A stretch of 64,000 nt of DNA, from positions 128,001 through 192,000 of the forward strand of contig CAVZYA010000002.1 in the NCBI GenBank assembly GCA_963779415.1, read 5' to 3'. The stretch comes from an uncultured Acidobacteriota bacterium. Its GTDB lineage: Bacteria; Acidobacteriota; Thermoanaerobaculia; UBA5066. A program made the translations under genes and the position numbers. Under the pieces are notes generated by a model, which worked only from the letters and a program-made list of their open reading frames with translations, searched no databases and was not told the DNA's origin. This document shows, one piece after another, positions 1-64,000 of the stretch. Numbering within the stretch: the stretch's first letter is position 1; every line of letters starts with the position of its first letter.

Positions 1-404
1 CCCATGATGGCGTCGGTGACATCCTTCACGGAGACCGTCACGAGGACCCGCGAGCCGGGCCCGTTCCAGAGCTCCTCCTCGCGCGTCTTCGCGAGGTAAC
101 CGTCGATCATCAGGTTCCGGTCCGGCTTCGAGTTGTACTGGAGCGCCCCCTGGACGCAGTGATTGTTCGTGACGATGAGCCCTTCGGGCGAGACGAACGA
201 GGCGCTGCAGCCGCCGAGCGAGACGATGGCTCCCATCGGGAAGCCGGTCAGGTCGGCGAAGCTCCTGGCGTCCCCGGTGAATCCCGCCGCCTTCAGCCGG
301 TCGGCGAGCGCGGGGATCTGCTGGGGCATCCACATCCCCTCGTCGGAAGCGGCCCGGAAAGCCGCAACAAAGGCGAGAACAGACATGAGCAAGAGACGTT
401 TCAT
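1..404 (-). CDS. S46 family dipeptidyl-peptidase, N-terminal part (runs off window)
   Basis: Not in ORF track; my translation from ATG at 404 gives MKRLLLMSVLAFVAAFRAASDEGMWMPQQ...GGCSASFVSPEGLIVTNNHC. This is a signal peptide plus the DEGMW and TNxHC motifs of S46. GGAGG RBS upstream. Confidence 0.9.
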   Translation of the reverse strand, partial: MKRLLLMSVLAFVAAFRAASDEGMWMPQQIPALADRLKAAGFTGDARSFADLTGFPMGAIVSLGGCSASFVSPEGLIVTNNHCVQGALQYNSKPDRNLMIDGYLAKTREEELWNGPGSRVLVTVSVKDVTDAIM

Positions 405-531
405 CGGTTCCTCCGCCCCGGACGAGGGGCCGAGAATTGTCGCGTCGCGCCCGACTCCTTCTCCATGATCAAAATGTATGGCTTCGCGTCGCCCTCCATC
501 CTCCTCGCCCGGGGCGCGGGGGGAGAGGGCC

Positions 532-537
532 TACAAT
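532..537 (+). promoter_or_regulatory. Putative -10 element (TACAAT) 7 nt before nadC GTG, leaderless-type
   Basis: TACAAT at 532-537, no SD before GTG 545. Confidence 0.5.
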
Positions 538-544
538 CGTCGCC

Positions 545-1462
545 GTGACGCCGCCCGCCCTCCCGCGCGACCTGCGCGAGGCGCTCGACGAACTCTTGAC
601 GCGGGCCTTCGCCGAGGACGGCGAGGATGTCACTTCCCTCGCGGTCTTCGGGCCCAAGTCCCGCGTTTCGGCGGCCATGGTCTGCCGCGAGCGGGCCGTC
701 GCCTGCGGGACGGCCTTCCTCCCCCGCCTCTTCGCCTTTCTCCACCCCCCCGCCACCGTCCATCTCCTCGTGGCCGACGGGACCCGTGTGGCGAAGGGAG
801 CCGTTCTCGCCCGGATCGAGGGGCCCGCCATCACCGTCCTCGCCGCCGAGCGGACGGCGCTCAATCTCGTGCAGCGCCTCTCGGGAATCGCGACGCTGAC
901 CCGCGATTACGTCGAGGCGCTCCGCGGGACGAAAACGGTCCTCCTCGACACGCGGAAGACGACGCCCGGCCTCCGCGTCCTCGAGCGGTATGCCGTCCGG
1001 TGCGGCGGCGGGACGAACCACCGCTTCGGCCTCGCGCACGGGTTCCTCGTGAAGGACAACCACGCCGACGGCGCCGGGAGCGTCTGGGAGGCGACGCGTC
1101 GCGTCGCCGACTTCCGCGCCCTGAACCCGCGCCTCAGGCACCACCTCCTCGAAGCCGAGGCCCGGACGCTCGACGAGGTGCACCAGGCGCTCGACGCGGG
1201 AGCCGGGCGGGTCCTTCTCGACAACATGACCGTTCCCGCGATGCGCCGCGCTGTCCGCGACGTCCGGCTCTTCTCGGAGGCGACGGGGCATTCCGTCTCC
1301 GTCGAGGCCTCGGGAGGCATGACCCCGGAGAAGGCGCGCGCCGCCGCGCGGGCGGGCGTCGACTTCGTCTCGGCGGGGGCGCTCACGCACTCCGCCAGGG
1401 GCCTGGACGTGGCGCTCGACGTCGTCCCGGCCGCGCCCTCCCGGAAGGCCCGCCGGTCGTGA
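545..1462 (+). CDS. nadC: Nicotinate-nucleotide pyrophosphorylase (carboxylating)
   Basis: Motifs DTRKTTPGLR, NHRFGL, KDNH, LLDNM, EASGG, GALTHS. Start taken as GTG 545 within ORF 437..1462. Confidence 0.93.
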   Translation: MTPPALPRDLREALDELLTRAFAEDGEDVTSLAVFGPKSRVSAAMVCRERAVACGTAFLPRLFAFLHPPATVHLLVADGTRVAKGAVLARIEGPAITVLAAERTALNLVQRLSGIATLTRDYVEALRGTKTVLLDTRKTTPGLRVLERYAVRCGGGTNHRFGLAHGFLVKDNHADGAGSVWEATRRVADFRALNPRLRHHLLEAEARTLDEVHQALDAGAGRVLLDNMTVPAMRRAVRDVRLFSEATGHSVSVEASGGMTPEKARAAARAGVDFVSAGALTHSARGLDVALDVVPAAPSRKARRS

Positions 1463-3063
1463 CGGTCCCGTCCTTCCCGGACCGTTTCCGCGTCCCGGTC
1501 CTCGTCCTCGGCTCCGGGATCGCCGGCCTCTCCGCGGCGTTCTCGCTGGCACGGCGGGGCGTGAAGGTCCTCGTCGTCACGAAGGCCGCGGACCCGGCCG
1601 AGTGCAACACGGCGTGGGCGCAGGGGGGGATCATCTATTTCGGGAAGAAGGACTCCCCCGCCTCCCTCGTCCGGGACATCCTCCAGGCCGGCGCCGGCCT
1701 CTGCAATCCGGACGCCGTGCGCCACCTCGCGACCGAGGGGCCGCGGATCGTCAAGAGCATCCTGATCGAGGAAGCGGGCGTCCCCTTCTCGCGGACGCGC
1801 GGCGGCGACCTCGACTTCACGCGCGAGGGAGCGCACTCCGTTCCGCGGATCGTCCACGCCGCGGACGCGACCGGCCTCGCCATCGAGACGGCCCTCCTCG
1901 CCCGCGTCCGGCGCGAAAAGAGGATCACGATCCTCTCCGGGGCGACGGCCATCGACCTGATCACGGCCCGCCACCATTCGACCGACGTCGCCCAGCGCTA
2001 CGCCCTCCAGGACCCCTGTCTCGGGGCGTACGTCCTCGACGCGAAGGGGAAGGTCCACACGATCCTCTCGGACTTCACGGTCCTCGCGACCGGGGGCGTC
2101 GGGCGGCTCTTCGTCCACACGACGAACACGACGCACGCCATCGGGGACGGCCTCTCCATGGCCGACCGCGCCGGTGCGGCGACGCTGAACCTCGAGTACG
2201 TCCAGTTCCACCCGACGACTCTTTACCACCCCGACGCCGAGCGCTTTCTCATCTCCGAATCGCTCCGCGGCGAGGGAGCCGTTCTCGTCAACCGGGCGGG
2301 TGAGGCGTTCATGAGCCGGTACGACCGGCGGGGCGGCCTCGCGCCGCGCGACGTCGTGACCCGGGCCATCGTCGAGGAGATGACGAGCCGGAGCGAGCCC
2401 TGCGTCTACCTCGACCTCGCCCACCACTACCTCGGCAAGGGGCGGCTCTCGATCCCCGAGCGCTTTCCGACGATCGCGGCCACCTGCGCCACGTTCGGGA
2501 TCGACATCGCGAAGGAGCCGATTCCGGTCGTCCCCGCGGCGCACTATTTCTGCGGCGGAGTCCTCGCGGACCTCGAGGGGCGAACGACGATCCGCCACCT
2601 CTACGCCGTCGGCGAGACGAGCTGCACGGGGCTCCACGGCGCGAACCGCCTCGCCTCGACCTCGCTCCTCGAGGGGCTCGTCTGGGGGACCCACGCCGGG
2701 ACGTCGATCGCGGCGCGCCTCGCCCGAAGCGAGGCGCATTCCCGCGCGCTCTTCGACGCGATCCCGGACTGGAAGTCCCCCGGCGACGCGCAGAACGAGG
2801 ACCCGGCGCTCCTCCAGCAGGACTGGGCGACGATCCGGTCGACGATGTGGAACTACGTCGGCATCGTCCGGACAAAGGCACGCCTCGCGCGCGCCGTGGC
2901 GGACCTGCGCGACCTCGAGAAGCGGATCCTCCGCTTCTACCAGGTGACCAAGGTGTCGAAGGCCATCGTCGACCTCTTCCACGGCGTCCGCGCCGCGAGC
3001 CTCATCGCCCAGTCCGCCTTCAAGAACCCGGTCTCCCGCGGCTGCCACTACCGGAAGAGCTGA
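1459..3063 (+). CDS. nadB: L-aspartate oxidase
   Basis: GSGIAG FAD motif, AQGGI, EGAHS, QFHPT, LISESLRGEG, LAPRDVV, HYFCGG, GLHGANRLASTSLLEG, SRGCHY. GTG start overlaps nadC stop (GTGA). Confidence 0.95.
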   Translation: MTVPSFPDRFRVPVLVLGSGIAGLSAAFSLARRGVKVLVVTKAADPAECNTAWAQGGIIYFGKKDSPASLVRDILQAGAGLCNPDAVRHLATEGPRIVKSILIEEAGVPFSRTRGGDLDFTREGAHSVPRIVHAADATGLAIETALLARVRREKRITILSGATAIDLITARHHSTDVAQRYALQDPCLGAYVLDAKGKVHTILSDFTVLATGGVGRLFVHTTNTTHAIGDGLSMADRAGAATLNLEYVQFHPTTLYHPDAERFLISESLRGEGAVLVNRAGEAFMSRYDRRGGLAPRDVVTRAIVEEMTSRSEPCVYLDLAHHYLGKGRLSIPERFPTIAATCATFGIDIAKEPIPVVPAAHYFCGGVLADLEGRTTIRHLYAVGETSCTGLHGANRLASTSLLEGLVWGTHAGTSIAARLARSEAHSRALFDAIPDWKSPGDAQNEDPALLQQDWATIRSTMWNYVGIVRTKARLARAVADLRDLEKRILRFYQVTKVSKAIVDLFHGVRAASLIAQSAFKNPVSRGCHYRKS

Positions 3064-3186
3064 AGGAACCCGGGGTAACATCTTCTCCACCGAAAGAGTT
3101 CGATATCGATTCATCCACGCGCCGCCTCCCGGATACGCTGCACTCGCTGCAGCCCAAGCACTTTCTCCGGGTGGGGCCGAATACTT

Positions 3187-3748
3187 GTTAGGGCGCTTAT
3201 GCGACTCCGCGCACTGGGACTCTTATGCGGTCTGATCGCCTCGCTACCGCTGCAAGCCGATTTTGAAAAGCTCGCCATTCCCGGCGACGAGGGGATGTGC
3301 CTCTACTGGTGGCCGAAACTTCCATCCGTCAAAGGCTGGCATCACGATCGAGAGCACAGCGTTCACTACAGCATGAATGCTCTCGCTCCAGACGGAGCCA
3401 CGTTTGCTACGGCCGAGGCCGTCATCTACGCCCAGGCGATCTACAAGCCGCGTGAGCCCGAAACGAAGTCGGTTCAGATGCTGATCGACAGGGACAAGAA
3501 GGATTTCCTCGCGCAGACCCCAGACTTGGCGATCTCCGAGGTCGATCCGCTAGTCGACGGCGATGGAAGAGCGCTCCGGTCCGTAACGCGCTTTCCTCAG
3601 ACCGCCGGAAGTTGGGAATTCGTGAGCTACGGAGAGGAAGGGGACTTCTACCTTATTTTCTGCGTCAGTTCGCGGTCCAAGACCGGCTATGATGCCGCGC
3701 TTCCGGCCTACAGGGACCTGATTCGGCGTTACAAGAAAGCGCCCTAAC
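3187..3748 (+). mobile_element. Solo integron gene cassette (core site GTTAGGG ... inverse core CCCTAAC)
   Basis: GTTAGGGCGC at 3187-3196 lies 2 nt before ATG. Its exact reverse complement GCGCCCTAAC at 3739-3748 contains the TAA stop. Confidence 0.65.
3199..3747 (+). CDS. Secreted hypothetical protein carried on an integron-type gene cassette
   Basis: Signal peptide MRLRALGLLCGLIASLPLQA. Codon usage visibly less GC-biased than neighbours. Bounded by GTTAGGGCGC / GCGCCCTAAC. Confidence 0.75.
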   Translation: MRLRALGLLCGLIASLPLQADFEKLAIPGDEGMCLYWWPKLPSVKGWHHDREHSVHYSMNALAPDGATFATAEAVIYAQAIYKPREPETKSVQMLIDRDKKDFLAQTPDLAISEVDPLVDGDGRALRSVTRFPQTAGSWEFVSYGEEGDFYLIFCVSSRSKTGYDAALPAYRDLIRRYKKAP

Positions 3749-4086
3749 CCCGTATCTGGACTCCTCATGTTGGTCAAGCGAGGGTGGTGTCTGATCTTCT
3801 CCTTCTAAGCAGAGCGACGTTTGGACAGTCGAAGGTCTTGCCGCGTTCGATCGAGCGAAGCGGGAGAAGCGTGGGGTCTCAACGGCACAAGGGGTTCTAG
3901 GGTCAGGTCTTGCACCTCTATTCTGCATCCCTCTTGACCTCTGCCCTGGAGTTCTATCGAGAGCGCCTACGAACCGCGGCGACCTTCTTCGGCAAGATGT
4001 CCGCCTCGGAGGGGATCACGGTCGCGACACACCATCGCCGGCACCGCCGCCGCCAGATCCTCGGCGCGTAGATCGCCCGCCGGCGG

Positions 4087-4986
4087 TCACTCCGGCACGA
4101 CGACGTTCACCCGCCCGAGCGCGGGGCCGACCGCGAGCGGGGTCGTGCCGCACCCCTCGCCGTCCACCTGCACCTCCACCTCGTAGCCGGCGAGGGACCG
4201 GACGCGGAACTCGCGGGCCGGGAAGCGGACGACGCCGGGGAGCGAGAGCTGGCCGGCCCTCTTCTGCGAAAGGAGCTGGTAGAAGCGGAAGAGGGTGACG
4301 CGCGAAGCGCTCGTGAAGAGGACGACGTCGAGAAGGTCGTCCCCGGGGTCGGCGTACGGAGAAAGGATGGGGTTTCCGGCGTAGCGCTTCGTGTTGGCCG
4401 CCACGAGGAACGTCGCCTCGCGCCGGAACGTCCTTCCCTCCGCGTCGATCCCTTCGATCTCGAGGCGCGGGAACTCGTACGTCAGCCACTCCTTCGTCGA
4501 GGTCCACGCGTAGCCGATTCGCCCGAGGAGCTTCTTCAGAAGAGGCGGGAAGTGCGTCATCACGCGCGCGTCGAAGCCGGCCCCGACGCAGAGGACGGAG
4601 GGCCGCCCTGCGGCGGGAAAGACGGCGAGCGGCCGCCGGGCCGTCGAAAGGAGATGCCGCTCGGCGACGTCGAGTCCGGGGCCGACGCCGTACTCGCGCG
4701 AGACGACGCTCGTCGTCCCGGTCGGAAGGAGGGCCAGCGGGACTTCCGTCCCGACGAGGGCGGCCGCGACCTCCGCCATGGTCGTGTCGCCTCCGGCGAC
4801 GACGATGACGTCGGGCCTCTCGGCGAGCATCCGCCGGGCGATCTCCGTCGCGCTCCCCGGCCCCGTCGTCGGCGCCTCACGGAGGAGAAGGCCGCGCCCC
4901 CTGGCCCTCTCGGCGATCGCACGAAGCTCCGGCACCCGCTTCCCGCCTCCGGCAACGGGATTGAAGATGAGCACTCCTTGCCGCAC
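4087..4986 (-). CDS. Diacylglycerol/lipid kinase family protein (YegS/DagK-like)
   Basis: IFNPVAGGG, AGGDTT (variant of GGDGT), LPTGT, GAGFDA, VQVDGE. Confidence 0.85.
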   Translation of the reverse strand: MRQGVLIFNPVAGGGKRVPELRAIAERARGRGLLLREAPTTGPGSATEIARRMLAERPDVIVVAGGDTTMAEVAAALVGTEVPLALLPTGTTSVVSREYGVGPGLDVAERHLLSTARRPLAVFPAAGRPSVLCVGAGFDARVMTHFPPLLKKLLGRIGYAWTSTKEWLTYEFPRLEIEGIDAEGRTFRREATFLVAANTKRYAGNPILSPYADPGDDLLDVVLFTSASRVTLFRFYQLLSQKRAGQLSLPGVVRFPAREFRVRSLAGYEVEVQVDGEGCGTTPLAVGPALGRVNVVVPE

Positions 4987-4988
4987 GG

Positions 4989-6002
4989 CTATCCGAAGAG
5001 CGAGCCGCCCGCCGGAGAGAGGCCGAGATGCCGGTAGGCGAGGGCCGACGCGACGCGTCCCTTCGGCGTTCGCTGGATGAAGCCCGACTGGAGGAGAAAC
5101 GGCTCGTAGAGGTCTTCGAGCGTCCCTTTGTCCTCGCCGAGGGAGTGCGCGAGGGCCGAGAGGCCGACCGGCCCCCCGCCGAACCGCTCGATCATCGTCG
5201 TCAGGATCTTCCGGTCGATCTCGTCGAGCCCATGGTGGTCCACCTCGAGCTTGTCGAGCGCCGTCTGCGCCCCCGCGAGCGTGATGGACGATTCGCCCCC
5301 GACCTCCGCATAGTCGCGGACGCGCCGAAGGAGGCGGTTCGCGATGCGCGGCGTCCCCCGGCTCCGGCGCGCGATCTCCCCGGCCGCCCCCTCCTCGACC
5401 GGGCAGCCGAGGATCGACGCCGAGCGGACGACGATCGTCGCGAGCGCGGCCCCGTCGTAGTAATCGAGCCGGTGGGTGATCCCGAACCGCCCGGTGAGGG
5501 GCTGCGAGAGGAGCCCGGCGCGCGTCGTGGCGCCGACGAGGGTGAACGGGGGGAGCCTCAGCTCCACCGTCCGGGCCCCCGGGCCCGAGCCAATGATGAG
5601 GTCGAGCTTTCCGTCCTCCATCGCGGGGTAGAGGATCTCCTCCACGGCGGGGGGGAGCCGGTGGATCTCGTCGATGAAGAGGACGTCCCCGGGCGCGAGG
5701 TTCGTCAGGAGCGCGGCGACGTCTCCCGCCTTCTCGAGGACGGGGCCCGACGTGACGCGCAGCTGGGCCCCCATCTCGCGCGCGACGATGTGGGCGAGCG
5801 TCGTCTTGCCGAGACCGGGCGGCCCCGAGAGGAGGACGTGATCGAGCGGCTCGCGCCGCCGGAGCGCCGCCTGGATGAAGACGCCGAGCGTCTCCTTCAG
5901 TTTCGCCTGGCCGATGAAATCGGTGAGGGCACGCGGCCGGAGCGTGACGTCCGCGTCCCGCTCCTCGGCCTGGAGCACTCCCGACAGAATCCTCTCATCC
6001 AT
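4989..6002 (-). CDS. ruvB: Holliday junction branch migration helicase RuvB
   Basis: [56 protein letters not shown]. Confidence 0.97.
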
Positions 6003-6030
6003 GAGATGCCGCTACCTCTGCTCCGTCATT

Positions 6031-6069
6031 GGGGGTCCGGGGGCGCCCGGAGGTAAGCCCCCGGCGAGC
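6031..6069. repeat. REP-like intergenic repeat, copy 1
   Basis: GGGGGTCCGGGGG...CCCCCGGCGAGC; the CCGGGGG/CCCCCGG arms can pair. Same ends recur at 6714-6775. Confidence 0.5.
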
Positions 6070-6092
6070 ATGCGTTCGTCCATCGGCTGGGA

Positions 6093-6683
6093 TTATCGAG
6101 CCAGCGACTTCAGCGCGGCCTCGAGAATCGCGTTCAGATCGTCGACGGCCACCTTCCGGGCCGCGGACGTGACGGCGGCTTCGGCCTGCGCCGCCTTGTA
6201 GCCGAGATTCTTCAGCGCGGCGATCGCGTCGTCCACCACGGAGCTCTTCCCCCCCTTCGCGGGCGCTTCGCCGAAGCCGAGAGCCGCCATCTTCTCCTTC
6301 AGCTCCACCCCGAGACGCTCGGCCAGCTTCCTGCCGACACCGGGAATGGAGGTGAGGAGGCGCGCGTTCTGCGCGGCGATGGCTCCGACGAGCTCGGGCA
6401 GCGGAAGGCCGGAAAGGATCGAGAGGGCGACGCGGGGACCGATCCCGGAGACGGTCAGGAGCGTTTCGAAGACGAGCTTCTCCTGTTTCGAGATGAAGCC
6501 GAAGAGCTGGATCGCGTCTTCGCGAACGTGCGTGTGGACGAAGAGCGTCGCCCTGTGGCCGGCGGACGGGAGCGCCGTGAACGTCCCGAGCGGGATCGCG
6601 ACGTCGTACCCGACTCCTCCGACGTCGAGGAGGACCCGGTCCGGCTGGACCTCGACGAGCGTGCCGACAAGTCTCGCAATCAT
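6093..6683 (-). CDS. ruvA: Holliday junction DNA-binding protein RuvA
   Basis: MIARLVG, GGVGY, HTHVRED...LFGF, VSGIGPR, IPGVGRKLAERL, AL..LGY. Confidence 0.97.
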   Translation of the reverse strand: MIARLVGTLVEVQPDRVLLDVGGVGYDVAIPLGTFTALPSAGHRATLFVHTHVREDAIQLFGFISKQEKLVFETLLTVSGIGPRVALSILSGLPLPELVGAIAAQNARLLTSIPGVGRKLAERLGVELKEKMAALGFGEAPAKGGKSSVVDDAIAALKNLGYKAAQAEAAVTSAARKVAVDDLNAILEAALKSLAR

Positions 6684-6713
6684 GTCGCCGCCGGAGAGTG
6701 TAGCGAGAAGCCG

Positions 6714-6775
6714 GGGGGTCCGGGGGGGACGACGGGGGTGGGGCCCCGTCGTCGGAAACGCGCCCCCCGGCGAGC
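6714..6775. repeat. REP-like intergenic repeat, copy 2 (with inner GACGACGGGG/CCCCGTCGTC hairpin)
   Basis: Same GGGGGTCCGGGGG and CCCCCGGCGAGC termini as 6031-6069. Confidence 0.5.
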
Positions 6776-6783
6776 CCTCGCGA

Positions 6784-8718
6784 TCACGTCGGAACGTCGA
6801 ACCGGCGGAGCACCTCGCGATTGACCTCGATCTTCCGCTCGGCGCGCTGCCGCTGGAGGAGCGCCTGGATGAGACGCGAGGCCTTCTGCGCCCGGAGCGA
6901 GTCGCGGAGCTTCTCCTTCTGCGCCTCGAAGGCGGCCTTGTCGAACGCCGTCTTCTCCACGATCCGGATCAGGACCGCTCCCTTCTCGCCGAGGCCCACG
7001 GGCCCCTTCACCTCACCCGGATTCCCCTCGAACGCGGCGTCGAGGAGGGCCTTCTGCGCCCCGAGGCCCGGGATCGGCCCGGCCTTGCCGAAACTCTCCG
7101 GCTTCTCGACGGTCAGCTTCAAGTCCTTCGCGACACTCTCGAGAGTGCCGTCCTTCTCGAGCGCCTTCTTGAGCGTCAGGACCGCCGTCTCCTCCTGCTT
7201 CTTGCGCGTCAGGTCGGCCACGACCCGCGCCTTCACCTCGGCGAAGGGAGGAACCCCCGACGGCCGCGTCTCGGCGAGCTTCACGAGCGCCTCGCCCCGC
7301 GCCGTCGCAACCGGCGGCGAGACCTCGCCCGGCTTGAGCGCGAAGAGGACGGACGAGAATTCCGGGTTCGGGCCGAGGCCCGCCGCGGCGTCGGTCCGCG
7401 AGAGGAACTCCGTCTCGTTGAACGTCACGGGCCCCGTCGCGAGCTTCCGGAGTTCGTCGTCGGACGGCTTCGACATCCTGGCGATCTTCTCGGAGAGATC
7501 CTTCGCGAGGCGGCGCGCCTCGTCCGCCGCGCGCTTCTCCGTGAGGCGCGCGCGAATGGCCGCCGACACCTCGAAGAGGGGCTGGACGCGCGGGGGAATC
7601 TTTTCCTCGACCTGGATGACGTGGTAGCCGAACGCCGTCTTCACGGGCCCGACGATCTGCTTCGGCTCCGCGGCGAACGCGGCGTCCTCGAACTCCTTCA
7701 CCATCTGCCCGCGGCCGAAGACGCCGAGCTCGCCGCCCGATGCTTTCGATCCCGGGTCGTCCGACTCGGCCCGCGCGAGAGCGGCGAAGTCGGCGCCGGC
7801 CTTGAGCTTCCGGACGGCCGCCTCGGCCTTCGCGCGCGCCGCCGCGTCCGTGGAGGCGTCGGCCTTGTAGAGGATGTGGCGGGCGCGGATCTCCTCGCCC
7901 CGGCGATAGGTGTCGGCGTTCGCGTTGTAGTCCTTCTGGACGTCGGCGTCGGAGACCTGGATCCCCGCGCGGATCTTCGCCGTCTCGACGAGAAGGTACT
8001 TCGCCTTCCGCTTCTCCCCCTGCAGGTAGTTCGCGGAGTTCGCCTTGAAGTACGCCTCGGCCTCGGCGTCGGTGACGCTCCCCGGCAGCTCCTTGGGGGG
8101 CGGCAGAAGGACGTACTCCACCCGGGCCTTCACGCTGCGCGACGCGAAGTCCTCCTCCACCTCGCCGTCCCCGACGAAGACGGAGTCGGAAAGGAAACGG
8201 TTCAGCTTCTCGAGGAGGATCTGCTCGCGCGTCTCGGCCTCGAACGCTTCGGGCGTCCGGCCGACCGAGGCGAGCATCCTCTTGTAGGCACCCTCGCCGA
8301 CGAAGACCCCGTCCCGGAGGAAGATCGCCCGTCCCTGCGCGTCCTTGTAGCCGAGGATCTTCGACGTCAGCTCGGCGTCCGTCACCCGGAGCTTCAGCCG
8401 GTTGGCCTCCTCACGGAGAAGCCGCCGGTCGATGAGCCCGTTCAGGACCTGGTCCGGAAGGTTCATCATCTTCAGCAGCTCCGGCGTGAAGTTCTTCCCG
8501 TAGAGCTGCCGGTAGCGGTCCTCGGCGTCGCGGTACTCGCGCTGGAACTCCGCGACGGGGATCGTGGTCCCTCCGATGCGCGCGACCCACGTCGGATCGC
8601 CGCCGCGCCCCGCCGACCCCATACCCCAGTCGACAAAGACGAAGAGGACGAAGACGGCGATGACCGCCCAGAGGATCCATTTGAGGTTGTGGAAGTTCCG
8701 GCGAAGAGTGGTGAGCAT
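6784..8718 (-). CDS. ppiD: PpiD-like membrane-anchored parvulin PPIase/chaperone (SurA N-terminal domain)
   Basis: N-terminal TM (WILWAVIAVFVLFVFVDWG), SurA_N-like helical region, rotamase motifs ARHIL, FAALARAESDD, GGELG, FEDAAF, FGYHVI. Confidence 0.88.
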   Translation of the reverse strand: MLTTLRRNFHNLKWILWAVIAVFVLFVFVDWGMGSAGRGGDPTWVARIGGTTIPVAEFQREYRDAEDRYRQLYGKNFTPELLKMMNLPDQVLNGLIDRRLLREEANRLKLRVTDAELTSKILGYKDAQGRAIFLRDGVFVGEGAYKRMLASVGRTPEAFEAETREQILLEKLNRFLSDSVFVGDGEVEEDFASRSVKARVEYVLLPPPKELPGSVTDAEAEAYFKANSANYLQGEKRKAKYLLVETAKIRAGIQVSDADVQKDYNANADTYRRGEEIRARHILYKADASTDAAARAKAEAAVRKLKAGADFAALARAESDDPGSKASGGELGVFGRGQMVKEFEDAAFAAEPKQIVGPVKTAFGYHVIQVEEKIPPRVQPLFEVSAAIRARLTEKRAADEARRLAKDLSEKIARMSKPSDDELRKLATGPVTFNETEFLSRTDAAAGLGPNPEFSSVLFALKPGEVSPPVATARGEALVKLAETRPSGVPPFAEVKARVVADLTRKKQEETAVLTLKKALEKDGTLESVAKDLKLTVEKPESFGKAGPIPGLGAQKALLDAAFEGNPGEVKGPVGLGEKGAVLIRIVEKTAFDKAAFEAQKEKLRDSLRAQKASRLIQALLQRQRAERKIEVNREVLRRFDVPT

Positions 8719-8831
8719 CGTGTCTCCGGGGTCGGGGCGTCGCCTTGGGGAGGCGGCCCCTCGAGTCGGGCGAAGTGCGGACGATACGCTAGAATGACTT
8801 TTCCGCGCAAGCCTTTCTCGGCGCGGGTGTT

Positions 8832-11325
<2,494 letters not shown>

Positions 11326-11336
11326 AGCGGCGCGCG

Positions 11337-12191
11337 ATGGCAACCGCTCCTCTCACGACACGCCGGCCGGAAATCCTCCTGGGGATCCTCCTCGCGGGCT
11401 GTCTCGTGGCGCTCTCGCTCCAGGTGCGGCGCCCGTCCGGCGAGACCACGGGCGAGCGGTGGCTCCAGTCGGTCATCTCGCCCTTCGCGGATGCCGTGGC
11501 CGGCGTCCGCGCGGGCGCGGGGGACCTCGCCGAGTGGTCCTCCTCCCGGCGCTCGCTCCTTTCGGAGAACACCCGGCTCCGGGAGGAGGTGGAAGGGCTC
11601 GAGGCGGAGCTCTTGCGCCTTCGCAGCGTGGAGCGCGATCGTGACCGGCTCCTCGCCCTCTTCGGCGCGCACAAGACACCCCCCGCGGGGACGCTCCCCG
11701 CGAGGCTCGTCGCCGTGGAGTCCGCGGGTTTCTTCCGCTCCGCTCTCCTCGACCGGGGCGAAGCGGACGGAGTCGTACCGGGAGCCGTCGTCGTCGCCGC
11801 CGAAGGGCTTCTCGGGCGCGTCGTCGCCGTCGGCTCGGGGAGCGCCCGCGTCCAGCTCCTCTCCGACCGGGTGGCCGCCGCCGGCGTCCTTCTCGTGAAG
11901 CAGGGGCGCGCCGCCGTGGCCCGCGGCGACGGCAAGGGGGGCGCGACCGTCCTCTACGTCCCGATGATCGAGCCGGTCGAGCCGGGAGACCTCGTCGTCA
12001 CGACCGGAACCGACGGCCTCTATCCGAGCGACCTCCTCGTCGGCCGGATCTCCTCCGTGAGCCGCTCGGGCTCGCTCTTCTGGGAGATCCAGGTGGCGAT
12101 GGCCGCCGACCCGGCGAAGACGGCACGCGTCTTCGTCTTCCCCCCGGTCCGGCCCGCGGAGATTCCCCCCGGCTCTCCGGCGAGGCGATAG
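11337..12191 (+). CDS. mreC: Rod shape-determining protein MreC
   Basis: TM + coiled coil (ENTRLREE), LDRGEADGV, GLLGRV, GDLVVTTG.DGLYP; follows mreB. Confidence 0.92.
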   Translation: MATAPLTTRRPEILLGILLAGCLVALSLQVRRPSGETTGERWLQSVISPFADAVAGVRAGAGDLAEWSSSRRSLLSENTRLREEVEGLEAELLRLRSVERDRDRLLALFGAHKTPPAGTLPARLVAVESAGFFRSALLDRGEADGVVPGAVVVAAEGLLGRVVAVGSGSARVQLLSDRVAAAGVLLVKQGRAAVARGDGKGGATVLYVPMIEPVEPGDLVVTTGTDGLYPSDLLVGRISSVSRSGSLFWEIQVAMAADPAKTARVFVFPPVRPAEIPPGSPARR

Positions 12192-12199
12192 GGAACGCC

Positions 12200-12703
12200 G
12201 TGAGCGTCCTCCGTCTCGCCGTGGGCCTCGCGCTTTCCCTTCTCGGGACGCTCGGCCTCGGCGCGATCGGCCTGCGCGCAGCGCCGGATCTCCTGATGCT
12301 TCCCGTCGGAGACGCGGCCCTTCGCGGCCGCGCGCCCCTCGCGATGCTCGCGGGGCTCCTCGCGGGGCTCCTCGAAGACCTCGTCTCCGTCCCCGGCCGG
12401 CTCCTCGGCCTTCACGCCTTCACGAAGATCCTCCTCGGCTACCTCCTCGCTTCGGTCGCGGCGCGCATGGTCATCGCGAAGCCGGCCGCCGTCGGCGCCC
12501 TCCTCGGCACGGCCGTTCTCGTGGAGAGCATGGCGCTCGTCCTCCTTCTCTGGCTCCTCCGCGGCGAGATGCTCCTTCCGTCGCCCCTCCTCGTCCTCGC
12601 GCGGGCCGCCGGGACCGGGATCGTGGCCGCCGCCCTCCAGACCGCGGCGCGCCATCCCTGGCGCGAGCGTCGGGAGGCGCGGCGCCGGATGAGGCTCGGA
12701 TGA
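12200..12703 (+). CDS. mreD: Rod shape-determining protein MreD
   Basis: Hydrophobic 167 aa, PDL, GLLEDL...GLHAF; position between mreC and mrdA. Confidence 0.85.
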   Translation: MSVLRLAVGLALSLLGTLGLGAIGLRAAPDLLMLPVGDAALRGRAPLAMLAGLLAGLLEDLVSVPGRLLGLHAFTKILLGYLLASVAARMVIAKPAAVGALLGTAVLVESMALVLLLWLLRGEMLLPSPLLVLARAAGTGIVAAALQTAARHPWRERREARRRMRLG

Positions 12704-14553
12704 CGACCGCCAATGCCCGCGAGGACCGGCGTCCCCTCCTCGTCCGGATCGAACGGGCCACGGCCTTCGCCTGGGCGATCCTCGCCATCCTCGTCGGCGT
12801 CTACTGGTTTCATCAGATCCTGCGGGGCGAGGAGTACGCCCGGCAGGCCGAGGACAACCGTCTCCGCTCCGTCCCCGTGACGGCCCCTCGCGGGTTCATT
12901 CTCGACCGCAACGGGACGGTCCTCGCCGAGAACGAGCCCGCCTTCACCCTTCTTCTCTACCGGAAGGAGACGAAGGACCTCGACCGCTCGCTCCGCTTCG
13001 TGGCCGACCTTCTCGACCGCTCCTTCGACGACCTGAAGCGCCGCGCCGAACGGGACCGCTCGTCTTACGACTTCGTGCCGGTCGTTCTCGAGGACAACCT
13101 GACGATGTCGGAAGTGGCCGCCGTCGAGGCGCACGCGCTCGAGCACCCGGAGCTCGCCGTCCAGACGGCCGAGCGCCGCGTCTATGGCCACGGCGAGGTG
13201 GCGGCCCACCTTCTCGGCCACCTCGGGGAAGCCTCGCTCGAGCAGCTCGTGGCGCGAGCCGGCCGGACGCGCCCCGGCGAGGCGATCGGACAGAAGGGGG
13301 TGGAGGCGGCCTACCAGGATCTCCTCGCGGGCGTCTCCGGCTCCCGGACGTTCATCATCGACTCGTTCGGCCGGGAGGTGGGAGAGTCGGGACGGGTCGA
13401 CCCGCTCCCCGGAAACACCCTCTGGCTCACCATCGACCTTCCGCTCCAGAAGATCGCGGAGGAGTATTTCGCGGACAAGGTGGGGAGCGCCGTCGCGCTC
13501 GACCCGAAGACGGGCGAGATCCTCGCGCTCGTCTCCTCGCCGGCGTTCGACCCGAACCTCTTCACGAAGCGCCTCTCGCGGGCGGAGTGGGACTCGATCG
13601 TCACGGACGAGAACCACCCGCTCAACAACCGCGTCCTCCAGAACGTCTACTCGCCCGGCTCCGTCTGGAAGGCGTTCATGGCGCGCGCGATCCTCGCGAG
13701 CGGGATCCGTCCCGACGAGCGGGTCTTCTGCACGGGGGGGGCGACCTTCTACGGCCGCTTCTTCCGCTGCCACGGACATCACGGCTCCGTCGACCTGACG
13801 ACGGCGCTCCAAGTCTCCTGCGACACCTACTTCTATACGATGGGGCGGCGGCTCGGCATCGAGGAGATCGCCGAGAACGGAAACCTCTTCGGTTTCGGCC
13901 GTCCCACCGGCATCGACCTCCTCGGCGAGAAGAGCGGCGTCCTCCCCTCGTCCGCGTGGAGCCTCAAGGCGCGCAAGCATCCCTGGTATGCCGGGGAGAC
14001 GATCTCCGTCGCGATCGGGCAGGGGCCGGTTCTCGTCACGGCCCTGCAGCTCGCGCGGGCCTTTGCCGGGATCGCGAACGGGGACGGCGCCCTTCCGACG
14101 CCGCACCTCTTCCACATCGGCGAGAACGTCCGGACGCGCGAGCGCTTCGTCTACCGCCCCCCCGTGAAGGAGTTCGTTCCCTGGCCGAAGGGGGCGCGCG
14201 AACTCATCGTCGAGGGGCTCTGGCGCGTCGTGAACGCGCCGGGAGGGACGGCCTACTCCGTCCACGTCCCCGGCCTCGACATCTGCGGCAAGACGGGGAC
14301 GGTGCAGGTCGTCGCCCAGAAGGAGGCCCGGAAGGCCTACCTTCTTCCGGAGGCCCTCCGCGACCACGGATGGTTCGCCTCGTTCGCGCCGAGGGACGAC
14401 CCGAAGATCGTCGTCGTCGTCTTCGTCGAGCACGGCCTTCACGGAAACATCGCGGCCGCGCCGCTCGCGGCGAAGCTCACCTCGGCGTGGCTCGCGCGCG
14501 GCACCGGACAGCCGGCCACCCTCCTCGCGGCGAGACCGGCGGGCGCCCGATGA
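12700..14553 (+). CDS. mrdA: Penicillin-binding protein 2
   Basis: APRGFILDRNG; catalytic SVWK (SxxK), SCD, KTG motifs. Confidence 0.95.
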   Translation: MTTANAREDRRPLLVRIERATAFAWAILAILVGVYWFHQILRGEEYARQAEDNRLRSVPVTAPRGFILDRNGTVLAENEPAFTLLLYRKETKDLDRSLRFVADLLDRSFDDLKRRAERDRSSYDFVPVVLEDNLTMSEVAAVEAHALEHPELAVQTAERRVYGHGEVAAHLLGHLGEASLEQLVARAGRTRPGEAIGQKGVEAAYQDLLAGVSGSRTFIIDSFGREVGESGRVDPLPGNTLWLTIDLPLQKIAEEYFADKVGSAVALDPKTGEILALVSSPAFDPNLFTKRLSRAEWDSIVTDENHPLNNRVLQNVYSPGSVWKAFMARAILASGIRPDERVFCTGGATFYGRFFRCHGHHGSVDLTTALQVSCDTYFYTMGRRLGIEEIAENGNLFGFGRPTGIDLLGEKSGVLPSSAWSLKARKHPWYAGETISVAIGQGPVLVTALQLARAFAGIANGDGALPTPHLFHIGENVRTRERFVYRPPVKEFVPWPKGARELIVEGLWRVVNAPGGTAYSVHVPGLDICGKTGTVQVVAQKEARKAYLLPEALRDHGWFASFAPRDDPKIVVVVFVEHGLHGNIAAAPLAAKLTSAWLARGTGQPATLLAARPAGAR

Positions 14554-14578
14554 GGCGAGGCGGCCGGAAGGGCGCGCC

Positions 14579-15676
14579 GTGTCGCGGCTGAGCGAAGCCC
14601 TTCCGCGAAGGCTCGACCTTCGCCTCCTCGGCGCCGCGCTCGCCCTGACGCTCGTCGGGATCGCGATGATCTACTCGACGACCTCGGGCACGGCGCGGGG
14701 AGACCTCGCGGCGCGGCAGGCGCTCTACACCCTCATCTCGCTCGGGGTCGCCGCCGTCTTCCTCGCGATCGACTACCGGATCCTCCTCGAGTACTCGCCG
14801 GGCCTCTACGGCCTCACCCTCGTCGTCCTCGCGGCCCTCCCGCTCTTCGGGACGCGGATCGCCGGGGCGAAGTCGTGGATCCGCATCGCGGGATTCCAGG
14901 TCCAGCCTTCGGAGCTGGCGCGGATCTCCATCGCCCTCCTCCTCGCCTGGCTCCTCGAACGGGACGACCAGAAGATCGTCCGGACCCGGACCCTCCTCCT
15001 CGTCGGCGTCGCCGTGGGCGTGCCGATGCTTCTCGTCCTCCTCCAGCCCGACACGGGCGTCGCGCTCACCTACGTCCCGTTCATCCTGACGGCCTTCTTC
15101 TTCGGCGGGATGCGGACGAAGTGGTGGGTCGTGCTGATCCTGGGCGGCGCCCTCGCCCTCGGAGGCTCGTGGTTTCTTCTGAAGGACTACCAGAAGGACC
15201 GGATCCGGACCTTCCTCGATCCGAACCTCGCCCTCCGCGGCGCGGGCTACCAGGTCCGGCAGGCCCGCATCGCGATCGGATCGGGAGGAGTCTTCGGAAA
15301 GGGCTTCAAGCAGGGAACGCAGAGCCGGCTCGGCTTTCTCCCGGTGCGCCACACGGACTTCATCTTCGCGGCGCTCGGCGAGGAGTGGGGTTTCGCGGGG
15401 GTCGCGGCGGTCCTCGGCCTCTACGGGGCGTTCCTCGCGCGGGCGGCCCATCTCGCGCGCGACGCGCGCGACCGCGGAGGAGCCCTCCTCGTCCTCCTTC
15501 TCGCCACGAACATCGCCGCCGAGGCGATCTGGAACATCGCGATGAACGTCGGCCTCCTGCCGACGACCGGCATCACGCTCCCGCTCATCTCGTACGGCGG
15601 ATCGTCCCTTTTCGCGACGTGGGGGATGATCGGCCTCATGCTGTCGGTCGCCTACCGGCGGTTTGTTAACGTGTGA
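14579..15676 (+). CDS. rodA: Rod shape-determining SEDS protein RodA
   Basis: GAKSWI, QPSE, LQPDTG, GYQ..Q..IAIGSGG, HTDFIF, LP.TGITLPLISYGGSS. Confidence 0.95.
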   Translation: MSRLSEALPRRLDLRLLGAALALTLVGIAMIYSTTSGTARGDLAARQALYTLISLGVAAVFLAIDYRILLEYSPGLYGLTLVVLAALPLFGTRIAGAKSWIRIAGFQVQPSELARISIALLLAWLLERDDQKIVRTRTLLLVGVAVGVPMLLVLLQPDTGVALTYVPFILTAFFFGGMRTKWWVVLILGGALALGGSWFLLKDYQKDRIRTFLDPNLALRGAGYQVRQARIAIGSGGVFGKGFKQGTQSRLGFLPVRHTDFIFAALGEEWGFAGVAAVLGLYGAFLARAAHLARDARDRGGALLVLLLATNIAAEAIWNIAMNVGLLPTTGITLPLISYGGSSLFATWGMIGLMLSVAYRRFVNV

Positions 15677-15681
15677 GCGCG

Positions 15682-17247
15682 ATGAAAGAGCTTCTCATCT
15701 CGGCCGGGGACCGCGAGACGCGGGTAGCCGTCCTCGAGGACGGGCGCGTGACCGAGGTGCAGATCGAGCGCCGCCGCCAGCGCGGCGTCGTCGGGAACAT
15801 CTACAAGGGGCGCGTCACGCGCGTCCTTCCCGGCATGCAGTCGGCCTTCGTCGACCTCGGCCTCGAGAAGGACGCCTTCCTCTATGTCGCCGACGTCGGC
15901 GAGGAGGTGGACGACTTCGACCGCTTCGGTTCCGCCGAAGAGGAGCCCGAGCCGCTGAAGAGCCTCCCGGAGCCGACGGTTCACAACGGCTTCGAAGAGC
16001 CGGTCGAGGGGGAGGGGGAGGGGCTTACCCCGAAGGCCCCGCTCCCCTCGATCGACGAGCTTCTCCGCGAAGGACAGGAGGTCGTCGTCCAGGTGACGAA
16101 GGACATGATCGCGCACAAGGGGGTGCGGATCACGACCCACGTCACGCTTCCCGGGCGGACGCTCGTCTACATGCCGACGATCGACCACGTCGGCGTCTCC
16201 CGCCGGATCGAGAACGAGGAGGAGCGGAACCGGCTGAAGGAAATCCTGACGGGGTTGAAAAAGGGGCCGGGGGGCTTCATCGTCCGGACGGCCGGCGAGG
16301 GACGGAGCGCCGAGGAGTTCTCCTCCGACCGACGCTATCTGACGAAGCTCTGGGAGCAGATCCGGAAGAAAGCGGAGCGGACGGGCGCGCCCGCCCTCCT
16401 CCACCGCGACCTCGACCTCGCTCTCCGCGCCGCGCGCGACATCTTCGGGCAGGACTTCACGACGCTCTTCGTGGACGACGACGAGGAGTACCAGCGCGTC
16501 GTGGAGTTTCTCGACCAGGTCCAGCCCGAGCTCGTCCAGAAGGTCAAGCTCACCCGGAAGTCGACGCCCCTTTTCGAGGAGTACGGCGTCGAGGCCGAGA
16601 TCGAGAACGCCCTGAAGCCGAAGGTCTGGCTCAAGTCGGGGGGACACATCGTCATCAACCAGACCGAGGCGCTCGTCGCCATCGACGTCAACACGGGGAA
16701 GTTCGTCGGGAAGAGCCGCCTCGAGGACACCGTCCTGAAGACGAACCTCGAGGCCGTGCAGGAGATCGTCCGGCAGATCCGCCTCCGCGACCTCGGGGGG
16801 CTTCTCGTCATCGACTTCATCGACATGGAGGAGGAGCCGCACCGGGCCGAGCTGGTCGCCGCGCTCGAAGGGGAGCTGAGGAAGGACCGTGCCAAGAACC
16901 GGATGCTCCCCGTCTCGGATTTCGGCCTCGTCGAGATCACCCGCAAGCGCCAGCGCCAGAGCCTCGAGCGCGCCCTGACGATGCCCTGCCCCTACTGCGC
17001 CGGGGCGGGGCGGATCAAGAACGTCACGACGATCATCCTCGAGATCCGGAGGGAGATCCTGAAGAAGGTGGACGAGGGGGAGGCCCACTCGCTCCTTCTC
17101 CGCGTCCACCCCGAGATCTATCGCGCCCTCATGGGCGAGGAGCGCCGCCTCGTCGAGGAGCTGGAGGAGCGGATCGGCATGCCGATCCACGTCCAGTCCG
17201 ACGAGCACCTCCACCACGAAGGATTCGACATCGTCCTCGAAGCGTGA
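15682..17247 (+). CDS. rng: Ribonuclease G (Rne/Rng family)
   Basis: GNIYKGRV..VLPGMQSAFVD, QTEALVAIDVNTG, RLRDLGGLLVIDFIDM, CPYC.G.G. Confidence 0.93.
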   Translation: MKELLISAGDRETRVAVLEDGRVTEVQIERRRQRGVVGNIYKGRVTRVLPGMQSAFVDLGLEKDAFLYVADVGEEVDDFDRFGSAEEEPEPLKSLPEPTVHNGFEEPVEGEGEGLTPKAPLPSIDELLREGQEVVVQVTKDMIAHKGVRITTHVTLPGRTLVYMPTIDHVGVSRRIENEEERNRLKEILTGLKKGPGGFIVRTAGEGRSAEEFSSDRRYLTKLWEQIRKKAERTGAPALLHRDLDLALRAARDIFGQDFTTLFVDDDEEYQRVVEFLDQVQPELVQKVKLTRKSTPLFEEYGVEAEIENALKPKVWLKSGGHIVINQTEALVAIDVNTGKFVGKSRLEDTVLKTNLEAVQEIVRQIRLRDLGGLLVIDFIDMEEEPHRAELVAALEGELRKDRAKNRMLPVSDFGLVEITRKRQRQSLERALTMPCPYCAGAGRIKNVTTIILEIRREILKKVDEGEAHSLLLRVHPEIYRALMGEERRLVEELEERIGMPIHVQSDEHLHHEGFDIVLEA

Positions 17248-17290
17248 CACGGACCGCCGGTTGGCAAACGTGACCGGGAGCCGGTTTCCC

Positions 17291-17821
17291 ATGAGCATTC
17301 GTCCTCTCGCCGCCCTGAACGTCTTCGCCTTCGTCTTCTTCCTGACCGGCTGCGTCGGAATTCCCGATGCCGTGTCACCCGTCAATGACTTTCGGCTGGA
17401 GAGGTATCTGGGACGGTGGTACGAGATTGCCCGGCTGGACCATTCCTTCGAACGCGGCTTGACCAGGGTCACCGCAACCGACAGTCTGCGGCCTGACGGC
17501 GGCGTCCGAGTCGTGAACCGCGGCTATTCCCCCAAAGAGAATGCCTGGAAAGAAGCCGAGGGGAAGGCCTATTTCGTGAAGAACGCCGATCAGGGCTACC
17601 TGAAGGTCTCTTTCTTCGGTCCCTTCTACGGCTCGTATGTCGTCTTCGCTCTCGATCACGAGAACTATCAATACGCACTCGTCTGCGGTCCCAACAAGTC
17701 CTATCTGTGGATGCTGGCGAGGTCTCCGGAAGTGCCGGACGCGTTGAAGGAGACGCTCGTGAAAAGGGCCGCCGCTCTCGGTTTCGACATTGGCAAGTTG
17801 ATCTTCGTCGATCAACGCTAG
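17291..17821 (+). CDS. blc: Outer-membrane lipoprotein lipocalin Blc (putative cassette gene)
   Basis: Lipobox LTGC, RYLGRWYEIAR, LKVSFFGPFYG.Y, YLWMLAR. Confidence 0.9.
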   Translation: MSIRPLAALNVFAFVFFLTGCVGIPDAVSPVNDFRLERYLGRWYEIARLDHSFERGLTRVTATDSLRPDGGVRVVNRGYSPKENAWKEAEGKAYFVKNADQGYLKVSFFGPFYGSYVVFALDHENYQYALVCGPNKSYLWMLARSPEVPDALKETLVKRAAALGFDIGKLIFVDQR

Positions 17822-17870
17822 CAGCCGGGACTGAACCATCGCTGCGCTCGCCGCTGAACGGTATCGCTCC
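17810..17870 (+). mobile_element. Degenerate attC-like remnant after blc
   Basis: CGCTCGCCGCTGA (17845-17857) is identical to the L' arm of the attC at 18873-18885. No intact GTTRRRY, so boundaries are approximate. Confidence 0.4.
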
Positions 17871-18065
17871 GCGACGCCCAGGTGCCCGGTCGTCAAGAGA
17901 GTCGGATCGCCCGTTCCCATTCTGCTCGCGATCGTAATCGTTCCGAGGTTCGCGTCCCGGTCACCGCGATCTCACGCCGTCGCGCACCGGCTTACAATGG
18001 TGCACGGACATCAAGACTCCCGAGTACTCCCGGGAGACGATCAACCGGCTGAAGGAGGTTCTTTC

Positions 18066-18494
18066 ATGAGATGTCGGAGAACAGCATACGGCGTTGCTCT
18101 GGCGGTGCTGGTTTCCATGCCGGCGCTCGCGCAACACGGAATGGCAGGCCCGAAGGGCTCGCCGCAGTACGACCCCAAAACCGAGCTGACGGTAAAAGGC
18201 ACGGTCGAGGAAGTCAAGGAATACCCCAGCCAAAGCAGTTGGCGCACCGGCCAGCACGTGACGCTCAAGACGGGCAGCGGCAGTCTCGACGTCCACCTCG
18301 GCCCAACCGATTACTGGAAGAAGAACGGATTTGAACTGGCAAAGGGAGACGCTATCGAGGTGACAGGCTCGAAGAGCAAACTGAACGACGTAGAGGTCCT
18401 GCTCGCTCGCGAGGTGAAGAAGGGCGCTAAGTCTGTGACCCTCCGCGACGCCCAGGGCGTTCCCGCCTGGTCCCGAGGACGACGTTCTCCTTGA
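18066..18494 (+). CDS. Secreted OB-fold-like hypothetical protein (cassette gene)
   Basis: GGAGG RBS; signal peptide ending ALA-Q; YDPKTE.TVKGTV...VHLGP..Y...GD.IEVTGS...LRD..G.P.W pattern. Confidence 0.75.
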   Translation: MRCRRTAYGVALAVLVSMPALAQHGMAGPKGSPQYDPKTELTVKGTVEEVKEYPSQSSWRTGQHVTLKTGSGSLDVHLGPTDYWKKNGFELAKGDAIEVTGSKSKLNDVEVLLAREVKKGAKSVTLRDAQGVPAWSRGRRSP

Positions 18495-18509
18495 ATCGAT
18501 TTTCTCGTC

Positions 18510-18570
18510 GCCGAACCCGCGGCTGCAGCGGACAGGCTTGCGCCTGCCGCGGAGCCGCGAGCCGTCAGAC
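18510..18570 (+). mobile_element. Integron attC site
   Basis: R'' GCCGAAC, 5 nt, L'' GCTGCAGC, central CAGGC-TTGC-GCCTG stem, L' GCGGAGC, spacer, R' GTCAGAC; 61 bp. Confidence 0.7.
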
Positions 18571-18611
18571 AGTTGTCTGTAATTTGCTTGCATCTTGAGC
18601 AAGGAGGCTTT

Positions 18612-18806
18612 GTGGCAAAGTGCCCTCACTGCAATCAGCCCGTCACTCTCGAGAAGACTCATCGGGAAACAGGCGACCTGCCCGATGACGTTCACAAGGA
18701 CGTCGTCGGTATTGTAAAGAAGGAGATCATGTACTCCTGCCCTCACTGCAATGCGGTTCTGGGTTTCGGTTTCTTTTTTGGTGGATTACTCACCGGGAGG
18801 CCCTAG
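18612..18806 (+). CDS. Small zinc-ribbon protein (cassette gene)
   Basis: AAGGAGG RBS, GTG start, two CPHC motifs; lies between two attC sites. Confidence 0.7.
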   Translation: MAKCPHCNQPVTLEKTHRETGDLPDDVHKDVVGIVKKEIMYSCPHCNAVLGFGFFFGGLLTGRP

Positions 18807-18842
18807 GGTCATTGCTTTCCGACGACCTCCAGATTTCCATCC

Positions 18843-18902
18843 GTCTCACTGTGCGTTCCCGCGGACTCGCTCCGCTCGCCGCTGAGCTTGATATCGTCAG
18901 GC
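18843..18902 (+). mobile_element. Integron attC site (degenerate)
   Basis: R'' GTCTCAC, 5 nt, L'' GTTCCCGC, ...CGCTCGCC, L' GCTGAGC, 8 nt, R' GTCAGGC; 60 bp, same layout as 18510-18570. Confidence 0.6.
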
Positions 18903-18921
18903 GGCAAGGAGAATCGTTGGC

Positions 18922-19143
18922 ATGAGTCAGAAGCTCTATCTCAGCCTCTCCGGCTTGATTTTTCTTCTCGTCGGAGTGCTTCACTTTCTGAGGCTTCTTT
19001 ACCATTGGCCGGTCATGGTCGGGCCCAGAACCATTCCGTATGCCCTGTCGTTCATCGGGTGCCCGGTCGCGCTCGGGTACTCGGTATGGGCCGCCTGGCT
19101 CCTCCGGGTGGAGAGGGTGGGTGGGCACCACGCGGCCCCGTGA
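18922..19143 (+). CDS. Small two-TM membrane protein (cassette gene)
   Basis: AAGGAG RBS just after the attC; two hydrophobic helices; IF.LV..LH..RL...W pattern. Confidence 0.65.
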   Translation: MSQKLYLSLSGLIFLLVGVLHFLRLLYHWPVMVGPRTIPYALSFIGCPVALGYSVWAAWLLRVERVGGHHAAP

Positions 19144-19170
19144 ACGACGCCCGGGAATTTGGGGCCGCGT
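19130..19170. repeat. 10-bp inverted repeat between convergent genes (possible terminator)
   Basis: ACGCGGCCCC (19130-19139) / GGGGCCGCGT (19161-19170). Confidence 0.35.
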
Positions 19171-19209
19171 CTCGATTGGCAATTTCGGGACGCTGTTTCC
19201 CCAAGGCTT

Positions 19210-21381
19210 TCAGAACCCCACTTCCAGCGTCACCATCACGCTTCGTGAGGCGAGAGGGTAGTAGTAGGGGATTCCGGAGTACGTGAGGCCGCCCTGGGCG
19301 TCCGCCGTGGCGTAGAGGTACGAGTAGCCGCTCGGCCAGAGCCGCTTGTCGTTCAGGAGGTTCTCGGCCTGGATCCTCAGGCTCGGCTTGCCGGGGAGCG
19401 CGCCCTCGAGGTCGATCAGGATCCCGGCCCCGAGGGTGAAGAAATCCGGCGTCACGAGGTCGCTCACGTTCGTGTTGTCGAGGAAGCTCTGCGCCACATA
19501 GCGCCCGTTCGCGGAGAGCGTGATCCACGGCAGGACGTCCCACTCGGCATTGAGATTCGCGACCAGCTCGGGCGTCAGGAGCGGCGCCACGTCCGAGAAG
19601 GTCCGGCTGACGCTCCCCGTGAGGTTTCCCGCGGCGTCGTAGAGGTCGTAGTACTGCGTCCAGGAGCTGATCCGGTTCCGGCTGGCGTTCAGCGTCGCCC
19701 CGAGACGGAGTGACTTGAGGGGCTGCCACTTCGCGTCCATCTCGAACCCGCGGCGGTAGCTCCGGGGGACGTTCTTCGAGATCGGAAGGCCGGTCGGCGC
19801 CAGCTCGCCGGTGAGCGCGATCTCGTTCCTGAACTCCATGTCGTAGACGTTCGCGTGGACCGTCATGGTGGACGTCCTGAAATCGATCCCCGCCTCGATG
19901 TCCGTCAGCTCCTCCGGCTTGACGGCATCGAAATCGGGGAGAACCGATGCGTCGTCCTGGCCCATGAGGAGATCGCCCCGCTGGGGCTCGCGGGAGGTCC
20001 GCCCGACCGAGGCATAAGCGGAGAGCGTCCGGGAGAGATCGAAGCGGGCGCCGATCTTCGGGTTGAAGAAGACCCAGCTCTTCGCCTCGTCGCCGGCGCC
20101 GCCGGAGTACCGGAACTCGGCCCACCGCACCTGGGCGTCGCCGAGAAGGTGCCATGGACCGGAATTCCACGCGACCTTCGCGAAGCCGTTCGCCTCGGAC
20201 TTGTAACCGTGATTCTCGTATTCCTCCGGTCCGTCCGTGAGGCCGCCGGTGTGGGTGCTGACGAAACTGCTCCCGTGCCCGCCGAGCGTGAAGTTGACCG
20301 GATCGCCGTCGTACCGGTAGGTCAGCGCGCCGCCGGCCCTCCACCAGTCGAGGCCGTACTGGAAGAGCTGGTTCGCGGCCTGGTCCTGCCAGACCCGGTA
20401 CGTCCCGCCGGCGTTTCCGAAGTACCCCTGCACGGCGAGGCTCGAGACTCCGGAGAGGACCTTCGTGAACTGCGCCTGGACGAGCGACTGCCAGAAGGAG
20501 TCGTTCTCCTCCGGCGTCATCGGGTTGTCGCGCGGGTTCGCCTCGAGAGCGGACTCCTCGGAGGCGAGAAAGGCGAGCTGCGTCTTCTCCCGCCCGTAGA
20601 AGCCGGAAAGACGGAAGGCGGAATCGGCCACCTCGCGGGTGACGCCCCAGAAGAGGCTCCCCTGCTTCACGCCCGAGTTGTCGCGGTAGCCGTCCGTGTC
20701 CTGCAGCGACGCCTTCACCCAGAGCTTCAGGTCTGGGCCGAAACGCCCCGACTGGACCTCGGCGCCGACCCGTTCGGTCCCGAAGGATCCGGCTCCGAGC
20801 CGCGCGGCGACGCCGAAGCCCTCGGACGGTTCGACGCTCTCGAAGCTGACGGAGCCTCCGTACGAGGCGGAGCCCCAGGTGGACGTGCCGACGCCGCGCT
20901 GGATCTGGAGGCTCCCGAGGGAGCCGGCAAAGTCCGCGAAGTTCGCGAAGTAGAAGGTCGAGTCCTCCGGGTCGTTCAGAGGCGCCCCGTCGAACGTCAG
21001 GTTGAGGCGCGTCATCTGGACGCCGCGGATCGAGATGTACGAGTAGCCGTTCGGTCCGCCCGACTCGGAGTAGAAGGTGACGGACGGAGCGGCCGAAAGA
21101 AGCGTTGGCATCTCCTGCCCGTTGTCCTCTTTCCGGATCACACTCCCTGAAATGTCGGTCTTCGTCACCGGCGCCGTCTCCTCGGCCCGGATGGCCGAGA
21201 CGGTCAGGCTCTCGCTCTTCCGGATCTCGGGCGGGGGCGTCGGCGTCGGCACGGGTGTCGGCGTCGCCGTCGGCCGGGGGACCGACGGATCGTCGGCCCG
21301 CGCCGTCGCTCCGAAAAGGGGCAGAGAGAGAAAGAAGAGAAGCGTTCCTGCGAGCTGCCTTGTTCCATGGCCTCTTGCCAT
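19210..21381 (-). CDS. TonB-dependent receptor, probable thiamine/thiamine-precursor transporter
   Basis: Signal peptide, PT linker, plug motifs ISIRG...RLNLTFDGAPLNDPED, IQRGVGTS, beta-barrel, terminal F. ATG 21381 has a GGAGG RBS; downstream of a TPP riboswitch. Confidence 0.88.
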   Translation of the reverse strand: MARGHGTRQLAGTLLFFLSLPLFGATARADDPSVPRPTATPTPVPTPTPPPEIRKSESLTVSAIRAEETAPVTKTDISGSVIRKEDNGQEMPTLLSAAPSVTFYSESGGPNGYSYISIRGVQMTRLNLTFDGAPLNDPEDSTFYFANFADFAGSLGSLQIQRGVGTSTWGSASYGGSVSFESVEPSEGFGVAARLGAGSFGTERVGAEVQSGRFGPDLKLWVKASLQDTDGYRDNSGVKQGSLFWGVTREVADSAFRLSGFYGREKTQLAFLASEESALEANPRDNPMTPEENDSFWQSLVQAQFTKVLSGVSSLAVQGYFGNAGGTYRVWQDQAANQLFQYGLDWWRAGGALTYRYDGDPVNFTLGGHGSSFVSTHTGGLTDGPEEYENHGYKSEANGFAKVAWNSGPWHLLGDAQVRWAEFRYSGGAGDEAKSWVFFNPKIGARFDLSRTLSAYASVGRTSREPQRGDLLMGQDDASVLPDFDAVKPEELTDIEAGIDFRTSTMTVHANVYDMEFRNEIALTGELAPTGLPISKNVPRSYRRGFEMDAKWQPLKSLRLGATLNASRNRISSWTQYYDLYDAAGNLTGSVSRTFSDVAPLLTPELVANLNAEWDVLPWITLSANGRYVAQSFLDNTNVSDLVTPDFFTLGAGILIDLEGALPGKPSLRIQAENLLNDKRLWPSGYSYLYATADAQGGLTYSGIPYYYPLASRSVMVTLEVGF

Positions 21382-21445
21382 CGCCCGCCTCCCGGCTTCG
21401 TGCGTCCACACGAAGTCCTCGAAGCGGAACCCTCGGAGGTTGATC

Positions 21446-21523
21446 GCCTTTCCCTACGCCGGTTTCACCCGGATCAGGTTCAAGGGTGTGATCTCAGGCC
21501 CCTCGCAAGGGCCACCCCTAGGC
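21446..21523 (-). ncRNA. TPP riboswitch
   Basis: Minus strand GCCTAGGGGTG...CTGAGA-TCACACCC-TTGAACCTGATCCGGGTGAAACCGGCGTAGGGAAAGGC matches the THI-box (CTGAGA, ACCTGA, GCGTAGGGA). Confidence 0.93.
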
Positions 21524-21581
21524 TCCGACGACACTCAATATGGGCCGCTCGGGATCCGGAGTCAATGCCGATCCGGAAGGT

Positions 21582-22478
21582 TTACTCCGACTCGAGAAGC
21601 GCCCGCGCCTTCGAAAGCTCCTTTTTCTTCTCGGGACCGACTTCCGGGTAGTGGAGGTCCAGCTTCGACATCGCGTCGATGATCGCCCCGGCCACGATGA
21701 GACGCGTGTACCACTTGTTGTCGGCCGGGACGACGTACCACGGGGCCCACGGCTTCGCGGTCGCCCGGATCGCGTCCTCGTACGCCACCATGTAGTCCTT
21801 CCAGAAGCCGCGCTCCCGCGCGTCCGCCTCGGAGAACTTCCAGTTCTTGTGTGGCATCTCGAGCCGTTCGAGAAACCGCTTCTTCTGTTCCTTCCGCGAG
21901 ACGTTCAGGAAGAACTTCAGGATGACCATCCCGTTGCGGGCGAGGTGCTTCTCGTGGTCCGCGATGCTCTCGAACCGCTCCTTCCAGATCTCCTTCGTGA
22001 TGAGCTTCGGCGGGAGCATCTGCCTGGCGAGGAACTCGGGATGGACCCGGACGGCAAGGACTTCTTCGTAATACGAACGGTTGAAGATACCGATCCGCCC
22101 CTGCTCGGGGAGGCACTTCGCCGTCCGCCAGAGGAAATCGTGATCGAGGTCCTCGGTGGAGGGGGACTTGAACGAGTAGACCTGACACCCCTGCGGGTTC
22201 ACGCCTGACATGACGTGCTTGATCGTCCCGTCCTTCCCGGCGGCGTCCATCGCCTGGAAGATCAGGAGAACCCCCCAGCGGTCCTGCGCGTAAAGCTTGT
22301 CCTGGAGGTCGGCAAGCAGCTTCACGCCGGTGGCAAGAAGTTCCCTCGCTTTTTTCTTGTCTTCCTTCAGCCCCCCCGTGTCGCCGGGGTCCCACTCCTT
22401 GAGGCGGAACTTCCTTCCGTCGGTGACGCAGTACGGGCGAACGTATTTCAGGACACGCGACAGCTTCATTTCGGCCAT
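21582..22478 (-). CDS. ppk2: Polyphosphate kinase 2 family protein (class III-like)
   Basis: QAMDAAGKDG Walker A, FK.PS.E.L.HDFLWR, FNRSYYEEVL, WKFS..D, PWYVVPADNKW. Confidence 0.92.
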   Translation of the reverse strand: MAEMKLSRVLKYVRPYCVTDGRKFRLKEWDPGDTGGLKEDKKKARELLATGVKLLADLQDKLYAQDRWGVLLIFQAMDAAGKDGTIKHVMSGVNPQGCQVYSFKSPSTEDLDHDFLWRTAKCLPEQGRIGIFNRSYYEEVLAVRVHPEFLARQMLPPKLITKEIWKERFESIADHEKHLARNGMVILKFFLNVSRKEQKKRFLERLEMPHKNWKFSEADARERGFWKDYMVAYEDAIRATAKPWAPWYVVPADNKWYTRLIVAGAIIDAMSKLDLHYPEVGPEKKKELSKARALLESE

Positions 22479-22681
22479 GGTCCTTCCCTCGAGCGCTCAG
22501 TGTAGTCCCCGCACCGGCAAGGGGCGCCCCCAGGCGGCACCCCCCCGAGACTGCCCGGGGCCCTGAAGGCGGCCGCGAAGAACGCCCGGTGGGGGAACAG
22601 CCTGATGCAGACATACCAATCCGTTGTCTTGCCGCGACGATGTCCCTACGCTTCCCGCGAGCGCGAAGGAAAGGTGGATTT

Positions 22682-24087
<1,406 letters not shown>

Positions 24088-24091
<4 letters not shown>

Positions 24092-24627
24092 TTTCCGGCG
24101 CCCGCGCTCGCGCGGCCGTCCTGGCGGCGGTCCTCGTGGCGACATGGTTTCCGGCATGGGGCGAGCCCCCCGCCCCGGACCGCTGGCGCCCCTTCAAGGC
24201 GACGTGGACGCTCTCGGGGACGCGGCAGCTTCTTCCGACGGAAGGGGCTCGCTCCGCCGGCATCATCCACGTCACGGGCCCCCTCGCCGTCACGAGCGGC
24301 GAGGGGCTCGGGCGCGGCTTCCTCGGCGAGTTGATCGGCTTCGACGACGGCGGAGCGCTCATCGTCGGCCGCGCAGTGCTCACCGACGAAGAAGGGGACC
24401 GGATCTACTGCTTTCTGAGAACCGAGCCCCTCGGCACGGGGCGAAAGGCGACAGGGACGATTACGGGGGGGACGGGGCGTTATACCGGGCTCGAAGGGAC
24501 GTTCGCGTTCTCCTGGCAGTACGTCGTCGACGCGGGAGCCGAAGAGATCAGCGGCCGGATCGCGAACATCGAAGGGCGGACGCGCCACGCGCCGCCGAAG
24601 GCCGTCCCTGCGGAGCCGCCGAAATGA
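24088..24627 (+). CDS. Secreted beta-rich hypothetical protein (dirigent/allene-oxide-cyclase-like motif)
   Basis: ATGA overlap with aspA stop; signal peptide; D..GD.I...GTITGGTGRYTGLEG motif. Confidence 0.65.
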
Positions 24628-26030
24628 GCCCCGCGGCGAAGACGTGGGCCGCCCGCGGAGCCGTCGTCGCCCTCGGCGCCGGGATCTGGCTCTGGCCCGT
24701 CCCCGAGGGGCTCACGCTCCCGGCGTGGCGCCTCTTCGCGATCTTCGCCGCGACCATCGCCTCCGTCATCGTCGGCGCCTTCCCGATCCTGACGGCCTCC
24801 GTCCTCGGTCTCGGCGTGGCCGTCCTGTCGGGAACGATCAAGCCCGCGGCGGCCTACGCCGGGTTCGCGAACGCGACGATCCTCCTGATCATCGTCGCGT
24901 TCCTCCTCGCGCGCGCGGTCGTGACGTCGGGGCTCGGCCAGCGGCTCTCCTACCTTGTGGTGAGCCGCTTCGGGCACTCGACACTCGGCCTCGGCTACAG
25001 CATTTTCCTCGTGGACGCCGTCGTCGCGCCGGCGTTCCCGAGCAACACGGCGCGCGGCGGGGTTCTCTTCCCGATCGCCTACTCGCTCGCCGAGTCGGGC
25101 GGCTCGCGCCCGGACGAGGCGACGCGCAAGCGGATGGGCGCCTATCTCATGTTCTGCGGGATGGCGAGCCTGGCGGTCTCGTCGGCGCTCTGGCTCACGG
25201 CGATGGCGGCGAACCCGCTGGGCAGTGAGATCGCGGCGGCGCACGGTCTGAAGATCGGTTTCGGTTCGTGGCTCGCGGCCTCCTCCGTGCCGACGCTGCT
25301 CGCGATCGCCTTCCTCCCCTGGCTGCTCTACAGGGTCTTCCCGCCCGACGTGCGGTCGACGCCGGACGCGCCCGTCGCCGCCCGTGAGGCTCTCGCGAAG
25401 ATGGGCCCTCTGAGCTCCGTCGAATGGGCCGTCTCCCTCACGTTCCTCGCGATGGTCGTCGCCTGGGGCCTCGCGGGCACACTGGGGCTCGATTCGACGG
25501 CGGTCGCCTTCGCCGGTCTCGGCATCCTCCTCGCGACCAACGCTCTGACGGCAAAGGACATCTCGCAGGAAGGAGACGTCCTCGCGACGTTCATCTGGTT
25601 CGCGGCCCTTTACGGGCTCAGCGCGCAGCTCAACGCGCTGGGCTTCATGGGCTTCCTGGGCGAGCGGCTCGGAGGCGCGCTGGGCGGCCTGCCGTGGCCC
25701 GCCGCGTATGTCCTCCTCCTCGTCGCCTACGTCCTCCTCCACTACCTGTTCGTGAGCCAGACGGCCCACCTCCTCGCGCTCTTCGGAGTTTTCATGGACG
25801 TCGGCGTCACGCTCGGCGTCCCGGTCGCGCCGCTCGCCTTCGGCCTCCTCTTCGCGACGAACTTCTTCTCGGTCCTCACGCCGCAGGGCTCCAGCGCGAA
25901 CCTCCTCTTCGTCGGCAGCGGTTACCTCACGCCCAAGGAGCTTTACAAGCTCGGAACGCTGACGACCGCGGTGCTCTTCCTTCTCTATCTCGTGGTCGGG
26001 ACCCCGTGGGTCCTCTTCGTGACGCGCTGA
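24624..26030 (+). CDS. DASS family dicarboxylate/anion transporter (CitT/TtdT-like)
   Basis: P.PEGL...AW.LFAIF, PSNTARGG, LTAMAANP, LTPQGSSAN...GSGY; ATGA-coupled start. Confidence 0.9.
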   Translation: MSPAAKTWAARGAVVALGAGIWLWPVPEGLTLPAWRLFAIFAATIASVIVGAFPILTASVLGLGVAVLSGTIKPAAAYAGFANATILLIIVAFLLARAVVTSGLGQRLSYLVVSRFGHSTLGLGYSIFLVDAVVAPAFPSNTARGGVLFPIAYSLAESGGSRPDEATRKRMGAYLMFCGMASLAVSSALWLTAMAANPLGSEIAAAHGLKIGFGSWLAASSVPTLLAIAFLPWLLYRVFPPDVRSTPDAPVAAREALAKMGPLSSVEWAVSLTFLAMVVAWGLAGTLGLDSTAVAFAGLGILLATNALTAKDISQEGDVLATFIWFAALYGLSAQLNALGFMGFLGERLGGALGGLPWPAAYVLLLVAYVLLHYLFVSQTAHLLALFGVFMDVGVTLGVPVAPLAFGLLFATNFFSVLTPQGSSANLLFVGSGYLTPKELYKLGTLTTAVLFLLYLVVGTPWVLFVTR

Positions 26031-26045
26031 GGAAAGACGAGCGCC

Positions 26046-27742
26046 ATGACGTACATCGCCGACGCCCTCAGGAACAATCCGGAGCTCGCGATCTTCCTCA
26101 CGCTCGCGATCGGCTTCCTCGTCGGGCGCGTGAGGTTCGGCACGTTCAAGCTCGGCAACGTCGTCGGGACGCTCCTCGCGGGCGTCGTCGTCGGACAGCT
26201 CGACATCCAGGTTGACCCGGTCGTCAAGCTCGTTTTCTTCGACCTCTTCCTCTTCGCCACGGGGTACAAGGTGGGGCCGCAGTTCTTCCGCGGGCCTGAA
26301 GAAGAACGCCCTCACACAGGTTTCGTTGACGCTGGTCCTCTGCGTCACGAGCCTCGTGACCACCGTCGCCGCCGCGAAGATCTTCAAATACGACTGCGGG
26401 ACGGCGGCGGGCCTGATGGCCGGGGCCTTCACGGAGTCGACGGTGATCGGGACGGCGGGCGAGACGATCAACCGACTCCCCCTCCCGGAGCTCGAGCGGA
26501 AGCGCCTTCTCGACCAGATTCCCGTGGCCTATGCCGTCAGCTACCTCGTCGGGACCGGCTTCGTCGTCTGGTTCCTCTCGGGCCTCGCGCCGAGGCTCCT
26601 CAAAGTGAACCTGAAGGAAGAGGCGAAGAAGCTCGAGGCGACGCTCTCGGGTGGGCCCACACGTGAGGAGGGCGTCCAGTCGGCCTACCACGAATGGGAC
26701 GCACGGGCGTACCAATTGCCCGAGAAATGGGCGGGGAAGACGGTGGGGGTGTTCGAAGCGCTCCTTCGCTCCTGCTCGCATTTTCGTCAAGAGAATCAGA
26801 AGGGGGAAGAGGGAGAAGAGAGAAGATCTTCTTAGAAGGTGAAGAGGGGACCGCGCTCGCATCGGGCGACGTCGTGGCCATTGCCGCGCGCCGGCCCATT
26901 CACCTTTCTAAGAAACCTTCCTTCGGCGTCGAGGTCGAGGACCGCGAGCTTCTCGACTGGCCCGTCGTCGTCGCGGACGCCGTCGTGACGAGCCGCGAAG
27001 CGTCTGAGACGGACGCTCGCCGAGCTGGCCGAGTCGCACGGGCGCGGCATCGCACTTCTCAAGCTGGTCCGCGGCACCGAGGACGTGCCCGTGGCGCTCG
27101 GGACCGTCGTGAACCGTGGCGACCTCCTCCGCATCGCGGGCGCGCCCGCGGACGTCGAGCGCGCCGGGAAGGCCCTCGGCTACGTCGAGAGGCCGTCGAG
27201 CGAGACCGACGTCGTCTTCGTCGGCCTCGGGATCCTTCTCGGCGGCTTCGTCGGGCTCCTCTCCGTGACCGTCGGCGGCCTACCCCTCAGCCTGACGGCC
27301 AGCGGCGGCGCCCTGATCATGGGACTCGTCTTCGGGTGGCTGCGGTCCGTGCGCCCGACGTTCGGCCGCATTCCCGAGCCCGCCCTCTGGGTCTTCGACA
27401 CGGTCGGGCCTCGCGGTCTTCATCGGCGTCGTCGGCCTCTCCGCCGGGCCGAGCTTCGTCTCGGGGCTGAAGGAGACGGGGCCGAGCCTCCTTCTCGTCG
27501 GCCTCATCGTCGCCGTCACGCCGCACATCGCCGCCCTCTTCTTCGGGCGATACGTCCTCAAGATGAATCCCGTCCTCCTCTTCGGCGCCTGCGCCGGAGC
27601 CGGGACCGTCACGGCCGCGCTCCGGGGAATCCAGGACGAAGCGGGAAGCAAGCTCCCCGTCCTCGGCTACACCGTCCCCTATGCGATCGGGAACATCCTC
27701 CTGACCGCCTGGGGACCCGTCATCGTGATGCTCACGAAATAG
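26046..27742 (+). pseudogene. aspT: AspT/YidE family aspartate:alanine antiporter, frameshifted (probably assembly errors)
   Basis: Consecutive frames give GYKVGPQFF, AG.MAGAFTES.VIG, TrkA-C region, GGALIMGL.FGW, GACAGAGT.TAAL, GYTVPYAIGN. Frame breaks near 26295, 26760-26830, ~27005 and ~27407. Confidence 0.82.
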
Positions 27743-27753
27743 GAGGTCCGTCC

Positions 27754-28851
27754 ATGGCAAGAAACCGCTTCGTCCCCATCGCTCTCATGCTGCTTCTCCT
27801 GCTCGCCGCCGGCCCGGCCGCCTACGCCGGGCCGCAGTCTGCCGCGCCCGCCGCGCAGCCGGCTCTCCCTACGGTCGTCGTTCTCGCCACAGGGGGCACG
27901 ATCGCGGGTGCCGCCGCCACCGACGTGCAGGCCGGCTACACCTCCGGCCAGGTCGGGGTCGAACAGCTCCTCGCCGCGGTGCCCCAGGCGAAGAAGCTGG
28001 CCAACCTCCGGGGCGAGCAGATTTCGAACATCGGGTCGCAGGACATGAACGACGAGGTGTGGCTGAAGCTGGCAGGCCGCGTCAACGAGCTTGTCGCGAT
28101 GCCCGACGTCGCCGGCGTCGTCATCACGCACGGCACCGACACGATCGAGGAGACCGCGTTCTTCCTCAACCTCGTCGTGAAGTCGAAGAAGCCGGTCGTC
28201 CTGACGGCGGCGATGCGTCCGTCGACCGCGCTCTCGGCCGACGGCCCGCTCAATTTCTTCAACGCCGTGGCCGTCGCCGCAAACAAAAACGCCGCCGGGC
28301 TGGGCGTCCTCGTCGTCATCAACGACTGGATCCACGGGGCGTCGTCCCTCACGAAGACCAGCACGACAGCGGTGCAGACCTTCATGTCGCCTCTCCGGGG
28401 TCTCGTCGGCACCGTCGCCTACGGCGAGGCCGATTTCTTCTGCGGCCCCGTCGGCCGGAACACGGTGAACTCCGACTTCTCGCTGGAGGGCGTGAAGACC
28501 CTGCCGCGCGTCGACATCGTCATGGCCTACGAGAACATGGATGGCGCGCTCATCGACGCCGCGGCCGCGGCCGGGGCCAAGGGGATCGTGATCGGGGGCG
28601 TCGGCAACGGGAACATGACGGAGCCGGCCGTGAAGGCCCTCGCCGCCGAGGCGAAGAAGGGCGTGGTTTGCGTAAGGTCGTCACGCGTGGTGACGGGGCG
28701 CGTCGGACGCAACGTTGAGCTGGACGACGACAAGCTGGGATTCGTCGCCTCGCTCGGCATGAACCCCCAGAAGGCGCGGGTCCTCCTTCGCCTCGCGCTC
28801 CTCAAGACGAACGACGTCAAGCAGATCCAGAAGTACTTCGAAGAGTACTGA
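27754..28851 (+). CDS. ansB: Type II (periplasmic) L-asparaginase
   Basis: AGGAGG RBS, signal peptide, ATGGTIAG, IGSQDM, HGTDTIEET, SADGP.N, NPQKAR.LL. Confidence 0.92.
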   Translation: MARNRFVPIALMLLLLLAAGPAAYAGPQSAAPAAQPALPTVVVLATGGTIAGAAATDVQAGYTSGQVGVEQLLAAVPQAKKLANLRGEQISNIGSQDMNDEVWLKLAGRVNELVAMPDVAGVVITHGTDTIEETAFFLNLVVKSKKPVVLTAAMRPSTALSADGPLNFFNAVAVAANKNAAGLGVLVVINDWIHGASSLTKTSTTAVQTFMSPLRGLVGTVAYGEADFFCGPVGRNTVNSDFSLEGVKTLPRVDIVMAYENMDGALIDAAAAAGAKGIVIGGVGNGNMTEPAVKALAAEAKKGVVCVRSSRVVTGRVGRNVELDDDKLGFVASLGMNPQKARVLLRLALLKTNDVKQIQKYFEEY

Positions 28852-28853
28852 CC

Positions 28854-30074
28854 ATGAGAACCCGCGCTTTCACCCTGCTGACACTCCTCGTCCTCGCTGC
28901 CGGAGCCGCGCGGGCAGAGACGGACGCCGCGCCGACCGAGAAGCCGAAGCCGCGGATGGAGATCTACGGCTTTGCGCAGGCCGACTTCATTTACGACTTC
29001 AGACAGGTTGATCCCGACTGGTACGACGTCCTCCGGACGACGAAGCTGCCGTCGTACGAGAACCAGTTCGGAGGGGACGGCAACTTCTGGGCGAGCGTCC
29101 GGCAGACCCGCTTCGGCGTGAAAGGATGGATCCCGACGTCTCTCGGCGAGGTGAAGACGATCTTCGAGTTCGAGCTCTTCGGCGTGGGAGTGGACGCCGG
29201 CCAGACGACGATCCGCCTGCGCCACGCGTGGGGAGAGCTGAACGCGTTCGGTGCGGGCCAGACCTGGAGCCCCTTCATGGACCCCGACGTCTTCCCCAAC
29301 CAGCTCGAGTACTGGGGCCCGACCGGAATGCCGTTCTTCCGGAACGTCCAGATCCGCTGGATGCCGCTTCGCGGCGACGACGAGCTCTACATCGCCCTCG
29401 AACGGCCCGGGGCCAGCGGCGACGGCGGGATTTACGCGGACCGCGTGGCGATCCAGAACATCAAGATCCGGACGCCGTGGCCCGACCTCTCGGCTCATTA
29501 CCGCCTGAACCGGGACTGGGGCCACGTCCAGTTCTCGGGCATTCTGCGGTCCATCAAGTGGGATGACACGCAGCCCGACTCGTTCGATCTTTCGGGGAGC
29601 GCGACGGGGTGGGGCCTCCACGTCTCGACCAATCTCAAGCCAGGCAAGGACGACGTCATCCGGGCCTCGGTCGTCTACGGGGAAGGCGTCGAGAACTACA
29701 TGAACGACGCCCCGATCGACATCGGCGTCGAGAACAACTTCAGCGATCCGAGGAAACCGGTCGTGGGCAAGGCGCTGCCGGTCCTCGGGATCGTCGCGTT
29801 CCTCGACCACAACTGGAGCCCGAAATTCTCGACGGCGGTCGGGTATTCCTACGAGCACATCTCGAACACCGACGCGCAAACCCCGAGCAGCTTCCAGTGG
29901 AGCCACTACGCCCTCGCGAACCTCCTCTACACGCCCGTGCCCGGCGTCATGGCAGGCGCGGAGTTCCAGTGGGGCCAGCGGCACAACTTCAGTGACGGCT
30001 TCGTGGCCGACGATTACCGGATCCAGGTCTCGTGCAAGTACAACTTCTCCTTCATGCTCGGAGGTAAGAAGTAG
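28854..30074 (+). CDS. DcaP-like trimeric outer-membrane porin
   Basis: Signal peptide, IYGFAQAD, SVRQTRFG, FEFELFG, RLRHAWGE, GQTWSPFMD, C-terminal KYNF. Confidence 0.8.
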   Translation: MRTRAFTLLTLLVLAAGAARAETDAAPTEKPKPRMEIYGFAQADFIYDFRQVDPDWYDVLRTTKLPSYENQFGGDGNFWASVRQTRFGVKGWIPTSLGEVKTIFEFELFGVGVDAGQTTIRLRHAWGELNAFGAGQTWSPFMDPDVFPNQLEYWGPTGMPFFRNVQIRWMPLRGDDELYIALERPGASGDGGIYADRVAIQNIKIRTPWPDLSAHYRLNRDWGHVQFSGILRSIKWDDTQPDSFDLSGSATGWGLHVSTNLKPGKDDVIRASVVYGEGVENYMNDAPIDIGVENNFSDPRKPVVGKALPVLGIVAFLDHNWSPKFSTAVGYSYEHISNTDAQTPSSFQWSHYALANLLYTPVPGVMAGAEFQWGQRHNFSDGFVADDYRIQVSCKYNFSFMLGGKK

Positions 30075-30082
30075 TGCGTACC

Positions 30083-31106
30083 ATGTCGATCCTCCGCGCC
30101 CTCGGCCTGGCCGCCGTCTCGGCAGCTCTCGTCCTCGCCGCCCCCGCCCCGGCCCAGACTCCCGACGAGATCCAGAAAGCGGTGAACGCGGCCTACGAGA
30201 AGTACAAGGACCTCAAGGAAGGGAGAACGCCGACTACATCCCGGCCCTCGCCAAGGTCGACCCGAAGATCTACGGCATCGCGCTCGTGACGCCGGACGGC
30301 AAGGTCTACACCGCCGGCGACGTCACGTCCGAGGTCTCGATCCAGTCCATCTCGAAGGTCTTCACGATGGCGAAGGTCATCGAGGAGCAGGGCCTCGACG
30401 CGATCGTCAAGACGATCGGCGTCGACGCGACCGGGATGCGGTTCAACTCGATCGTCGCGGTCGAATTCGCCAAGAAGACGCTCGGGGGACCCGAAATCAA
30501 CCCCCTCGTGAATCCGGGAGCCATCACGGCGACGAGCATGCTGAAGGGCACGACGCCGCGACGAGATCTGGAAGGGCCTCCTCGCGACCTACTCCGACTT
30601 CGCGGGGCGCCCGCTTTCCGTGAACCAGGAAGTCTTCAAGTCCGAGTCGGAGACGAACCAGCGCAACCAGGCCATCGGCTACCTGATGTACGCCTACGAG
30701 TACATCAAGTCCGACCCGATGCGCGCGACGGACATCTACACCGAGCAGTGCTCCGTGAACGTCAACGCGAAGGACCTCGCGACGATGGCCGCGACGCTCG
30801 CCAACGGCGGGAAGAACCCGCTGACCGGCAAGCAGGTCATGAAGACCGCGAACGTCCCGGGGATCCTCGCCGTGATGGCGACGGCCGGCCTTTACGACAA
30901 CTCGGGCAAGTGGCTCTACGCGACCGGGCCTGCCGGCCAAGAGCGGCGTGGGGGGCGGCATCATCGCCGTCGCGCCGGGCAAGTTCGGGATCGCCGTGAT
31001 CTCGCCTCCTCTCGACGACGCCGGCAACAGCGTCCGCGCCCAGAAGGCCATCGCCGACATCTCGAACGCCCTGAAGGCCAACCCCCTCGCATCGACACCG
31101 CGTTGA
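30083..31106 (+). pseudogene. glsA: Glutaminase A with signal peptide, frameshifted (probably assembly errors)
   Basis: NADYIP.LA, SIQSISKVF catalytic motif, [33 protein letters not shown]. Frame breaks near 30222, 30557, 30927. Confidence 0.85.
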
Positions 31107-31134
31107 AAGAGGTTCTTGCGGAGAAAGATCCCCC

Positions 31135-32524
31135 TTGACGCGTTGCCGGGCCGGACTGATCGCGCTGATTCTGTCGTTCTCCGCGGGACTTCCGGCGGGA
31201 GCCCAGGAGCCTCCGCCACCGTCTGAAAAGGCGGACGCGGCGCCCGCGGCCGAAGAAAAGGCCGAAGAGAAGACGACCCGTTGGGTCTACTCGTGGGACG
31301 GGTGGGAGGGTCTCCGCCTCGGATTGATCCGGAAAACGAGGTGGAAGAACCCGCCGGAGGTCTATGTCCTCGCGCCCAAAGGGCCAGACGCCGAGCCGCT
31401 CCTCGACTTCGAGGAGGTGAAGCTGACCTCCCGGATCGGCGTCCGGCTCGCGGGGGACGCCGCGGCCTTTCACACGACCGGGAGCCTGACGGACTTCGAC
31501 GACGGCGCGGACTTCAGGCGCGCCCGCCTCTTCCTCAACGGGGACTGGACCCTCGTCGTCCCGCTCGAGTACAGCATCGAGCTCGGCTACACCCCGAACA
31601 AGTTCGTTCTGAGCGATGCGTGGCTTCTCTTCCCGGAGCTGAAATACGTCGGACCGACCAAGCTCGGCCAGTTCCAGCCGCCTCAGGGCCTCGACGTCAT
31701 CAACAGCAGCTGGGCCATCACCTTCATGGAGCCGGCGGCGCCGCTTCAGGCCCTCGCGCCGGGAACCAACGCCGGCATCCAGGTGGGCCGGCCCGTTCTC
31801 GACAGCCGCGCGACCTGGTGGCTCGGAATCTTCGGGAACGGGGCCGGGGCCAAGGAGTACGGGCTCGTCGCGAGCAGCTATGGGAGCGTCATCGGCCGGG
31901 CCACGTGGCTCGCGATTCAGCAGGGCGGATCGGAAGAATCACCCGTGCCGCAGTTTCTCCATGTCGGGCTGAGCACGAACCTTCTCCTCACCTCGAGCGA
32001 CACCATCCGTTACCAGTCGCGTCCGGAGAGCTACATCGCGCCTTACGTCATCGACACCGGCGATCTCTCCGCGCACAGCGCCATGACGCTCGGTGCGGAG
32101 GTCGCCTGGGTGAACGGGCCCTTCTCGCTGCAGGCGGAGTTTCTTCACTCCTGGGTCGACCGGACGGAGGGTGACCGCCTGAACTTCGGCGGCTATTACG
32201 TCTCCGCGAGCTGGTTTTTGACCGACGAGAGCCGCCCCTATGATCCGTAAGAGCGGGAAGTTCACGTTCGTCAACCCGCAGAAGGACTTCAACTGGAAGA
32301 AGGGGGACTGGGGCGCCTTCGAGCTGGCGTGCCGCTACTCGTTCACCAATCTGACGAACCAGGGTATCCAGGGCGGCCGCCTCAACATGCTCATGGGCGG
32401 GCTGAACTGGTACCTGACGTCCCACATCCGGTTGTACCTCAACGTCGGGGCAGGAAGGGTCACCGGGACGGCCTCGGTGGGAAACATGACCATCGCCCAG
32501 ATGCGACTGGCGGTCTTCATGTAG
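31135..32524 (+). pseudogene. OprO/OprP family anion-selective porin, frameshifted near 32245
   Basis: FRRARL, GQF.PP.GL, ITFME.A, G.YV.ASWFLT.E.RPY, then GAFELACRYS..L and GLNWYL in the next frame. Confidence 0.8.
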
Positions 32525-32660
32525 CGGCTGGCCTCGAGGCCGGGGCCTCGAAAAATGAGGCTCCAGACGGCCCTGGGTGCGTCTTGGCCGGCGGAGCTGT
32601 TGATAGACTCCAACGTCCTTTGACGAGATCCACAATCAACTCTTCGATGGAGGGTTCCGC

Positions 32661-33836
32661 GTGCTCCTGAAACCCGAAAGACGACTCCTTCCGATCTCCC
32701 TTCTCGCCGCGGCCCTCTTCGCCCCGGGTTGCGGGAAGAAGGAAGCCGCCGCCCCGCCGCCACCCGAGGTCTACGTCACCCCGGTCGTCGTGAAGGACGT
32801 CCCGGTCTACCTGGAGCTCGTCGGCCAGACGAGAGGCTCACAGGACGTCGAGATTCGCGCACGCGTGGAGGGCTACCTCGAGTCGGTGAAGTTCACAGAG
32901 GGGACGTTCGTCACGAAGGGCACCCCCCTCTACCAGATCGACCCCAAGCCCTTCGAGGCGACCCTCGCGGCGGCCAAGGCCGACCTGGCCACCGCCCGGG
33001 CGCGGCTCCAGAAGACCAGCAACGACGTGGCCCGGTACGAGCCGCTCGTCGCGCAGAAGGCGATCAGCCAGCAGGAGCTGGACAACGCCCTCTCCGCCCG
33101 GGACGCGGCCAAGGCCCAGGTGGACGCGGCGGCCGCTGCCGTGGACAGGGCGACCCTCGATCTCGGCTATACCTCGATCGCGGCGCCCCTCGACGGGATC
33201 GTCGGCACCACGAAGGTCAAGGCCGGCAACCTCGTCGGCCGCGGCGAAAGCACGCTGCTGACGACGGTATCGAAGGTCGACCCGATCCTCTTCCGCGCCG
33301 GGATCAGCGAGGCCGAGTACCTGCGAATCGCGAAGCGGGTTCAGGAGGGGGGCCAGAAGGCCGCCAACGCCGAGGTCACGCTGATCCTGGCCGACGGCAC
33401 CGTTCTTCCCGACAAGGGGCGTATCGACGCCATCGAGCGGGAGGTGGACCCGACGACGGGCACCCTCGCGGTGCAGTTCACGTTCCCGAACCCGAACCGC
33501 ATCGTGCGCCCCGGCCAGTACGGGCGCGCGCGTTTCGTTCTCGAGACGAAAGCCGGAGCGCTCCTCGTGCCGCAGCGCGCGGTGCAGGAACTGCAGAATC
33601 TCTACAGCGTGGCGACCGTGGGCGCCGACAACAAGGTCGCCTTCAAGAGCGTCAAGGTCGGCCCCCGCGTGGACGGCCTCTGGGTGATCGAGGAGGGCCT
33701 GAAGGCCGGCGAAACGGTCGTCGTGGAGGGCCTCCAGCGGATCCGCGACGGCATGACGGTGACGACGAAGCCCGCGGCCGCGATGCCCGGCAGTCCGGGA
33801 GCGGCGGAGCCGGCCGCCGAGGGGAAGGCGAAGTAG
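32661..33836 (+). CDS. RND efflux periplasmic adaptor (AcrA/MexA-like lipoprotein) 1
   Basis: Lipobox APGC, EIRARVEG, LYQIDP, I.AP.DG, VPQRAV, EGL..GE.VVVEG. Confidence 0.92.
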   Translation: MLLKPERRLLPISLLAAALFAPGCGKKEAAAPPPPEVYVTPVVVKDVPVYLELVGQTRGSQDVEIRARVEGYLESVKFTEGTFVTKGTPLYQIDPKPFEATLAAAKADLATARARLQKTSNDVARYEPLVAQKAISQQELDNALSARDAAKAQVDAAAAAVDRATLDLGYTSIAAPLDGIVGTTKVKAGNLVGRGESTLLTTVSKVDPILFRAGISEAEYLRIAKRVQEGGQKAANAEVTLILADGTVLPDKGRIDAIEREVDPTTGTLAVQFTFPNPNRIVRPGQYGRARFVLETKAGALLVPQRAVQELQNLYSVATVGADNKVAFKSVKVGPRVDGLWVIEEGLKAGETVVVEGLQRIRDGMTVTTKPAAAMPGSPGAAEPAAEGKAK

Positions 33837-33839
33837 CCC

Positions 33840-36800
33840 ATGTCCCGCTTTTTCGTCAACCGGCCCATCGTGGCGATGGTCATCTCCATCGTCACGGTCC
33901 TCATCGGCCTCGTCGCCATGTCGAGCCTGCCGATCGCCCAGTACCCCGAGGTCGTGCCCCCGATGGTCCAGGCCACCACCACCTTCGTGGGCGCGAGCGC
34001 CACCGACGTGGAGGCGTCGGTCGCGACGCCGATCGAGCAGAAGGTGAACGGCGTCGAGAAGGGCATCTACATGAAGTCGACGAACGCCAACGACGGCACC
34101 ATGACGCTGAAGGTGTCGTTCGAGGTGGGCTCGAACCTCGACATGGACAACGTCCTCACCCAGAACCGGCTCTCCGAGGCGATGCCCATGCTGCCGCAGT
34201 CCGTCAAGAACTACGGCGTCGCGGTCAAGAAGGCGCTCCCGTTCCCCCTGCTCGTCATCTCGATCAAGTCGCCGAAGGGGACGTACGACAACAACTTCCT
34301 CTCCAACTACGCCACGATCAACATCAACGACGCGATCGCGAGGATTCCGGGCGTCGGCCAGATCAACCTCTTCGGAGGCAGCGACTACGCGATGCGCATC
34401 TGGCTCCGGCCCGACCGGATCGCGAAGCTCGGGCTCACGGTCCCCGATATCGTGAACGCCATAAGCCAGCAGAACCAGATCTCCCCCGCCGGCCAGATCG
34501 GCGGGCCGCCGGCGGTGCCGGGGACCGAGTACACCTACACCGTGAAGACCCAGGGGCGCCTCCTGAACGAGGAGGAGTTCGGCAACATCGTCATCCGCTC
34601 GAATCCCGACGGCTCGCAGGTGTACCTCAAGGACGTGGCGCGCCTCGAGCTGGGGACGATGCTCTACAACGCGATCGGCCGCCACAACAGCCTGGCGGCC
34701 GCCGTCATCTCCGTCTTCCAGATCCCCGGCACGAACGCGCTCGACGTGGCGGACCGGATCAAGAAGACGATGGAGGAGCTGAAGCAGCGCTTTCCCCGCG
34801 ACATGGAGTACCTGATCTCGCTCGACACGACGCTCCCGGTCAAGGAGGGGATCAACGAGATCGTCCACACGCTCTTCGAGGCGGTGCTGCTGGTCATCCT
34901 GGTGGTGTTCGTCTTCCTGCAGAACTGGCGCGCGACGCTGATTCCCCTCGTAACGGTGCCCGTCTCGCTCATCGGCGCCTTCATCTTCTTCCCGCTCCTC
35001 GGCTTCTCGATCAACGTCCTCTCGCTCCTCGGGCTCGTCCTGGCGATCGGCATCGTCGTCGACGACGCGATCGTCGTCGTCGAAGCGGTCATGCACCACA
35101 TCGAGCAGGGGATGGACCCGAAGGAGGCGACGCTCAAGGCGATGGAGGAGGTGTCGGGCCCCGTGGTCGCGATCGGCCTCGTCCTTTCCGCCGTCTTCGT
35201 CCCCGTGGGCTTCATGGGGGGCATCACCGGGCGCTTCTACCAGCAGTTCGCGATCACGATCGCACTCTCGGTGCTCCTCTCGGTGATCAACGCCCTCACC
35301 CTCAGCCCCGCCCTCGCGGCGATGCTCCTGAAGGCACCCACCGGAAAGAAGACCCTCCTCACTCCGTTCTACGAGTGGTTCAACCGGGTCTTCGGCCGCG
35401 GCACCGACGCCTACGTCAGCTTCTCGGGGATCCTGATCCGGAAGACGGCGCGGAGCCTCATCTTCATCGCGATCCTCGTCGGCGCGATCGTCGTCCTGGG
35501 GCGGAAGATCCCGGCGGGCTTCATCCCCGAGGAGGACCAGGGCTACCTGCTCGCCCAGGTCAACCTGCCCGACGCCTCCTCGCTCGAGCGCACCGACCTG
35601 GTGATGAAGAAGGCCGAGGCCATCATCAAGGCGAACGAGGGTGTCGAGGGCTACAACACGGTCACCGGCTTCAGCCTGGTCACCGGCGCCTACTCCTCGA
35701 ACCAGGGCTTCTTCTTCATCCAGCTCAAGGAGTGGGCCCACCGCAAGACCCCCCAGACGCACGCGAACGGCGTGGTCGCCGCGCTCAACAAGGCCTTCGC
35801 CCGGCAGATCCCCGAGGCGACGGCGGTGGCGTTCGGGCCCCCGGCGATCCCCGGCCTCGGGACGGGGGCGGGCTTCACGATGCAGCTCCAGGACCGGAGC
35901 GGCGGCACGCCGGAGTACCTGGCCGAAGCAGGCCGCGCGCTTCATCGAGGCCGCGCGCAAGCGGCCCGAGATCGGGCGCGTCTCGACCCTCTACCGCGCG
36001 AGCGTGCCGCAGGTCTACGCGGACATCGACCGGAGCAAGGTGCTGAAGGTCGGCGCGACGATCTCCGACGTCAACACGACGCTCGGGGCGCTGCTCGGCA
36101 GCTCCTACGTCAACGACTTCAACCGGTTCGGCCGCGTCTACAAGGTCTACGTCCAGGCCGAGCCCGAGTACCGGAAGGACCCGAAGCAGCTGGGGCTCTT
36201 CTTCGTCCGCAGCGCCAAGGGCGAGATGATCCCCCTCGACACGCTGGTCTCCACGCGGCCCACGTCCGGACCGGAGTTCACGAACCGCTTCAACCTCTAC
36301 CGCTCCGCCGAGATCAGCGGCGTGCCCGCGCCCGGCTACTCCTCGGCGCAGGCCCTCGACGCCCTCGAGCAGACCGCGAAGGAGGTCCTGCCGCCGGAGA
36401 TGGGCTACGAATGGGCGGACATGTCGTACCAGGAGAAGAAGGCCCCCGGCGTCGCCGTCGTCTTCGGCCTCGCGATCCTGCTGGTGTTCCTGATCCTGGC
36501 CGCGCAGTACGAGAGCTGGGGGCTGCCCTTCAGCGTCCTTCTCGGCACGCCGTTCGCGGTGTTCGGCGCCTACTTCGGCCTCTGGGCCGCCCGGCACTTT
36601 TCGGAAAGCTACGTGAACAACGTCTTCGCGCAGATCGCGCTCATCATGCTGATCGGGCTCGCCGCGAAGAACGCGATCCTGATCGTGGAGTTCGCGAAGA
36701 TGCAAATGGGCACCGGGATGGGCCTCGTGGAGGCCGCGCTCAGCTCGGCCAAGCTGCGCTTTCGGCCCATCCTGATGACGGCCTTCGCCTTCATCCTCGG

Positions 36801-37017
36801 CGTCGTGCCGCTCCTGACGGCGTCGGGGGCCGGGGCCGAGGCCCGCAAGGTGATCGGCATGGCCGTCTTCGCCGGCATGCTGATCGCGACCATCCTCGGC
36901 GTCTGCCTGATCCCGGTCCTGTTCGTCGTGGTCGAGAAGGTGACCGGCGGGGGCAAGCACGGGACGCCGCCGGCGGACGGGACGGCGCAGGAAAGCGGCC
37001 ACGGGGGAGGACATTGA
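33840..37017 (+). pseudogene. HAE1 RND permease 1, single frameshift near 35926
   Basis: FF..RPI.A, GIVVDDAIVVVE; C-terminal half in another frame with LAAQYESW, AKNAILIVEFA, R.RPILMT. Confidence 0.88.
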
Positions 37018-37018
37018 G

Positions 37019-38446
37019 ATGAAGAAGCTCCTTGTTTCCTGCCTCCTGGGCGCCTTCCTCGCCGGCTGCGCCGTCGGCCCGAACTACAAGCAGCCCGCTG
37101 TCGCGGCTCCCGAGCAGTACCGCGAGGTCCAGGGCCCGCCCGCGCCGGGCGCGTCGCTCGCCGACCTGCCGTGGTGGGAGACTTTCGGGGATCCGGCTCT
37201 GCAGAGCCTGATCGACGAAGCGCTCCGGAACAACTACGACGCCCGGATCGCCGCCTTCCGCGTCGACGAGGCGCGCGCCCGGGCGGGGATCGCCCGTTCG
37301 GAGTTCTTCCCGCAGATCGGATACGGAGGCGGCGTCTCGCGCGGCCTCACCTCGACCTACCTCTTCCCCGGCTCGACGACGGGAAACCAGGTCAGCGCCA
37401 ACGTGAACTTCGGTTGGGAGCTGGACCTCTGGGGACGAATCCGGCGCCTGAACGAATCCGCGAAAGCGCAGTACCTTGCGACGGAGGAAGCGCGGCGCGG
37501 CGTCGTCCTGTCGCTCGTCTCCGAAGTCGCCGCGACCTACTTCAATCTCCGCGCGCTCGACGAGCAGCTCGTCATCACGAAGGCGACCGTCGCCTCGTTC
37601 GAGGAGCAGTACAGGCTCTTCGATCTGAAGCTCCAGGGGGGGGCGGCCTCCTCCATCCAGACGTCGTATGCCGGCGCGGCTCTCGGTCAGGTGACCGCAC
37701 AGGTGCCGGAGATCGAACGGCAGATCGAGGCGACGGAAAACCGGCTCTGCCTGCTTCTCGGCCGGAACCCGGGGCCGATCCCGAGGGGCGAGGCGCTCGC
37801 CGCGCAGGCGTTGCCTCCGAAGATTCCGGCGGGCCTCCCGTCGGACCTCCTGAAGCGGCGGCCCGACATCCTGCAGGCCGAGCAGCAGCTCGTCGCTGCG
37901 AACGCCGACGTCGGCGTGTCCGTGGCGAATTTCTTCCCGTCCATCAGCCTGACGGGGCTCTTCGGCGGCGTCAGCCCGGACGTCTCGAGCCTCTTCTCGG
38001 CCGGAAAGACCTGGTCGATCGCCGCGGGACTCGTCGGACCGCTCTTCCAGGGGGGAAGGCTCCGGAGCGAGTACGAGGTGGCGGTGGCCCGATGGGAGCA
38101 GGCGAAGGCCCAGTACGAGCAGAGCGTCACGGGCGCTTTCGCCGAGACGACCACGGTCCTCTACGCGCGGGAGAAGATCGAGGCGTCCATCGTCCAGCTG
38201 AAACGGACGGTCGCCGAGTACCGCGAGATGGTCCGGCTCGCGAACGTCCGTTACGACGCGGGCGTGTCGGACTACTTCGAGGTTCTCTACTCCATGCAAC
38301 TTCTCTATCCGGCTGAGGTGACGCTCGTCAACGCGCAGCTCGACCTAGCCGTCGACTACGTGAACATCTACAAGGCGCTCGGCGGCGGATGGAATCAGCC
38401 GGAGACCCGGCCGGAGGCTGCACCGGCGCCGCCGCAGACAAACTGA
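37019..38446 (+). CDS. RND outer-membrane factor lipoprotein (NodT/OprM-like) 1
   Basis: LAGCAVGPNY, WW..F.DP.L, WELDLWGR, RRPDI..AE, Y.ALGGGW. Confidence 0.92.
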   Translation: MKKLLVSCLLGAFLAGCAVGPNYKQPAVAAPEQYREVQGPPAPGASLADLPWWETFGDPALQSLIDEALRNNYDARIAAFRVDEARARAGIARSEFFPQIGYGGGVSRGLTSTYLFPGSTTGNQVSANVNFGWELDLWGRIRRLNESAKAQYLATEEARRGVVLSLVSEVAATYFNLRALDEQLVITKATVASFEEQYRLFDLKLQGGAASSIQTSYAGAALGQVTAQVPEIERQIEATENRLCLLLGRNPGPIPRGEALAAQALPPKIPAGLPSDLLKRRPDILQAEQQLVAANADVGVSVANFFPSISLTGLFGGVSPDVSSLFSAGKTWSIAAGLVGPLFQGGRLRSEYEVAVARWEQAKAQYEQSVTGAFAETTTVLYAREKIEASIVQLKRTVAEYREMVRLANVRYDAGVSDYFEVLYSMQLLYPAEVTLVNAQLDLAVDYVNIYKALGGGWNQPETRPEAAPAPPQTN

Positions 38447-38477
38447 CGGGCGCGGGCCACCGAAAAAAGGAGAAGCA

Positions 38478-38933
38478 ATGAGGTTCCCGAATCGTCTCGC
38501 CTCCGCATTGGCTCTTCTCTCCGCTCTTCTTCTTCCCTCGTCCGCCCGGGCCCAATGGGTCTTCGTGGCACGGAAGGCAGTCGGAAAGATCCAGACCCTG
38601 ACCCAGAAGGAATCGACCGGCACGCCCGGCTACAGCGTGGCGACGGTCATCCTCGAGGGAAAGGCCGACAAGGTCTGGGCGACCGCGCTCAAGTCCGCCC
38701 AGTCGGCTCCGAATGCCCGGCTCACGCAGCAGGACCCGGCCGCATACACCCTCGAGTTCGTCGCCGCCGGCCAAGTCGCAGGGCTCCGGGTCTCGCAGGT
38801 GGACTCGAAGAAGGTCCAGATCCTCATCGCGTCGGCCGTTTCGCCCGGCAAGCCCGACGCGACACCGGCCGTCGTCGAGGCGACGCTCCGCATCTGCAAG
38901 GAGATGGGCGCCGTCTGCGAGGTCGTGAAGTAG
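38478..38933 (+). CDS. Secreted hypothetical protein
   Basis: AAGGAG RBS, signal peptide ending ARA-Q, terminal CxxxxxxC. Confidence 0.7.
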   Translation: MRFPNRLASALALLSALLLPSSARAQWVFVARKAVGKIQTLTQKESTGTPGYSVATVILEGKADKVWATALKSAQSAPNARLTQQDPAAYTLEFVAAGQVAGLRVSQVDSKKVQILIASAVSPGKPDATPAVVEATLRICKEMGAVCEVVK

Positions 38934-39114
38934 GGGAGATCGCTCGCCCCGCAGGCGGTCTTGTCCCGGGCAACCGGCTCCCGACTCGCCCGAAGTCCGG
39001 CGTGATGCTCTTGAATCAGACCTGACGGAAGAGGCTGCCTCCTCTCGTTCGTGGCGGTATCGTCGCGAGCACGCGGCTCTCCCCGGTCACCCTCGATTCG
39101 AAGGAGGGGTCTAC

Positions 39115-40301
39115 ATGCCATGTCTCCTTTTCCGCAGGGTAGCGGCGGCACCCTTCCTCCCGATCGCTCTGCTCTTCGCCCTCGCGCCAGGCGGCTGCGG
39201 GAAGGCGCCCACGGCCGCCGCACCCCCCCGCCGGTCGTCACGGTCGTGACGGTGGTTCCGAAGGACGAGCCCGTCGACGCCCAGTTCGTCGGCCAGACGC
39301 AGAGCTCCCACCTCGTCAACATCCAGGCCCGGGTGAGCGGGTTTCTCGACAAGCGCTTGTACACGGAAGGAGCCGTCGTGAAGGAGGGGCAGGTTCTCTT
39401 CCAGATGGACCCGAAGCCGTTCCAGGCCCAGCTCTCACAGGCCCGGGCCGCTCTCGCCCAGGCGGAGGCGGCCAAGGAGACGGCCCGCCTGAACCTGGAG
39501 CGGACCCGGCCGCTCACCGCGCTGAACGCCCTGTCGCAAAAGGACCTCGACGACGCGACCGGCCAGTTCCAGTCCTCGGCCGCCGCCGTCGAGCAGGCGA
39601 AAGCCGAGGTCGAGACGGCCGAGCTGAACCTCTCCTACACGACGATCACGACCCCCGTGACCGGCGTCAGCAGCTCGGCGAAGCAGACGGACGGCACGTT
39701 CATCAACGCCCAGAACAGCCTCCTGACGACGGTGGCGGCCCTCTCCCCGATGTGGGTGAACTTCAGCCTCTCCGAGAACCAGATGCAGGCCTACCGCGAC
39801 CAGGCGGCCCGGGGCCTCCTGGTCATGCCGAAAGACAGGCTCTACACACTCGAGATCGTCCTCGTGGATGGATCGATCTACCCGCACACGGCCCTGATCA
39901 CTTTCGCGGAGCCCTCCTTCAACGCCTCGACCGGGACGTTCCTCATCCGGGGCAGCGTGGCGAACCCCGATGGCGTCCTTCGCCCGAACCAGTACGTGAG
40001 GGTCCGCGTCAAGGGGGCGATCCGGCCCGGCGCGATCCTGATTCCCCAGCGCGCCGTCCAGCAGGGCTCGCAGGGGCATTTCGTCTGGGTCGTCGGAACC
40101 GACGCGAAGGCTGAGCGACGCCCCGTCACCGTCGGCGACTGGTACGGGGACGACTGGTTCATCTCCGAGGGACTCAGGGCAGGAGACCGGGTCGTCGTGG
40201 ACGGAGGCCTCACGCTCCGGCCGGGGACCGCCGTCACCGTGAAGGACGCACCGCCGCCTGGCGCAAACGCCACACCTCCCGCCGTCTCCACGGGACGGTA
40301 G
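39115..40301 (+). pseudogene. RND periplasmic adaptor 2, frameshift in C-run at ~39223-39229
   Basis: AAGGAGG RBS then ATG 39115 gives MPCLLFRR...PGGCGK lipoprotein signal. Body (IQARVSG, LFQMDP, IPQRAV) is in another frame after the C7 tract. Confidence 0.85.
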
Positions 40302-40313
40302 AGGGGCCGGGTC

Positions 40314-43300
40314 GTGTTCTCGAAGTTCTTCATCGAGCGGCCGATCTTCGCGACCGTCATTTCGCTCATCATCTGCATCGCCGGCCTCGTGGCGATGGGG
40401 CTCCTGCCGATCGAACAGTATCCGCCGATCACCCCCGTGCAGGTGACGGTGAGCGCGACCTATCCGGGCGCCGACTCGCAGACCGTGGCCGACTCGGTCG
40501 CCGCGCCGATCGAGGCGCAGATCAACGGCGTCGACAACATGATCTACATGTCGTCGTCGAGCTCCTCGAACGGGCAGCTCACGCTCACCGTCTACTTCAC
40601 GCTGGACACCGACCCGGACATCGCCCAGGTGCAGGTGCAGAACCGGGTCAGCCTCGCGCTCCCCCAGCTCCCGACGGCCGTCACGCAGCTCGGCGTCTCC
40701 GTCCAGAAGAAGGCCTCCTCGATCATGATGCTGATCGGCGTCTTCGCGAAGGACGGGGCTTACAGCAGCGACTACGTCGCCAACTACGCGAACGTCTACG
40801 TCCTCGACGCGCTCAAGCGGGTGCCGGGCGCCGGGCAGGCGGCGATCCTCGGGGTGCCCGACCAGGCGATGCGGATCTGGATGAACCCGGACCGGATGAC
40901 CTCGCTCGGGATCACGACGACCGACATCCAGCAGGCCGTCGCCAAGCAGAACGCCCTCTACGGCGCGGGCCAGATCGGACAGCAGCCGACCGCGGGCAAG
41001 GTGCAGATGACGTTCCCGGTCGTCACCCAGCGCCCGTTCACCCGGCCGGAGGAGTACGAGAACATCATCCTCCGCGCGAGCCCCGACCAGAGCGCCATCG
41101 TCTACCTCAAGGACGTGGCGCGAGCCGAGGTGGGCCTCCGGCAGTACCTGGTCGAGAGCAAGCTCAACGGCGTCCCGGCCACCCTGATCGCCGTCTACCA
41201 GCAGCCCGGCGCCAATGGCATCGCGGTCTCGAACGCGGTCCGAAAGACGCTCGGGGAGATGAAGGCCCGCTTCCCCGCGGGAATCGACTACAGGATCTCC
41301 CTCGACACGAACGACTTCGTGAAGATCTCCATCGACGAGGTGAAGAAGACCCTCCTCGAGGCGATCGTCCTCGTCGTCCTCGTCGTCTTCCTCTTCCTGC
41401 AGAGCTTCCGGACGACGGTCATCTGCGTCGTGGCGATCGTCGTCGCCCTCGTCAGCACCTTTGCCGGAATGCTGGCTCTCAGGTTCTCCATCAACCTCCT
41501 GACCCTCTTCGGCCTGGTGCTGGCCATCGGCATGGTCGTGGACGACGCGATCGTCGTCGTCGAGAACGTCGAACGCAACATGGCGAAGCTCCACCTTCCG
41601 CCCCGGGAGGCCACGATCAAGGCGATGGGAGAGATCGGCAGCTCTCTCGTCGCCGTCGTTCTCGTCATGGCCTCGGTCTTCATCCCGGCCGCCTTCCTTC
41701 CCGGCACGACCGGCCAGCTCTACAAGCAGTTCGCCATCACGATCGTCATCTCCGTGGCCGTCTCGGGGTTCGTGGCGCTGACCCTGACCCCCGCGATGTG
41801 CGGGGTCCTCCTCCGGCACGGCGAGCCGCCGAAGAAGGGGTTCTTCGCCTGGTTCAACCGGGGCGTGGACGGGATCACCCGCGCCTTCGGGGACGCCGTG
41901 ATGCTCGTCATCAAGCGGGTGGCCGTCGCGTTCGCGATTCTCGCCGTCCTCGTCGGGGCGATCGTCCACCTCTTCCGGGTCATCCCGACGAGCTTCGTGC
42001 CGACGGAGGACCAAGGCTACGTGATGGCGGCCGCGATCATGCCCGACGCCGCCAGCCTCGACCGGACCGGAGAGGTCGTGGACCGCGTCGACGAGATCTT
42101 CGCGAAGATCCCGGGCGTCGGCGACCGGTCGGCCGTCACGGGATTCAGCCTTCTGGACAACGGGTTCAAGACGAATGCCGGCACCCTTTTCGTGACGCTC
42201 AAGCCGTTCGACGAGCGCTACGCGTCGGCGAAGAAGGCGAAGGAGGAGAACGCCCGGGCCGTCCTGATGGCGGTGGCGCGGGAGTCCCGCGCCATTAGGG
42301 AGGGCGCGGTCATGCCGATCCCGCCCCCCGCGATCCCCGGTATCGGGACGACCGGAGGTTTCGAGTTCTGGATCCAGGACACGGCCGCGGGGGATCCGGC
42401 GAAGCTGGAGGAGGTCACCCGGCAGTTCCTCGCGAAGGCGGGTCAGCGCCCCGAGCTGACCACGCTGAACACGACTTTCCGCGCGACGACACAGCAGCTC
42501 TCGGCCGACGTCGACCGGGACAAGGCGAACCTCCTCGGCGTCCCGGTCCAGGACGTCTACAGCGCGATCCAGGCCCAGTTCGGGTCGCTGACCGTCAGCC
42601 AGTACAACGAGTACAGCCGGGTCTGGTGGGTCGTCCTCCAGTCCGAGCCGAAGTACCGGCAGCATCCCGGGGACCTGACCCGCCTCTACACGCGCTCCTC
42701 TTCCGGCGAGATGGTGCCGCTCTCGGCCCTCGTGACGACCCGCTGGGTGAGCGGCCCGGACCTGCTCCCCCATTTCAACGGATTTCCCGCCGCGAAGGTG
42801 AACGGAAACGCGGCCGCGACCTACAGCTCGGGGCAGGCGATCGCGGCGATGGAGGAGGTGGCGCGGGAAGTACTCCCGTCCGGGTTCACCTTCGCCTGGT
42901 CGGGCCTCGCGTTCGAGGAGAAGAAATCGGGAGGCTCCTCTTCTCTCGCTTTCGTCTTCGGCCTCCTGATCGTCTTCCTCGTCCTGGCCGCGCAGTACGA
43001 GTCGTGGACGTTACCCGGGTCCGTGATGATGGCCGTCCCCTTCGGCGTCCTCGGCGCCCTGACCGCCAACTGGCTCCGCGGGCTCTCGAACGACGTCTAC
43101 TTCCAGATCGGGCTTCTCGTCCTGATCGGCCTCGGGGCGAAGAACGCGATCCTGCGGGTCTCCTTCGCCCGGGAGCTTCGCCTCGAAGGGAAGTCGATCA
43201 TCGACGCGACGATCGAGGCCGGGGAGCAGAGGCTCCGGCCGATCATCATGACGTCGCTCGCTTTCGCCTTCGGCTGCCTGCCCCTCGCCCTCGCGATGGG

Positions 43301-43475
43301 CGCCGGCGCGAACGCACGGCACTCGATCGGGACCGGGATCATCGGCGGAATGATCGGAGAGACGACGCTCGCGATGCTCTACGTGCCGCTCCTCTTCTAT
43401 CTTTTCGAGCGGTTCGGCGAGCGCGGGAAGGAAAAAGGGGCCGCCGTGACCGCGGGCGGCGGGAAGGAGGGCTGA
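40314..43475 (+). CDS. HAE1 RND permease 2
   Basis: FFIERPIFA, GMVVDDAIVVVENVER, LAAQYESW, AKNAIL, RLRPIIMTS. Confidence 0.93.
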   Translation: MFSKFFIERPIFATVISLIICIAGLVAMGLLPIEQYPPITPVQVTVSATYPGADSQTVADSVAAPIEAQINGVDNMIYMSSSSSSNGQLTLTVYFTLDTDPDIAQVQVQNRVSLALPQLPTAVTQLGVSVQKKASSIMMLIGVFAKDGAYSSDYVANYANVYVLDALKRVPGAGQAAILGVPDQAMRIWMNPDRMTSLGITTTDIQQAVAKQNALYGAGQIGQQPTAGKVQMTFPVVTQRPFTRPEEYENIILRASPDQSAIVYLKDVARAEVGLRQYLVESKLNGVPATLIAVYQQPGANGIAVSNAVRKTLGEMKARFPAGIDYRISLDTNDFVKISIDEVKKTLLEAIVLVVLVVFLFLQSFRTTVICVVAIVVALVSTFAGMLALRFSINLLTLFGLVLAIGMVVDDAIVVVENVERNMAKLHLPPREATIKAMGEIGSSLVAVVLVMASVFIPAAFLPGTTGQLYKQFAITIVISVAVSGFVALTLTPAMCGVLLRHGEPPKKGFFAWFNRGVDGITRAFGDAVMLVIKRVAVAFAILAVLVGAIVHLFRVIPTSFVPTEDQGYVMAAAIMPDAASLDRTGEVVDRVDEIFAKIPGVGDRSAVTGFSLLDNGFKTNAGTLFVTLKPFDERYASAKKAKEENARAVLMAVARESRAIREGAVMPIPPPAIPGIGTTGGFEFWIQDTAAGDPAKLEEVTRQFLAKAGQRPELTTLNTTFRATTQQLSADVDRDKANLLGVPVQDVYSAIQAQFGSLTVSQYNEYSRVWWVVLQSEPKYRQHPGDLTRLYTRSSSGEMVPLSALVTTRWVSGPDLLPHFNGFPAAKVNGNAAATYSSGQAIAAMEEVAREVLPSGFTFAWSGLAFEEKKSGGSSSLAFVFGLLIVFLVLAAQYESWTLPGSVMMAVPFGVLGALTANWLRGLSNDVYFQIGLLVLIGLGAKNAILRVSFARELRLEGKSIIDATIEAGEQRLRPIIMTSLAFAFGCLPLALAMGAGANARHSIGTGIIGGMIGETTLAMLYVPLLFYLFERFGERGKEKGAAVTAGGGKEG

Positions 43476-43476
43476 G

Positions 43477-44880
43477 ATGCGCCGGCGCGCTCTTCTCGCC
43501 CCGGTTCTCCTCGTGGCCGGCTGCACGATGGGGCCGAACTACGTGCCGCCGCAGGTGGACGCTCCCCCCGCTTACCGGTACGAGGAGAAGGACGCTCAGG
43601 CGACGGCCAACACCGCCTTCTGGAAGCAGTTCGGAGACCCCGTCCTCGACGGGCTGATCGCCGAGGCGATCGCGAACAACCCGCAGGTCCTGATCGCCGC
43701 GGCCCGTGTCGAGCAGGCGGCGGCCGTTCTGACGCAGACGACGGCACCGCTCTATCCCCAGGTCGGGTACGGTGCCTCGGGAGGACGGGCCCTGGGGAGC
43801 GAATCGAACGCCACCCCCATTCCGCCGTCCGTGGCGAATCCCCAGACTTCCCTGCAGACGCTGGCCGGCGCAAGCTGGGAGATCGACCTCTGGGGGCGGA
43901 TCCGGAGACTCTCCGAAGCCGCTCGGGCGAACCTCCTCGGCGCCGAGGAGGCCCGCCGCGCCGTCGTCCTCTCCCTCGTCTCGTCCGTCGCCACGACGTA
44001 CATCCAGCTCCTCGGCTTCGACGAGCAGCTCGCCGTCTCGAAGCGCTCGCTCGGGACCTACGCCGAGTCGGTGAGGCTCTTCGAGCTGAAGTTCGCTCAC
44101 GGCCAGGTCTCGCAGATGAACGTCGAGCAGGCGCGAACGCAGTACGAGACGGCGGCGGCAGTCATCCCGCAGATCGCCGTCCAGATCGTCCGGACGGAGA
44201 ACGCCCTCTCGACGCTCCTCGGGCGCAACCCCGGCCCCGTCGCCCGGGGGAAGACGATCGACACGATCGCCCTCCCCACGGTCCCCGCCGGGCTTCCGTC
44301 CGAAATCCTGGCCAACCGGCCCGACATCCGGCAGGCCGAGCAGGATCTCGTCGCCGCCAACGCGCAGATCGGGGCGGCGAAGGCCCTCTATTTCCCAAGC
44401 ATCTCCCTCACGGGAGCGTTCGGATGGGCCAGCGCCGACCTCTCGAACCTGTTCAAGGGGCCCGCGCTGACCTGGAGCTGGACCGCCTCCCTCACGGGGC
44501 CCCTCTTCGCGGCCGGTTCGATCAGGGCCCAGGTGAGACAGGCGGAGGCGGGGACGAAGGCGGCCCTCCTCGGTTACCAGGCGTCGATCCAGAGTGCCTT
44601 CGCCGACGTCGAGAACGCCCTCGCCGGCCACCGGTTCCTCGTCGAGCAGGTAGACGCTCAGAGGCGCCTCGTGAAAGCCGGCAGCGAGTACGAGCGCCTC
44701 GCCCGGCTGCAGTTCGACGGCGGCTACGCGCCCTACTCCACCGTGCTGCAGGCCCAGCAGCAGCTCTTCCCCTCGGAGCTGAACTACGCCCAGTATCGCG
44801 CCCAGCTCTTCGGCTCGCTGGTCGACATCTACAAGGCGATGGGGGGAGGCTGGGTGACCGCGGCAGAGTCGGCGCGCTAG
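43477..44880 (+). CDS. RND outer-membrane factor lipoprotein 2
   Basis: VAGCTMGPNY, WEIDLWGR, NRPDIRQAE, YKAMGGGW. Confidence 0.92.
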   Translation: MRRRALLAPVLLVAGCTMGPNYVPPQVDAPPAYRYEEKDAQATANTAFWKQFGDPVLDGLIAEAIANNPQVLIAAARVEQAAAVLTQTTAPLYPQVGYGASGGRALGSESNATPIPPSVANPQTSLQTLAGASWEIDLWGRIRRLSEAARANLLGAEEARRAVVLSLVSSVATTYIQLLGFDEQLAVSKRSLGTYAESVRLFELKFAHGQVSQMNVEQARTQYETAAAVIPQIAVQIVRTENALSTLLGRNPGPVARGKTIDTIALPTVPAGLPSEILANRPDIRQAEQDLVAANAQIGAAKALYFPSISLTGAFGWASADLSNLFKGPALTWSWTASLTGPLFAAGSIRAQVRQAEAGTKAALLGYQASIQSAFADVENALAGHRFLVEQVDAQRRLVKAGSEYERLARLQFDGGYAPYSTVLQAQQQLFPSELNYAQYRAQLFGSLVDIYKAMGGGWVTAAESAR

Positions 44881-44889
44881 GATGCCGGG

Positions 44890-45480
44890 ATGGAACTTCT
44901 CGACGCGCGACGGAGCGTTCTCGTCGTCATCGATTACCAGGGAAAGCTGATGGACCTGGTGGAGAACAAGGCGCGAGTCGTCGCCGTGGCGAAACGCCTT
45001 CTCACTCTCGGGGAGATGTTCGGGATTCCGGTCCTTCTCGCCGAGCAGTATCCGAAAGGGATCGGGCCGACGCATCCCGGGATCCGCGCCGCCTTCGACG
45101 CCGTCACGACGCCGAAAAGATACCTCGAGAAGACGACTTTCAGCTGCTGCGGCCAGCCGGACTTCGCGGCCCTCATCGACTCGATCCGCCCCCGGCAGGG
45201 GAGCGCGCCCCGGCAGGTCGTCGTGGGAGGCGTCGAGGCGCACATCTGCGTCATGCAGACCGTGATCGAGCTTCTCCGCGCGGGGGACCAGGTCCACGTC
45301 TGCTGGGACGCCGTCAGCAGCCGCGCTCCCGGCTACGCGGAACGGGCTCTCGACCGGATGGCGCAGGCGGGCGCCGTCATCACGAACCACGAGTCGGTCG
45401 GGTTCGAATGGGCCCGGGAAAAGAACCACCCCAGGTTCCGCGAGATGAGCGATCTCCTGAAGGGTAATCTGCCGGACTGA
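44890..45480 (+). CDS. Isochorismatase-like (cysteine hydrolase) family protein
   Basis: LVVIDYQ, EQYPKGIG.T, K..FSC, G.EAHICV.QT. Confidence 0.88.
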   Translation: MELLDARRSVLVVIDYQGKLMDLVENKARVVAVAKRLLTLGEMFGIPVLLAEQYPKGIGPTHPGIRAAFDAVTTPKRYLEKTTFSCCGQPDFAALIDSIRPRQGSAPRQVVVGGVEAHICVMQTVIELLRAGDQVHVCWDAVSSRAPGYAERALDRMAQAGAVITNHESVGFEWAREKNHPRFREMSDLLKGNLPD

Positions 45481-45512
45481 AGACAGAAGCTGCCAGAACG
45501 ACGCTCCCGGCA

Positions 45513-45527
45513 TGGCATGCCGCGTGC
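45513..45527 (+). promoter_or_regulatory. Putative sigma54 (-24/-12) promoter
   Basis: TGGCATGCCGCGTGC: GG at 45514-45515 and GC at 45526-45527 separated by exactly 10 nt. Confidence 0.5.
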
Positions 45528-45539
45528 GAAGGAGAGGGT

Positions 45540-45590
45540 GCGCACATTCCAACCTCTCCTCCAAGCCGCCTTCGGGCGGCTCCTTTTTTT
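45540..45590 (+). ncRNA. Candidate ~50-nt small RNA with CU-rich anti-SD seed
   Basis: Predicted +1 ~45539-45540, then ACATTCCAACCTCTCCTCC, then intrinsic terminator; no ORF fits. Confidence 0.4.
45564..45590 (+). terminator. Rho-independent terminator
   Basis: AGCCGCC-TTCG-GGCGGCT hairpin followed by CC and T7. Confidence 0.8.
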
Positions 45591-45622
45591 CCTTCCTCCT
45601 GAATCGTTTACGATGGACCCCC

Positions 45623-46945
45623 GTGGCAGAGCCGCCCGTCTACTTCGCCTTCACCGGGGGGCGCCAGATCGGACCTCTCCAGTTCGCCGAGCTGGCGGAC
45701 CTGGCCGCACGGAGTGTTCTCCATCCCGACGATCTCGCGTGGAAGAGCGGCACGCCGGAATGGGTCCCCGCCTCGCAGCTTCTCGCGTTCCCGAAGCGTC
45801 CGTCATCACCCGAAGTGCCGGCATTCCCGTCACCGGGAGCCGAGGGCGTTCCCGATCTTGCGGCGCCTGCCACTTCGGCCGCGCCGGCCAGATCGGCTTC
45901 CGCTCCCCTGCGTCCGGCCGGTCCGGCGTCGCCGCCCGGAAAGTGGCCGCGCGTCACGATGACGAAGGGCTCCGACGACCCCGGCCTCGCGTTGGAGGAG
46001 ACGGGCGTCGGAAAGGGCTCGAAGGAGACCGCGCTCAATGAGGCCGAAGAGGCGCCCGCCCGGGCCCGTTCCCGGCTCTCGGGGCTTCTCCCCATCCGCC
46101 GGCTCAACGACGCGGCGGTTCTCGGCTCTCCGGTCACATGGTCGCTCGTCTTCTTCGGCGTCGGTCCGCTCCTCGTCTCGGCGGTCGCCGAGGACCCCTA
46201 CCTCCGGATCCGGCTCTTCGACTTCGGCTGCGGTGCGCTCTGGATCGCCTTCTTCTACTGGGCCTACCGGACCGAGGCCGCGACGACCCGGACCATCCTC
46301 TCGGTCTTCTTCGGGTCGGTCCTCTTCGCCCTCCTCTACTTCGGCCTTCTCGAGGGATGGCCCCCCATTTCGACGCTCCGGGGCGCGGCCGCAGGGGCGG
46401 GCTTCGGTACGCGCTTCATCGCCGCGCTCCTGGGAACGGCCCTCGTGCAGGAACTCGGGAAGGTGGCGCTCCTCGTCCTCATCGCGCGTGCGCTCGGCGA
46501 GCTGAACGAATTCGGAGACGGTCTCTTCTTCGGCCTCATCGCCGGAGCCGGGTTCGGCCTTTGCGCGTCGATCGTCCGTTCCTGGACGTTCGGCATCCCC
46601 GACGAAAAGGTCCTCCGCGCCTCCGACGCGCCCGTCGCGGCGCTCTATGCCTCTTTCCTCGGAGCCGCGGTCCAGGCTCTCGCTCTCCCCTTCCTTCATG
46701 CCGTCTGGAGCGCCATCGCCGGAGGCTTCGTGGTCCGCGGGCTTCCCTCGAAGGGTCGGCCGGCGGCACCCGGAACGATCCTTCTCGGCCTCGTCCTCGC
46801 CGTCGTCTTCCACGCGCTCTATGCGGCGCTCGCCCCGCCGGCGACGGCGTTCTTCTCGGTCCTCGTCGCCGCGGTGGCGCTCGCCCTCTTCCTCGCCCTC
46901 CGCCGCGACTCGGAGGAGCAGCCGATCCTCACGGCGCTGCGCTGA
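45623..46945 (+). CDS. GYF_2 (DUF4339) domain + PrsW-like intramembrane protease-fold protein
   Basis: N-term G.QIGP....L..L......DDLAWKSG..EW.PA (GYF_2), Pro/Ala linker, multi-TM domain with QELGK, G.GFG, LHAVWS, FHALY. GTG start inferred. Confidence 0.72.
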   Translation: MAEPPVYFAFTGGRQIGPLQFAELADLAARSVLHPDDLAWKSGTPEWVPASQLLAFPKRPSSPEVPAFPSPGAEGVPDLAAPATSAAPARSASAPLRPAGPASPPGKWPRVTMTKGSDDPGLALEETGVGKGSKETALNEAEEAPARARSRLSGLLPIRRLNDAAVLGSPVTWSLVFFGVGPLLVSAVAEDPYLRIRLFDFGCGALWIAFFYWAYRTEAATTRTILSVFFGSVLFALLYFGLLEGWPPISTLRGAAAGAGFGTRFIAALLGTALVQELGKVALLVLIARALGELNEFGDGLFFGLIAGAGFGLCASIVRSWTFGIPDEKVLRASDAPVAALYASFLGAAVQALALPFLHAVWSAIAGGFVVRGLPSKGRPAAPGTILLGLVLAVVFHALYAALAPPATAFFSVLVAAVALALFLALRRDSEEQPILTALR

Positions 46946-48245
46946 TCCGGGCCGCCGGCTTTCCGAGGAGAAAGCCCTGTCCGTACCGGATCCCGAGCTC
47001 GACGAGGCTTCGGAGCTCCTCCTCCCCCTCGATCCCCTCCGCCACGAGCGTCGAGCCGATCTGTCGGCCGAGGGAAAGGAGGCTCGCCAGGACCTCTCGC
47101 TTGATCGCATCCTGATGGAGATTCCGGACGATCGACGTGGCGATCTTCATGAACTCGGGACGAAGCTGCAGGATCGTCTCGAGGCCCGAGTAGCCCGATC
47201 CGGTGTCGTCGATGGCGAAGCGGAAGCCCGCGGCGCGCAGCCGCTCGAGAACCTCGCGGAAGGCCGGGTAGTTCCAGACGATCTCCTTCTCGGAAACCTC
47301 GACGACGATCGAGGGGTGTGCCCGCTTCATCGCGGCCAGGTTCCTTTCATCGAGAAAGACGGGGTGCGTCAGGAGACGCGCCGAGGCGTTGACGAAGAGA
47401 ACGCTGGAGCGCACGGCTCGTGGAAGGGAGGAGAAGATCGTCTCGAGGCAGAGGTTCTCGAGCTCGAGGAGCATGTCCCCTTCGCGCGCGACCGTGAAGA
47501 GCGCATCGGGCATCTCGAGCTCGCTGCCCGCCGGGCCGCGGATGAGCGCTTCGTAGCCGAGGACCCTCCGGTCCGAGAGCCCGCGAAGCGGCTGCCAGAC
47601 GGCGTGCAGGCCGCGCCCCGAGAGGACCTCCTTCAGCGCCTCGACGCGCCCCTTTCGCGCGCCGCTCTGCTGCGCTTCGGCCACCCGGACCGCTTCGAGG
47701 ATTCCGCGCGCGAGGTTGCGCGAGGGACGAACGCGCGGGTCGTCGGTCACGGAGGCGACGCCGACGTAGACGTTCATCAGGTCGACGGCGATCCGCCCGA
47801 AGGCCTGGCGGAGACGGCGAAGGACCCCCTGTCGGATGCGCCGCGCCTCCGGCTCGAGAAGGGCGGATCGGCGCTCGGCCGGGCGCGACGAGAGATCGAA
47901 GAGGAGACAGAAGCCGTCGCAGCCGTTGAAGGAGAAGGAGCGATGGAGCCCCTTCAGCTCCGAGGTTTCGAGGTCCTCCCTGAGGCTCGAAGCGGTCAGG
48001 CGGAGGACGCGGTCGTAGAGCTCCCAGCCATAGAGGCTCTCCACGCCGGCGAAGCGCCCGAGCTGGAGGTAGACGATTCCCATCCCGGCGACCCGCTCGA
48101 AGCCGGCGCCCGGGTCGGGCTGAAGCGGCAGGCCGGTCACGACGTCGGTGGCGAGCCGCTCCATGCCGAGGCGCGCCACGTCGGCGACGGCCTCGGGAGG
48201 GGCGGGCGGCACGAGAGTCAGGGGACGATGTCCACGCGATTTCAT
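46929..48245 (-). CDS. EAL-domain c-di-GMP phosphodiesterase with degenerate GGDEF-like N-terminus
   Basis: QP, YEALIRG, FVN, EVSE, IDDTGSGYSGL, VAEGIE, QGFLLGKP. Confidence 0.85.
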   Translation of the reverse strand: MKSRGHRPLTLVPPAPPEAVADVARLGMERLATDVVTGLPLQPDPGAGFERVAGMGIVYLQLGRFAGVESLYGWELYDRVLRLTASSLREDLETSELKGLHRSFSFNGCDGFCLLFDLSSRPAERRSALLEPEARRIRQGVLRRLRQAFGRIAVDLMNVYVGVASVTDDPRVRPSRNLARGILEAVRVAEAQQSGARKGRVEALKEVLSGRGLHAVWQPLRGLSDRRVLGYEALIRGPAGSELEMPDALFTVAREGDMLLELENLCLETIFSSLPRAVRSSVLFVNASARLLTHPVFLDERNLAAMKRAHPSIVVEVSEKEIVWNYPAFREVLERLRAAGFRFAIDDTGSGYSGLETILQLRPEFMKIATSIVRNLHQDAIKREVLASLLSLGRQIGSTLVAEGIEGEEELRSLVELGIRYGQGFLLGKPAARISAAP

Positions 48246-48634
48246 CGCGACTCCTTGCGGCGTCCCCCGGAGGTCAGGGCGTGCACCTTCCGGCGAAGCT
48301 CCTCGACGCGGAACGGCTTTCTCAGGTGGTCGGTGCCGCCCACCTGAAGGGCCGTGATCTGGTCGCGCAGCTCGCCCCGCCCGGTCAGGAAGAGGACGGG
48401 GACGTTCTGCGTCGCCGTCTGCCGGCGGACGATGTCACAGAGCTCCCAGCCGTTCAGACCGGGCATGTTCACGTCGAGAACGAGGAGATCCGGGGGGTCC
48501 GCGAGGACGGCCAGAAGTCCGGCGCGGCTGTCGCTCGCCCCGGCGACCCGGTAGCCCTCGCCCGAGAGGGCCTCCGCGACGGCCGTGACGAGAGAGGGGT
48601 CGTCGTCGACGATGAAGACCGACGGGTTCGTCAT
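48242..48634 (-). CDS. Single-domain response regulator (receiver)
   Basis: IVDDD, LDVNMPG, LFLTG, KPF; ATGA-coupled to upstream kinase and downstream EAL gene. Confidence 0.9.
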   Translation of the reverse strand: MTNPSVFIVDDDPSLVTAVAEALSGEGYRVAGASDSRAGLLAVLADPPDLLVLDVNMPGLNGWELCDIVRRQTATQNVPVLFLTGRGELRDQITALQVGGTDHLRKPFRVEELRRKVHALTSGGRRKESR

Positions 48635-49873
48635 GCGACCTCCGGTCTGTAGAGCGGGAACATGATCGTCACTTCCAGGCCGCGCCCCGGATCGGACAGG
48701 AGCGAGATCTTCCCGCCCTGCGCCTCGAGGAGCTCGCGAACGAGCGCGAGACCCAGCCCGCGCCCTTCGGCTCCCGAGGCCCGGGCCGCCTCGCCGCGAT
48801 AGGCGTACTCGAAGGCGCGCCTCTGCTCTTCGCGCGTCATGCCGATTCCCGTGTCGCTGATCACCACGAACGCGTGCTGGGCGGCGACGCTCGCGCGGAT
48901 CTTGACCTGTCCGCCGGACGGCGTGTACTTCACCGCGTTGTCGAGGACGTTCCGAAGCGCCCTCTGGATGGCGACGGGATCGGCCGCCACGACGATCTCC
49001 TCCTCGTCCGCGACGAACTCGATCAGGAGCCTCTCTCCGTGCGCGGCGCCGTAAGACGCCGCGAGCGAGTCGAGGAGCTTCAGAAGGTCGGTTCGGGGCC
49101 GCGGGCGGGGAGGCGGGGCGACCGGAGCGGCGCGGAGCGGGGCGGACGACGCCGGCGAGCGACTCCATCAGGCCGATCTCGTTTCCGAGGTTCGCCAGGT
49201 GCTCGGGGCGCGGCGGCTCCCCGCGACGCGCGCTCTCCGCGATGAGGTCCGCGTAAACCCGTACGACCGAAAGCGGCGACTTCAGATCGTGGAGAAGATC
49301 CTGCCTGGCGTCGCGAGCCGGGGACGTTTGCGAAGGGACGGCCCGGCTCCCGGTCGTCGCCGGGGCGTCGTTCCGGCTCTCCACGGCGGGCGCCGCCGCG
49401 AGAAGCCGGCCCCCGGCTTCGAGAACCAGGAGGACGGCCAGTGGCCAGACGACGCGAAGGACGGGCCCGACCGGAGGCGGAACGCCGCCGACCACGGCCG
49501 GCACCGCGAGCGCCGCCGCGCCGGCGGTCGCCGCCACGGCCAGAAAGCGTCCGGCGGGTGCTCCGTGGCCGACGCGCGCGAGAACGACCTCCAGGAGGAG
49601 AAGCGGATAGAGCTCGCTCGTGACTCCCCCCGTCAACGACAGCGCGAAGAGGACGAGCGTGAGAGAGGCGCCGAGGTCGACGGGGAGGGCAAAGACCCCG
49701 AAGGTGCGGCCGACGGACGGAACGAGGAGAAAGGCGCGCAGCGCCACGGCCCCGCCCGCGACCGCCGCAAGGCGAGGGACTTCCGGCGCCGCGGCGGCAC
49801 CGGAAGCCAGGACGAGGAGAATGGCGATGAGGAGCAGACCGGTCGAAAGGAGACCGCGCGCGAGGCTGCTCAC
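48631..49873 (-). pseudogene. Membrane sensor histidine kinase, frameshift near 49135
   Basis: TM helices, H-box HDLKSPL; HATPase boxes NVLDNAVKYT, DTGIGM, GRGLGL in a second frame. Confidence 0.82.
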
Positions 49874-49903
49874 GCGGACGCGAATCTTCCCGGGCCTCGC
49901 CCC

Positions 49904-51004
49904 TCAGTGGACATACGCGCAGCCGACCCGGAGCCGGCCGTCCGCGAGCGGAATGGCGCTCACGGTGCGCATGGCTACCCGGTGGGTCTCCGAGCTGTGC
50001 TTCTGGCGGATTTCACCCTGGAGAAACGAGGGGGGCTTTCCGTCCGAAGAGAGAAAGGCGAGGCCGCCATAGGAGATGTCACGGACTTCTGCGGTCTCTC
50101 CGCGCCGGGACCGCGAGCCGGGCAGTTTGACGGAGAGCCCCGGAACGTCGAAGCGCGGAAACCGCCGCGTGCGGCCGAAATCGGCGGAGGCCTGCTGCTT
50201 CGAACGATAGAGCCGGATGTCGGACATCTTCAGGAGGAAGTCGAGGAGACGTCCGTCCGTGGGAAACGACGCCACGCCGTACGAGAGACCCACCCGGAGC
50301 CCGACCTGGCGCGGAAGGCGAATCGTCCCGACCCGCCGCCTTATCCGCTCGGCCACCGTCAGGCTGTGAAGGATGTCGCTGTTCGGAAGGACGGCCACGA
50401 ACTCGTCGCCGCCGTAGCGGCACCCCGCGTCCACCGCGCGAAGAGAGGCCCGTATGGCCGCGGCCGTCCGCGCGAGGATGCTGTCGCCGACCGGATGGCC
50501 GAGCCGGTCGTTGATCCCCTTGAACCCCGTCAGATCCATCATCAGAACCGAGACGACGCCTCCGGTCCGCTCGGCACGTGCCACCTCGCGGTCGAGGTGG
50601 TCGAGAAGGAAGCGCCTGTTGTAGAGCCCCGTCAGCGGGTCGGTGATGGCGTTGAATCTCAGCGCTGAGACATCCTGATCGGAGAGGATCCGCGGCTCGG
50701 CGAGAAATCCGCGCCGGCTGTGAAACTCGTGGAGAAGCGCGGTCTGGAGCGACACGGGCGAGCCGAGGCTCTCGTGAAGCGCGGAGAGGAGCTTCAGAAC
50801 GCGCTTGAACTCGCGCTCGGCTTCGGTCGGCTCGAGCGTGACGCCGGTCCACTCGATCAGGAGAAGGCGAAGGAGTTCTCCCGCGCCGATCCCGTCCGCC
50901 GCGGCCGAAAGCTCCTGCTCGAAGGTTTCGCGTGCGAAGTTACGGGCTCGACCCAGCTTCGCGAGCCGGGCGACACGGGAAGCGACGTCCTGCTCTTTCA
51001 GCAC
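49904..51004 (-). CDS. Diguanylate cyclase with C-terminal PilZ domain
   Basis: TDPLTGLYNRR, FK.IND.LGH..GD, RAVD I-site, GGDEF; PilZ RRFPR and DISYGG. Start uncertain (GTG 51004, or upstream to 51073). Confidence 0.87.
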   Translation of the reverse strand: MLKEQDVASRVARLAKLGRARNFARETFEQELSAAADGIGAGELLRLLLIEWTGVTLEPTEAEREFKRVLKLLSALHESLGSPVSLQTALLHEFHSRRGFLAEPRILSDQDVSALRFNAITDPLTGLYNRRFLLDHLDREVARAERTGGVVSVLMMDLTGFKGINDRLGHPVGDSILARTAAAIRASLRAVDAGCRYGGDEFVAVLPNSDILHSLTVAERIRRRVGTIRLPRQVGLRVGLSYGVASFPTDGRLLDFLLKMSDIRLYRSKQQASADFGRTRRFPRFDVPGLSVKLPGSRSRRGETAEVRDISYGGLAFLSSDGKPPSFLQGEIRQKHSSETHRVAMRTVSAIPLADGRLRVGCAYVH

Positions 51005-51065
51005 TTTCCGGACGGTTTGCTGCCCGCCGCAGATCGGCTTTTGAATTCCATCGAAGCGGGAAAAT

Positions 51066-51081
51066 TGTAACACGCGTCACG
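51066..51081. promoter_or_regulatory. CRP/FNR-family-like operator between divergent DGC and ferredoxin genes
   Basis: TGTAA-N6-TCACG (consensus TGTGA-N6-TCACA), overlapping a minus-strand TGTTACAAT extended -10. Confidence 0.35.
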
Positions 51082-51157
51082 GTTTCTTGGTGCGCCTGCA
51101 TCATGGGAATCGGGCCCGTTTTCCGGCAACTTCCTCTCCGCAAGGGGGGTTGCCACC

Positions 51158-51406
51158 ATGGCGATGATCATTCTGGACACATGCATCAACTGCGGGAACT
51201 GCGAGCCGGACTGCCCGAACACGGCGATCTCGCAGGGCTCCAGCATTTACCAGGTCGCTCCGGAAAAGTGCACCGAGTGCGTCGGCGCGTTCGACGCGCC
51301 GAAGTGCGTCGAGGTCTGCCCCGTTGACGGCTGCATCGTCGTCGACCCGGCTCACACCGAGACCCACGACGCGCTCGAGGCGAAGTACCACTCGCTCCAT
51401 CCCTGA
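51158..51406 (+). CDS. 2[4Fe-4S] ferredoxin, YfhL family
   Basis: CINCGNCEPDCP and CTECVGAFDAPKCVEVCP. Confidence 0.92.
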   Translation: MAMIILDTCINCGNCEPDCPNTAISQGSSIYQVAPEKCTECVGAFDAPKCVEVCPVDGCIVVDPAHTETHDALEAKYHSLHP

Positions 51407-51436
51407 ACGCGGCGGGGCGCGGCCCCGACAGGAACG

Positions 51437-51471
51437 AGCCGGCGGCAGGAGCCGCCGGCTTGTCGTGCTTT
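51437..51471 (+). terminator. Probable terminator hairpin after ferredoxin
   Basis: AGCCGGCGGC-AGGA-GCCGCCGGCT perfect 10-bp stem, imperfect T tail. Confidence 0.5.
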
Positions 51472-51601
51472 CGGGGGCGGCACCTGATGCACTCGCATCC
51501 GGTGACAGCCCGGCGGTTTCTACCCCACATTGATCTCCAGGAGACCTGGCTCGACCTCCAGGAGGTCACTCCGGGCCGGCTCCCCGTGTCGAGGAGGACG
51601 C

Positions 51602-53401
51602 ATGAGCTTCTCCATCAAGGTCGATCCTTCGACCTGGCAGCGCTACATCTCGACCCCGGTAAAGGGACTCGCGATCCTGATGGACCCCTTCACGAACAAG
51701 GGAACCGCTTTCACGGCGCAGGAGCGGGACGAGCTGGATCTCCACGGGCTCCTCCCCCCCGCCATCTGCACGATCGAGGAGCAGCTCCTGCGCGTCTACG
51801 AGAACTTCCTCCAGAAGCCGACGCCCCTCGAGAAGTTCATCTACCTGACGAGCCTCCACGACCGGAACGAGACCCTCTTCTTCCGCCTCGTCCACGAGCG
51901 GATCGACGAGATGCTCCCCATCGTCTACACGCCGGTCGTCGGCGAGGCGTGCCAGAAGTTCTCGCACATCTACCGCCGGGGCCGCGGCCTCTACGTCGGC
52001 TACGACCAGCGAAACAACATCGAGAGGGTCCTCTCGAACTTCCACACGAACGATCCGTCGGTGATCGTCGTGACCGACGGCGAGCGGATTCTCGGCCTCG
52101 GCGACCAGGGCGCCGGAGGAATGGGGATCCCGATCGGGAAGCTCTGCCTCTACACGATCTGCGCGGGCGTCTCGCCCTACTCCACGCTCCCGATCACGCT
52201 CGACGTCGGGACGAACAACGAGGAGCGGCTGAAGGACCCGCTCTATCTCGGCCTCCGGCACAAGCGGATCCGCGGGGAGGAGTACCAGGACTTCATCGAC
52301 CGGTTCGTGGCGGCCGTCCGGAAGGTCTACCCGCACGTCCTCCTCCAGTGGGAAGACTTCCTGAAGGGGAACGCGATCAAGCAGCTCGACCGCTTCCGCC
52401 ACTCGCTGCTGACCTTCAACGACGACATCCAGGGGACCGCGGCCGTCGTCCTCGCCGGGATCTATGGCGCCCTGAAGCTGACCGGAAAGCCGATGCGCGA
52501 CCAGCGCCTCGTCTTCGCCGGGGCGGGCGCCTCGACGCACGGCATCGCGGCGCTCTTCGTCTCGGCTCTCGTCGAGGACGGGCTCACGCCCGAAGAGGCG
52601 CGAGGGCGCGTCTGGATGGTCGACACGAAAGGCCTCGTCCTGACGGACCGGCCGGGGCTCGAGGACTTCAAGACGCTCTACGCCCGGGACTCCGGAGAGA
52701 CCCTCTCGTGGAAGGTCGCCGACCGCGGGCGAATCACCCTCGAGGAGACGGTCGCGAACGCGCGGCCGACGATCCTGATCGGCGTCTCCGCGACGCCGGG
52801 GACCTTCACCGAGAGCATCGTCCGTCTCATGGCCCGTCTCAACGAGAGGCCCCTCGTCTTCCCGCTCTCGAACCCCACCTCGAAGAGCGATTGCACCGCC
52901 GAGGAGGCCGTGAGGTGGTCGGACGGGCGGGCCATCGTCGCGACGGGAAGCCCCTTCCCGCCCGTGACGCTTGGAGGAAGGGCCTTCCGGATCGGCCAGT
53001 GCAATAACGCGTTCGTCTTCCCGGGCATCGGGCTCGGCGCCTGCGTCTCGCGCGCACGGCACATCAGCGACGGGATGTTCCTCGACGCGGCCAAGGCCCT
53101 TGCCGCGAACGTCACGGCCGAGGATCTCGCCGAGGGGGCCGTCTACCCCCGGCTTTCGCGTATCCGGGATTGCTCGCATTCCGTGGCGTGCGCCGTCATC
53201 CGCCGGGCGGTCGCGGAAGGGCATGCCGACGCGAGCGCCCTCGCGAACCTCGAAGAGTCGGTCCGCCGGGCGATGTGGTTCCCCGAGTACCTCCCGATCC
53301 GGTACGAACCGTGGGAGGACGCCGGACGTCACCGCGCAGCGGCCGTGCGGAAGGGAGCCGTCGAGGATCTGCAGGTGGAGGAGGTCCTGGTCGGGCGCTG
53401 A
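51602..53401 (+). CDS. maeA: NAD-dependent malic enzyme (SfcA/MaeA type)
   Basis: NKGTAF, PIVYTP.VG.AC, VTDGERILGLGDQG, DVGTNN, FNDDIQGT, GAGAS, PLSNPT, QCNN..FPG; GGAGG RBS. Confidence 0.93.
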   Translation: MSFSIKVDPSTWQRYISTPVKGLAILMDPFTNKGTAFTAQERDELDLHGLLPPAICTIEEQLLRVYENFLQKPTPLEKFIYLTSLHDRNETLFFRLVHERIDEMLPIVYTPVVGEACQKFSHIYRRGRGLYVGYDQRNNIERVLSNFHTNDPSVIVVTDGERILGLGDQGAGGMGIPIGKLCLYTICAGVSPYSTLPITLDVGTNNEERLKDPLYLGLRHKRIRGEEYQDFIDRFVAAVRKVYPHVLLQWEDFLKGNAIKQLDRFRHSLLTFNDDIQGTAAVVLAGIYGALKLTGKPMRDQRLVFAGAGASTHGIAALFVSALVEDGLTPEEARGRVWMVDTKGLVLTDRPGLEDFKTLYARDSGETLSWKVADRGRITLEETVANARPTILIGVSATPGTFTESIVRLMARLNERPLVFPLSNPTSKSDCTAEEAVRWSDGRAIVATGSPFPPVTLGGRAFRIGQCNNAFVFPGIGLGACVSRARHISDGMFLDAAKALAANVTAEDLAEGAVYPRLSRIRDCSHSVACAVIRRAVAEGHADASALANLEESVRRAMWFPEYLPIRYEPWEDAGRHRAAAVRKGAVEDLQVEEVLVGR

Positions 53402-53429
53402 GAAGAAAACCTCGTATCCTTCACGTCCC

Positions 53430-54624
53430 ATTACTCCCGACCGCCCCACGTCCGCCTCCCCCGCGGAGCTCGCCCCCCAGGAGGTCGTCCTTCGCTTCCT
53501 GGAGAGCACCGGCCGCCCTTCCGAGGCGCGCTTCTACCTCGGTCTCTTCCGCGCGCGCCCCCGGGAGCAGTTCGCGGCGATCGCGATCGACGCCCACGTC
53601 ATGGCGGACGCATCAGACGCCGTCGCCCAGGACCTCCGGTTTCTCGCCGCTCTCGACCTTTTCCCCACCGTCGTGCTGGGGCTCTTCCAGCCTGCCGAAG
53701 CGGCCGGGCACGCCCGCTCCCTGCGACGCCATCTCGAGGCCGAGGGGGTCCGTGTCGAGGAGCTGTCGGCGACGACACCCGGGCTGGCTGCTCGCGTGAC
53801 GCTCTGCGCCGGAGGCGGCGCGGTGCCCTTCGTCGTCTTCGAGCCGGCTGCAGGCGAGGAGCCGGGTGACCGGCTCGAGCGGCTGGGCGTGCTCCTCGCG
53901 GAGCTTCAGGTTCGCAAGCTCCTCTTCCTCCACCGGCCCGGCGGACTGCGCCAGGGGGGCCTCCTCGTCCCGATCGTGAACCTCACGACCGACGTCCCCG
54001 CGCTCCTCGCGAGCCGGGAGATCTCGCGCAAGGAGGCGCTGATCCTCAAGCAGGCGCGCCGGCTCTGCGAGGAGGCGTCACCTCTCCCCCTCACCGTCGC
54101 CATCACCTCCCCGCTGAACCTCCTGCGGGAGCTGTTCACGGTCAAGGGGGCGGGCACCCTGCTCCGCCGCGGGGCGCGCATCGTGCGCCATGAAGGGTGG
54201 GAGGGAGTGGACGTCTCCCGTGTCCGGGAACTCCTCACGTCGAGCTTCGGCCGCGCGCCGGTGGAAGCCTTCTTCGCGAGGAGACCCTGCTGCGTTTATC
54301 TCGAGGAGAGCTATCGGGGCTGCGCGATCCTCACGGACTCGCCGCTCGGTGCCTACCTCACGAAGTTCGCCGTCTCGGCGGAGGCGCAGGGTGAGGGGAT
54401 GGCGCGTGACCTCTGGGAGGCGCTCGTGGCCGACACCCCCGTCCTCTTCTGGCGGGCCCGGCGGACCAATCCGATCAGCGAGTGGTACGTCAAGCTCTGC
54501 GACGGGCTCGTCCGCCTGCCCGACTGGACCGTCTACTGGAAAGGCCTCGGTCCCGGCGCGCATCCCTGCGGCGATCGACTGGGCGGTCGCCCAGCCGGTG
54601 GACATCTCGCGGAACGGAGAGTGA
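53430..54624 (+). CDS. Acetylglutamate kinase-like/NAT (DUF619) protein, ArgB-ArgA-like; atypical start, frameshift near 54550
   Basis: FL.S.G..SEA.FYL..F, TSP..LL.ELFTVKGAGTL.RRG, YL.KFAV...AQGEG..RDLW, LFWR.R..NPI..WY. True C-terminus (RIPAAIDWAVAQPVD) is in another frame. Confidence 0.72.
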
Positions 54625-54668
54625 TAGTGGAGCTACCCGGAGAAGCGACACGGGGAGAGCCATTTAAG

Positions 54669-54746
54669 TGGTGCGCCCGCCGCGATTCGAACGCGGGACC
54701 TTCAGATCCGGAGTCTGACGCTCTATCCGGGCTGAGCTACGGGCGC
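54669..54746 (-). tRNA. tRNA-Arg(CCG)
   Basis: Cloverleaf GCGCCCG acceptor, anticodon arm TCAGA-CTCCGGA-TCTGA, TTCGAAT loop, encoded CCA. Confidence 0.96.
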
Positions 54747-54765
54747 CGAAAGCTCTCCAAAGAAC

Positions 54766-54842
54766 TGGGGTGAGAGACGGGATTCGAACCCGCGACCATC
54801 GGAGCCACAGTCCGATGCTCTACCGACTGAGCTACTCTCACC
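54766..54842 (-). tRNA. tRNA-His(GTG)
   Basis: G-1 encoded, anticodon arm TCGGA-CTGTGGC-TCCGA, GGTTCGAATCC, C discriminator, CCA. Confidence 0.96.
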
Positions 54843-54884
54843 ACGCTCGATCGGACCGCGGAGGATACCAGAAGGGAGGGGGCC

Positions 54885-54913
54885 TTGACTTCTGCTTCCG
54901 GCGGACCTAGCGT
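54885..54913 (+). promoter_or_regulatory. Sigma70-type promoter, divergent from tRNA promoter
   Basis: TTGACT-17 nt-TAGCGT; minus strand has TGGTATCCT extended -10 upstream of tRNA-His. Confidence 0.55.
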
Positions 54914-54988
54914 ATTCACAGGGAATTCGGGAGACCTTTCAGGGGCCTCGTAAGTCGCGCCGCCTCACATCAAAAAAGGAAGGGCGCT

Positions 54989-55366
54989 ATGAAGCTGCGT
55001 CGCCGTTTTTCGGTTCTGGCTCTCGCAATCGCCACTCTGTTCGTCTTCTCGGCACCGCCGCTGGACGCCGGTATCCTCGCCTACGGCGCCCCTGAGATAC
55101 AGGCGCAGGCTGGAGCTCCCGTCAAGGCATACCTCGCCTACTTCACGACGACCCGGAGAACCACGAAAGCCGAGGAGATCGTCGTCACGATCGACTGGGG
55201 TGACGGGACGACCACCCAGGGCGGTTGCCTGGATGACCACAGCGGCCGGTTCTGGGTCTACGGAGACCATTCCTATGCCGATTCGGGGGTCTACAAGGTA
55301 AAGGTCCAGATCTTCGACACGATCATGGGATTCGGGACGAAGGACATCCACGCCGGCGTCATGTAG
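54989..55366 (+). CDS. Secreted single PKD/Ig-like domain protein
   Basis: Signal peptide, IDWGDG, HSYADSGVYKVKV. Confidence 0.75.
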   Translation: MKLRRRFSVLALAIATLFVFSAPPLDAGILAYGAPEIQAQAGAPVKAYLAYFTTTRRTTKAEEIVVTIDWGDGTTTQGGCLDDHSGRFWVYGDHSYADSGVYKVKVQIFDTIMGFGTKDIHAGVM

Positions 55367-55389
55367 GAAAGAGGGACCACGGCCCTCGG

Positions 55390-56691
55390 TCAGGCGCGCC
55401 TCGAAAGGGCGCGCGCGAGGACCCGGCCGAGCCGCCGGATCCCTTCCTCGATGACATCCGGCGGCGCGTAGGAGAAGTTCAGCCTCATCGACTCGTGCGC
55501 TCCCCCCGCCGGGTGAAAGGGGGCGCCCGGAACGAAGGCGACCTTCTCGGAGAGAGCCTCTTTCAGGACCTCCGCCATGTCGGTCCCTCTCGGCGCCGTC
55601 GCCCATAGGAAGAGCCCTCCCTTCGGCCGGGTCCAGCGGACGCCGGGAGGGAAATGCCGGTCGAGGGCCGTGAGCATGGCGTCACGCCTCGCGCCGTAGA
55701 CGGCGCGAAGCCGCTTCACGTGCTGGTCGAGGAATCCTCCACGAGCCACCTCGTACGCGACGTGCTGGCAGAACGTGCTCGTGTGGAGGTCCGCCGCCTG
55801 TTTGATCTGGACGAGCTTCCGCACGACCGCCTCGGGCGCGACGACCCACGCGATCCGGAGGCCCGGCGCGAGGGTCTTCGAGAGCGTCGAGAGATAGATG
55901 ACGTTCCCGCTGAAGGCCCGCTCGCCCCCCGCGCAGCCCCGGAACTCCGCGTCGAGCGCCACGAGCGGCCGGATGTGATCCCCTTCGTATCGGAGCTGGC
56001 CGTAAGGGTCGTCCTCCACGATCGGCGTGCCGTAATGGTTCGCCAGCTCCACGAGGCGCCGGCGCCGGTCGAGCGAGAGGGTCGTCCCGCCCGGGTTCTG
56101 GAAGTTCGGCAGAACGTAGAGGAACTTCGGGCCGGCGCGGAGCTTCTCCTCGAGGCGGTCGACGATGAGGCCGTCGTCGTCCGTCGGGACCGAAAGGAAG
56201 TCCGCTTCTTCCGCCCCGAAAGCCTGAAGCGCCCCGAGGTACGTCGGCTCCTCGCAGAGGACGCGATCGCCCGGGTTGAGAAAGAGGCGCGCGATCAGGT
56301 CGAGAGCCTGTTGCGACCCCGTCGTCACGAGGACGTTCTCCACCCCGACGCGGATCCCGTAGCGGGCCATGTGGCGGACGAAGAGGTCGCGGAGCGGCGT
56401 CAGTCCTTCCGTCGTCCCGTACTGAAAAGCCCCCTCCGCCCCGCTCGTCGCGATCCGCCCGACGGCTGCCGCGATCTCCGCCCGGGGAAAAAGCTCCCCG
56501 GCCGGGAGCCCTCCGGCGAAGGAGATCACGTCCGGGGCCTCGGTCAGCTTGAGAAGCTCGCGGATGACCGAGCTCGTCATCCCGTGCGTTCGCCGGGAAT
56601 AGCGCTCTTCCCACGGCGTCGTCGCCGGGACCTCACGGGAGGAGTCGGTCCGGACGGTTGACGAGAGAGGCGGCGCGACGATCGGGACCAT
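55390..56691 (-). CDS. PLP-dependent aminotransferase class I/II (LysN-like)
   Basis: SVIRELLK, ISFAGGLP, QYG.TEG, NFQNPGG, EDDPYG, STLSKTLAPGLR, GGLFLW, RLNFS. Confidence 0.9.
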   Translation of the reverse strand: MVPIVAPPLSSTVRTDSSREVPATTPWEERYSRRTHGMTSSVIRELLKLTEAPDVISFAGGLPAGELFPRAEIAAAVGRIATSGAEGAFQYGTTEGLTPLRDLFVRHMARYGIRVGVENVLVTTGSQQALDLIARLFLNPGDRVLCEEPTYLGALQAFGAEEADFLSVPTDDDGLIVDRLEEKLRAGPKFLYVLPNFQNPGGTTLSLDRRRRLVELANHYGTPIVEDDPYGQLRYEGDHIRPLVALDAEFRGCAGGERAFSGNVIYLSTLSKTLAPGLRIAWVVAPEAVVRKLVQIKQAADLHTSTFCQHVAYEVARGGFLDQHVKRLRAVYGARRDAMLTALDRHFPPGVRWTRPKGGLFLWATAPRGTDMAEVLKEALSEKVAFVPGAPFHPAGGAHESMRLNFSYAPPDVIEEGIRRLGRVLARALSRRA

Positions 56692-56815
56692 CAGGTCCTC
56701 CCCGGGGAGAGATCCCCTTTCACACGTATCGCACCGGAAGGGCCAGGGCGCCATGAGGCAAAGATCCCAGGCCCCGGTTTTCGCCCGGAGCCGTCTCCCC
56801 TCAGAATGTTCCGCC

Positions 56816-57601
56816 ATGACCGACGAACCGGAACGGGGGGACGTCTGGGTCCTCGAGGGGCCGGGAGGGGGCGACTCCGCCTTCCCAAGGCTCTCCCCCG
56901 CTTCTCTCTTCGAGCTTCTGCAGACGGCCGCCGCCGAGCATGCCGAGGCTCTCGGCGTCGGCGGGGACTCCCTGCGGGAGCAGCGCCTCGCGTGGGTTCT
57001 CGTCCAGTGGTCCCTCGAGATGGCGTCGTGGCCCGACGCCGGAGAGGCCCTCCGGATCGAGACGTGGCCGTCCGGCTATACGGATCGGATCGTCCGCCGG
57101 GACTTCTTCGTCCGCTCCTCCGGCGCAACGCCGATCGGCCGCGCCACGAGCCACTGGGCGATGATCGATCTCGACCGGCGCCGTCCCGTCCGGATGCCCG
57201 AGGCCGTCCGGACCATTCGGACGCCGGTGCGTCCCGGCGCGCTCGACGCGCCCCTCGCGAAGTTCCCGGCGCCGGACCCGCCGGTTTTCGTCCGGACCTT
57301 CCGCGTCTCCGGCGAGCACCTCGACGCGAACGGCCACGTGAACAACGTCCGCTTCGTGGAGTGGGTCCTCGCTTCCGTTCCGGCCGAGGCTGCCGCGCGC
57401 CCGCTCGCCGGCGTCGACCTCTCCTTCCGAGCCGAGGGACGTGAGGGGGAGACGCTGACGGTCGCGTGCGGCCCCGATCCCGCGCCCCCGCCCGGCCGTC
57501 TCGCCTTCCGTCACCGCATCGCGGCCGGTACGCGGGAGCTTCTCCTCGCACGGAGCGTCGCGCTCGCGGACAACGCCCCTGCCGGAATTGATCGTTTGTA
57601 G
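56816..57601 (+). CDS. Acyl-ACP thioesterase family protein
   Basis: LQ.AA.EHA, WVL, IETW, RDF, W.MID..RRP.R, LDANGHVNNVRF. Confidence 0.85.
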   Translation: MTDEPERGDVWVLEGPGGGDSAFPRLSPASLFELLQTAAAEHAEALGVGGDSLREQRLAWVLVQWSLEMASWPDAGEALRIETWPSGYTDRIVRRDFFVRSSGATPIGRATSHWAMIDLDRRRPVRMPEAVRTIRTPVRPGALDAPLAKFPAPDPPVFVRTFRVSGEHLDANGHVNNVRFVEWVLASVPAEAAARPLAGVDLSFRAEGREGETLTVACGPDPAPPPGRLAFRHRIAAGTRELLLARSVALADNAPAGIDRL

Positions 57602-57720
57602 ATATATAACCGAAAAACGATCCCACGGTGACCGGCGTCACGGGCGCGCGGGTGGGATCCGAGTGCCCGTTCCCCACTTCGCACGAAGACGGCGGCTCCC
57701 GACGAGCCGCGGGAGGGTGT

Positions 57721-59880
57721 ATGGGTCGACGTGTATTCGCCGGTGTCGCGCTCCTTGTCGTGACGGTGGCCATGTCCGCGCTTGTTCTCGGCCTCGCGGG
57801 CGCCGCAGGAGGGACCGGCTGGACCGTCGTCGGCTGGAACAATCTCGGGATGCACTGCATGGACGCCGATTTCAGCGTCTTCGCGATCCTCCCCCCCTAC
57901 AACACGATCCAGGCCCAGGTGATGGATCCGACGGGGGCGCTCCTCACGAGCGCGTCTGGCGTCACGGTGACGTACGAGGGGATCGCCGACTCGACGGGAT
58001 CGATCAACACGACGTCCGCCGAAAAGACGAACTTCTGGGACCACGTCCATGATCTCTTCGGCGTCACGCTCGGGGTCAACGCCGGCCTGAAGGGAAAGAA
58101 CATGCCGGGGGCCGGGAACCCGTCCCAGCCGATGACGTTCGACCCGGCGCTGAACTGGTTCATCGCCGAGGGAATTCCGATCACGCCCTATGACGACGCG
58201 GGGAACAAGAATACCTACCCCCTCATGCGGGTGAAGGCGCGCAACGCCTCGGGAGCGCTCCTCGCCTCGACCGACATTGTCCTTCCCGTTTCCGACGAGA
58301 TGGACTGCACGGCGTGCCACGCTTCCGGCAGCGTCGCTGCGGCGAAGCCGTCGTCGGGATGGGTCTTCGACCCGAATCCCCAGCGCGATTACCGGCTCAA
58401 CATCCTCAGGCTCCACGACGACCGGAACCTCGGCAATCCGGTCTACCTCGCGGCCCTGATCGCCGCCGGATACAACGGCGCGGGGCTCTATCAAACCGTC
58501 ACCGTCGACAACAAGGCCGTCCTCTGCGCGAACTGTCATCTCTCCGAGGCCCTGGCCGGCTCCGGTCGCCCCGGAATCTCGGCGCTCACGCGCGCCGTGC
58601 ACACCCGCCACTCGGGCGTCATCGACCCGACGAACGGCCTGCCGCTCGACAGCACCCTGAACCGTTCGGCCTGCTACCGCTGCCACCCCGGCTCGACGAC
58701 GCGCTGCCTCCGCGGCGTCATGGGCGCGGCAGTCGCGGCGGACGGCTCGCTGGAGATGCAGTGCCAGAGCTGTCACGGCCTGATGTCGGCCGTCGGCTCC
58801 CCGTCGCGGACCGGATGGCTGGACGAGCCCTCCTGCGGCAATTGCCACACGGGGACGGCCGTCGTTAACAGCGGCCAGATCCGCTATACGTCCGCGCTCA
58901 CCTCCGGGGGAACCCGCCGCGTCCCGGCCGATCCGACGTTCACGACGAACGCGAACACGCCCGCGGCCGGCTTCTCTCTCTACCGCTTCTCGAAGGGACA
59001 CGGCGGCCTCCAGTGCTCCGCCTGCCACGGCTCGACGCACGCCGAGTACCCCGCCGCCCACCCGAACGACAATCTCCAGTCCCTCGCCCTGCAGGGACAC
59101 GTCGGGACGATCGGGGAGTGCGCCACGTGCCACAACGCGAGCCCCCAAACGACGAACGGCGGCCCGCACGGAATGCACCCCGTAGGCGCCGCCTGGGTCT
59201 CCGCTCACGCGGACGCCGCCGAAGGCGGCCGCACGGCCTGTAAGGCCTGCCACGGCACCGACTACCGGGGCACCGTCCTCTCCCGCGCCTTCGCAATCCG
59301 GACGCTCTCCACCCGGTACGGAACGAAGTCGCTCTGGCGCGGCTTCACCGTCAGCTGCTACCTCTGCCACAACGGGCCGGGGGGCGAGGGGACCAGCCCG
59401 AACCATCCGCCGGTCGTGACGAATCTCGCCGTGACGGCGGCACCGAACGTCCCGAAGGCGATCGCCCTCTCGGCGACGGACGCGGACGGCGACCCGTTGA
59501 CCCTCCGGATCGTGAATCAGCCAGCGAGCGGAAGTTCGGGCCTCGCCGGAATGACGGCGACGTACCATCCTCCCGCCGGTTTCACGGGGATCGACACCTT
59601 CACCTACGCGGCGTGGGATGGTTCATCCGACTCGAATCTCGGCACAGTGACCGTGACGGTCGGCAGCCCGCCGGGACCGACGCCGACGCCGACACCGGTA
59701 GCGACGAGGACGCCGACGCCCGGACCGACCGCGAGCCCCACCCGGACGCCAACACCCGGGCCGACGGCTACTCCCACCCGCACTCCGACGCCCGCCCCCA
59801 CGGCCACGAGGACCCCCAGGCCGACGCGGACGCCGACGGTCACGCCGACACCGACCCCGACGCACCGCCGCGACGACTGA
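57721..59880 (+). CDS. Secreted nine-haem cytochrome c with Ig-like domain and Pro/Thr tail
   Basis: Signal peptide, WNNLGMHC N-domain, nine CxxCH (CTACH, CANCH, CYRCH, CQSCH, CGNCH, CSACH, CATCH, CKACH, CYLCH), [10 protein letters not shown]...F.G.DTFTY Ig-like domain. Confidence 0.88.
59672..59862 (+). repeat. Coding low-complexity Pro/Thr repeat ([11 protein letters not shown] units)
   Basis: C-terminal tail of the cytochrome. Confidence 0.7.
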
Positions 59881-59937
59881 GGCTGATCCTTCTCCCCCGG
59901 GCTTCCCCGCCCGGGCGGCCTGGCCGGGCCCGTGAGG

Positions 59938-60861
59938 TCAGACCGCTCGGGCTTCCATGAGAATGCGCTCGATCTCGGCGTCCTTGGCTTCCCAGATTCT
60001 CCGGACGTCAGCCTGGATACGTTCGCGGAAGGCGGCATCCTCCTGGTAGTCACCCGTGAACCAGTCGGGCGGGATCGGAATCTCGCGGGCGCGTACGACG
60101 ACCCGAGGAACGCCACGCGAGAGCAGGTCCCAGACGGTCGGCCGGCCGCCGGGGTAAACGATCGTCACGTCGAGAAGCGAGCGGAGTGTCGGACCCATCG
60201 CCGTCGCCGTGAAGGCGACGCCCCCCGTTTTCGGCGGGAGGAGGTGGCGGAAAACGTTCCCGGACCGCGCCTGCTTCTCGGGAGTGAAGCGGGTTCCTTC
60301 GGCGAAATTCAGGATGGAGACCGGAACGTCCCGGAAGCGCTCGCACGCCCGACGCGTCGTCTCGAGATCCTCCCGGCGCTTCTCCGGGTGCTTCTCGAGG
60401 AACTCCTTCGAATGCCGCTTCATGAACGGGAAGTCGAGGGCCCACCAGGCCGCCCCGAGGACCGGCACCCAGATCAGTTGTTGCTTGAGGAAGAAGCGAA
60501 GGAACGGGATCCGGCCGAGGAAGACCCGCTGGAGGACCGGGATGTCGACCCCGGACTGGTGGTTGGGAACGACGAGATAGGACGCGTCGCGCCGGAGGGA
60601 CGAGGGCAGCTCGACCTCCCAGCGCGTCGGCTGTGTGATCGCGAGCCCCCACGAGTTCACGGCGATCCACGACTCGCCGATGGCGACGAGCCCTCGCGAG
60701 GAGAGCCGCCGCCAGGCCGGAACGGGGACGACGAGCTTCGCGAGCGTCAAGGCGAAGAGAAGCGCACACCAGAAGAGCGTATTCAAGACGAAGAGGAGAA
60801 ACGTCAGCGACCCGACGAGAAGGCGGACGGGCGCTGGGGCGGGGCGGTACCCGGCGGACAC
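59938..60861 (-). CDS. Acyltransferase, YihG/PlsC-like
   Basis: NHQSGVD, FFLKQQL.WVP, FPFMKR, FAEGTRFT, LLPPK.GG, DVTIVY. Confidence 0.88.
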   Translation of the reverse strand: MSAGYRPAPAPVRLLVGSLTFLLFVLNTLFWCALLFALTLAKLVVPVPAWRRLSSRGLVAIGESWIAVNSWGLAITQPTRWEVELPSSLRRDASYLVVPNHQSGVDIPVLQRVFLGRIPFLRFFLKQQLIWVPVLGAAWWALDFPFMKRHSKEFLEKHPEKRREDLETTRRACERFRDVPVSILNFAEGTRFTPEKQARSGNVFRHLLPPKTGGVAFTATAMGPTLRSLLDVTIVYPGGRPTVWDLLSRGVPRVVVRAREIPIPPDWFTGDYQEDAAFRERIQADVRRIWEAKDAEIERILMEARAV

Positions 60862-60906
60862 TGCTCGCCAATCCTATCGAGATTCCCCTTCTATACTGAC
60901 CTGAGA

Positions 60907-61497
60907 ATGGCGCCCCGCCCTTACCAAAGCCCTCGCCACGGCCACAAGACGCTGCTGCGTCCGGCGCCTCACGTATCCCGAGGGCGACGGCGTTTGGAGG
61001 GTCGCTTCCTCGGGATCGTGGCGCTGTGCTCCGTTTTGGCGACGCTGGCCTGTCAGGACAAGTCGCCGACAGAGCCGGCGGCCGTGGCTCCGACGCCGAC
61101 GTTCACGCCGACGCCGACAGCGGGATCCGCCTACACGCCGACGATCATTCCCGTCACACCTACGGCAACACCCGCGGGATCGCCAACCCCGACCCCGGCG
61201 GTCGGGAGTTCGCCTGCGACGCCGACTCCGACAGCAGCCGCGTCGACGCCGACGCCCGCAGGGTCCCTGACACCGACGCCGGCGATCTCTCCGACCTCGA
61301 CGCCCGCCGGGACGCCGGTTTCGCCCACGGCGACGCCAGCCATCTCACCCACGCCGACCGGGCTCGTTGGTAAGGCGAGCCCCACGCCGACGCCCGCGCC
61401 TTCGGTCACGGGGACGATCGCCCTGACGCCGACCGCGTACACGACGCCGACGGCGGGCGCCCCGGCCACGCCGACCGGCGGTGTCGGGAAAGGCTGA
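60907..61497 (+). CDS. Mucin-like Pro/Thr-rich putative lipoprotein
   Basis: Hydrophobic stretch ending LATLAC lipobox, followed by ~145 aa of P/T/A/S/G repeats and no globular domain; start uncertain. Confidence 0.6.
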   Translation: MAPRPYQSPRHGHKTLLRPAPHVSRGRRRLEGRFLGIVALCSVLATLACQDKSPTEPAAVAPTPTFTPTPTAGSAYTPTIIPVTPTATPAGSPTPTPAVGSSPATPTPTAAASTPTPAGSLTPTPAISPTSTPAGTPVSPTATPAISPTPTGLVGKASPTPTPAPSVTGTIALTPTAYTTPTAGAPATPTGGVGKG

Positions 61498-61511
61498 GCC
61501 GCAGGGTCTCT

Positions 61512-62807
61512 TCAGCCGAGGGCCACGTCGGCTTCGGCCCGGGCGATGAGGGCCCCGAGGTAACGCGACTTCACCTGCTCGCTCGCGAGAGCCCGCTTCA
61601 CGGGCGGGAGCTTCAGGACCGCCCCGAGAACCGCGCCGAGGATCCGGTGGCTCGCGAGCGTCCGGTCGTCGAAGACGAGGTCGGCGAGCTGTCCTCTTTC
61701 GAGCGCCATGACGACCGTCCGGTGAACGGTGTCGAGGGGCGGAATCATCCGGCGCTCGCGCCGGACGAGACGGAGAGCCTTCGGGCGGCAGGTCGGGACG
61801 CAGACGCCGCAGCCGAGGCACGCGCTTTCCTCGAGGCGGACCGTCCGCTTCTTCGGCGCCTTCGGATCGTTCGCCGAGACGAGGCCCATCGCCTCGACCG
61901 GACAGGCGGTCGCGCACTTTCCGCATCCGTCGCAACGCTCGCGGTCGATCCGGGGAATGAAGCCCGTCGTGTGAACCGGCTTGAGAAATCCGAAGCGCCG
62001 CTGAGCGATCAGCGCCTCGCAGCAGCAGCCGCAGCAATTGCAGATGAACGCGGGGCGTTTCTGCACGTTCTCGCCGAACTGGACGAGGCCGCGCCCACGC
62101 GCCGCATGGAGGAGGTCGAGTGTCTCGGCCTCGTCCGCCCGCCGGGCGAAGCCGTGCCGGATGAGCGACGAGGCCGTCGTCCCGAAGGTCATGCAGATCT
62201 CCATCGGGGCGTCGCAGGCGCGGCCGAGATGCTGCATCTTGTGCCGGCAGTAGCAGACACCGACGCCGATGTCCGAGGCCTCGCGGACGACCTCCGACGC
62301 CCTCTCCCAGTCGAGCACTTCGAGCGCGTCCCCGTCTTCGAGCACTTCCTCGTTCACGAAGGTCCGCCCGAGCTGCGTCTCGCCGCGGGTGAAGAGGTCG
62401 CGGACGAACTCTTCCTCGACGTTCAGGTACCGGTAGAAAAGCTCCGCCAGCGCCTTCTGGTCGACGTCGCCGCGGACGCGCATCATCGAGAACTCGAAGA
62501 AGCCGGCCATCGGCGGCGGGAGGACCCAGCGCGTTTCGCCCCCTCGGACCGCGTCGACCAGAAGGGCCCTCCCGGCAAGAGCTTCGAGGATCGGGCGGGC
62601 CTCGTCCGGCGTCATCTTCCACGCCCGCGCGGCCGTCCCGGCGGTGAAGGGCCGGATCGGGAGCCGGGCGACCAGCTCGGCCTCGCGCTCGCTGAAGAGG
62701 ATCCGGAGGATCCGGAAGAGGAGGTCCGCCGGCGGGGCGCCCTGCGGGAACCGGTTCAGGCGGCCGACGAGATCGTGGTAGCCGGAGCGGGCCGTCGCGT
62801 GTGCCAT
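61512..62807 (-). CDS. Uncharacterised multi-Fe-S cluster protein
   Basis: CYCRH, ICNCCGCCC, CDGCGKCATACP, CLGCGVCVPTC. Confidence 0.85.
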   Translation of the reverse strand: MAHATARSGYHDLVGRLNRFPQGAPPADLLFRILRILFSEREAELVARLPIRPFTAGTAARAWKMTPDEARPILEALAGRALLVDAVRGGETRWVLPPPMAGFFEFSMMRVRGDVDQKALAELFYRYLNVEEEFVRDLFTRGETQLGRTFVNEEVLEDGDALEVLDWERASEVVREASDIGVGVCYCRHKMQHLGRACDAPMEICMTFGTTASSLIRHGFARRADEAETLDLLHAARGRGLVQFGENVQKRPAFICNCCGCCCEALIAQRRFGFLKPVHTTGFIPRIDRERCDGCGKCATACPVEAMGLVSANDPKAPKKRTVRLEESACLGCGVCVPTCRPKALRLVRRERRMIPPLDTVHRTVVMALERGQLADLVFDDRTLASHRILGAVLGAVLKLPPVKRALASEQVKSRYLGALIARAEADVALG

Positions 62808-62940
62808 GAAGCCCTCGGGTGCCCCCCCGGATCGTACCTCCGGCCGCACCACGATCGCCCTGCCTCGGGAACCCGGCCGACGTCGCCGACGGAGGGGGCT
62901 TCCTCTGCTATCTTTCCGTTCGAACATCGAGGAAGACGGC

Positions 62941-63525
62941 ATGATCACGAAACTGCTCGACGGGAACCGTCATTTCGTCAAGGAGACGTTCGAGAAGGAT
63001 CGCGAATTCTTCGCGTCCCTCGCCAAACGCCAGAGGCCGACCGTTCTCTGGATCGGCTGCTCCGACTCGCGCCTCACGGTCAGCACGATCACGAACACGC
63101 GGCCCGGCGAGGTCTTCGTCCACCGGAACATCGCGAACATTGTCGCGACGAACGACTGGAACCTGAGCGCCGTTCTCGAGTTCACGATCAACCACCTCCA
63201 GATACCCGACGTCGTCATCTGCGGCCATTACAACTGCGGCGGGATCGCGGCGCTCGACCGGGGCGACAGCGAGGACAGGTACATCCCGATCTGGCTCATC
63301 AACGCCTCCGCCGCCATGAAGCGCGTCGACGAGAAGATCGAGGCGCTCCACACGGAGCTGGAGCCGGGACAGCGGCTCCGGCTGATCGTGGAGGAGAACG
63401 TCCGGCTCCAGCTCGAGCACCTGAGCGAGTACCCGTTCGTCAAGCGCGCCTGTGACGCCGGGAAGCTGACGCTACACGGCTGGGTCTACGACATGGGGAC
63501 GGGAGAGATCAGGATCCTGGCGTGA
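62941..63525 (+). CDS. Beta-class carbonic anhydrase
   Basis: WIGCSDSR, GEVFVHRNIAN, GHYNCGG, HGWVYD. Confidence 0.92.
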   Translation: MITKLLDGNRHFVKETFEKDREFFASLAKRQRPTVLWIGCSDSRLTVSTITNTRPGEVFVHRNIANIVATNDWNLSAVLEFTINHLQIPDVVICGHYNCGGIAALDRGDSEDRYIPIWLINASAAMKRVDEKIEALHTELEPGQRLRLIVEENVRLQLEHLSEYPFVKRACDAGKLTLHGWVYDMGTGEIRILA

Positions 63526-64000
63526 CGGGGCGGACCACGAGGCGGAACTCGTCGCCCCCCGGTCGAAGGACGCGGAGCGCGACCGGCTTTCCGTCGACCC
63601 GCTCGAACGTGACGAAGACTCCAAGGACGCCGGCGACCTGAAACGCATCGGCCGAGACCGGCACGAGAACCAGGCTCGGCTCGCCCGGAAACTCGATCCG
63701 GAGCTTTCCCTTCGCCTCGGTCACGCGCGCCTCGATCGGACGGCTCTCTCCCGCGTAGCGCCCGATGAATCGAGCCCGTTCCGCCTCGGCCATCGGAACG
63801 GCCTTCCGGATGGGGGAGATAAGGGTGAACGGAGGGCGGAGGATCTTCGAGAGGCACGAGACGTCCAGCTCCTTCGCGCTTCCCTTTTCGAGGAACTCAC
63901 CGACGAGCGCTTCGAGGCAGCTCGCTTCCTCGAGCCCCTCGTGCCCGTGAGCCCCGTGCGGGACGACCAGCACGCGGCCGTTCGGGAGCGTCCGCGCCGC
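63509..64000 (-). CDS. C-terminus of alpha/beta hydrolase (TAP-like) with extra beta domain; partial
   Basis: LVVPHGAHG...SC....V.EFL..G....LDVSCL; open at window edge. Confidence 0.6.
   Translation of the reverse strand, partial: AARTLPNGRVLVVPHGAHGHEGLEEASCLEALVGEFLEKGSAKELDVSCLSKILRPPFTLISPIRKAVPMAEAERARFIGRYAGESRPIEARVTEAKGKLRIEFPGEPSLVLVPVSADAFQVAGVLGVFVTFERVDGKPVALRVLRPGGDEFRLVVRPVTPGS

Follow-up and report, generated by a model that had tools for sequence, protein, structure and literature searches.

Between rng and a convergent gene for a TonB-dependent receptor, this Acidobacteriota DNA carries four small genes on one strand, and the question is whether they are integron cassettes and, if so, what the GTC cores of the sites between them mean. 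An integron integrase recombines the folded bottom strand of attC at the AAC/GTT triplets. The earlier note on the window (the whole 64,000-nucleotide stretch analyzed here) had proposed a decaying cassette array without integrase, inserted after rng, and this main reading is supported: the islet is absent from 79 related loci, its two sites are the best matches in the window to an attC model (R1, below), and both stand out in 1.26 Mb of sequence. The four genes after rng are probably the worn-out remains of an integron cassette array, with sites mutated past mobility.

Gene Content and Composition of the Islet

The islet (17248-19209; 1,962 bp) is bordered on the left by rng (RNase G; 15673-17247, + strand; Pfam RNase_E_G, 1.5e-104), the last gene of an mreB-mreC-mrdA-rodA-rng row, and on the right by the TonB-dependent receptor gene (19210-21411, − strand; Pfam Plug and TonB_dep_Rec_b-barrel), which is convergent with rng. 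Its GC content is 0.60, and the GC profile of the window dips to 0.53-0.62 across it. The GC3 values of genes 1-4 are 0.76, 0.71, 0.65, and 0.77, compared with 0.88-0.94 in the six neighboring genes, which corresponds to a deficit of 0.13-0.29 relative to all six. The description of four co-oriented small ORFs with a lower GC bias is therefore accurate, since coordinates, Pfam and NCBIfam matches, and GC3 all agree.

All four cassette-like genes lie on the + strand. The first (17291-17821, GC3 0.757) encodes a Blc-type outer-membrane lipocalin lipoprotein with the lipobox LTGC, matching Pfam Lipocalin_2 at 4.2e-40 and NCBIfam Blc at 3.6e-66 with 222 bits, under the 267-bit cut-off of the latter. 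The second (18066-18494, GC3 0.713), with the ribosome-binding site AAGGAGG, encodes an OB-fold protein with a signal peptide; it belongs to a large family (precomputed PF26390; 788 homologues at E ≤ 1e-3, the nearest 92-93% identical) and gives weak matches to MamS (3.6e-6) and OB/DUF6152. The third (18612-18806, GC3 0.646), with a GTG start and again AAGGAGG, encodes a 64-aa Zn-ribbon protein with two CPHCN knuckles (2x CPHC) and a hydrophobic tail; its Zn-ribbon Pfam matches are all sub-threshold, and it has 408 homologues, with identities of 67-88% among the 120 matches listed. The fourth (18922-19143, GC3 0.770) encodes a 73-aa protein with two hydrophobic segments by hydropathy (2-TM), without a family in Pfam or NCBIfam; its 22 homologues include the protein itself, and the remaining 21 are 67-86% identical.

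Three of the four islet proteins thus belong to well-conserved families (22 to 788 homologues, 50-93% identity); integron cassette proteins are typically orphans. For the OB and Zn-ribbon proteins, the few homologues in named records are assigned to Acidobacteriota. In tblastn searches against plasmids, the OB protein gave five distant cyanobacterial matches (31-38% identity) and the Zn-ribbon protein none. No sigma-70-like promoter is predicted within 17000-19400.

Junctions and Related Loci

Sequence similarity to four relatives ends at the rng stop codon. The left junction (17248-17290, + strand, 43 nt) shows no feature resembling attI or attC, and no terminator is predicted in it. Its GTTGGCA at 17259-17265 fits the GWT target motif, which is uninformative because a stretch of 43 nt should contain one GWT by chance (by arithmetic). 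The right junction (19144-19209, + strand, 66 nt) contains no attC-like arm and only a weak hairpin (z −0.73 and −0.97). Two other marks of insertion were considered and rejected: the direct repeats that would flank the islet (17275-17290 and 19186-19201) are equaled in 106 of 2000 shuffles and outscored elsewhere in the window, and the only two tRNAs of the window, candidates together with tmRNA for an integration target, lie at 54.7 kb.

The earlier note had asked whether relatives lack these genes between rng and the TonB receptor. None of the four proteins is found by tblastn at any of the 79 related rng loci, about 39 of which have an rng of 78-94% identity, so that the islet is missing in 79 of 79. 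In five separate lineages among these loci, rng and the receptor gene are still adjacent without islet genes; the receptor orthologue adjoins rng in L001, L036, L002, and L019. The gap is about 90 bp in L036, carries PnuC and an AAA_28 ATPase in L019, and holds a near-identical PnuC-like ORF in L002 (read from the sequence, without a domain scan). In L001, whose rng is 94% identical, it holds a ParE toxin and an RHH antitoxin with no attC beside the pair, which indicates that this spot also takes insertions by other routes.

Detection of attC-like Sites

Two intergenic sequences of the islet, both on the + strand, show the box order R''-spacer-L''-loop-L'-spacer-R' in the known attC register. 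Site 1 (18510-18570), an eroded attC beginning 15 nt past the OB gene stop, consists of R'' GCCGAAC, a 5-nt spacer, L'' GCTGCAGCGGAC, a short loop, L' GCCGCGGAGC, an 8-nt spacer, and R' GTCAGAC (18564-18570). Site 2 (18843-18902), more eroded and beginning 36 nt past the Zn-ribbon gene stop, consists of R'' GTCTCAC (18843-18849), a 5-nt spacer, L'' GTTCCCGCGGAC, a loop, L' GCCGCTGAGC, an 8-nt spacer, and R' GTCAGGC (18896-18902). Both sites have exactly the spacing between R'' and the GAC of L'' that real attCs show (7+5+12 nt), and GAC stands at positions 22-24 as it does in the gcuC, cmlA1, and aadA1 attCs. The agreement of R'' GTCTCAC with the reverse complement of the preceding GTCAGAC at 6 of 7 positions, pointed out in the earlier note, was confirmed by reading the sequence.

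Two stand-in covariance models were built from class 1 attCs, the reference set comprising 20 attCs set by their R''/R' anchors, with aadA5 left out as unclear. A MAFFT alignment of 15 attCs was discarded since the R' boxes of long sites were misplaced, and model R1 was built from seven short ones instead; model R2 is broader (17 attCs). With filters off, R1 matches site 2 over the full model with 17.1 bits (E 0.044) and site 1 partially (18522-18555) with 11.1 bits (E 1.9). These are the top two of seven matches in the window, both on the gene strand, and in 804 kb (the window and 52 relatives) 18843-18902 is the sole match. The R1 E-values for the site matches range from 0.044 to 0.55 with search size and come from a shortened calibration; moreover, R1 over-weights gcuC and cmlA1, the training attCs most like the two sites, and misses 5 of the 13 true attCs that were not used to train it. 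R2 scores the sites at only 9.6 and 9.0 bits, which puts them seventh and tenth among its 11 weak matches in the window; with default filters it finds no match there. The stand-in models therefore disagree (17.1 and 11.1 bits vs 9.6 and 9.0 bits), and a CALIN proper is defined by a call of the IntegronFinder model. A search of Rfam 15 over 17000-19500 at E ≤ 10 gave no attC-like match and a single noise match (a eukaryotic lncRNA, E 4.9).

A more closely related reference is the published Acidobacteria attC covariance model, built from 120 attCs (Ghaly et al. 2021; PMC8352920, supplement 4), whose arm consensus is GCCTAAC-AACTC-GTTGAAGCGGAC ... CCGCCGCTTAAC-TCG-AGC-GTTAGGC. Its two arms, turned into weight matrices, were scanned along both strands of 1.256 Mb. 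Site 2 ranks 7 and site 1 ranks 10 of 2.5 million starts, with ends identical to those given in the earlier note, and the remaining eight of the top ten starts have no attC-like hairpin in register. The scores of the two sites, 9-10 bits, lie at the low end of true attCs: 20 real attCs score between −10.3 and 60.1 bits on these matrices, seven of them at 11.6 or less. Over their whole length, both sites can be aligned with the Acidobacteria arms, the left arm without insertion and the right arm with a 2-nt insertion. The arms are unevenly preserved. In site 1, the left arm agrees with the consensus at 17/26 positions (13.6 bits) and the right arm at 14/25 (−0.6 bits); in site 2, the right arm agrees at 19/25 (14.2 bits) and the left arm at 15/26 (0.3 bits). 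In the helix register, each site has 7/8 L-helix pairs and 14/18 model pairs overall, and among the other 298 top candidates six reach 7/8 in the L helix and four reach 14/18 pairs.

No integrase accompanies these sites in the window. Phage_integrase is found in none of the 42 ORFs, and tblastn with IntI1 of R100 gives no match at E ≤ 10; the 64-kb window covers the 4-10 kb within which a CALIN has no integrase. The description of the islet as devoid of an integrase is in agreement with these searches of the window.

Folding of the Sites and Remnants of a Third

The two sites differ in their ability to fold. Site 1 has hairpin z values of −4.36 on the + strand and −2.90 on the − strand, and its minimum-energy fold (−22.1 and −20.8 kcal/mol) is the L helix with the loop hairpin. 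Its model pairs are kept at 7/8 in the L helix, 3/3 in the upper helix, and 4/7 in the R helix. G18525 and A18532 remain unpaired at model positions 16 and 23, which are unpaired in the Acidobacteria model too, so that the claim of unpaired bases where extrahelical bases of attC are expected is upheld. Site 2, with 6/7 possible pairs in the R helix and 7/8 in the L helix, has z values of +0.29 and +0.75, and its attC-register structure is unstable (+3.7 to +7.5 kcal/mol) despite the 14/18 possible pairs. The two sites had been described as palindromes of about 60 bp with attC layout; this is correct for site 1, a real hairpin, but not for site 2, which does not fold and whose layout is visible only when aligned to attC models. 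A small hairpin, CAGACAGTTGTCTG, with a T-rich tail (18566-18589, + strand) overlaps R' of site 1 and was picked as terminator-like by a terminator scan; this call is weak because four such sites were found vs 2.2 expected.

Downstream of the blc gene, only a 43-nt attC stump is present (17830-17872, + strand), with an R''-like ACTGAAC (17830-17836), a loop and part of L', a spacer, and GCTCCGC at the place of R', while the L'' arm is missing. The stump agrees with the consensus at 16/25 right-arm positions (counted by hand), and none of its arms gives a positive bit score. It shares with site 2 a 19-nt repeat (17839-17857 and 18867-18885; 18/19 identical), of which no further copy with ≤2 mismatches occurs in 1.256 Mb. 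The remnant at 17845-17857 reported earlier as shared with a site is thus real, although its stated length was too short. The 13-mer is not a dispersed repeat: it has 15 matches at ≤2 mismatches against 11.8 expected, and only two exact copies. No attC is detectable after gene 4. Accordingly, the OB and Zn-ribbon genes have the form of a cassette, a single, usually promoterless ORF with its own attC behind it in the same orientation, whereas a stump is all that follows the blc gene and the 2-TM gene lacks a site altogether.

The spacer downstream of the blc gene also contains, at 17867-17882 (+ strand), an exact 16-nt copy of the C-terminal coding sequence (LRDAQ) of the OB gene at 18441-18456 (E 7.7e-4). 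Exact copies occur at these two places only in 1.256 Mb, and the C-terminus of the OB protein is conserved in 15 family members. The copy at 17867-17882 is probably a scrap of a lost copy of an OB-family gene. The idea that the OB gene tail overprints an old attC was rejected because TLRDAQGVPAWSRGRRSP is conserved across the 15 family members.

Loss of Conserved Positions and the GTC Cores

The triplets of the two sites depart from the attC pattern. Site 1 keeps AAC and has GTC instead of GTT, and site 2 has CAC instead of AAC and GTC instead of GTT, so that neither carries the AAC/GTT pair. In the 120 Acidobacteria attCs, AAC and GUU occur at p>0.99 (PMC8352920, supplement 4). Each site keeps 14 of the 17 near-invariant positions (consensus p ≥ 0.85), the losses being U4, U89, and U102 in site 1 and A5, A18, and U102 in site 2. 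All six losses are from A/T to G/C (6/20 A/U cells vs 0/14 G/C cells; hypergeometric p about 0.03, hand count), against the background of a genome GC of 68%. C-G pairs also replace the consensus A-U at 17-90 in both sites and the consensus U-A at 14-92 in site 1. This pattern is consistent with decay driven by the base composition of the host.

The earlier note had left two meanings for GTC, domesticated and immobilized cassettes or an integrase of altered specificity. The former is retained. The R'' base opposite the C of GTC is A in site 1 (an A·C mismatch) and C in site 2 (a C·C mismatch), so that compensation is found in 0/2. Because there is no G opposite this C, other near-invariant positions are lost in each site, and AAC and GUU stand at p>0.99 in the 120 published attCs, immobilization is favored over altered specificity. 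A relic array immobilized by decay, and not one served by an integrase of altered specificity, is the best reading and a reasonably likely one.

Comparison with Known Systems

PMC8352920 names Acidobacteria among the 11 taxa that have a chromosomal attC type to themselves. The islet sites share with these attCs the R/spacer/L register and the unpaired positions, and the 2-nt insertion in both right arms follows position 96, which is insertion-prone in the model. They differ in length, the model consensus having 106 positions and the islet sites 60-61 nt, almost without a central loop, and in that A5, A18, U89, and U102, more than 99% invariant in the model, are changed.

As defined in the IntegronFinder paper of 2016 (10.1101/030866), a CALIN resembles the islet in several respects: at least two attC-type sites on one strand lie within 4 kb of each other and enclose small co-oriented ORFs, there is neither a nearby intI nor a detected intI pseudogene, and the size is small. 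Unlike CALIN sites, those of the islet lack the complete AAC/GTT pair, neither stand-in model scores them convincingly, and of the remaining features one site is unfoldable, another is reduced to a stump, and that of the last gene is missing. The same paper states that a CALIN can arise when intI is lost, through rearrangement, or by insertion at secondary sites, and that lone attCs may reflect "genetic degradation of integron cassettes".

The attG route described by Loot et al. (10.1101/2022.09.11.507474), in which integrases place cassettes at genomic GWT sites and expression is possible near bacterial promoters, offers a way for an integrase-less array to arise between two core genes. The islet resembles such SALIN and small CALIN in that its cassettes are chromosomal and off any integron platform; attG-inserted cassettes are expressed only downstream of a host promoter, and the islet genes are co-oriented with the rng operon. 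In the survey reported there, 1362 of 2961 CALIN had only two cassettes. In contrast, the route predicts an intact attC at the right junction followed by the WT of the target, and the islet shows none after the last gene. In the inactivated integrons of Xanthomonas, as described in 10.1101/2025.06.18.660453 (with Gillings et al. 2005 as cited there), loss of integrase activity led to stable arrays behaving as ordinary chromosomal genes, including two-cassette CALIN conserved within a pathovar. Their attCs are still called by the models and their platform lies at a conserved locus (ilvD), whereas the islet attCs are eroded and no platform was seen.

Site 1 resembles intrinsic terminators and REP-like palindromes in that a GC-rich stem-loop stands behind a stop codon and leads into a short hairpin with a T-rich run. 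Terminators lack the R''/L''/L'/R' box order and the fixed 7+5+12 register, and neither site 2 nor the stump is a hairpin; unlike REP-like palindromes, the islet motif is not dispersed, with two copies only in 1.26 Mb.

Alternative Interpretations

These features bear on the possibility that the genes form an ordinary acquired or lineage-specific accessory islet, whose hairpins are terminators or stabilizers and whose attC likeness arose by chance in G+C-rich palindromes. The terminator-like hairpin directly after site 1, the noise-level R2 scores of both sites, the empty Rfam search, the absence of an integrase in 64 kb, the ParE/RHH pair that fills the L001 gap without attC, and the membership of the proteins in widespread families all speak in its favor. 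On the other hand, two independent attC models, from class 1 plasmid and from Acidobacteria attCs, converge on the two intergenic sites that had been specified beforehand, on the gene strand and with the ends given in the earlier note. Of 2.5 million starts, only eight others reach such scores, which by arithmetic gives about 0.002 expected in 585 intergenic positions, and the 14/18 helix register of both sites is reached by 4/298 of the top background candidates; the exact R''-to-GAC spacing in both adds to this. Since site 2 is not a hairpin, a terminator role explains neither its attC arms nor the 19-mer shared with the stump. Chance likeness in an accessory islet is accordingly considered unlikely, though not far-fetched. 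An ancestral presence of the four genes at the locus, with deletion in the sampled relatives and a composition shift due to weak expression, is very improbable: the variable rng-receptor gap and the Acidobacteriota names among the homologues agree with it, but 0/79 loci hold any of the four genes, including the five lineages that keep rng and receptor adjacent, the GC3 values fall below those of all six neighbors by 0.13-0.29, and the attC-like sites would be left unexplained.

The identical T-to-C change at the same position of both R' boxes could instead mean that the sites still work as attCs, in a lineage with an integron integrase that cleaves G/TC rather than G/TT. The lineage is uncultured, its integrases are unstudied, and site 1 still folds well. 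A working GTC core would nevertheless need a G opposite in R'', which neither site has, and the further near-invariant losses (U4 and U89 in site 1, A5 and A18 in site 2), the cost of +3.7 to +7.5 kcal/mol for the attC fold of site 2, the constancy of AAC and GUU in the 120 published Acidobacteria attCs, and the lack of an integrase in the window all speak against it. Even where IntI1 uses relaxed genomic targets, these retain GWT and thus a T in third place (10.1101/2022.09.11.507474). Such an integrase is extremely unlikely. The same low probability attaches to the bolder version, in which GTC is the core for a Thermoanaerobaculia integrase or other single-strand recombinase that cleaves G/TC and tolerates the mismatch, the array being still mobile and of a new specificity class.

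Proposed History and Significance

For the presumed decayed cassette array of this Thermoanaerobaculia-like Acidobacteriota genome, the following history is proposed. The genes present, their absence at this locus in relatives, the shift in composition, and the agreement with attC models in sequence and helix register are observed; the integron origin, the way of insertion, the GC-driven decay, and expression today are inferred. Each unit would originally have been a promoterless ORF with its attC, and an array, or a circle of several cassettes excised from an array, may have settled between the convergent rng and receptor genes. With no integrase nearby, the attC sites would have drifted under the G+C pressure of the genome: site 1 would have kept its L-box hairpin, site 2 would have lost the ability to fold, the site after blc would have shrunk to a stump, and that of the last gene would have disappeared. 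As the sites eroded, the cassettes would therefore have become fixed. Read-through from the rng operon probably provides their transcription, which is proposed because each gene keeps its own ribosome-binding site, and the hairpin of site 1, together with the small hairpin overlapping R', may now serve as a terminator or attenuator.

The integron mechanism as known is unchanged by this locus, which adds one case to it. If the proposed reading is true, the islet would illustrate, in a phylum that has received little study, how the integron life cycle ends: cassettes turn into ordinary chromosomal genes because their attC sites erode, the erosion here following the G+C bias of the host. It would also show that such relics score below attC-model thresholds, so that CALIN surveys will under-count them, and the near-invariant A/T positions may act as a rough clock of the time since immobilization.

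Gene content and composition of the islet

The gene row mreB, mreC, mrdA, rodA and rng is followed in the window by an islet of four small ORFs in one orientation (17248-19209), after which comes a convergent gene for a TonB-dependent receptor. The first ORF (17291-17821, + strand) encodes a Blc-type lipocalin lipoprotein with the lipobox LTGC, matching Pfam Lipocalin_2 at 4.2e-40 and NCBIfam Blc at 3.6e-66, the latter under the family cut-off; lipocalin genes (VlpA) are also found among Vibrio cholerae cassettes. The second (18066-18494, +) encodes an OB-fold protein with a signal peptide (weak OB/DUF6152 and MamS matches; precomputed PF26390), the third (18612-18806, +) a 64-aa Zn-ribbon protein with two CPHCN knuckles, and the fourth (18922-19143, +) a 73-aa protein with two hydrophobic stretches (2-TM), to which the Pfam and NCBIfam scans assigned no family. 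The last three are real genes, with homologues at E ≤ 1e-3 for the OB-fold protein (788 proteins including the window's own copy; nearest 93% identical), the Zn-ribbon protein (408 proteins; nearest among the matches listed 88% identical) and the 2-TM protein (22 proteins including the window's own copy; nearest 86% identical).

The overall G+C content of the islet is 60.0%, compared with 68% for the window, and the GC3 values of blc (0.757), OB (0.713), Zn-ribbon (0.646) and 2-TM (0.770) lie below those of six neighbours (0.88-0.94). A Shine-Dalgarno motif, read off the sequence, precedes each ORF (AAGGAGG twice, AAGGAG and GGGAG). No sigma-70-like promoter is predicted across 17000-19400, no integrase was found in the 64-kb window, no tRNA lies near the islet, and Rfam returned nothing for the islet region. 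Within the 195-bp Zn-ribbon gene, an exact 15-nt repeat (TGCCCTCACTGCAAT; 18621-18635 and 18738-18752) encodes both zinc knuckles, which suggests internal duplication or conversion.

For several ORFs elsewhere in the window (26212-28851, 30620-31138, 48631-48990) the Pfam match covers just part of the family. An Asp-Al_Ex permease is divided between two ORFs, of which the second also carries a fused asparaginase; a glutaminase covers profile positions 131-233 of 286; and one ORF has a histidine-kinase ATPase domain alone. These are frameshifts, pseudogenes or assembly errors. The 750-aa protein at 57628-59880, in which multihaem cytochrome c7/MtrC-like motifs occur together with Big_9 and cadherin-like domains, is a candidate for extracellular electron transfer.

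The rng-receptor gap in related genomes

The comparison set comprised 79 loci from an RNase G search, with up to 10 kb per side; the best related contigs belong to metagenome-assembled genomes of the class Thermoanaerobaculia, which places the window, judged by its RNase G, in a Thermoanaerobaculia-like genome of the Acidobacteriota. Using nine window proteins as tblastn queries, blc, OB, Zn-ribbon and 2-TM were found at 0/79 rng loci; the earlier note had proposed checking whether relatives lack these genes between rng and the receptor. The pair rodA and rng is syntenic in about 39 close relatives, and the receptor still adjoins rng in four loci. In the first (L001, the closest relative; rng 94% identical) the gap is 570 bp, without an attC-like site, and is exactly filled by two opposite-strand genes, one for a ParE toxin (Pfam 1.1e-6) and one for an RHH antitoxin (2.3e-6; L001:10593-11082). 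In the second (L036; rng 88% identical) it is about 90 bp; there, the last 27 bp of rng, with the stop codon, are directly repeated, and the two copies enclose a 55-bp G-rich hairpin (L036:860-1030). This arrangement resembles what a small insertion leaves behind when it duplicates its target, or else it is an assembly artefact. In the third (L019) the gap contains PnuC and an AAA_28 ATPase, and a near-identical PnuC-like ORF, recognised by sequence reading without a domain scan, is present in the fourth (L002). This gap generally serves as an insertion place for accessory genes. Since the relatives differ there and their similarity to the window ends at the rng stop codon in all four loci, the gap is variable and the four islet genes are specific to the window's lineage. 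The lineage-specific content, together with the composition shift, points to acquisition here; loss of these genes in the relatives is unlikely.

attC-like sites

Two attC-like sites lie in the islet, one after the OB gene (site 1, 18510-18570) and one after the Zn-ribbon gene (site 2, 18843-18902). Ghaly et al. 2021 (PMC8352920) count Acidobacteria among 11 taxa whose chromosomal attCs form a type of their own. The model in supplement 4 of that work (120 attCs, consensus length 106, sensitivity 30% at its cut-off) has the arms GCCTAAC AACTC GTTGAAGCGGAC GG and CCGCCGCTTAAC TCG AGC GTTAGGC, with p > 0.99 at A5, A6, C7, A18, U89, G100, U101 and U102. Weight matrices of 26 left and 25 right model positions (null 68% G+C, the model's own insertion points allowed) were scanned over both strands of 1.256 Mb, or 2.5 million starts. 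The scan recovered both sites at their precise coordinates, site 2 (18843-18902) with 10.5 bits and rank 7, site 1 (18510-18570) with 9.1 bits and rank 10; the remaining eight of the top ten form no in-register hairpin. From these eight other starts, about 0.002 as high would be expected in the 585 intergenic gene-strand positions of the islet, and two were seen (own arithmetic). Site 1 owes its score to the left arm (17/26, 13.6 bits; right 14/25, -0.6 bits) and site 2 to the right arm (19/25, 14.2 bits despite -7.8 bits for GTC; left 15/26, 0.3 bits). The same matrices gave -10.3 to 60.1 bits on 20 real class 1 attCs, 7/20 of them at ≤11.6; both sites therefore fall at the low end of real attCs, in a test that measures general attC likeness and not lineage. 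At one shared position in four related loci (L015:1513-1582, L016:1514-1583, L014:342-411, L023:1505-1609), the left-arm matrix reaches about 12 bits, whereas the right arm matches poorly. This conserved and probably coding sequence mimics the R''-L'' arm, and it shows that one good arm by itself is no evidence of an attC.

In the helix register of the model (pairs 1-7 with 106-100, 13-15 and 17-21 with 93-86, 24-26 with 84-82), both sites form 14/18 pairs: 4/7, 7/8 (L helix) and 3/3 in site 1, and 6/7, 7/8 (L helix) and 1/3 in site 2. Among the other 298 top-scoring candidates, six have an L helix of at least 7/8 and four reach at least 14/18. Several pairs have both bases off consensus, namely 17-90 C-G in both sites and 14-92 C-G and 25-83 A-T in site 1. 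In site 1 the in-register helix is the minimum-energy fold on either strand, and the bases G18525 and A18532 stay outside it, at model positions 16 and 23, which are unpaired in the model too; this bears out the extrahelical bases proposed earlier; in the VchIntIA-VCR structure, the integrase reportedly reads such bases. In site 2 the attC-register fold is predicted not to form, because the in-register structure costs +3.7 to +7.5 kcal/mol. The earlier description of two palindromes with attC layout thus holds for the register of both sites and for the folding of site 1, but site 2 is no folding palindrome.

The spacer 18495-18611 contains a strong imperfect hairpin (z -4.36 on +, -2.90 on -), and just after the site 1 hairpin the terminator scan flagged a small hairpin with a T-rich tail. 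The spacer 18807-18921 is no more stable than its shuffled versions (z +0.29 and +0.75), as is also true of the remaining islet spacers.

Two covariance models were built from 20 natural attCs located by their R''/R' boxes in R100 and twelve other plasmid regions with class 1 integrons; their E-values are rough because calibration was shortened. R1, trained on seven short attCs with canonical R/L-box structure, found 8 of 13 unseen attCs at 21-57 bits and missed five. With all filters off it gave seven matches in the window at E ≤ 10, the top two being, on the gene strand, site 2 (18843-18902, 17.1 bits, E 0.044, model 1-60 of 60) and site 1 (18522-18555, 11.1 bits, E 1.9, covering the L boxes and loop). 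Site 2 is also the sole R1 match in 804 kb comprising the window and 52 related loci (E 0.55). R2, trained on 17 attCs, was no more sensitive overall (catB2 lost, four others still missed) and with default filters had no match in the window.

Repeats and a probable third, truncated site

A 19-nt repeat (18/19 identical; 17839-17857 and 18867-18885) has no further copy at ≤2 mismatches in the 1.256 Mb of window and relatives. After blc, the segment 17830-17872 consists of an R''-like ACTGAAC, this 19-mer, which corresponds to the loop and part of L' of site 2, a 6-nt spacer and GCTCCGC at the R' position. Its right arm has 16/25 matches (by hand), no arm exceeds 0 bits and the L'' arm is absent; at 43 nt and without L'', it would be an attC stump. 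Sixteen nucleotides of the blc-OB spacer (17867-17882), beginning within this stump, recur exactly in the LRDAQ C-terminal codons of the OB gene (18441-18456). As the OB tail is conserved in 15 family members, a remnant of a lost OB-family gene is a likelier source of the spacer copy than an attC. GCGTTCCCGC occurs at 18457-18466 and again at 18853-18862. Short common pieces thus recur, with their order rearranged, in the three spacers and at the 3' end of the OB gene; one deletion or duplication alone does not account for this pattern. The direct repeats seen at either end of the islet were dismissed as chance. After the 2-TM gene, the Acidobacteria-model matrices detect no attC-like arm.

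Probable origin and decay of the islet

Among the 17 near-invariant model positions (consensus base p ≥ 0.85), each site keeps 14/17, with U4 to G, U89 to G and U102 to C in site 1 and A5 to C, A18 to C and U102 to C in site 2. All six losses replace A or U by G or C (changed cells 6/20 for A/U vs 0/14 for G/C; hand count, p ~0.03, own arithmetic), as is expected of unselected sequence in a genome with GC3 >0.9, and the GTC of both R' boxes belongs to this decay pattern. The earlier note had also considered an integrase of altered specificity behind the GTC cores. A working G/TC core would need a G opposite in R'', but site 1 has A there and site 2 has C (G in 0/2); moreover, IntI1 is described as keeping G-W-T even at relaxed genomic targets (10.1101/2022.09.11.507474), so that this explanation is highly improbable. 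A chance attC likeness in an ordinary islet is unlikely, though a more serious alternative: under R2 the two sites reach only 9.6 and 9.0 bits and rank 7 and 10 among 11 weak matches, which counts against the attC reading, while the matrix scan placed two sites where about 0.002 were expected. The 6/7 match noted between R'' of site 2 and the reverse complement of the preceding R' is correct and adds little, because it largely reflects the likeness of both boxes to the self-complementary consensus.

The observations of the earlier note are largely right, except that site 2 is no folding palindrome. A relic of integron cassettes is the best supported reading of the islet, and a reasonably probable one. 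The closest known kind is the CALIN as presented by Cury et al. 2016 (10.1101/030866), with at least two attCs within 4 kb on the same strand without an integrase; listed origins are intI loss, rearrangement and integration at secondary sites, and lone attC sites may stem from genetic degradation of cassettes. The AAC/GTT triplets, a defining feature of functional attCs and CALINs, fail in the islet sites, which makes the islet a degenerate derivative and not a member. According to Loot et al. (10.1101/2022.09.11.507474), integrases put cassettes into genomic GWT sites, where they are expressible when near bacterial promoters. Such an insertion fits the orientation of the islet behind rng, but should also leave an intact attC at the right junction, where none was seen. 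Frozen arrays following integrase loss are described in Xanthomonas (10.1101/2025.06.18.660453). On this reading, the islet shows how an element of a known kind ordinarily ends, here in a phylum that is under-sampled.

Follow-up and report, generated by a model that had tools for sequence, protein, structure and literature searches.

The window analysed here, a stretch of 64 kb from the 4.36-Mb genome of an uncultured Acidobacteriota bacterium, holds a short intergenic interval that lies between two genes of the same strand. The genes upstream of this interval, as assigned with Pfam, comprise two RND efflux operons and a gene for an isochorismatase-family hydrolase, and the gene downstream encodes a membrane protein with GYF_2 and PrsW-protease domains (hereafter GYF-PrsW). 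The original prediction for this locus had placed it at the end of an amino-acid deamination island and had linked it to nitrogen control; the Pfam assignments contradict the first of these claims, and no finding reported here bears on the second. Within the interval, a dyad box is followed by a sigma-54-type promoter, a purine-rich spacer and a predicted small RNA, which would consist of a CU-rich 5' tail and an intrinsic terminator (Table 1). The promoter motif, the seed-complementary stretch upstream of the start, the CU tract and the terminator with its T7 run were all found at the positions originally given for them.

Table 1. Coordinates of genes and sequence features at the locus, numbered along the window.
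Feature	Position	Strand	Details
Isochorismatase-family hydrolase (upstream neighbour)	44890..45480	+	Pfam PF00857, E 5e-24
Dyad box TGCCAGAACGACGC	45491..45504	+	Family consensus gyGCC-N5-GGCrC; centre ~42 nt upstream of predicted start
Sigma-54-type promoter TGGCAT-N5-GTGC	45513..45527	+	TGGCATGCCGCGTGC; -24 GG at 45514-15, -12 GC at 45526-27, spacing 10 nt
Purine-rich spacer, -12 to +1	45528..45538	+	Variable; carries AGGAGAGG at 45530-45537, complementary to the seed
Predicted small RNA, ~52 nt	45539..45590	+	Start from promoter geometry (+/-2 nt), end at T7 run
Predicted unpaired 5' tail GCGCACAUUCCAACCUCUCCUCCA	45540..45563	+	Unpaired in both the minimum-energy and the centroid fold
CU-rich anti-Shine-Dalgarno seed CCUCUCCUCC (DNA CCTCTCCTCC)	45553-45562	+	Within the tail
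Intrinsic terminator	45564..45590	+	7-bp stem, UUCG loop, CC, U7; terminator scan
GYF_2 and PrsW-protease membrane protein (downstream neighbour)	45623..46945	+	GTG start at 45623; Pfam PF14237, PF13367; not part of the RNA

Sequence anatomy of the promoter and the predicted RNA

The GG and GC dinucleotides within TGGCATGCCGCGTGC (45513-45527) are separated by exactly 10 nt, the spacing expected of a sigma-54 promoter, and the scan that detected terminators returned no sigma-70-like promoter between positions 43000 and 48000. The 64-kb window contains the pattern TGGCAYN6TGC once, versus a mean of 0.29 occurrences in shuffled sequence, and at least one match was obtained in 24 of 100 shuffles. 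By itself, the sigma-54 motif does not exceed chance expectation here. Across the whole genome, with both strands counted, the pattern occurs 29 times; many of the other 28 sites lie ahead of a ribosome-binding site with its start codon, and several of them read GTGC at -12, like the promoter studied here. The significance of this promoter therefore derives from its in-register conservation in all 44 aligned homologues, described below, and not from the motif count.

By direct reading, the sequence from 45540 onward is GCGCACATTCCAACCTCTCCTCCAA, and ACATTCCAACCTCTCCTCC is located inside 45544-45562. The terminator scan identified the hairpin AGCCGCC-TTCG-GGCGGCT at 45564-45581, with seven pairs of which six are G-C, followed by CC and then by T7 at 45584-45590. 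A search of sequencing runs for the locus returned no RNA run, only DNA contigs with small shares. Fold prediction for the 52-nt RNA yields a free 25-nt tail and the hairpin, at -14.4 kcal/mol and with 83% of the ensemble. The triplets ATG, GTG and TTG do not occur in the predicted RNA (45539-45590), in agreement with the earlier statement that the interval leaves no room for an ORF, nor does a reading of its sequence reveal GGA motifs for CsrA-type proteins. An open frame spanning 45512-46945, which runs through the RNA, was considered as an N-terminal extension of GYF-PrsW and was rejected, as same-genus homologues differ by 1-2-nt indels in this region and as conservation tracks the promoter and the terminator, not codons.

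The original prediction also held that the spacer sequence AGGAGAGG would mask the seed in a read-through transcript. The two segments do pair in the window genome, with a computed energy of -15.7 kcal/mol, but this pairing is not a conserved feature. Energies of -10 kcal/mol or lower were obtained in 20 of the 44 homologues, with the same-genus locus L019 reaching only -0.8 kcal/mol, and z-scores below -2 relative to shuffled spacers were obtained in three of the 44, one of these at just -3.3 kcal/mol. On the basis of these two counts the seed-masking hairpin was rejected as a conserved element, and the pairing is mostly explained by the purine-rich composition of the spacer.

Conservation, distribution and genomic context

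The distribution of the unit was assessed at increasing phylogenetic distances. A DNA search of 40 relatives yielded matches in all seven same-genus genomes and in three further genera (11 of 41 genomes, including the host genome). A covariance model built from 12 copies and spanning the box, the promoter, the RNA and the terminator found full-length matches in 60 of the 63 genomes of the family and in nine of its ten genera, usually as a single copy; two matches each were present in three family genomes, and the three genomes with no match have completeness values of 99%, 81% and 72%. Across the order, the same model matched 59 of 62 genomes of the family, six of 81 in a sister family (f2), where all matches were weak (30.6-35.1 bits), and none of seven in another (f3). 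In a sample of the class, matches were obtained in 15 of 16 family genomes and in one of 134 others, the latter again weak (33 bits). Lastly, an exact pattern consisting of the promoter, a gap, CGCAC, a second gap and CCTCTCCTC was run against one genome per species, approximately 185,000 genomes in all, and found 28 stretches. In 27 of these the record title refers to Acidobacteria, Acidobacteriota, Holophagales or Thermoanaerobaculia MAGs and in the remaining one to Acidithiobacillales, which we take to be a labelling matter. As judged by these searches, the predicted unit of promoter and RNA is restricted to one family of uncultured Acidobacteriota and is near-universal there. The family is known from metagenome-assembled genomes only.

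The alignment used to profile conservation drew on 45 of the 63 family matches, made up of 30 loci, the second copy of genome G009 and 14 more; the 18 family matches outside the alignment belong to genus g4 (17) and genus g10 (one). From the 52 aligned rows, a set of 44 copies was derived by removing five rows of f2, two partial, terminator-only rows of locus L050 and the second copy of genome G062, which lacks the CU tract. The promoter motif TGGCA[CT]-N6-TGC is present in all 44 copies, as TGGCAC in 38 and as TGGCAT in six, so the motif on which the original prediction was built is conserved in related genomes. The -12 element reads GTGC in 21 copies, CTGC in 17, ATGC in five and TTGC in one. 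This preponderance of GTGC and CTGC differs from the textbook TTGC, and other candidate sigma-54 promoters of the genome read alike. The sequence from the predicted +1 onward is likewise conserved, with the consensus GCGCACAyyCCArCCUCUCCUCC located 12-15 nt past the -12 TGC in 44 of 44 copies. Its first six positions read GCGCAC in 41 copies and ACGCAC in the other three, and the distance from the -12 TGC to this start motif is 12 nt in 13 copies, 13 nt in 24, 14 nt in five and 15 nt in two.

When averaged by segment, the frequency of the most common base is 0.77 in the dyad box, 0.55 between the box and the -24 element (8 columns), 0.98 in the -24 element, 0.62 between the two promoter elements, 1.00 in the -12 element, 0.59 in the spacer from -12 to +1, 0.87 in the RNA tail (23 columns), 0.95 in the terminator stems and 0.64 in the loop. 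This profile is as expected of a promoter and a transcript starting about 12 nt past the -12 C; neither a coding region nor a bare terminator would be expected to show it. In the terminator helix, 99.5% of 364 cells are paired over all 52 rows, changes on both sides of a pair occur at three of the seven pairs (26 cells), and the resulting covariation score was matched by none of 500 shuffles of the 52 rows. T runs of 5 to 9 follow in all 44 homologues. Start-like triplets occur in 25 of the 44; in the seven copies viewed they were confined to the terminator loop, and three of the seven had none. The seed varies among CCUCUCCUCC, CCUCCUGCC and CUCUCCUCCUCC, the last of these in a subclade, with CCAACCUCCUGCC in most of genus g4, and all variants have in common a CCUCC/CUCC anti-SD core. 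The ~50-nt promoter-to-terminator unit with an exposed CU-rich tail, as first proposed for the window, is thus conserved in the family, with the tail unpaired in the predicted fold.

The genes flanking the unit were surveyed at 44 loci by tblastn, with a Pfam check of selected genes; gene calls in the relatives are rough calls based on ORFs and GC3. At 33 of the 44 loci the unit is preceded on the same strand by an RNase E/G gene, which lies within 72 nt at 31 of them, and the isochorismatase gene takes this place at eight, all within the genus of the window genome. GYF-PrsW lies downstream on the same strand at 12 loci and is absent downstream at 31; at other loci tested, the downstream gene encodes an MFS transporter or a 4Fe-4S protein. 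Two of the 44 loci have neither kind of neighbour, and no activator gene adjoins the unit in the window or at the surveyed loci. One genome, G014, carries the entire unit in reverse orientation between the RNase E/G and GYF-PrsW genes, so that the terminator of the unit directly adjoins the RNase E/G stop codon and its promoter faces away from GYF-PrsW. The retention of promoter, tail and terminator while both neighbours and orientation change argues that the unit is a gene of its own.

The spacing to the flanking genes is short. In the window, the stop codon of the isochorismatase gene lies 12 nt before the start of the model, and the stop codon of the upstream gene falls 8-72 nt before the box at 31 of the 44 loci. 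Since the unit follows so closely on this stop codon, it probably doubles as the terminator of the upstream gene, with the upstream gene and the sRNA using one terminator. On the other side, the GYF-PrsW start lies 21-32 nt past the 3' end of the model at seven of eight same-genus loci, and at locus L017 the distance from the model 3' end to the start of the GYF-PrsW tblastn match is 340 nt. A conserved TACGAT at 45609-45614, 6-8 nt ahead of the GYF-PrsW start codon, suggests that this gene may be transcribed from a promoter of its own, as a leaderless mRNA.

Machinery, upstream element and candidate targets

The components that a sigma-54-dependent, Hfq-associated RNA would use were searched for in the host genome. 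The rpoN gene, whose presence the original prediction depended on, was identified at C1:443751-444224 (PF04552, 218.7 bits). A profile search of the genome returned two Hfq-domain matches (59.2 and 30.1 bits), and the Sigma54_activat domain (PF00158) matched 28 times, with scores of at least 122 bits in 23 cases. The 16S rRNA of this genome ends in GGAUCACCUCCUUUCU, and the CCUCC core is common to the 16S end and the seed. A second sigma-54 unit, in the genome and its genus, carries an identical CCUCUCCUCC. A third site with CCUCUCCUCC and a terminator (C1:1176346) was considered as a sibling RNA and rejected; it is a mere gene terminator, and its tract is not conserved.

The binding sites of sigma-54 activators (enhancers) usually lie 80-150 nt upstream. 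At the present locus, no enhancer site turned up at such a distance, and the only conserved upstream element is the unusually close dyad box near -42, six positions of which are invariant in the 44 aligned homologues and which lies at a fixed distance. A profile scan of the 260 nt upstream revealed no repeat of the box. Elsewhere in the host genome, the sequence that best fits the box profile is at C2:1166958 on the minus strand, where a TGGCAC element (TGGCACGCACCTTGT) comes 8 nt further on, as it does at the present locus, and a conserved 75-codon reading frame lies further downstream, an arrangement kept in three genomes of the genus. The co-occurrence of box and sigma-54 element at this second site speaks for the box being a genuine cis element connected with sigma-54 promoters. 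The box is put forward as a candidate binding site of an activator or of another regulator. A pattern combining the right half-box with the sigma-54 motif gave 0-4 matches per genome versus 0-8 for its control; the box of the host genome itself reads GACGC and is hence missed by this pattern. Profile and pattern searches thus produced no clear box regulon beyond the one genus-level site. We know of no description of a sigma-54 activator bound next to the polymerase at about -42.

Potential targets of the seed were sought by several approaches. A genome-wide duplex scan of the host genome returned 1976 sites at -19 kcal/mol or lower, forming a continuum. The same held for a scan restricted to start regions, in which the duplex energies of 2634 SD-bearing candidate starts (mean -16.5, standard deviation 4.3, best -34.1) also formed a continuum with no clear outlier. 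In rpoN, the two hfq genes and the 23 activator genes, no contiguous match exceeded 7 nt. The 14-nt complement GGAGGAGAGGYTGG, searched with at most one mismatch, was rarer than its reversed control (e.g. 15 vs 45 matches in the host genome), and perfect GGAGGAGAGGYTGG matches mostly correspond to the RNA gene itself.

For a comparative test, perfect 10-mers followed by a start codon were collected from five genomes of five genera, giving 91 regions after RNA loci and overlapping duplicates had been dropped, and the host genome was added to this set. Plausible starts with a perfect 10-nt match numbered eight across the six genomes under a strict filter and 22 under a relaxed one. Among the 22 plausible start regions of the six genomes there were no homologous protein pairs and hence no conserved target, and perfect 10-mers ahead of start codons were not commoner than the reversed control. 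Complementarity to a seed this generic and SD-like cannot serve to confirm the mechanism.

Interpretation and relation to known small RNAs

The predicted RNA has no counterpart in Rfam, in agreement with the claim that it was undescribed. No match at or above the gathering score was obtained between 44500 and 46500, and none at E<=0.1 in seven loci. The sole Rfam model overlapping the RNA (45533-45596) is RF00519 (mmgR/suhB), with 18.4 bits (gathering score 41) and an E-value of 0.97; it gave no match at E<=0.1 in six homologous loci. The unit resembles MmgR/suhB in being a short RNA composed of a CU-rich tract and a terminator, but the score below gathering and the lack of matching homologues led us to reject membership of RF00519. 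A full-text literature search turned up no publication on small RNAs in the Acidobacteriota. Given the lack of both an Rfam match and a published Acidobacteriota sRNA, the RNA is classed as a new family, of kinds (sigma-54-dependent sRNAs and anti-SD sRNAs) that are both established.

Among sigma-54-dependent sRNAs, Qrr1-5 of Vibrio are under the control of LuxO, and Pxr of Myxococcus belongs to the same kind. In type I 3'-UTR sRNAs, such as MicL and DapZ, the RNA is made from a separate promoter situated where a coding gene ends, and one terminator serves both; the unit, which lies directly behind RNase E/G in most of the family and probably uses the terminator of that gene, may be comparable. 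With Qrr, GlmY, NcS25 and Pxr the predicted unit has in common a -24/-12 promoter, a short non-coding RNA and an intrinsic terminator of its own, and, like Qrr-type siblings that share one seed, it has a second sigma-54 unit in the genus with CCUCUCCUCC. It is unlike Qrr and GlmY in being much smaller, at ~50 nt and with a single hairpin, and it differs from all four in having no adjacent activator gene and in that its sole conserved upstream element is at about -42 and not at a distant enhancer. Features of Hfq-type sRNAs are found throughout the unit, namely a sigma-54-type promoter, a U-tailed terminator, non-coding character and a conserved seed that is predicted to be single-stranded. Qrr (Vibrio), GlmY (enterobacteria) and NcS25 (Burkholderia cenocepacia) are reported as sigma-54-dependent base-pairing sRNAs (PMC10162802, PMC3045617, PMC10117139).

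Two further comparisons concern the anti-SD tract. CJnc230 (FlmE) of Campylobacter jejuni is linked to RpoN, lies directly downstream of a protein gene, represses mRNAs through a single-stranded putative anti-SD motif, CCUU, and also has an RpoD promoter (PMC11187230). The unit resembles CJnc230 in its probable RpoN link, its position behind a protein gene and its predicted single-stranded anti-SD stretch, and differs from it in that a sigma-54-type promoter of its own follows the stop codon and that the tract reads CCUCUCCUCC. The Alpha-r14 or 'cuckoo' RNAs, exemplified by NfeR1 and CcsR, carry CCUCCUCCC anti-SD motifs (PMC10746234, PMC4615179). NfeR1, according to PMC10746234, displays CCUCCUCCC in the loops of three hairpins and silences mRNAs by occluding their ribosome-binding sites; LsrB is its activator and NtrC its repressor, and its promoter lacks a sigma-54 signature. 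The likeness is in an ultraconserved, unpaired, CU-rich anti-SD motif. The unit differs in that its single motif sits in a 5' tail and in having only one hairpin, a sigma-54-type promoter and a host of a different phylum, and CCUCCUCCC in several hairpin loops, by which those RNAs are recognized, is not found in it.

On the evidence of conservation and genomic context, we consider it likely that the unit gives rise to a real sigma-54-transcribed RNA and, granted such an RNA, rather probable that it acts by anti-SD base pairing. The best explanation of the locus as a whole, with a probability of roughly 0.55, is that the unit is an independent gene for a ~50-nt, sigma-54- and activator-dependent, trans-acting sRNA that pairs with ribosome-binding sites. 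Transcription, its dependence on sigma-54, the exact 5' end, the use of Hfq and repression by pairing are what we infer from sequence in this explanation. RNA polymerase with sigma-54 would bind TGGCAT-N5-GTGC at 45513-45527, and one of the ~23 enhancer-binding proteins would open the promoter on a signal, perhaps via the dyad box near -42. Transcription would then proceed from about 45539-45540 to the UUCG-capped terminator and end at 45590, releasing a product in which the 25-nt unstructured 5' tail (GCGCACAUUCCAACCUCUCCUCCA) precedes one hairpin and a U tail; these last two elements have the form of a typical Hfq-binding module. The CU-rich tail would most likely pair with GGAGG-type ribosome-binding sites of several mRNAs, and this pairing would block 30S binding and so lower translation and mRNA stability. 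A bolder version, which we regard as a long shot, envisages the RNA as a free anti-SD tail, a minimal mimic of the 16S 3' end that, once induced, would compete with ribosomes for strong GGAGG-rich leaders as a class and so exert a global reset of translation instead of controlling a handful of genes, with an activator at about -42 and a link to RNA decay via an ancestral position in the RNase E/G 3' UTR.

A sigma-54-driven RNA could also function without occluding ribosome-binding sites, if its tail bound or titrated a protein (S1, Hfq or a ribonuclease) or recognized a specific non-SD partner via GCGCACA. Such a role would account for the conservation of the entire tail beyond the CU tract, including the near-invariant GCGCAC, and would be in line with the failure to find a conserved mRNA target and with the RNase E/G gene adjoining the unit at three quarters of the loci. 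We nevertheless deem it unlikely: the seed variants reduce to a CCUCC/CUCC anti-SD core, the GGA motifs for CsrA-type proteins are absent, a single short tail would make a poor sponge, and gene adjacency is weak evidence.

The original prediction had itself allowed for the locus being simply a terminator. In its fuller form this account treats the unit as the 3' UTR of the upstream gene or as a terminator shared with it, with the promoter motif either non-functional or the site of some other protein, and with any short RNA produced by processing. Part of it agrees with the data, as the element probably does terminate the upstream gene, the upstream stop codon is mostly so near that little room is left for a second terminator, and the sigma-54 motif is not significant by itself. 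As the whole explanation it is improbable, however. A terminator has no need for an invariant TGGCAC-N6-TGC at a fixed distance or for an invariant 23-nt unpaired tract, the upstream gene varies between genera, and in G014 the unit opposes the RNase E/G gene, so that no upstream mRNA is there to supply the tail. Finally, GYF-PrsW could be controlled in cis by a sigma-54-dependent leader containing a transcription attenuator. This account, which the close spacing in the genus and the adjacency at a minority of loci would suit, is very improbable; against it stand the different downstream genes of most genera, the divergent orientation in G014, the lack of a conserved alternative anti-terminator (the spacer-seed pairing being confined to 20 of 44 homologues) and the TACGAT element, which suggests separate transcription of GYF-PrsW as a leaderless mRNA.

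Acidobacteriota are among the most abundant soil bacteria. For the family studied here, the trans-acting sRNA that we favor, as a near-universal single-copy RNA, would offer an entry point to post-transcriptional control, to the sigma-54 regulon and its ~23 activators, and to RNA-based annotation of the lineage.

Other occurrences of the promoter elements in the genome

Outside the window, contig C2 of the same genome (G000) carries a further candidate small RNA, about 97 nt long and putatively driven by sigma-54, with V/A-type ATPase genes to one side and a bshC-like gene to the other. In it, CTGGCACGACGATTGC is separated by about 12 nt from a short hairpin, after which come CCUCCUCUCCUCCUACC and a strong terminator; this candidate has the 10-nt sequence CCUCUCCUCC in common with the main RNA, the predicted ~50-nt sigma-54-type small RNA of the window. 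Promoter, tract and terminator are kept in five of the eight genomes of the genus (G000 and four of its seven relatives). The dyad box conserved upstream of the main RNA (gyGCC-N5-GGCrC) also recurs elsewhere on C2, where it is followed after 8 nt by TGGCACGCACCTTGT, with TTGT rather than TTGC at -12, and by a conserved 75-codon ORF for which no Pfam match was found. This arrangement of box, TGGCACGCACCTTGT and ORF is retained in three genomes of the genus, and the ORF is possibly a co-regulated gene.

Coordinates of features in the window, elsewhere in its genome (G000, contig C2) and at numbered loci of this and related genomes (L-numbers)
Feature	Position	Strand
AcrB-OEP, then HlyD-AcrB-OEP	window 33840-44880	
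TACGAT through start codon of GYF-PrsW	window 45609-45625	
EAL, response-regulator and GGDEF-PilZ proteins	window 46929-51073	minus
23-nt tail near-copy	G000:C2:217468-217490	+
~97-nt candidate RNA	L065:1759-1881 = G000:C2:434258-434380	+
Recurrent dyad box, TGGCACGCACCTTGT and 75-codon ORF	L084:5596-5970 = G000:C2:1166595-1166969	minus
Divergent second copy (G062)	L062:2501-2597	
Look-alike RNA, sister family f2	~2501-2604 in each of L045-L049, except 216-320 in L049	

Neighbouring genes in the window

Upstream of the main RNA lie two consecutive RND efflux sets, and downstream a c-di-GMP cluster. The adjacent downstream gene, GYF-PrsW, starts with GTG or ATG and is preceded at 6-8 nt by a conserved TACGAT, which reads TAGGAT in two relatives; a Shine-Dalgarno sequence is absent. 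This points to a separate promoter for GYF-PrsW and to an mRNA without a leader.

Divergent copies, look-alikes and seed complement frequency

A 23-nt near-copy of the main RNA's tail, TGCACATTCCAAGCCTCTCCCCC, occurs outside the window, with neither a sigma-54 motif nor a terminator at the site; it adjoins a lower-GC stretch, and a Ser/Thr-kinase-like gene follows some 110 nt downstream. The near-copy might represent a paralogue in decay or, should the opposite strand be transcribed, it might act as a sponge. The second match in G062 is a divergent second copy of the unit, which retains the dyad box, CCGGCAC-N6-TGC, GCGCAC and a terminator and, lacking the CU tract, reads GCGCACGUUCUAA. Upstream of it is an integrase-core (rve) gene, and the copy is possibly a paralogue that has been mobilised or retargeted.

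The look-alike RNA of the sister family f2 consists of CAGACACACGCGAUCUCCUCCUCC and a terminator and does not adjoin RNase E/G. The sigma-54 motif is absent there, its place being taken by a conserved CCTCAACG-N16-CCGTA that looks like an ECF-sigma promoter; the look-alike would represent either the main RNA placed under a different sigma factor or a design that arose by convergence.

The 14-nt complement of the seed, GGAGGAGAGGYTGG, was counted across whole genomes of the family, allowing at most one mismatch, and compared with its reversed control. It is rarer than the control by 1.3-fold (G006) up to about 4-fold in genus g1, with 15 occurrences against 45 in the genome of the window, and by about 2.5-9-fold in genus g2. 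This scarcity could stem from avoidance of internal Shine-Dalgarno-like sequences or from avoidance of the main RNA.
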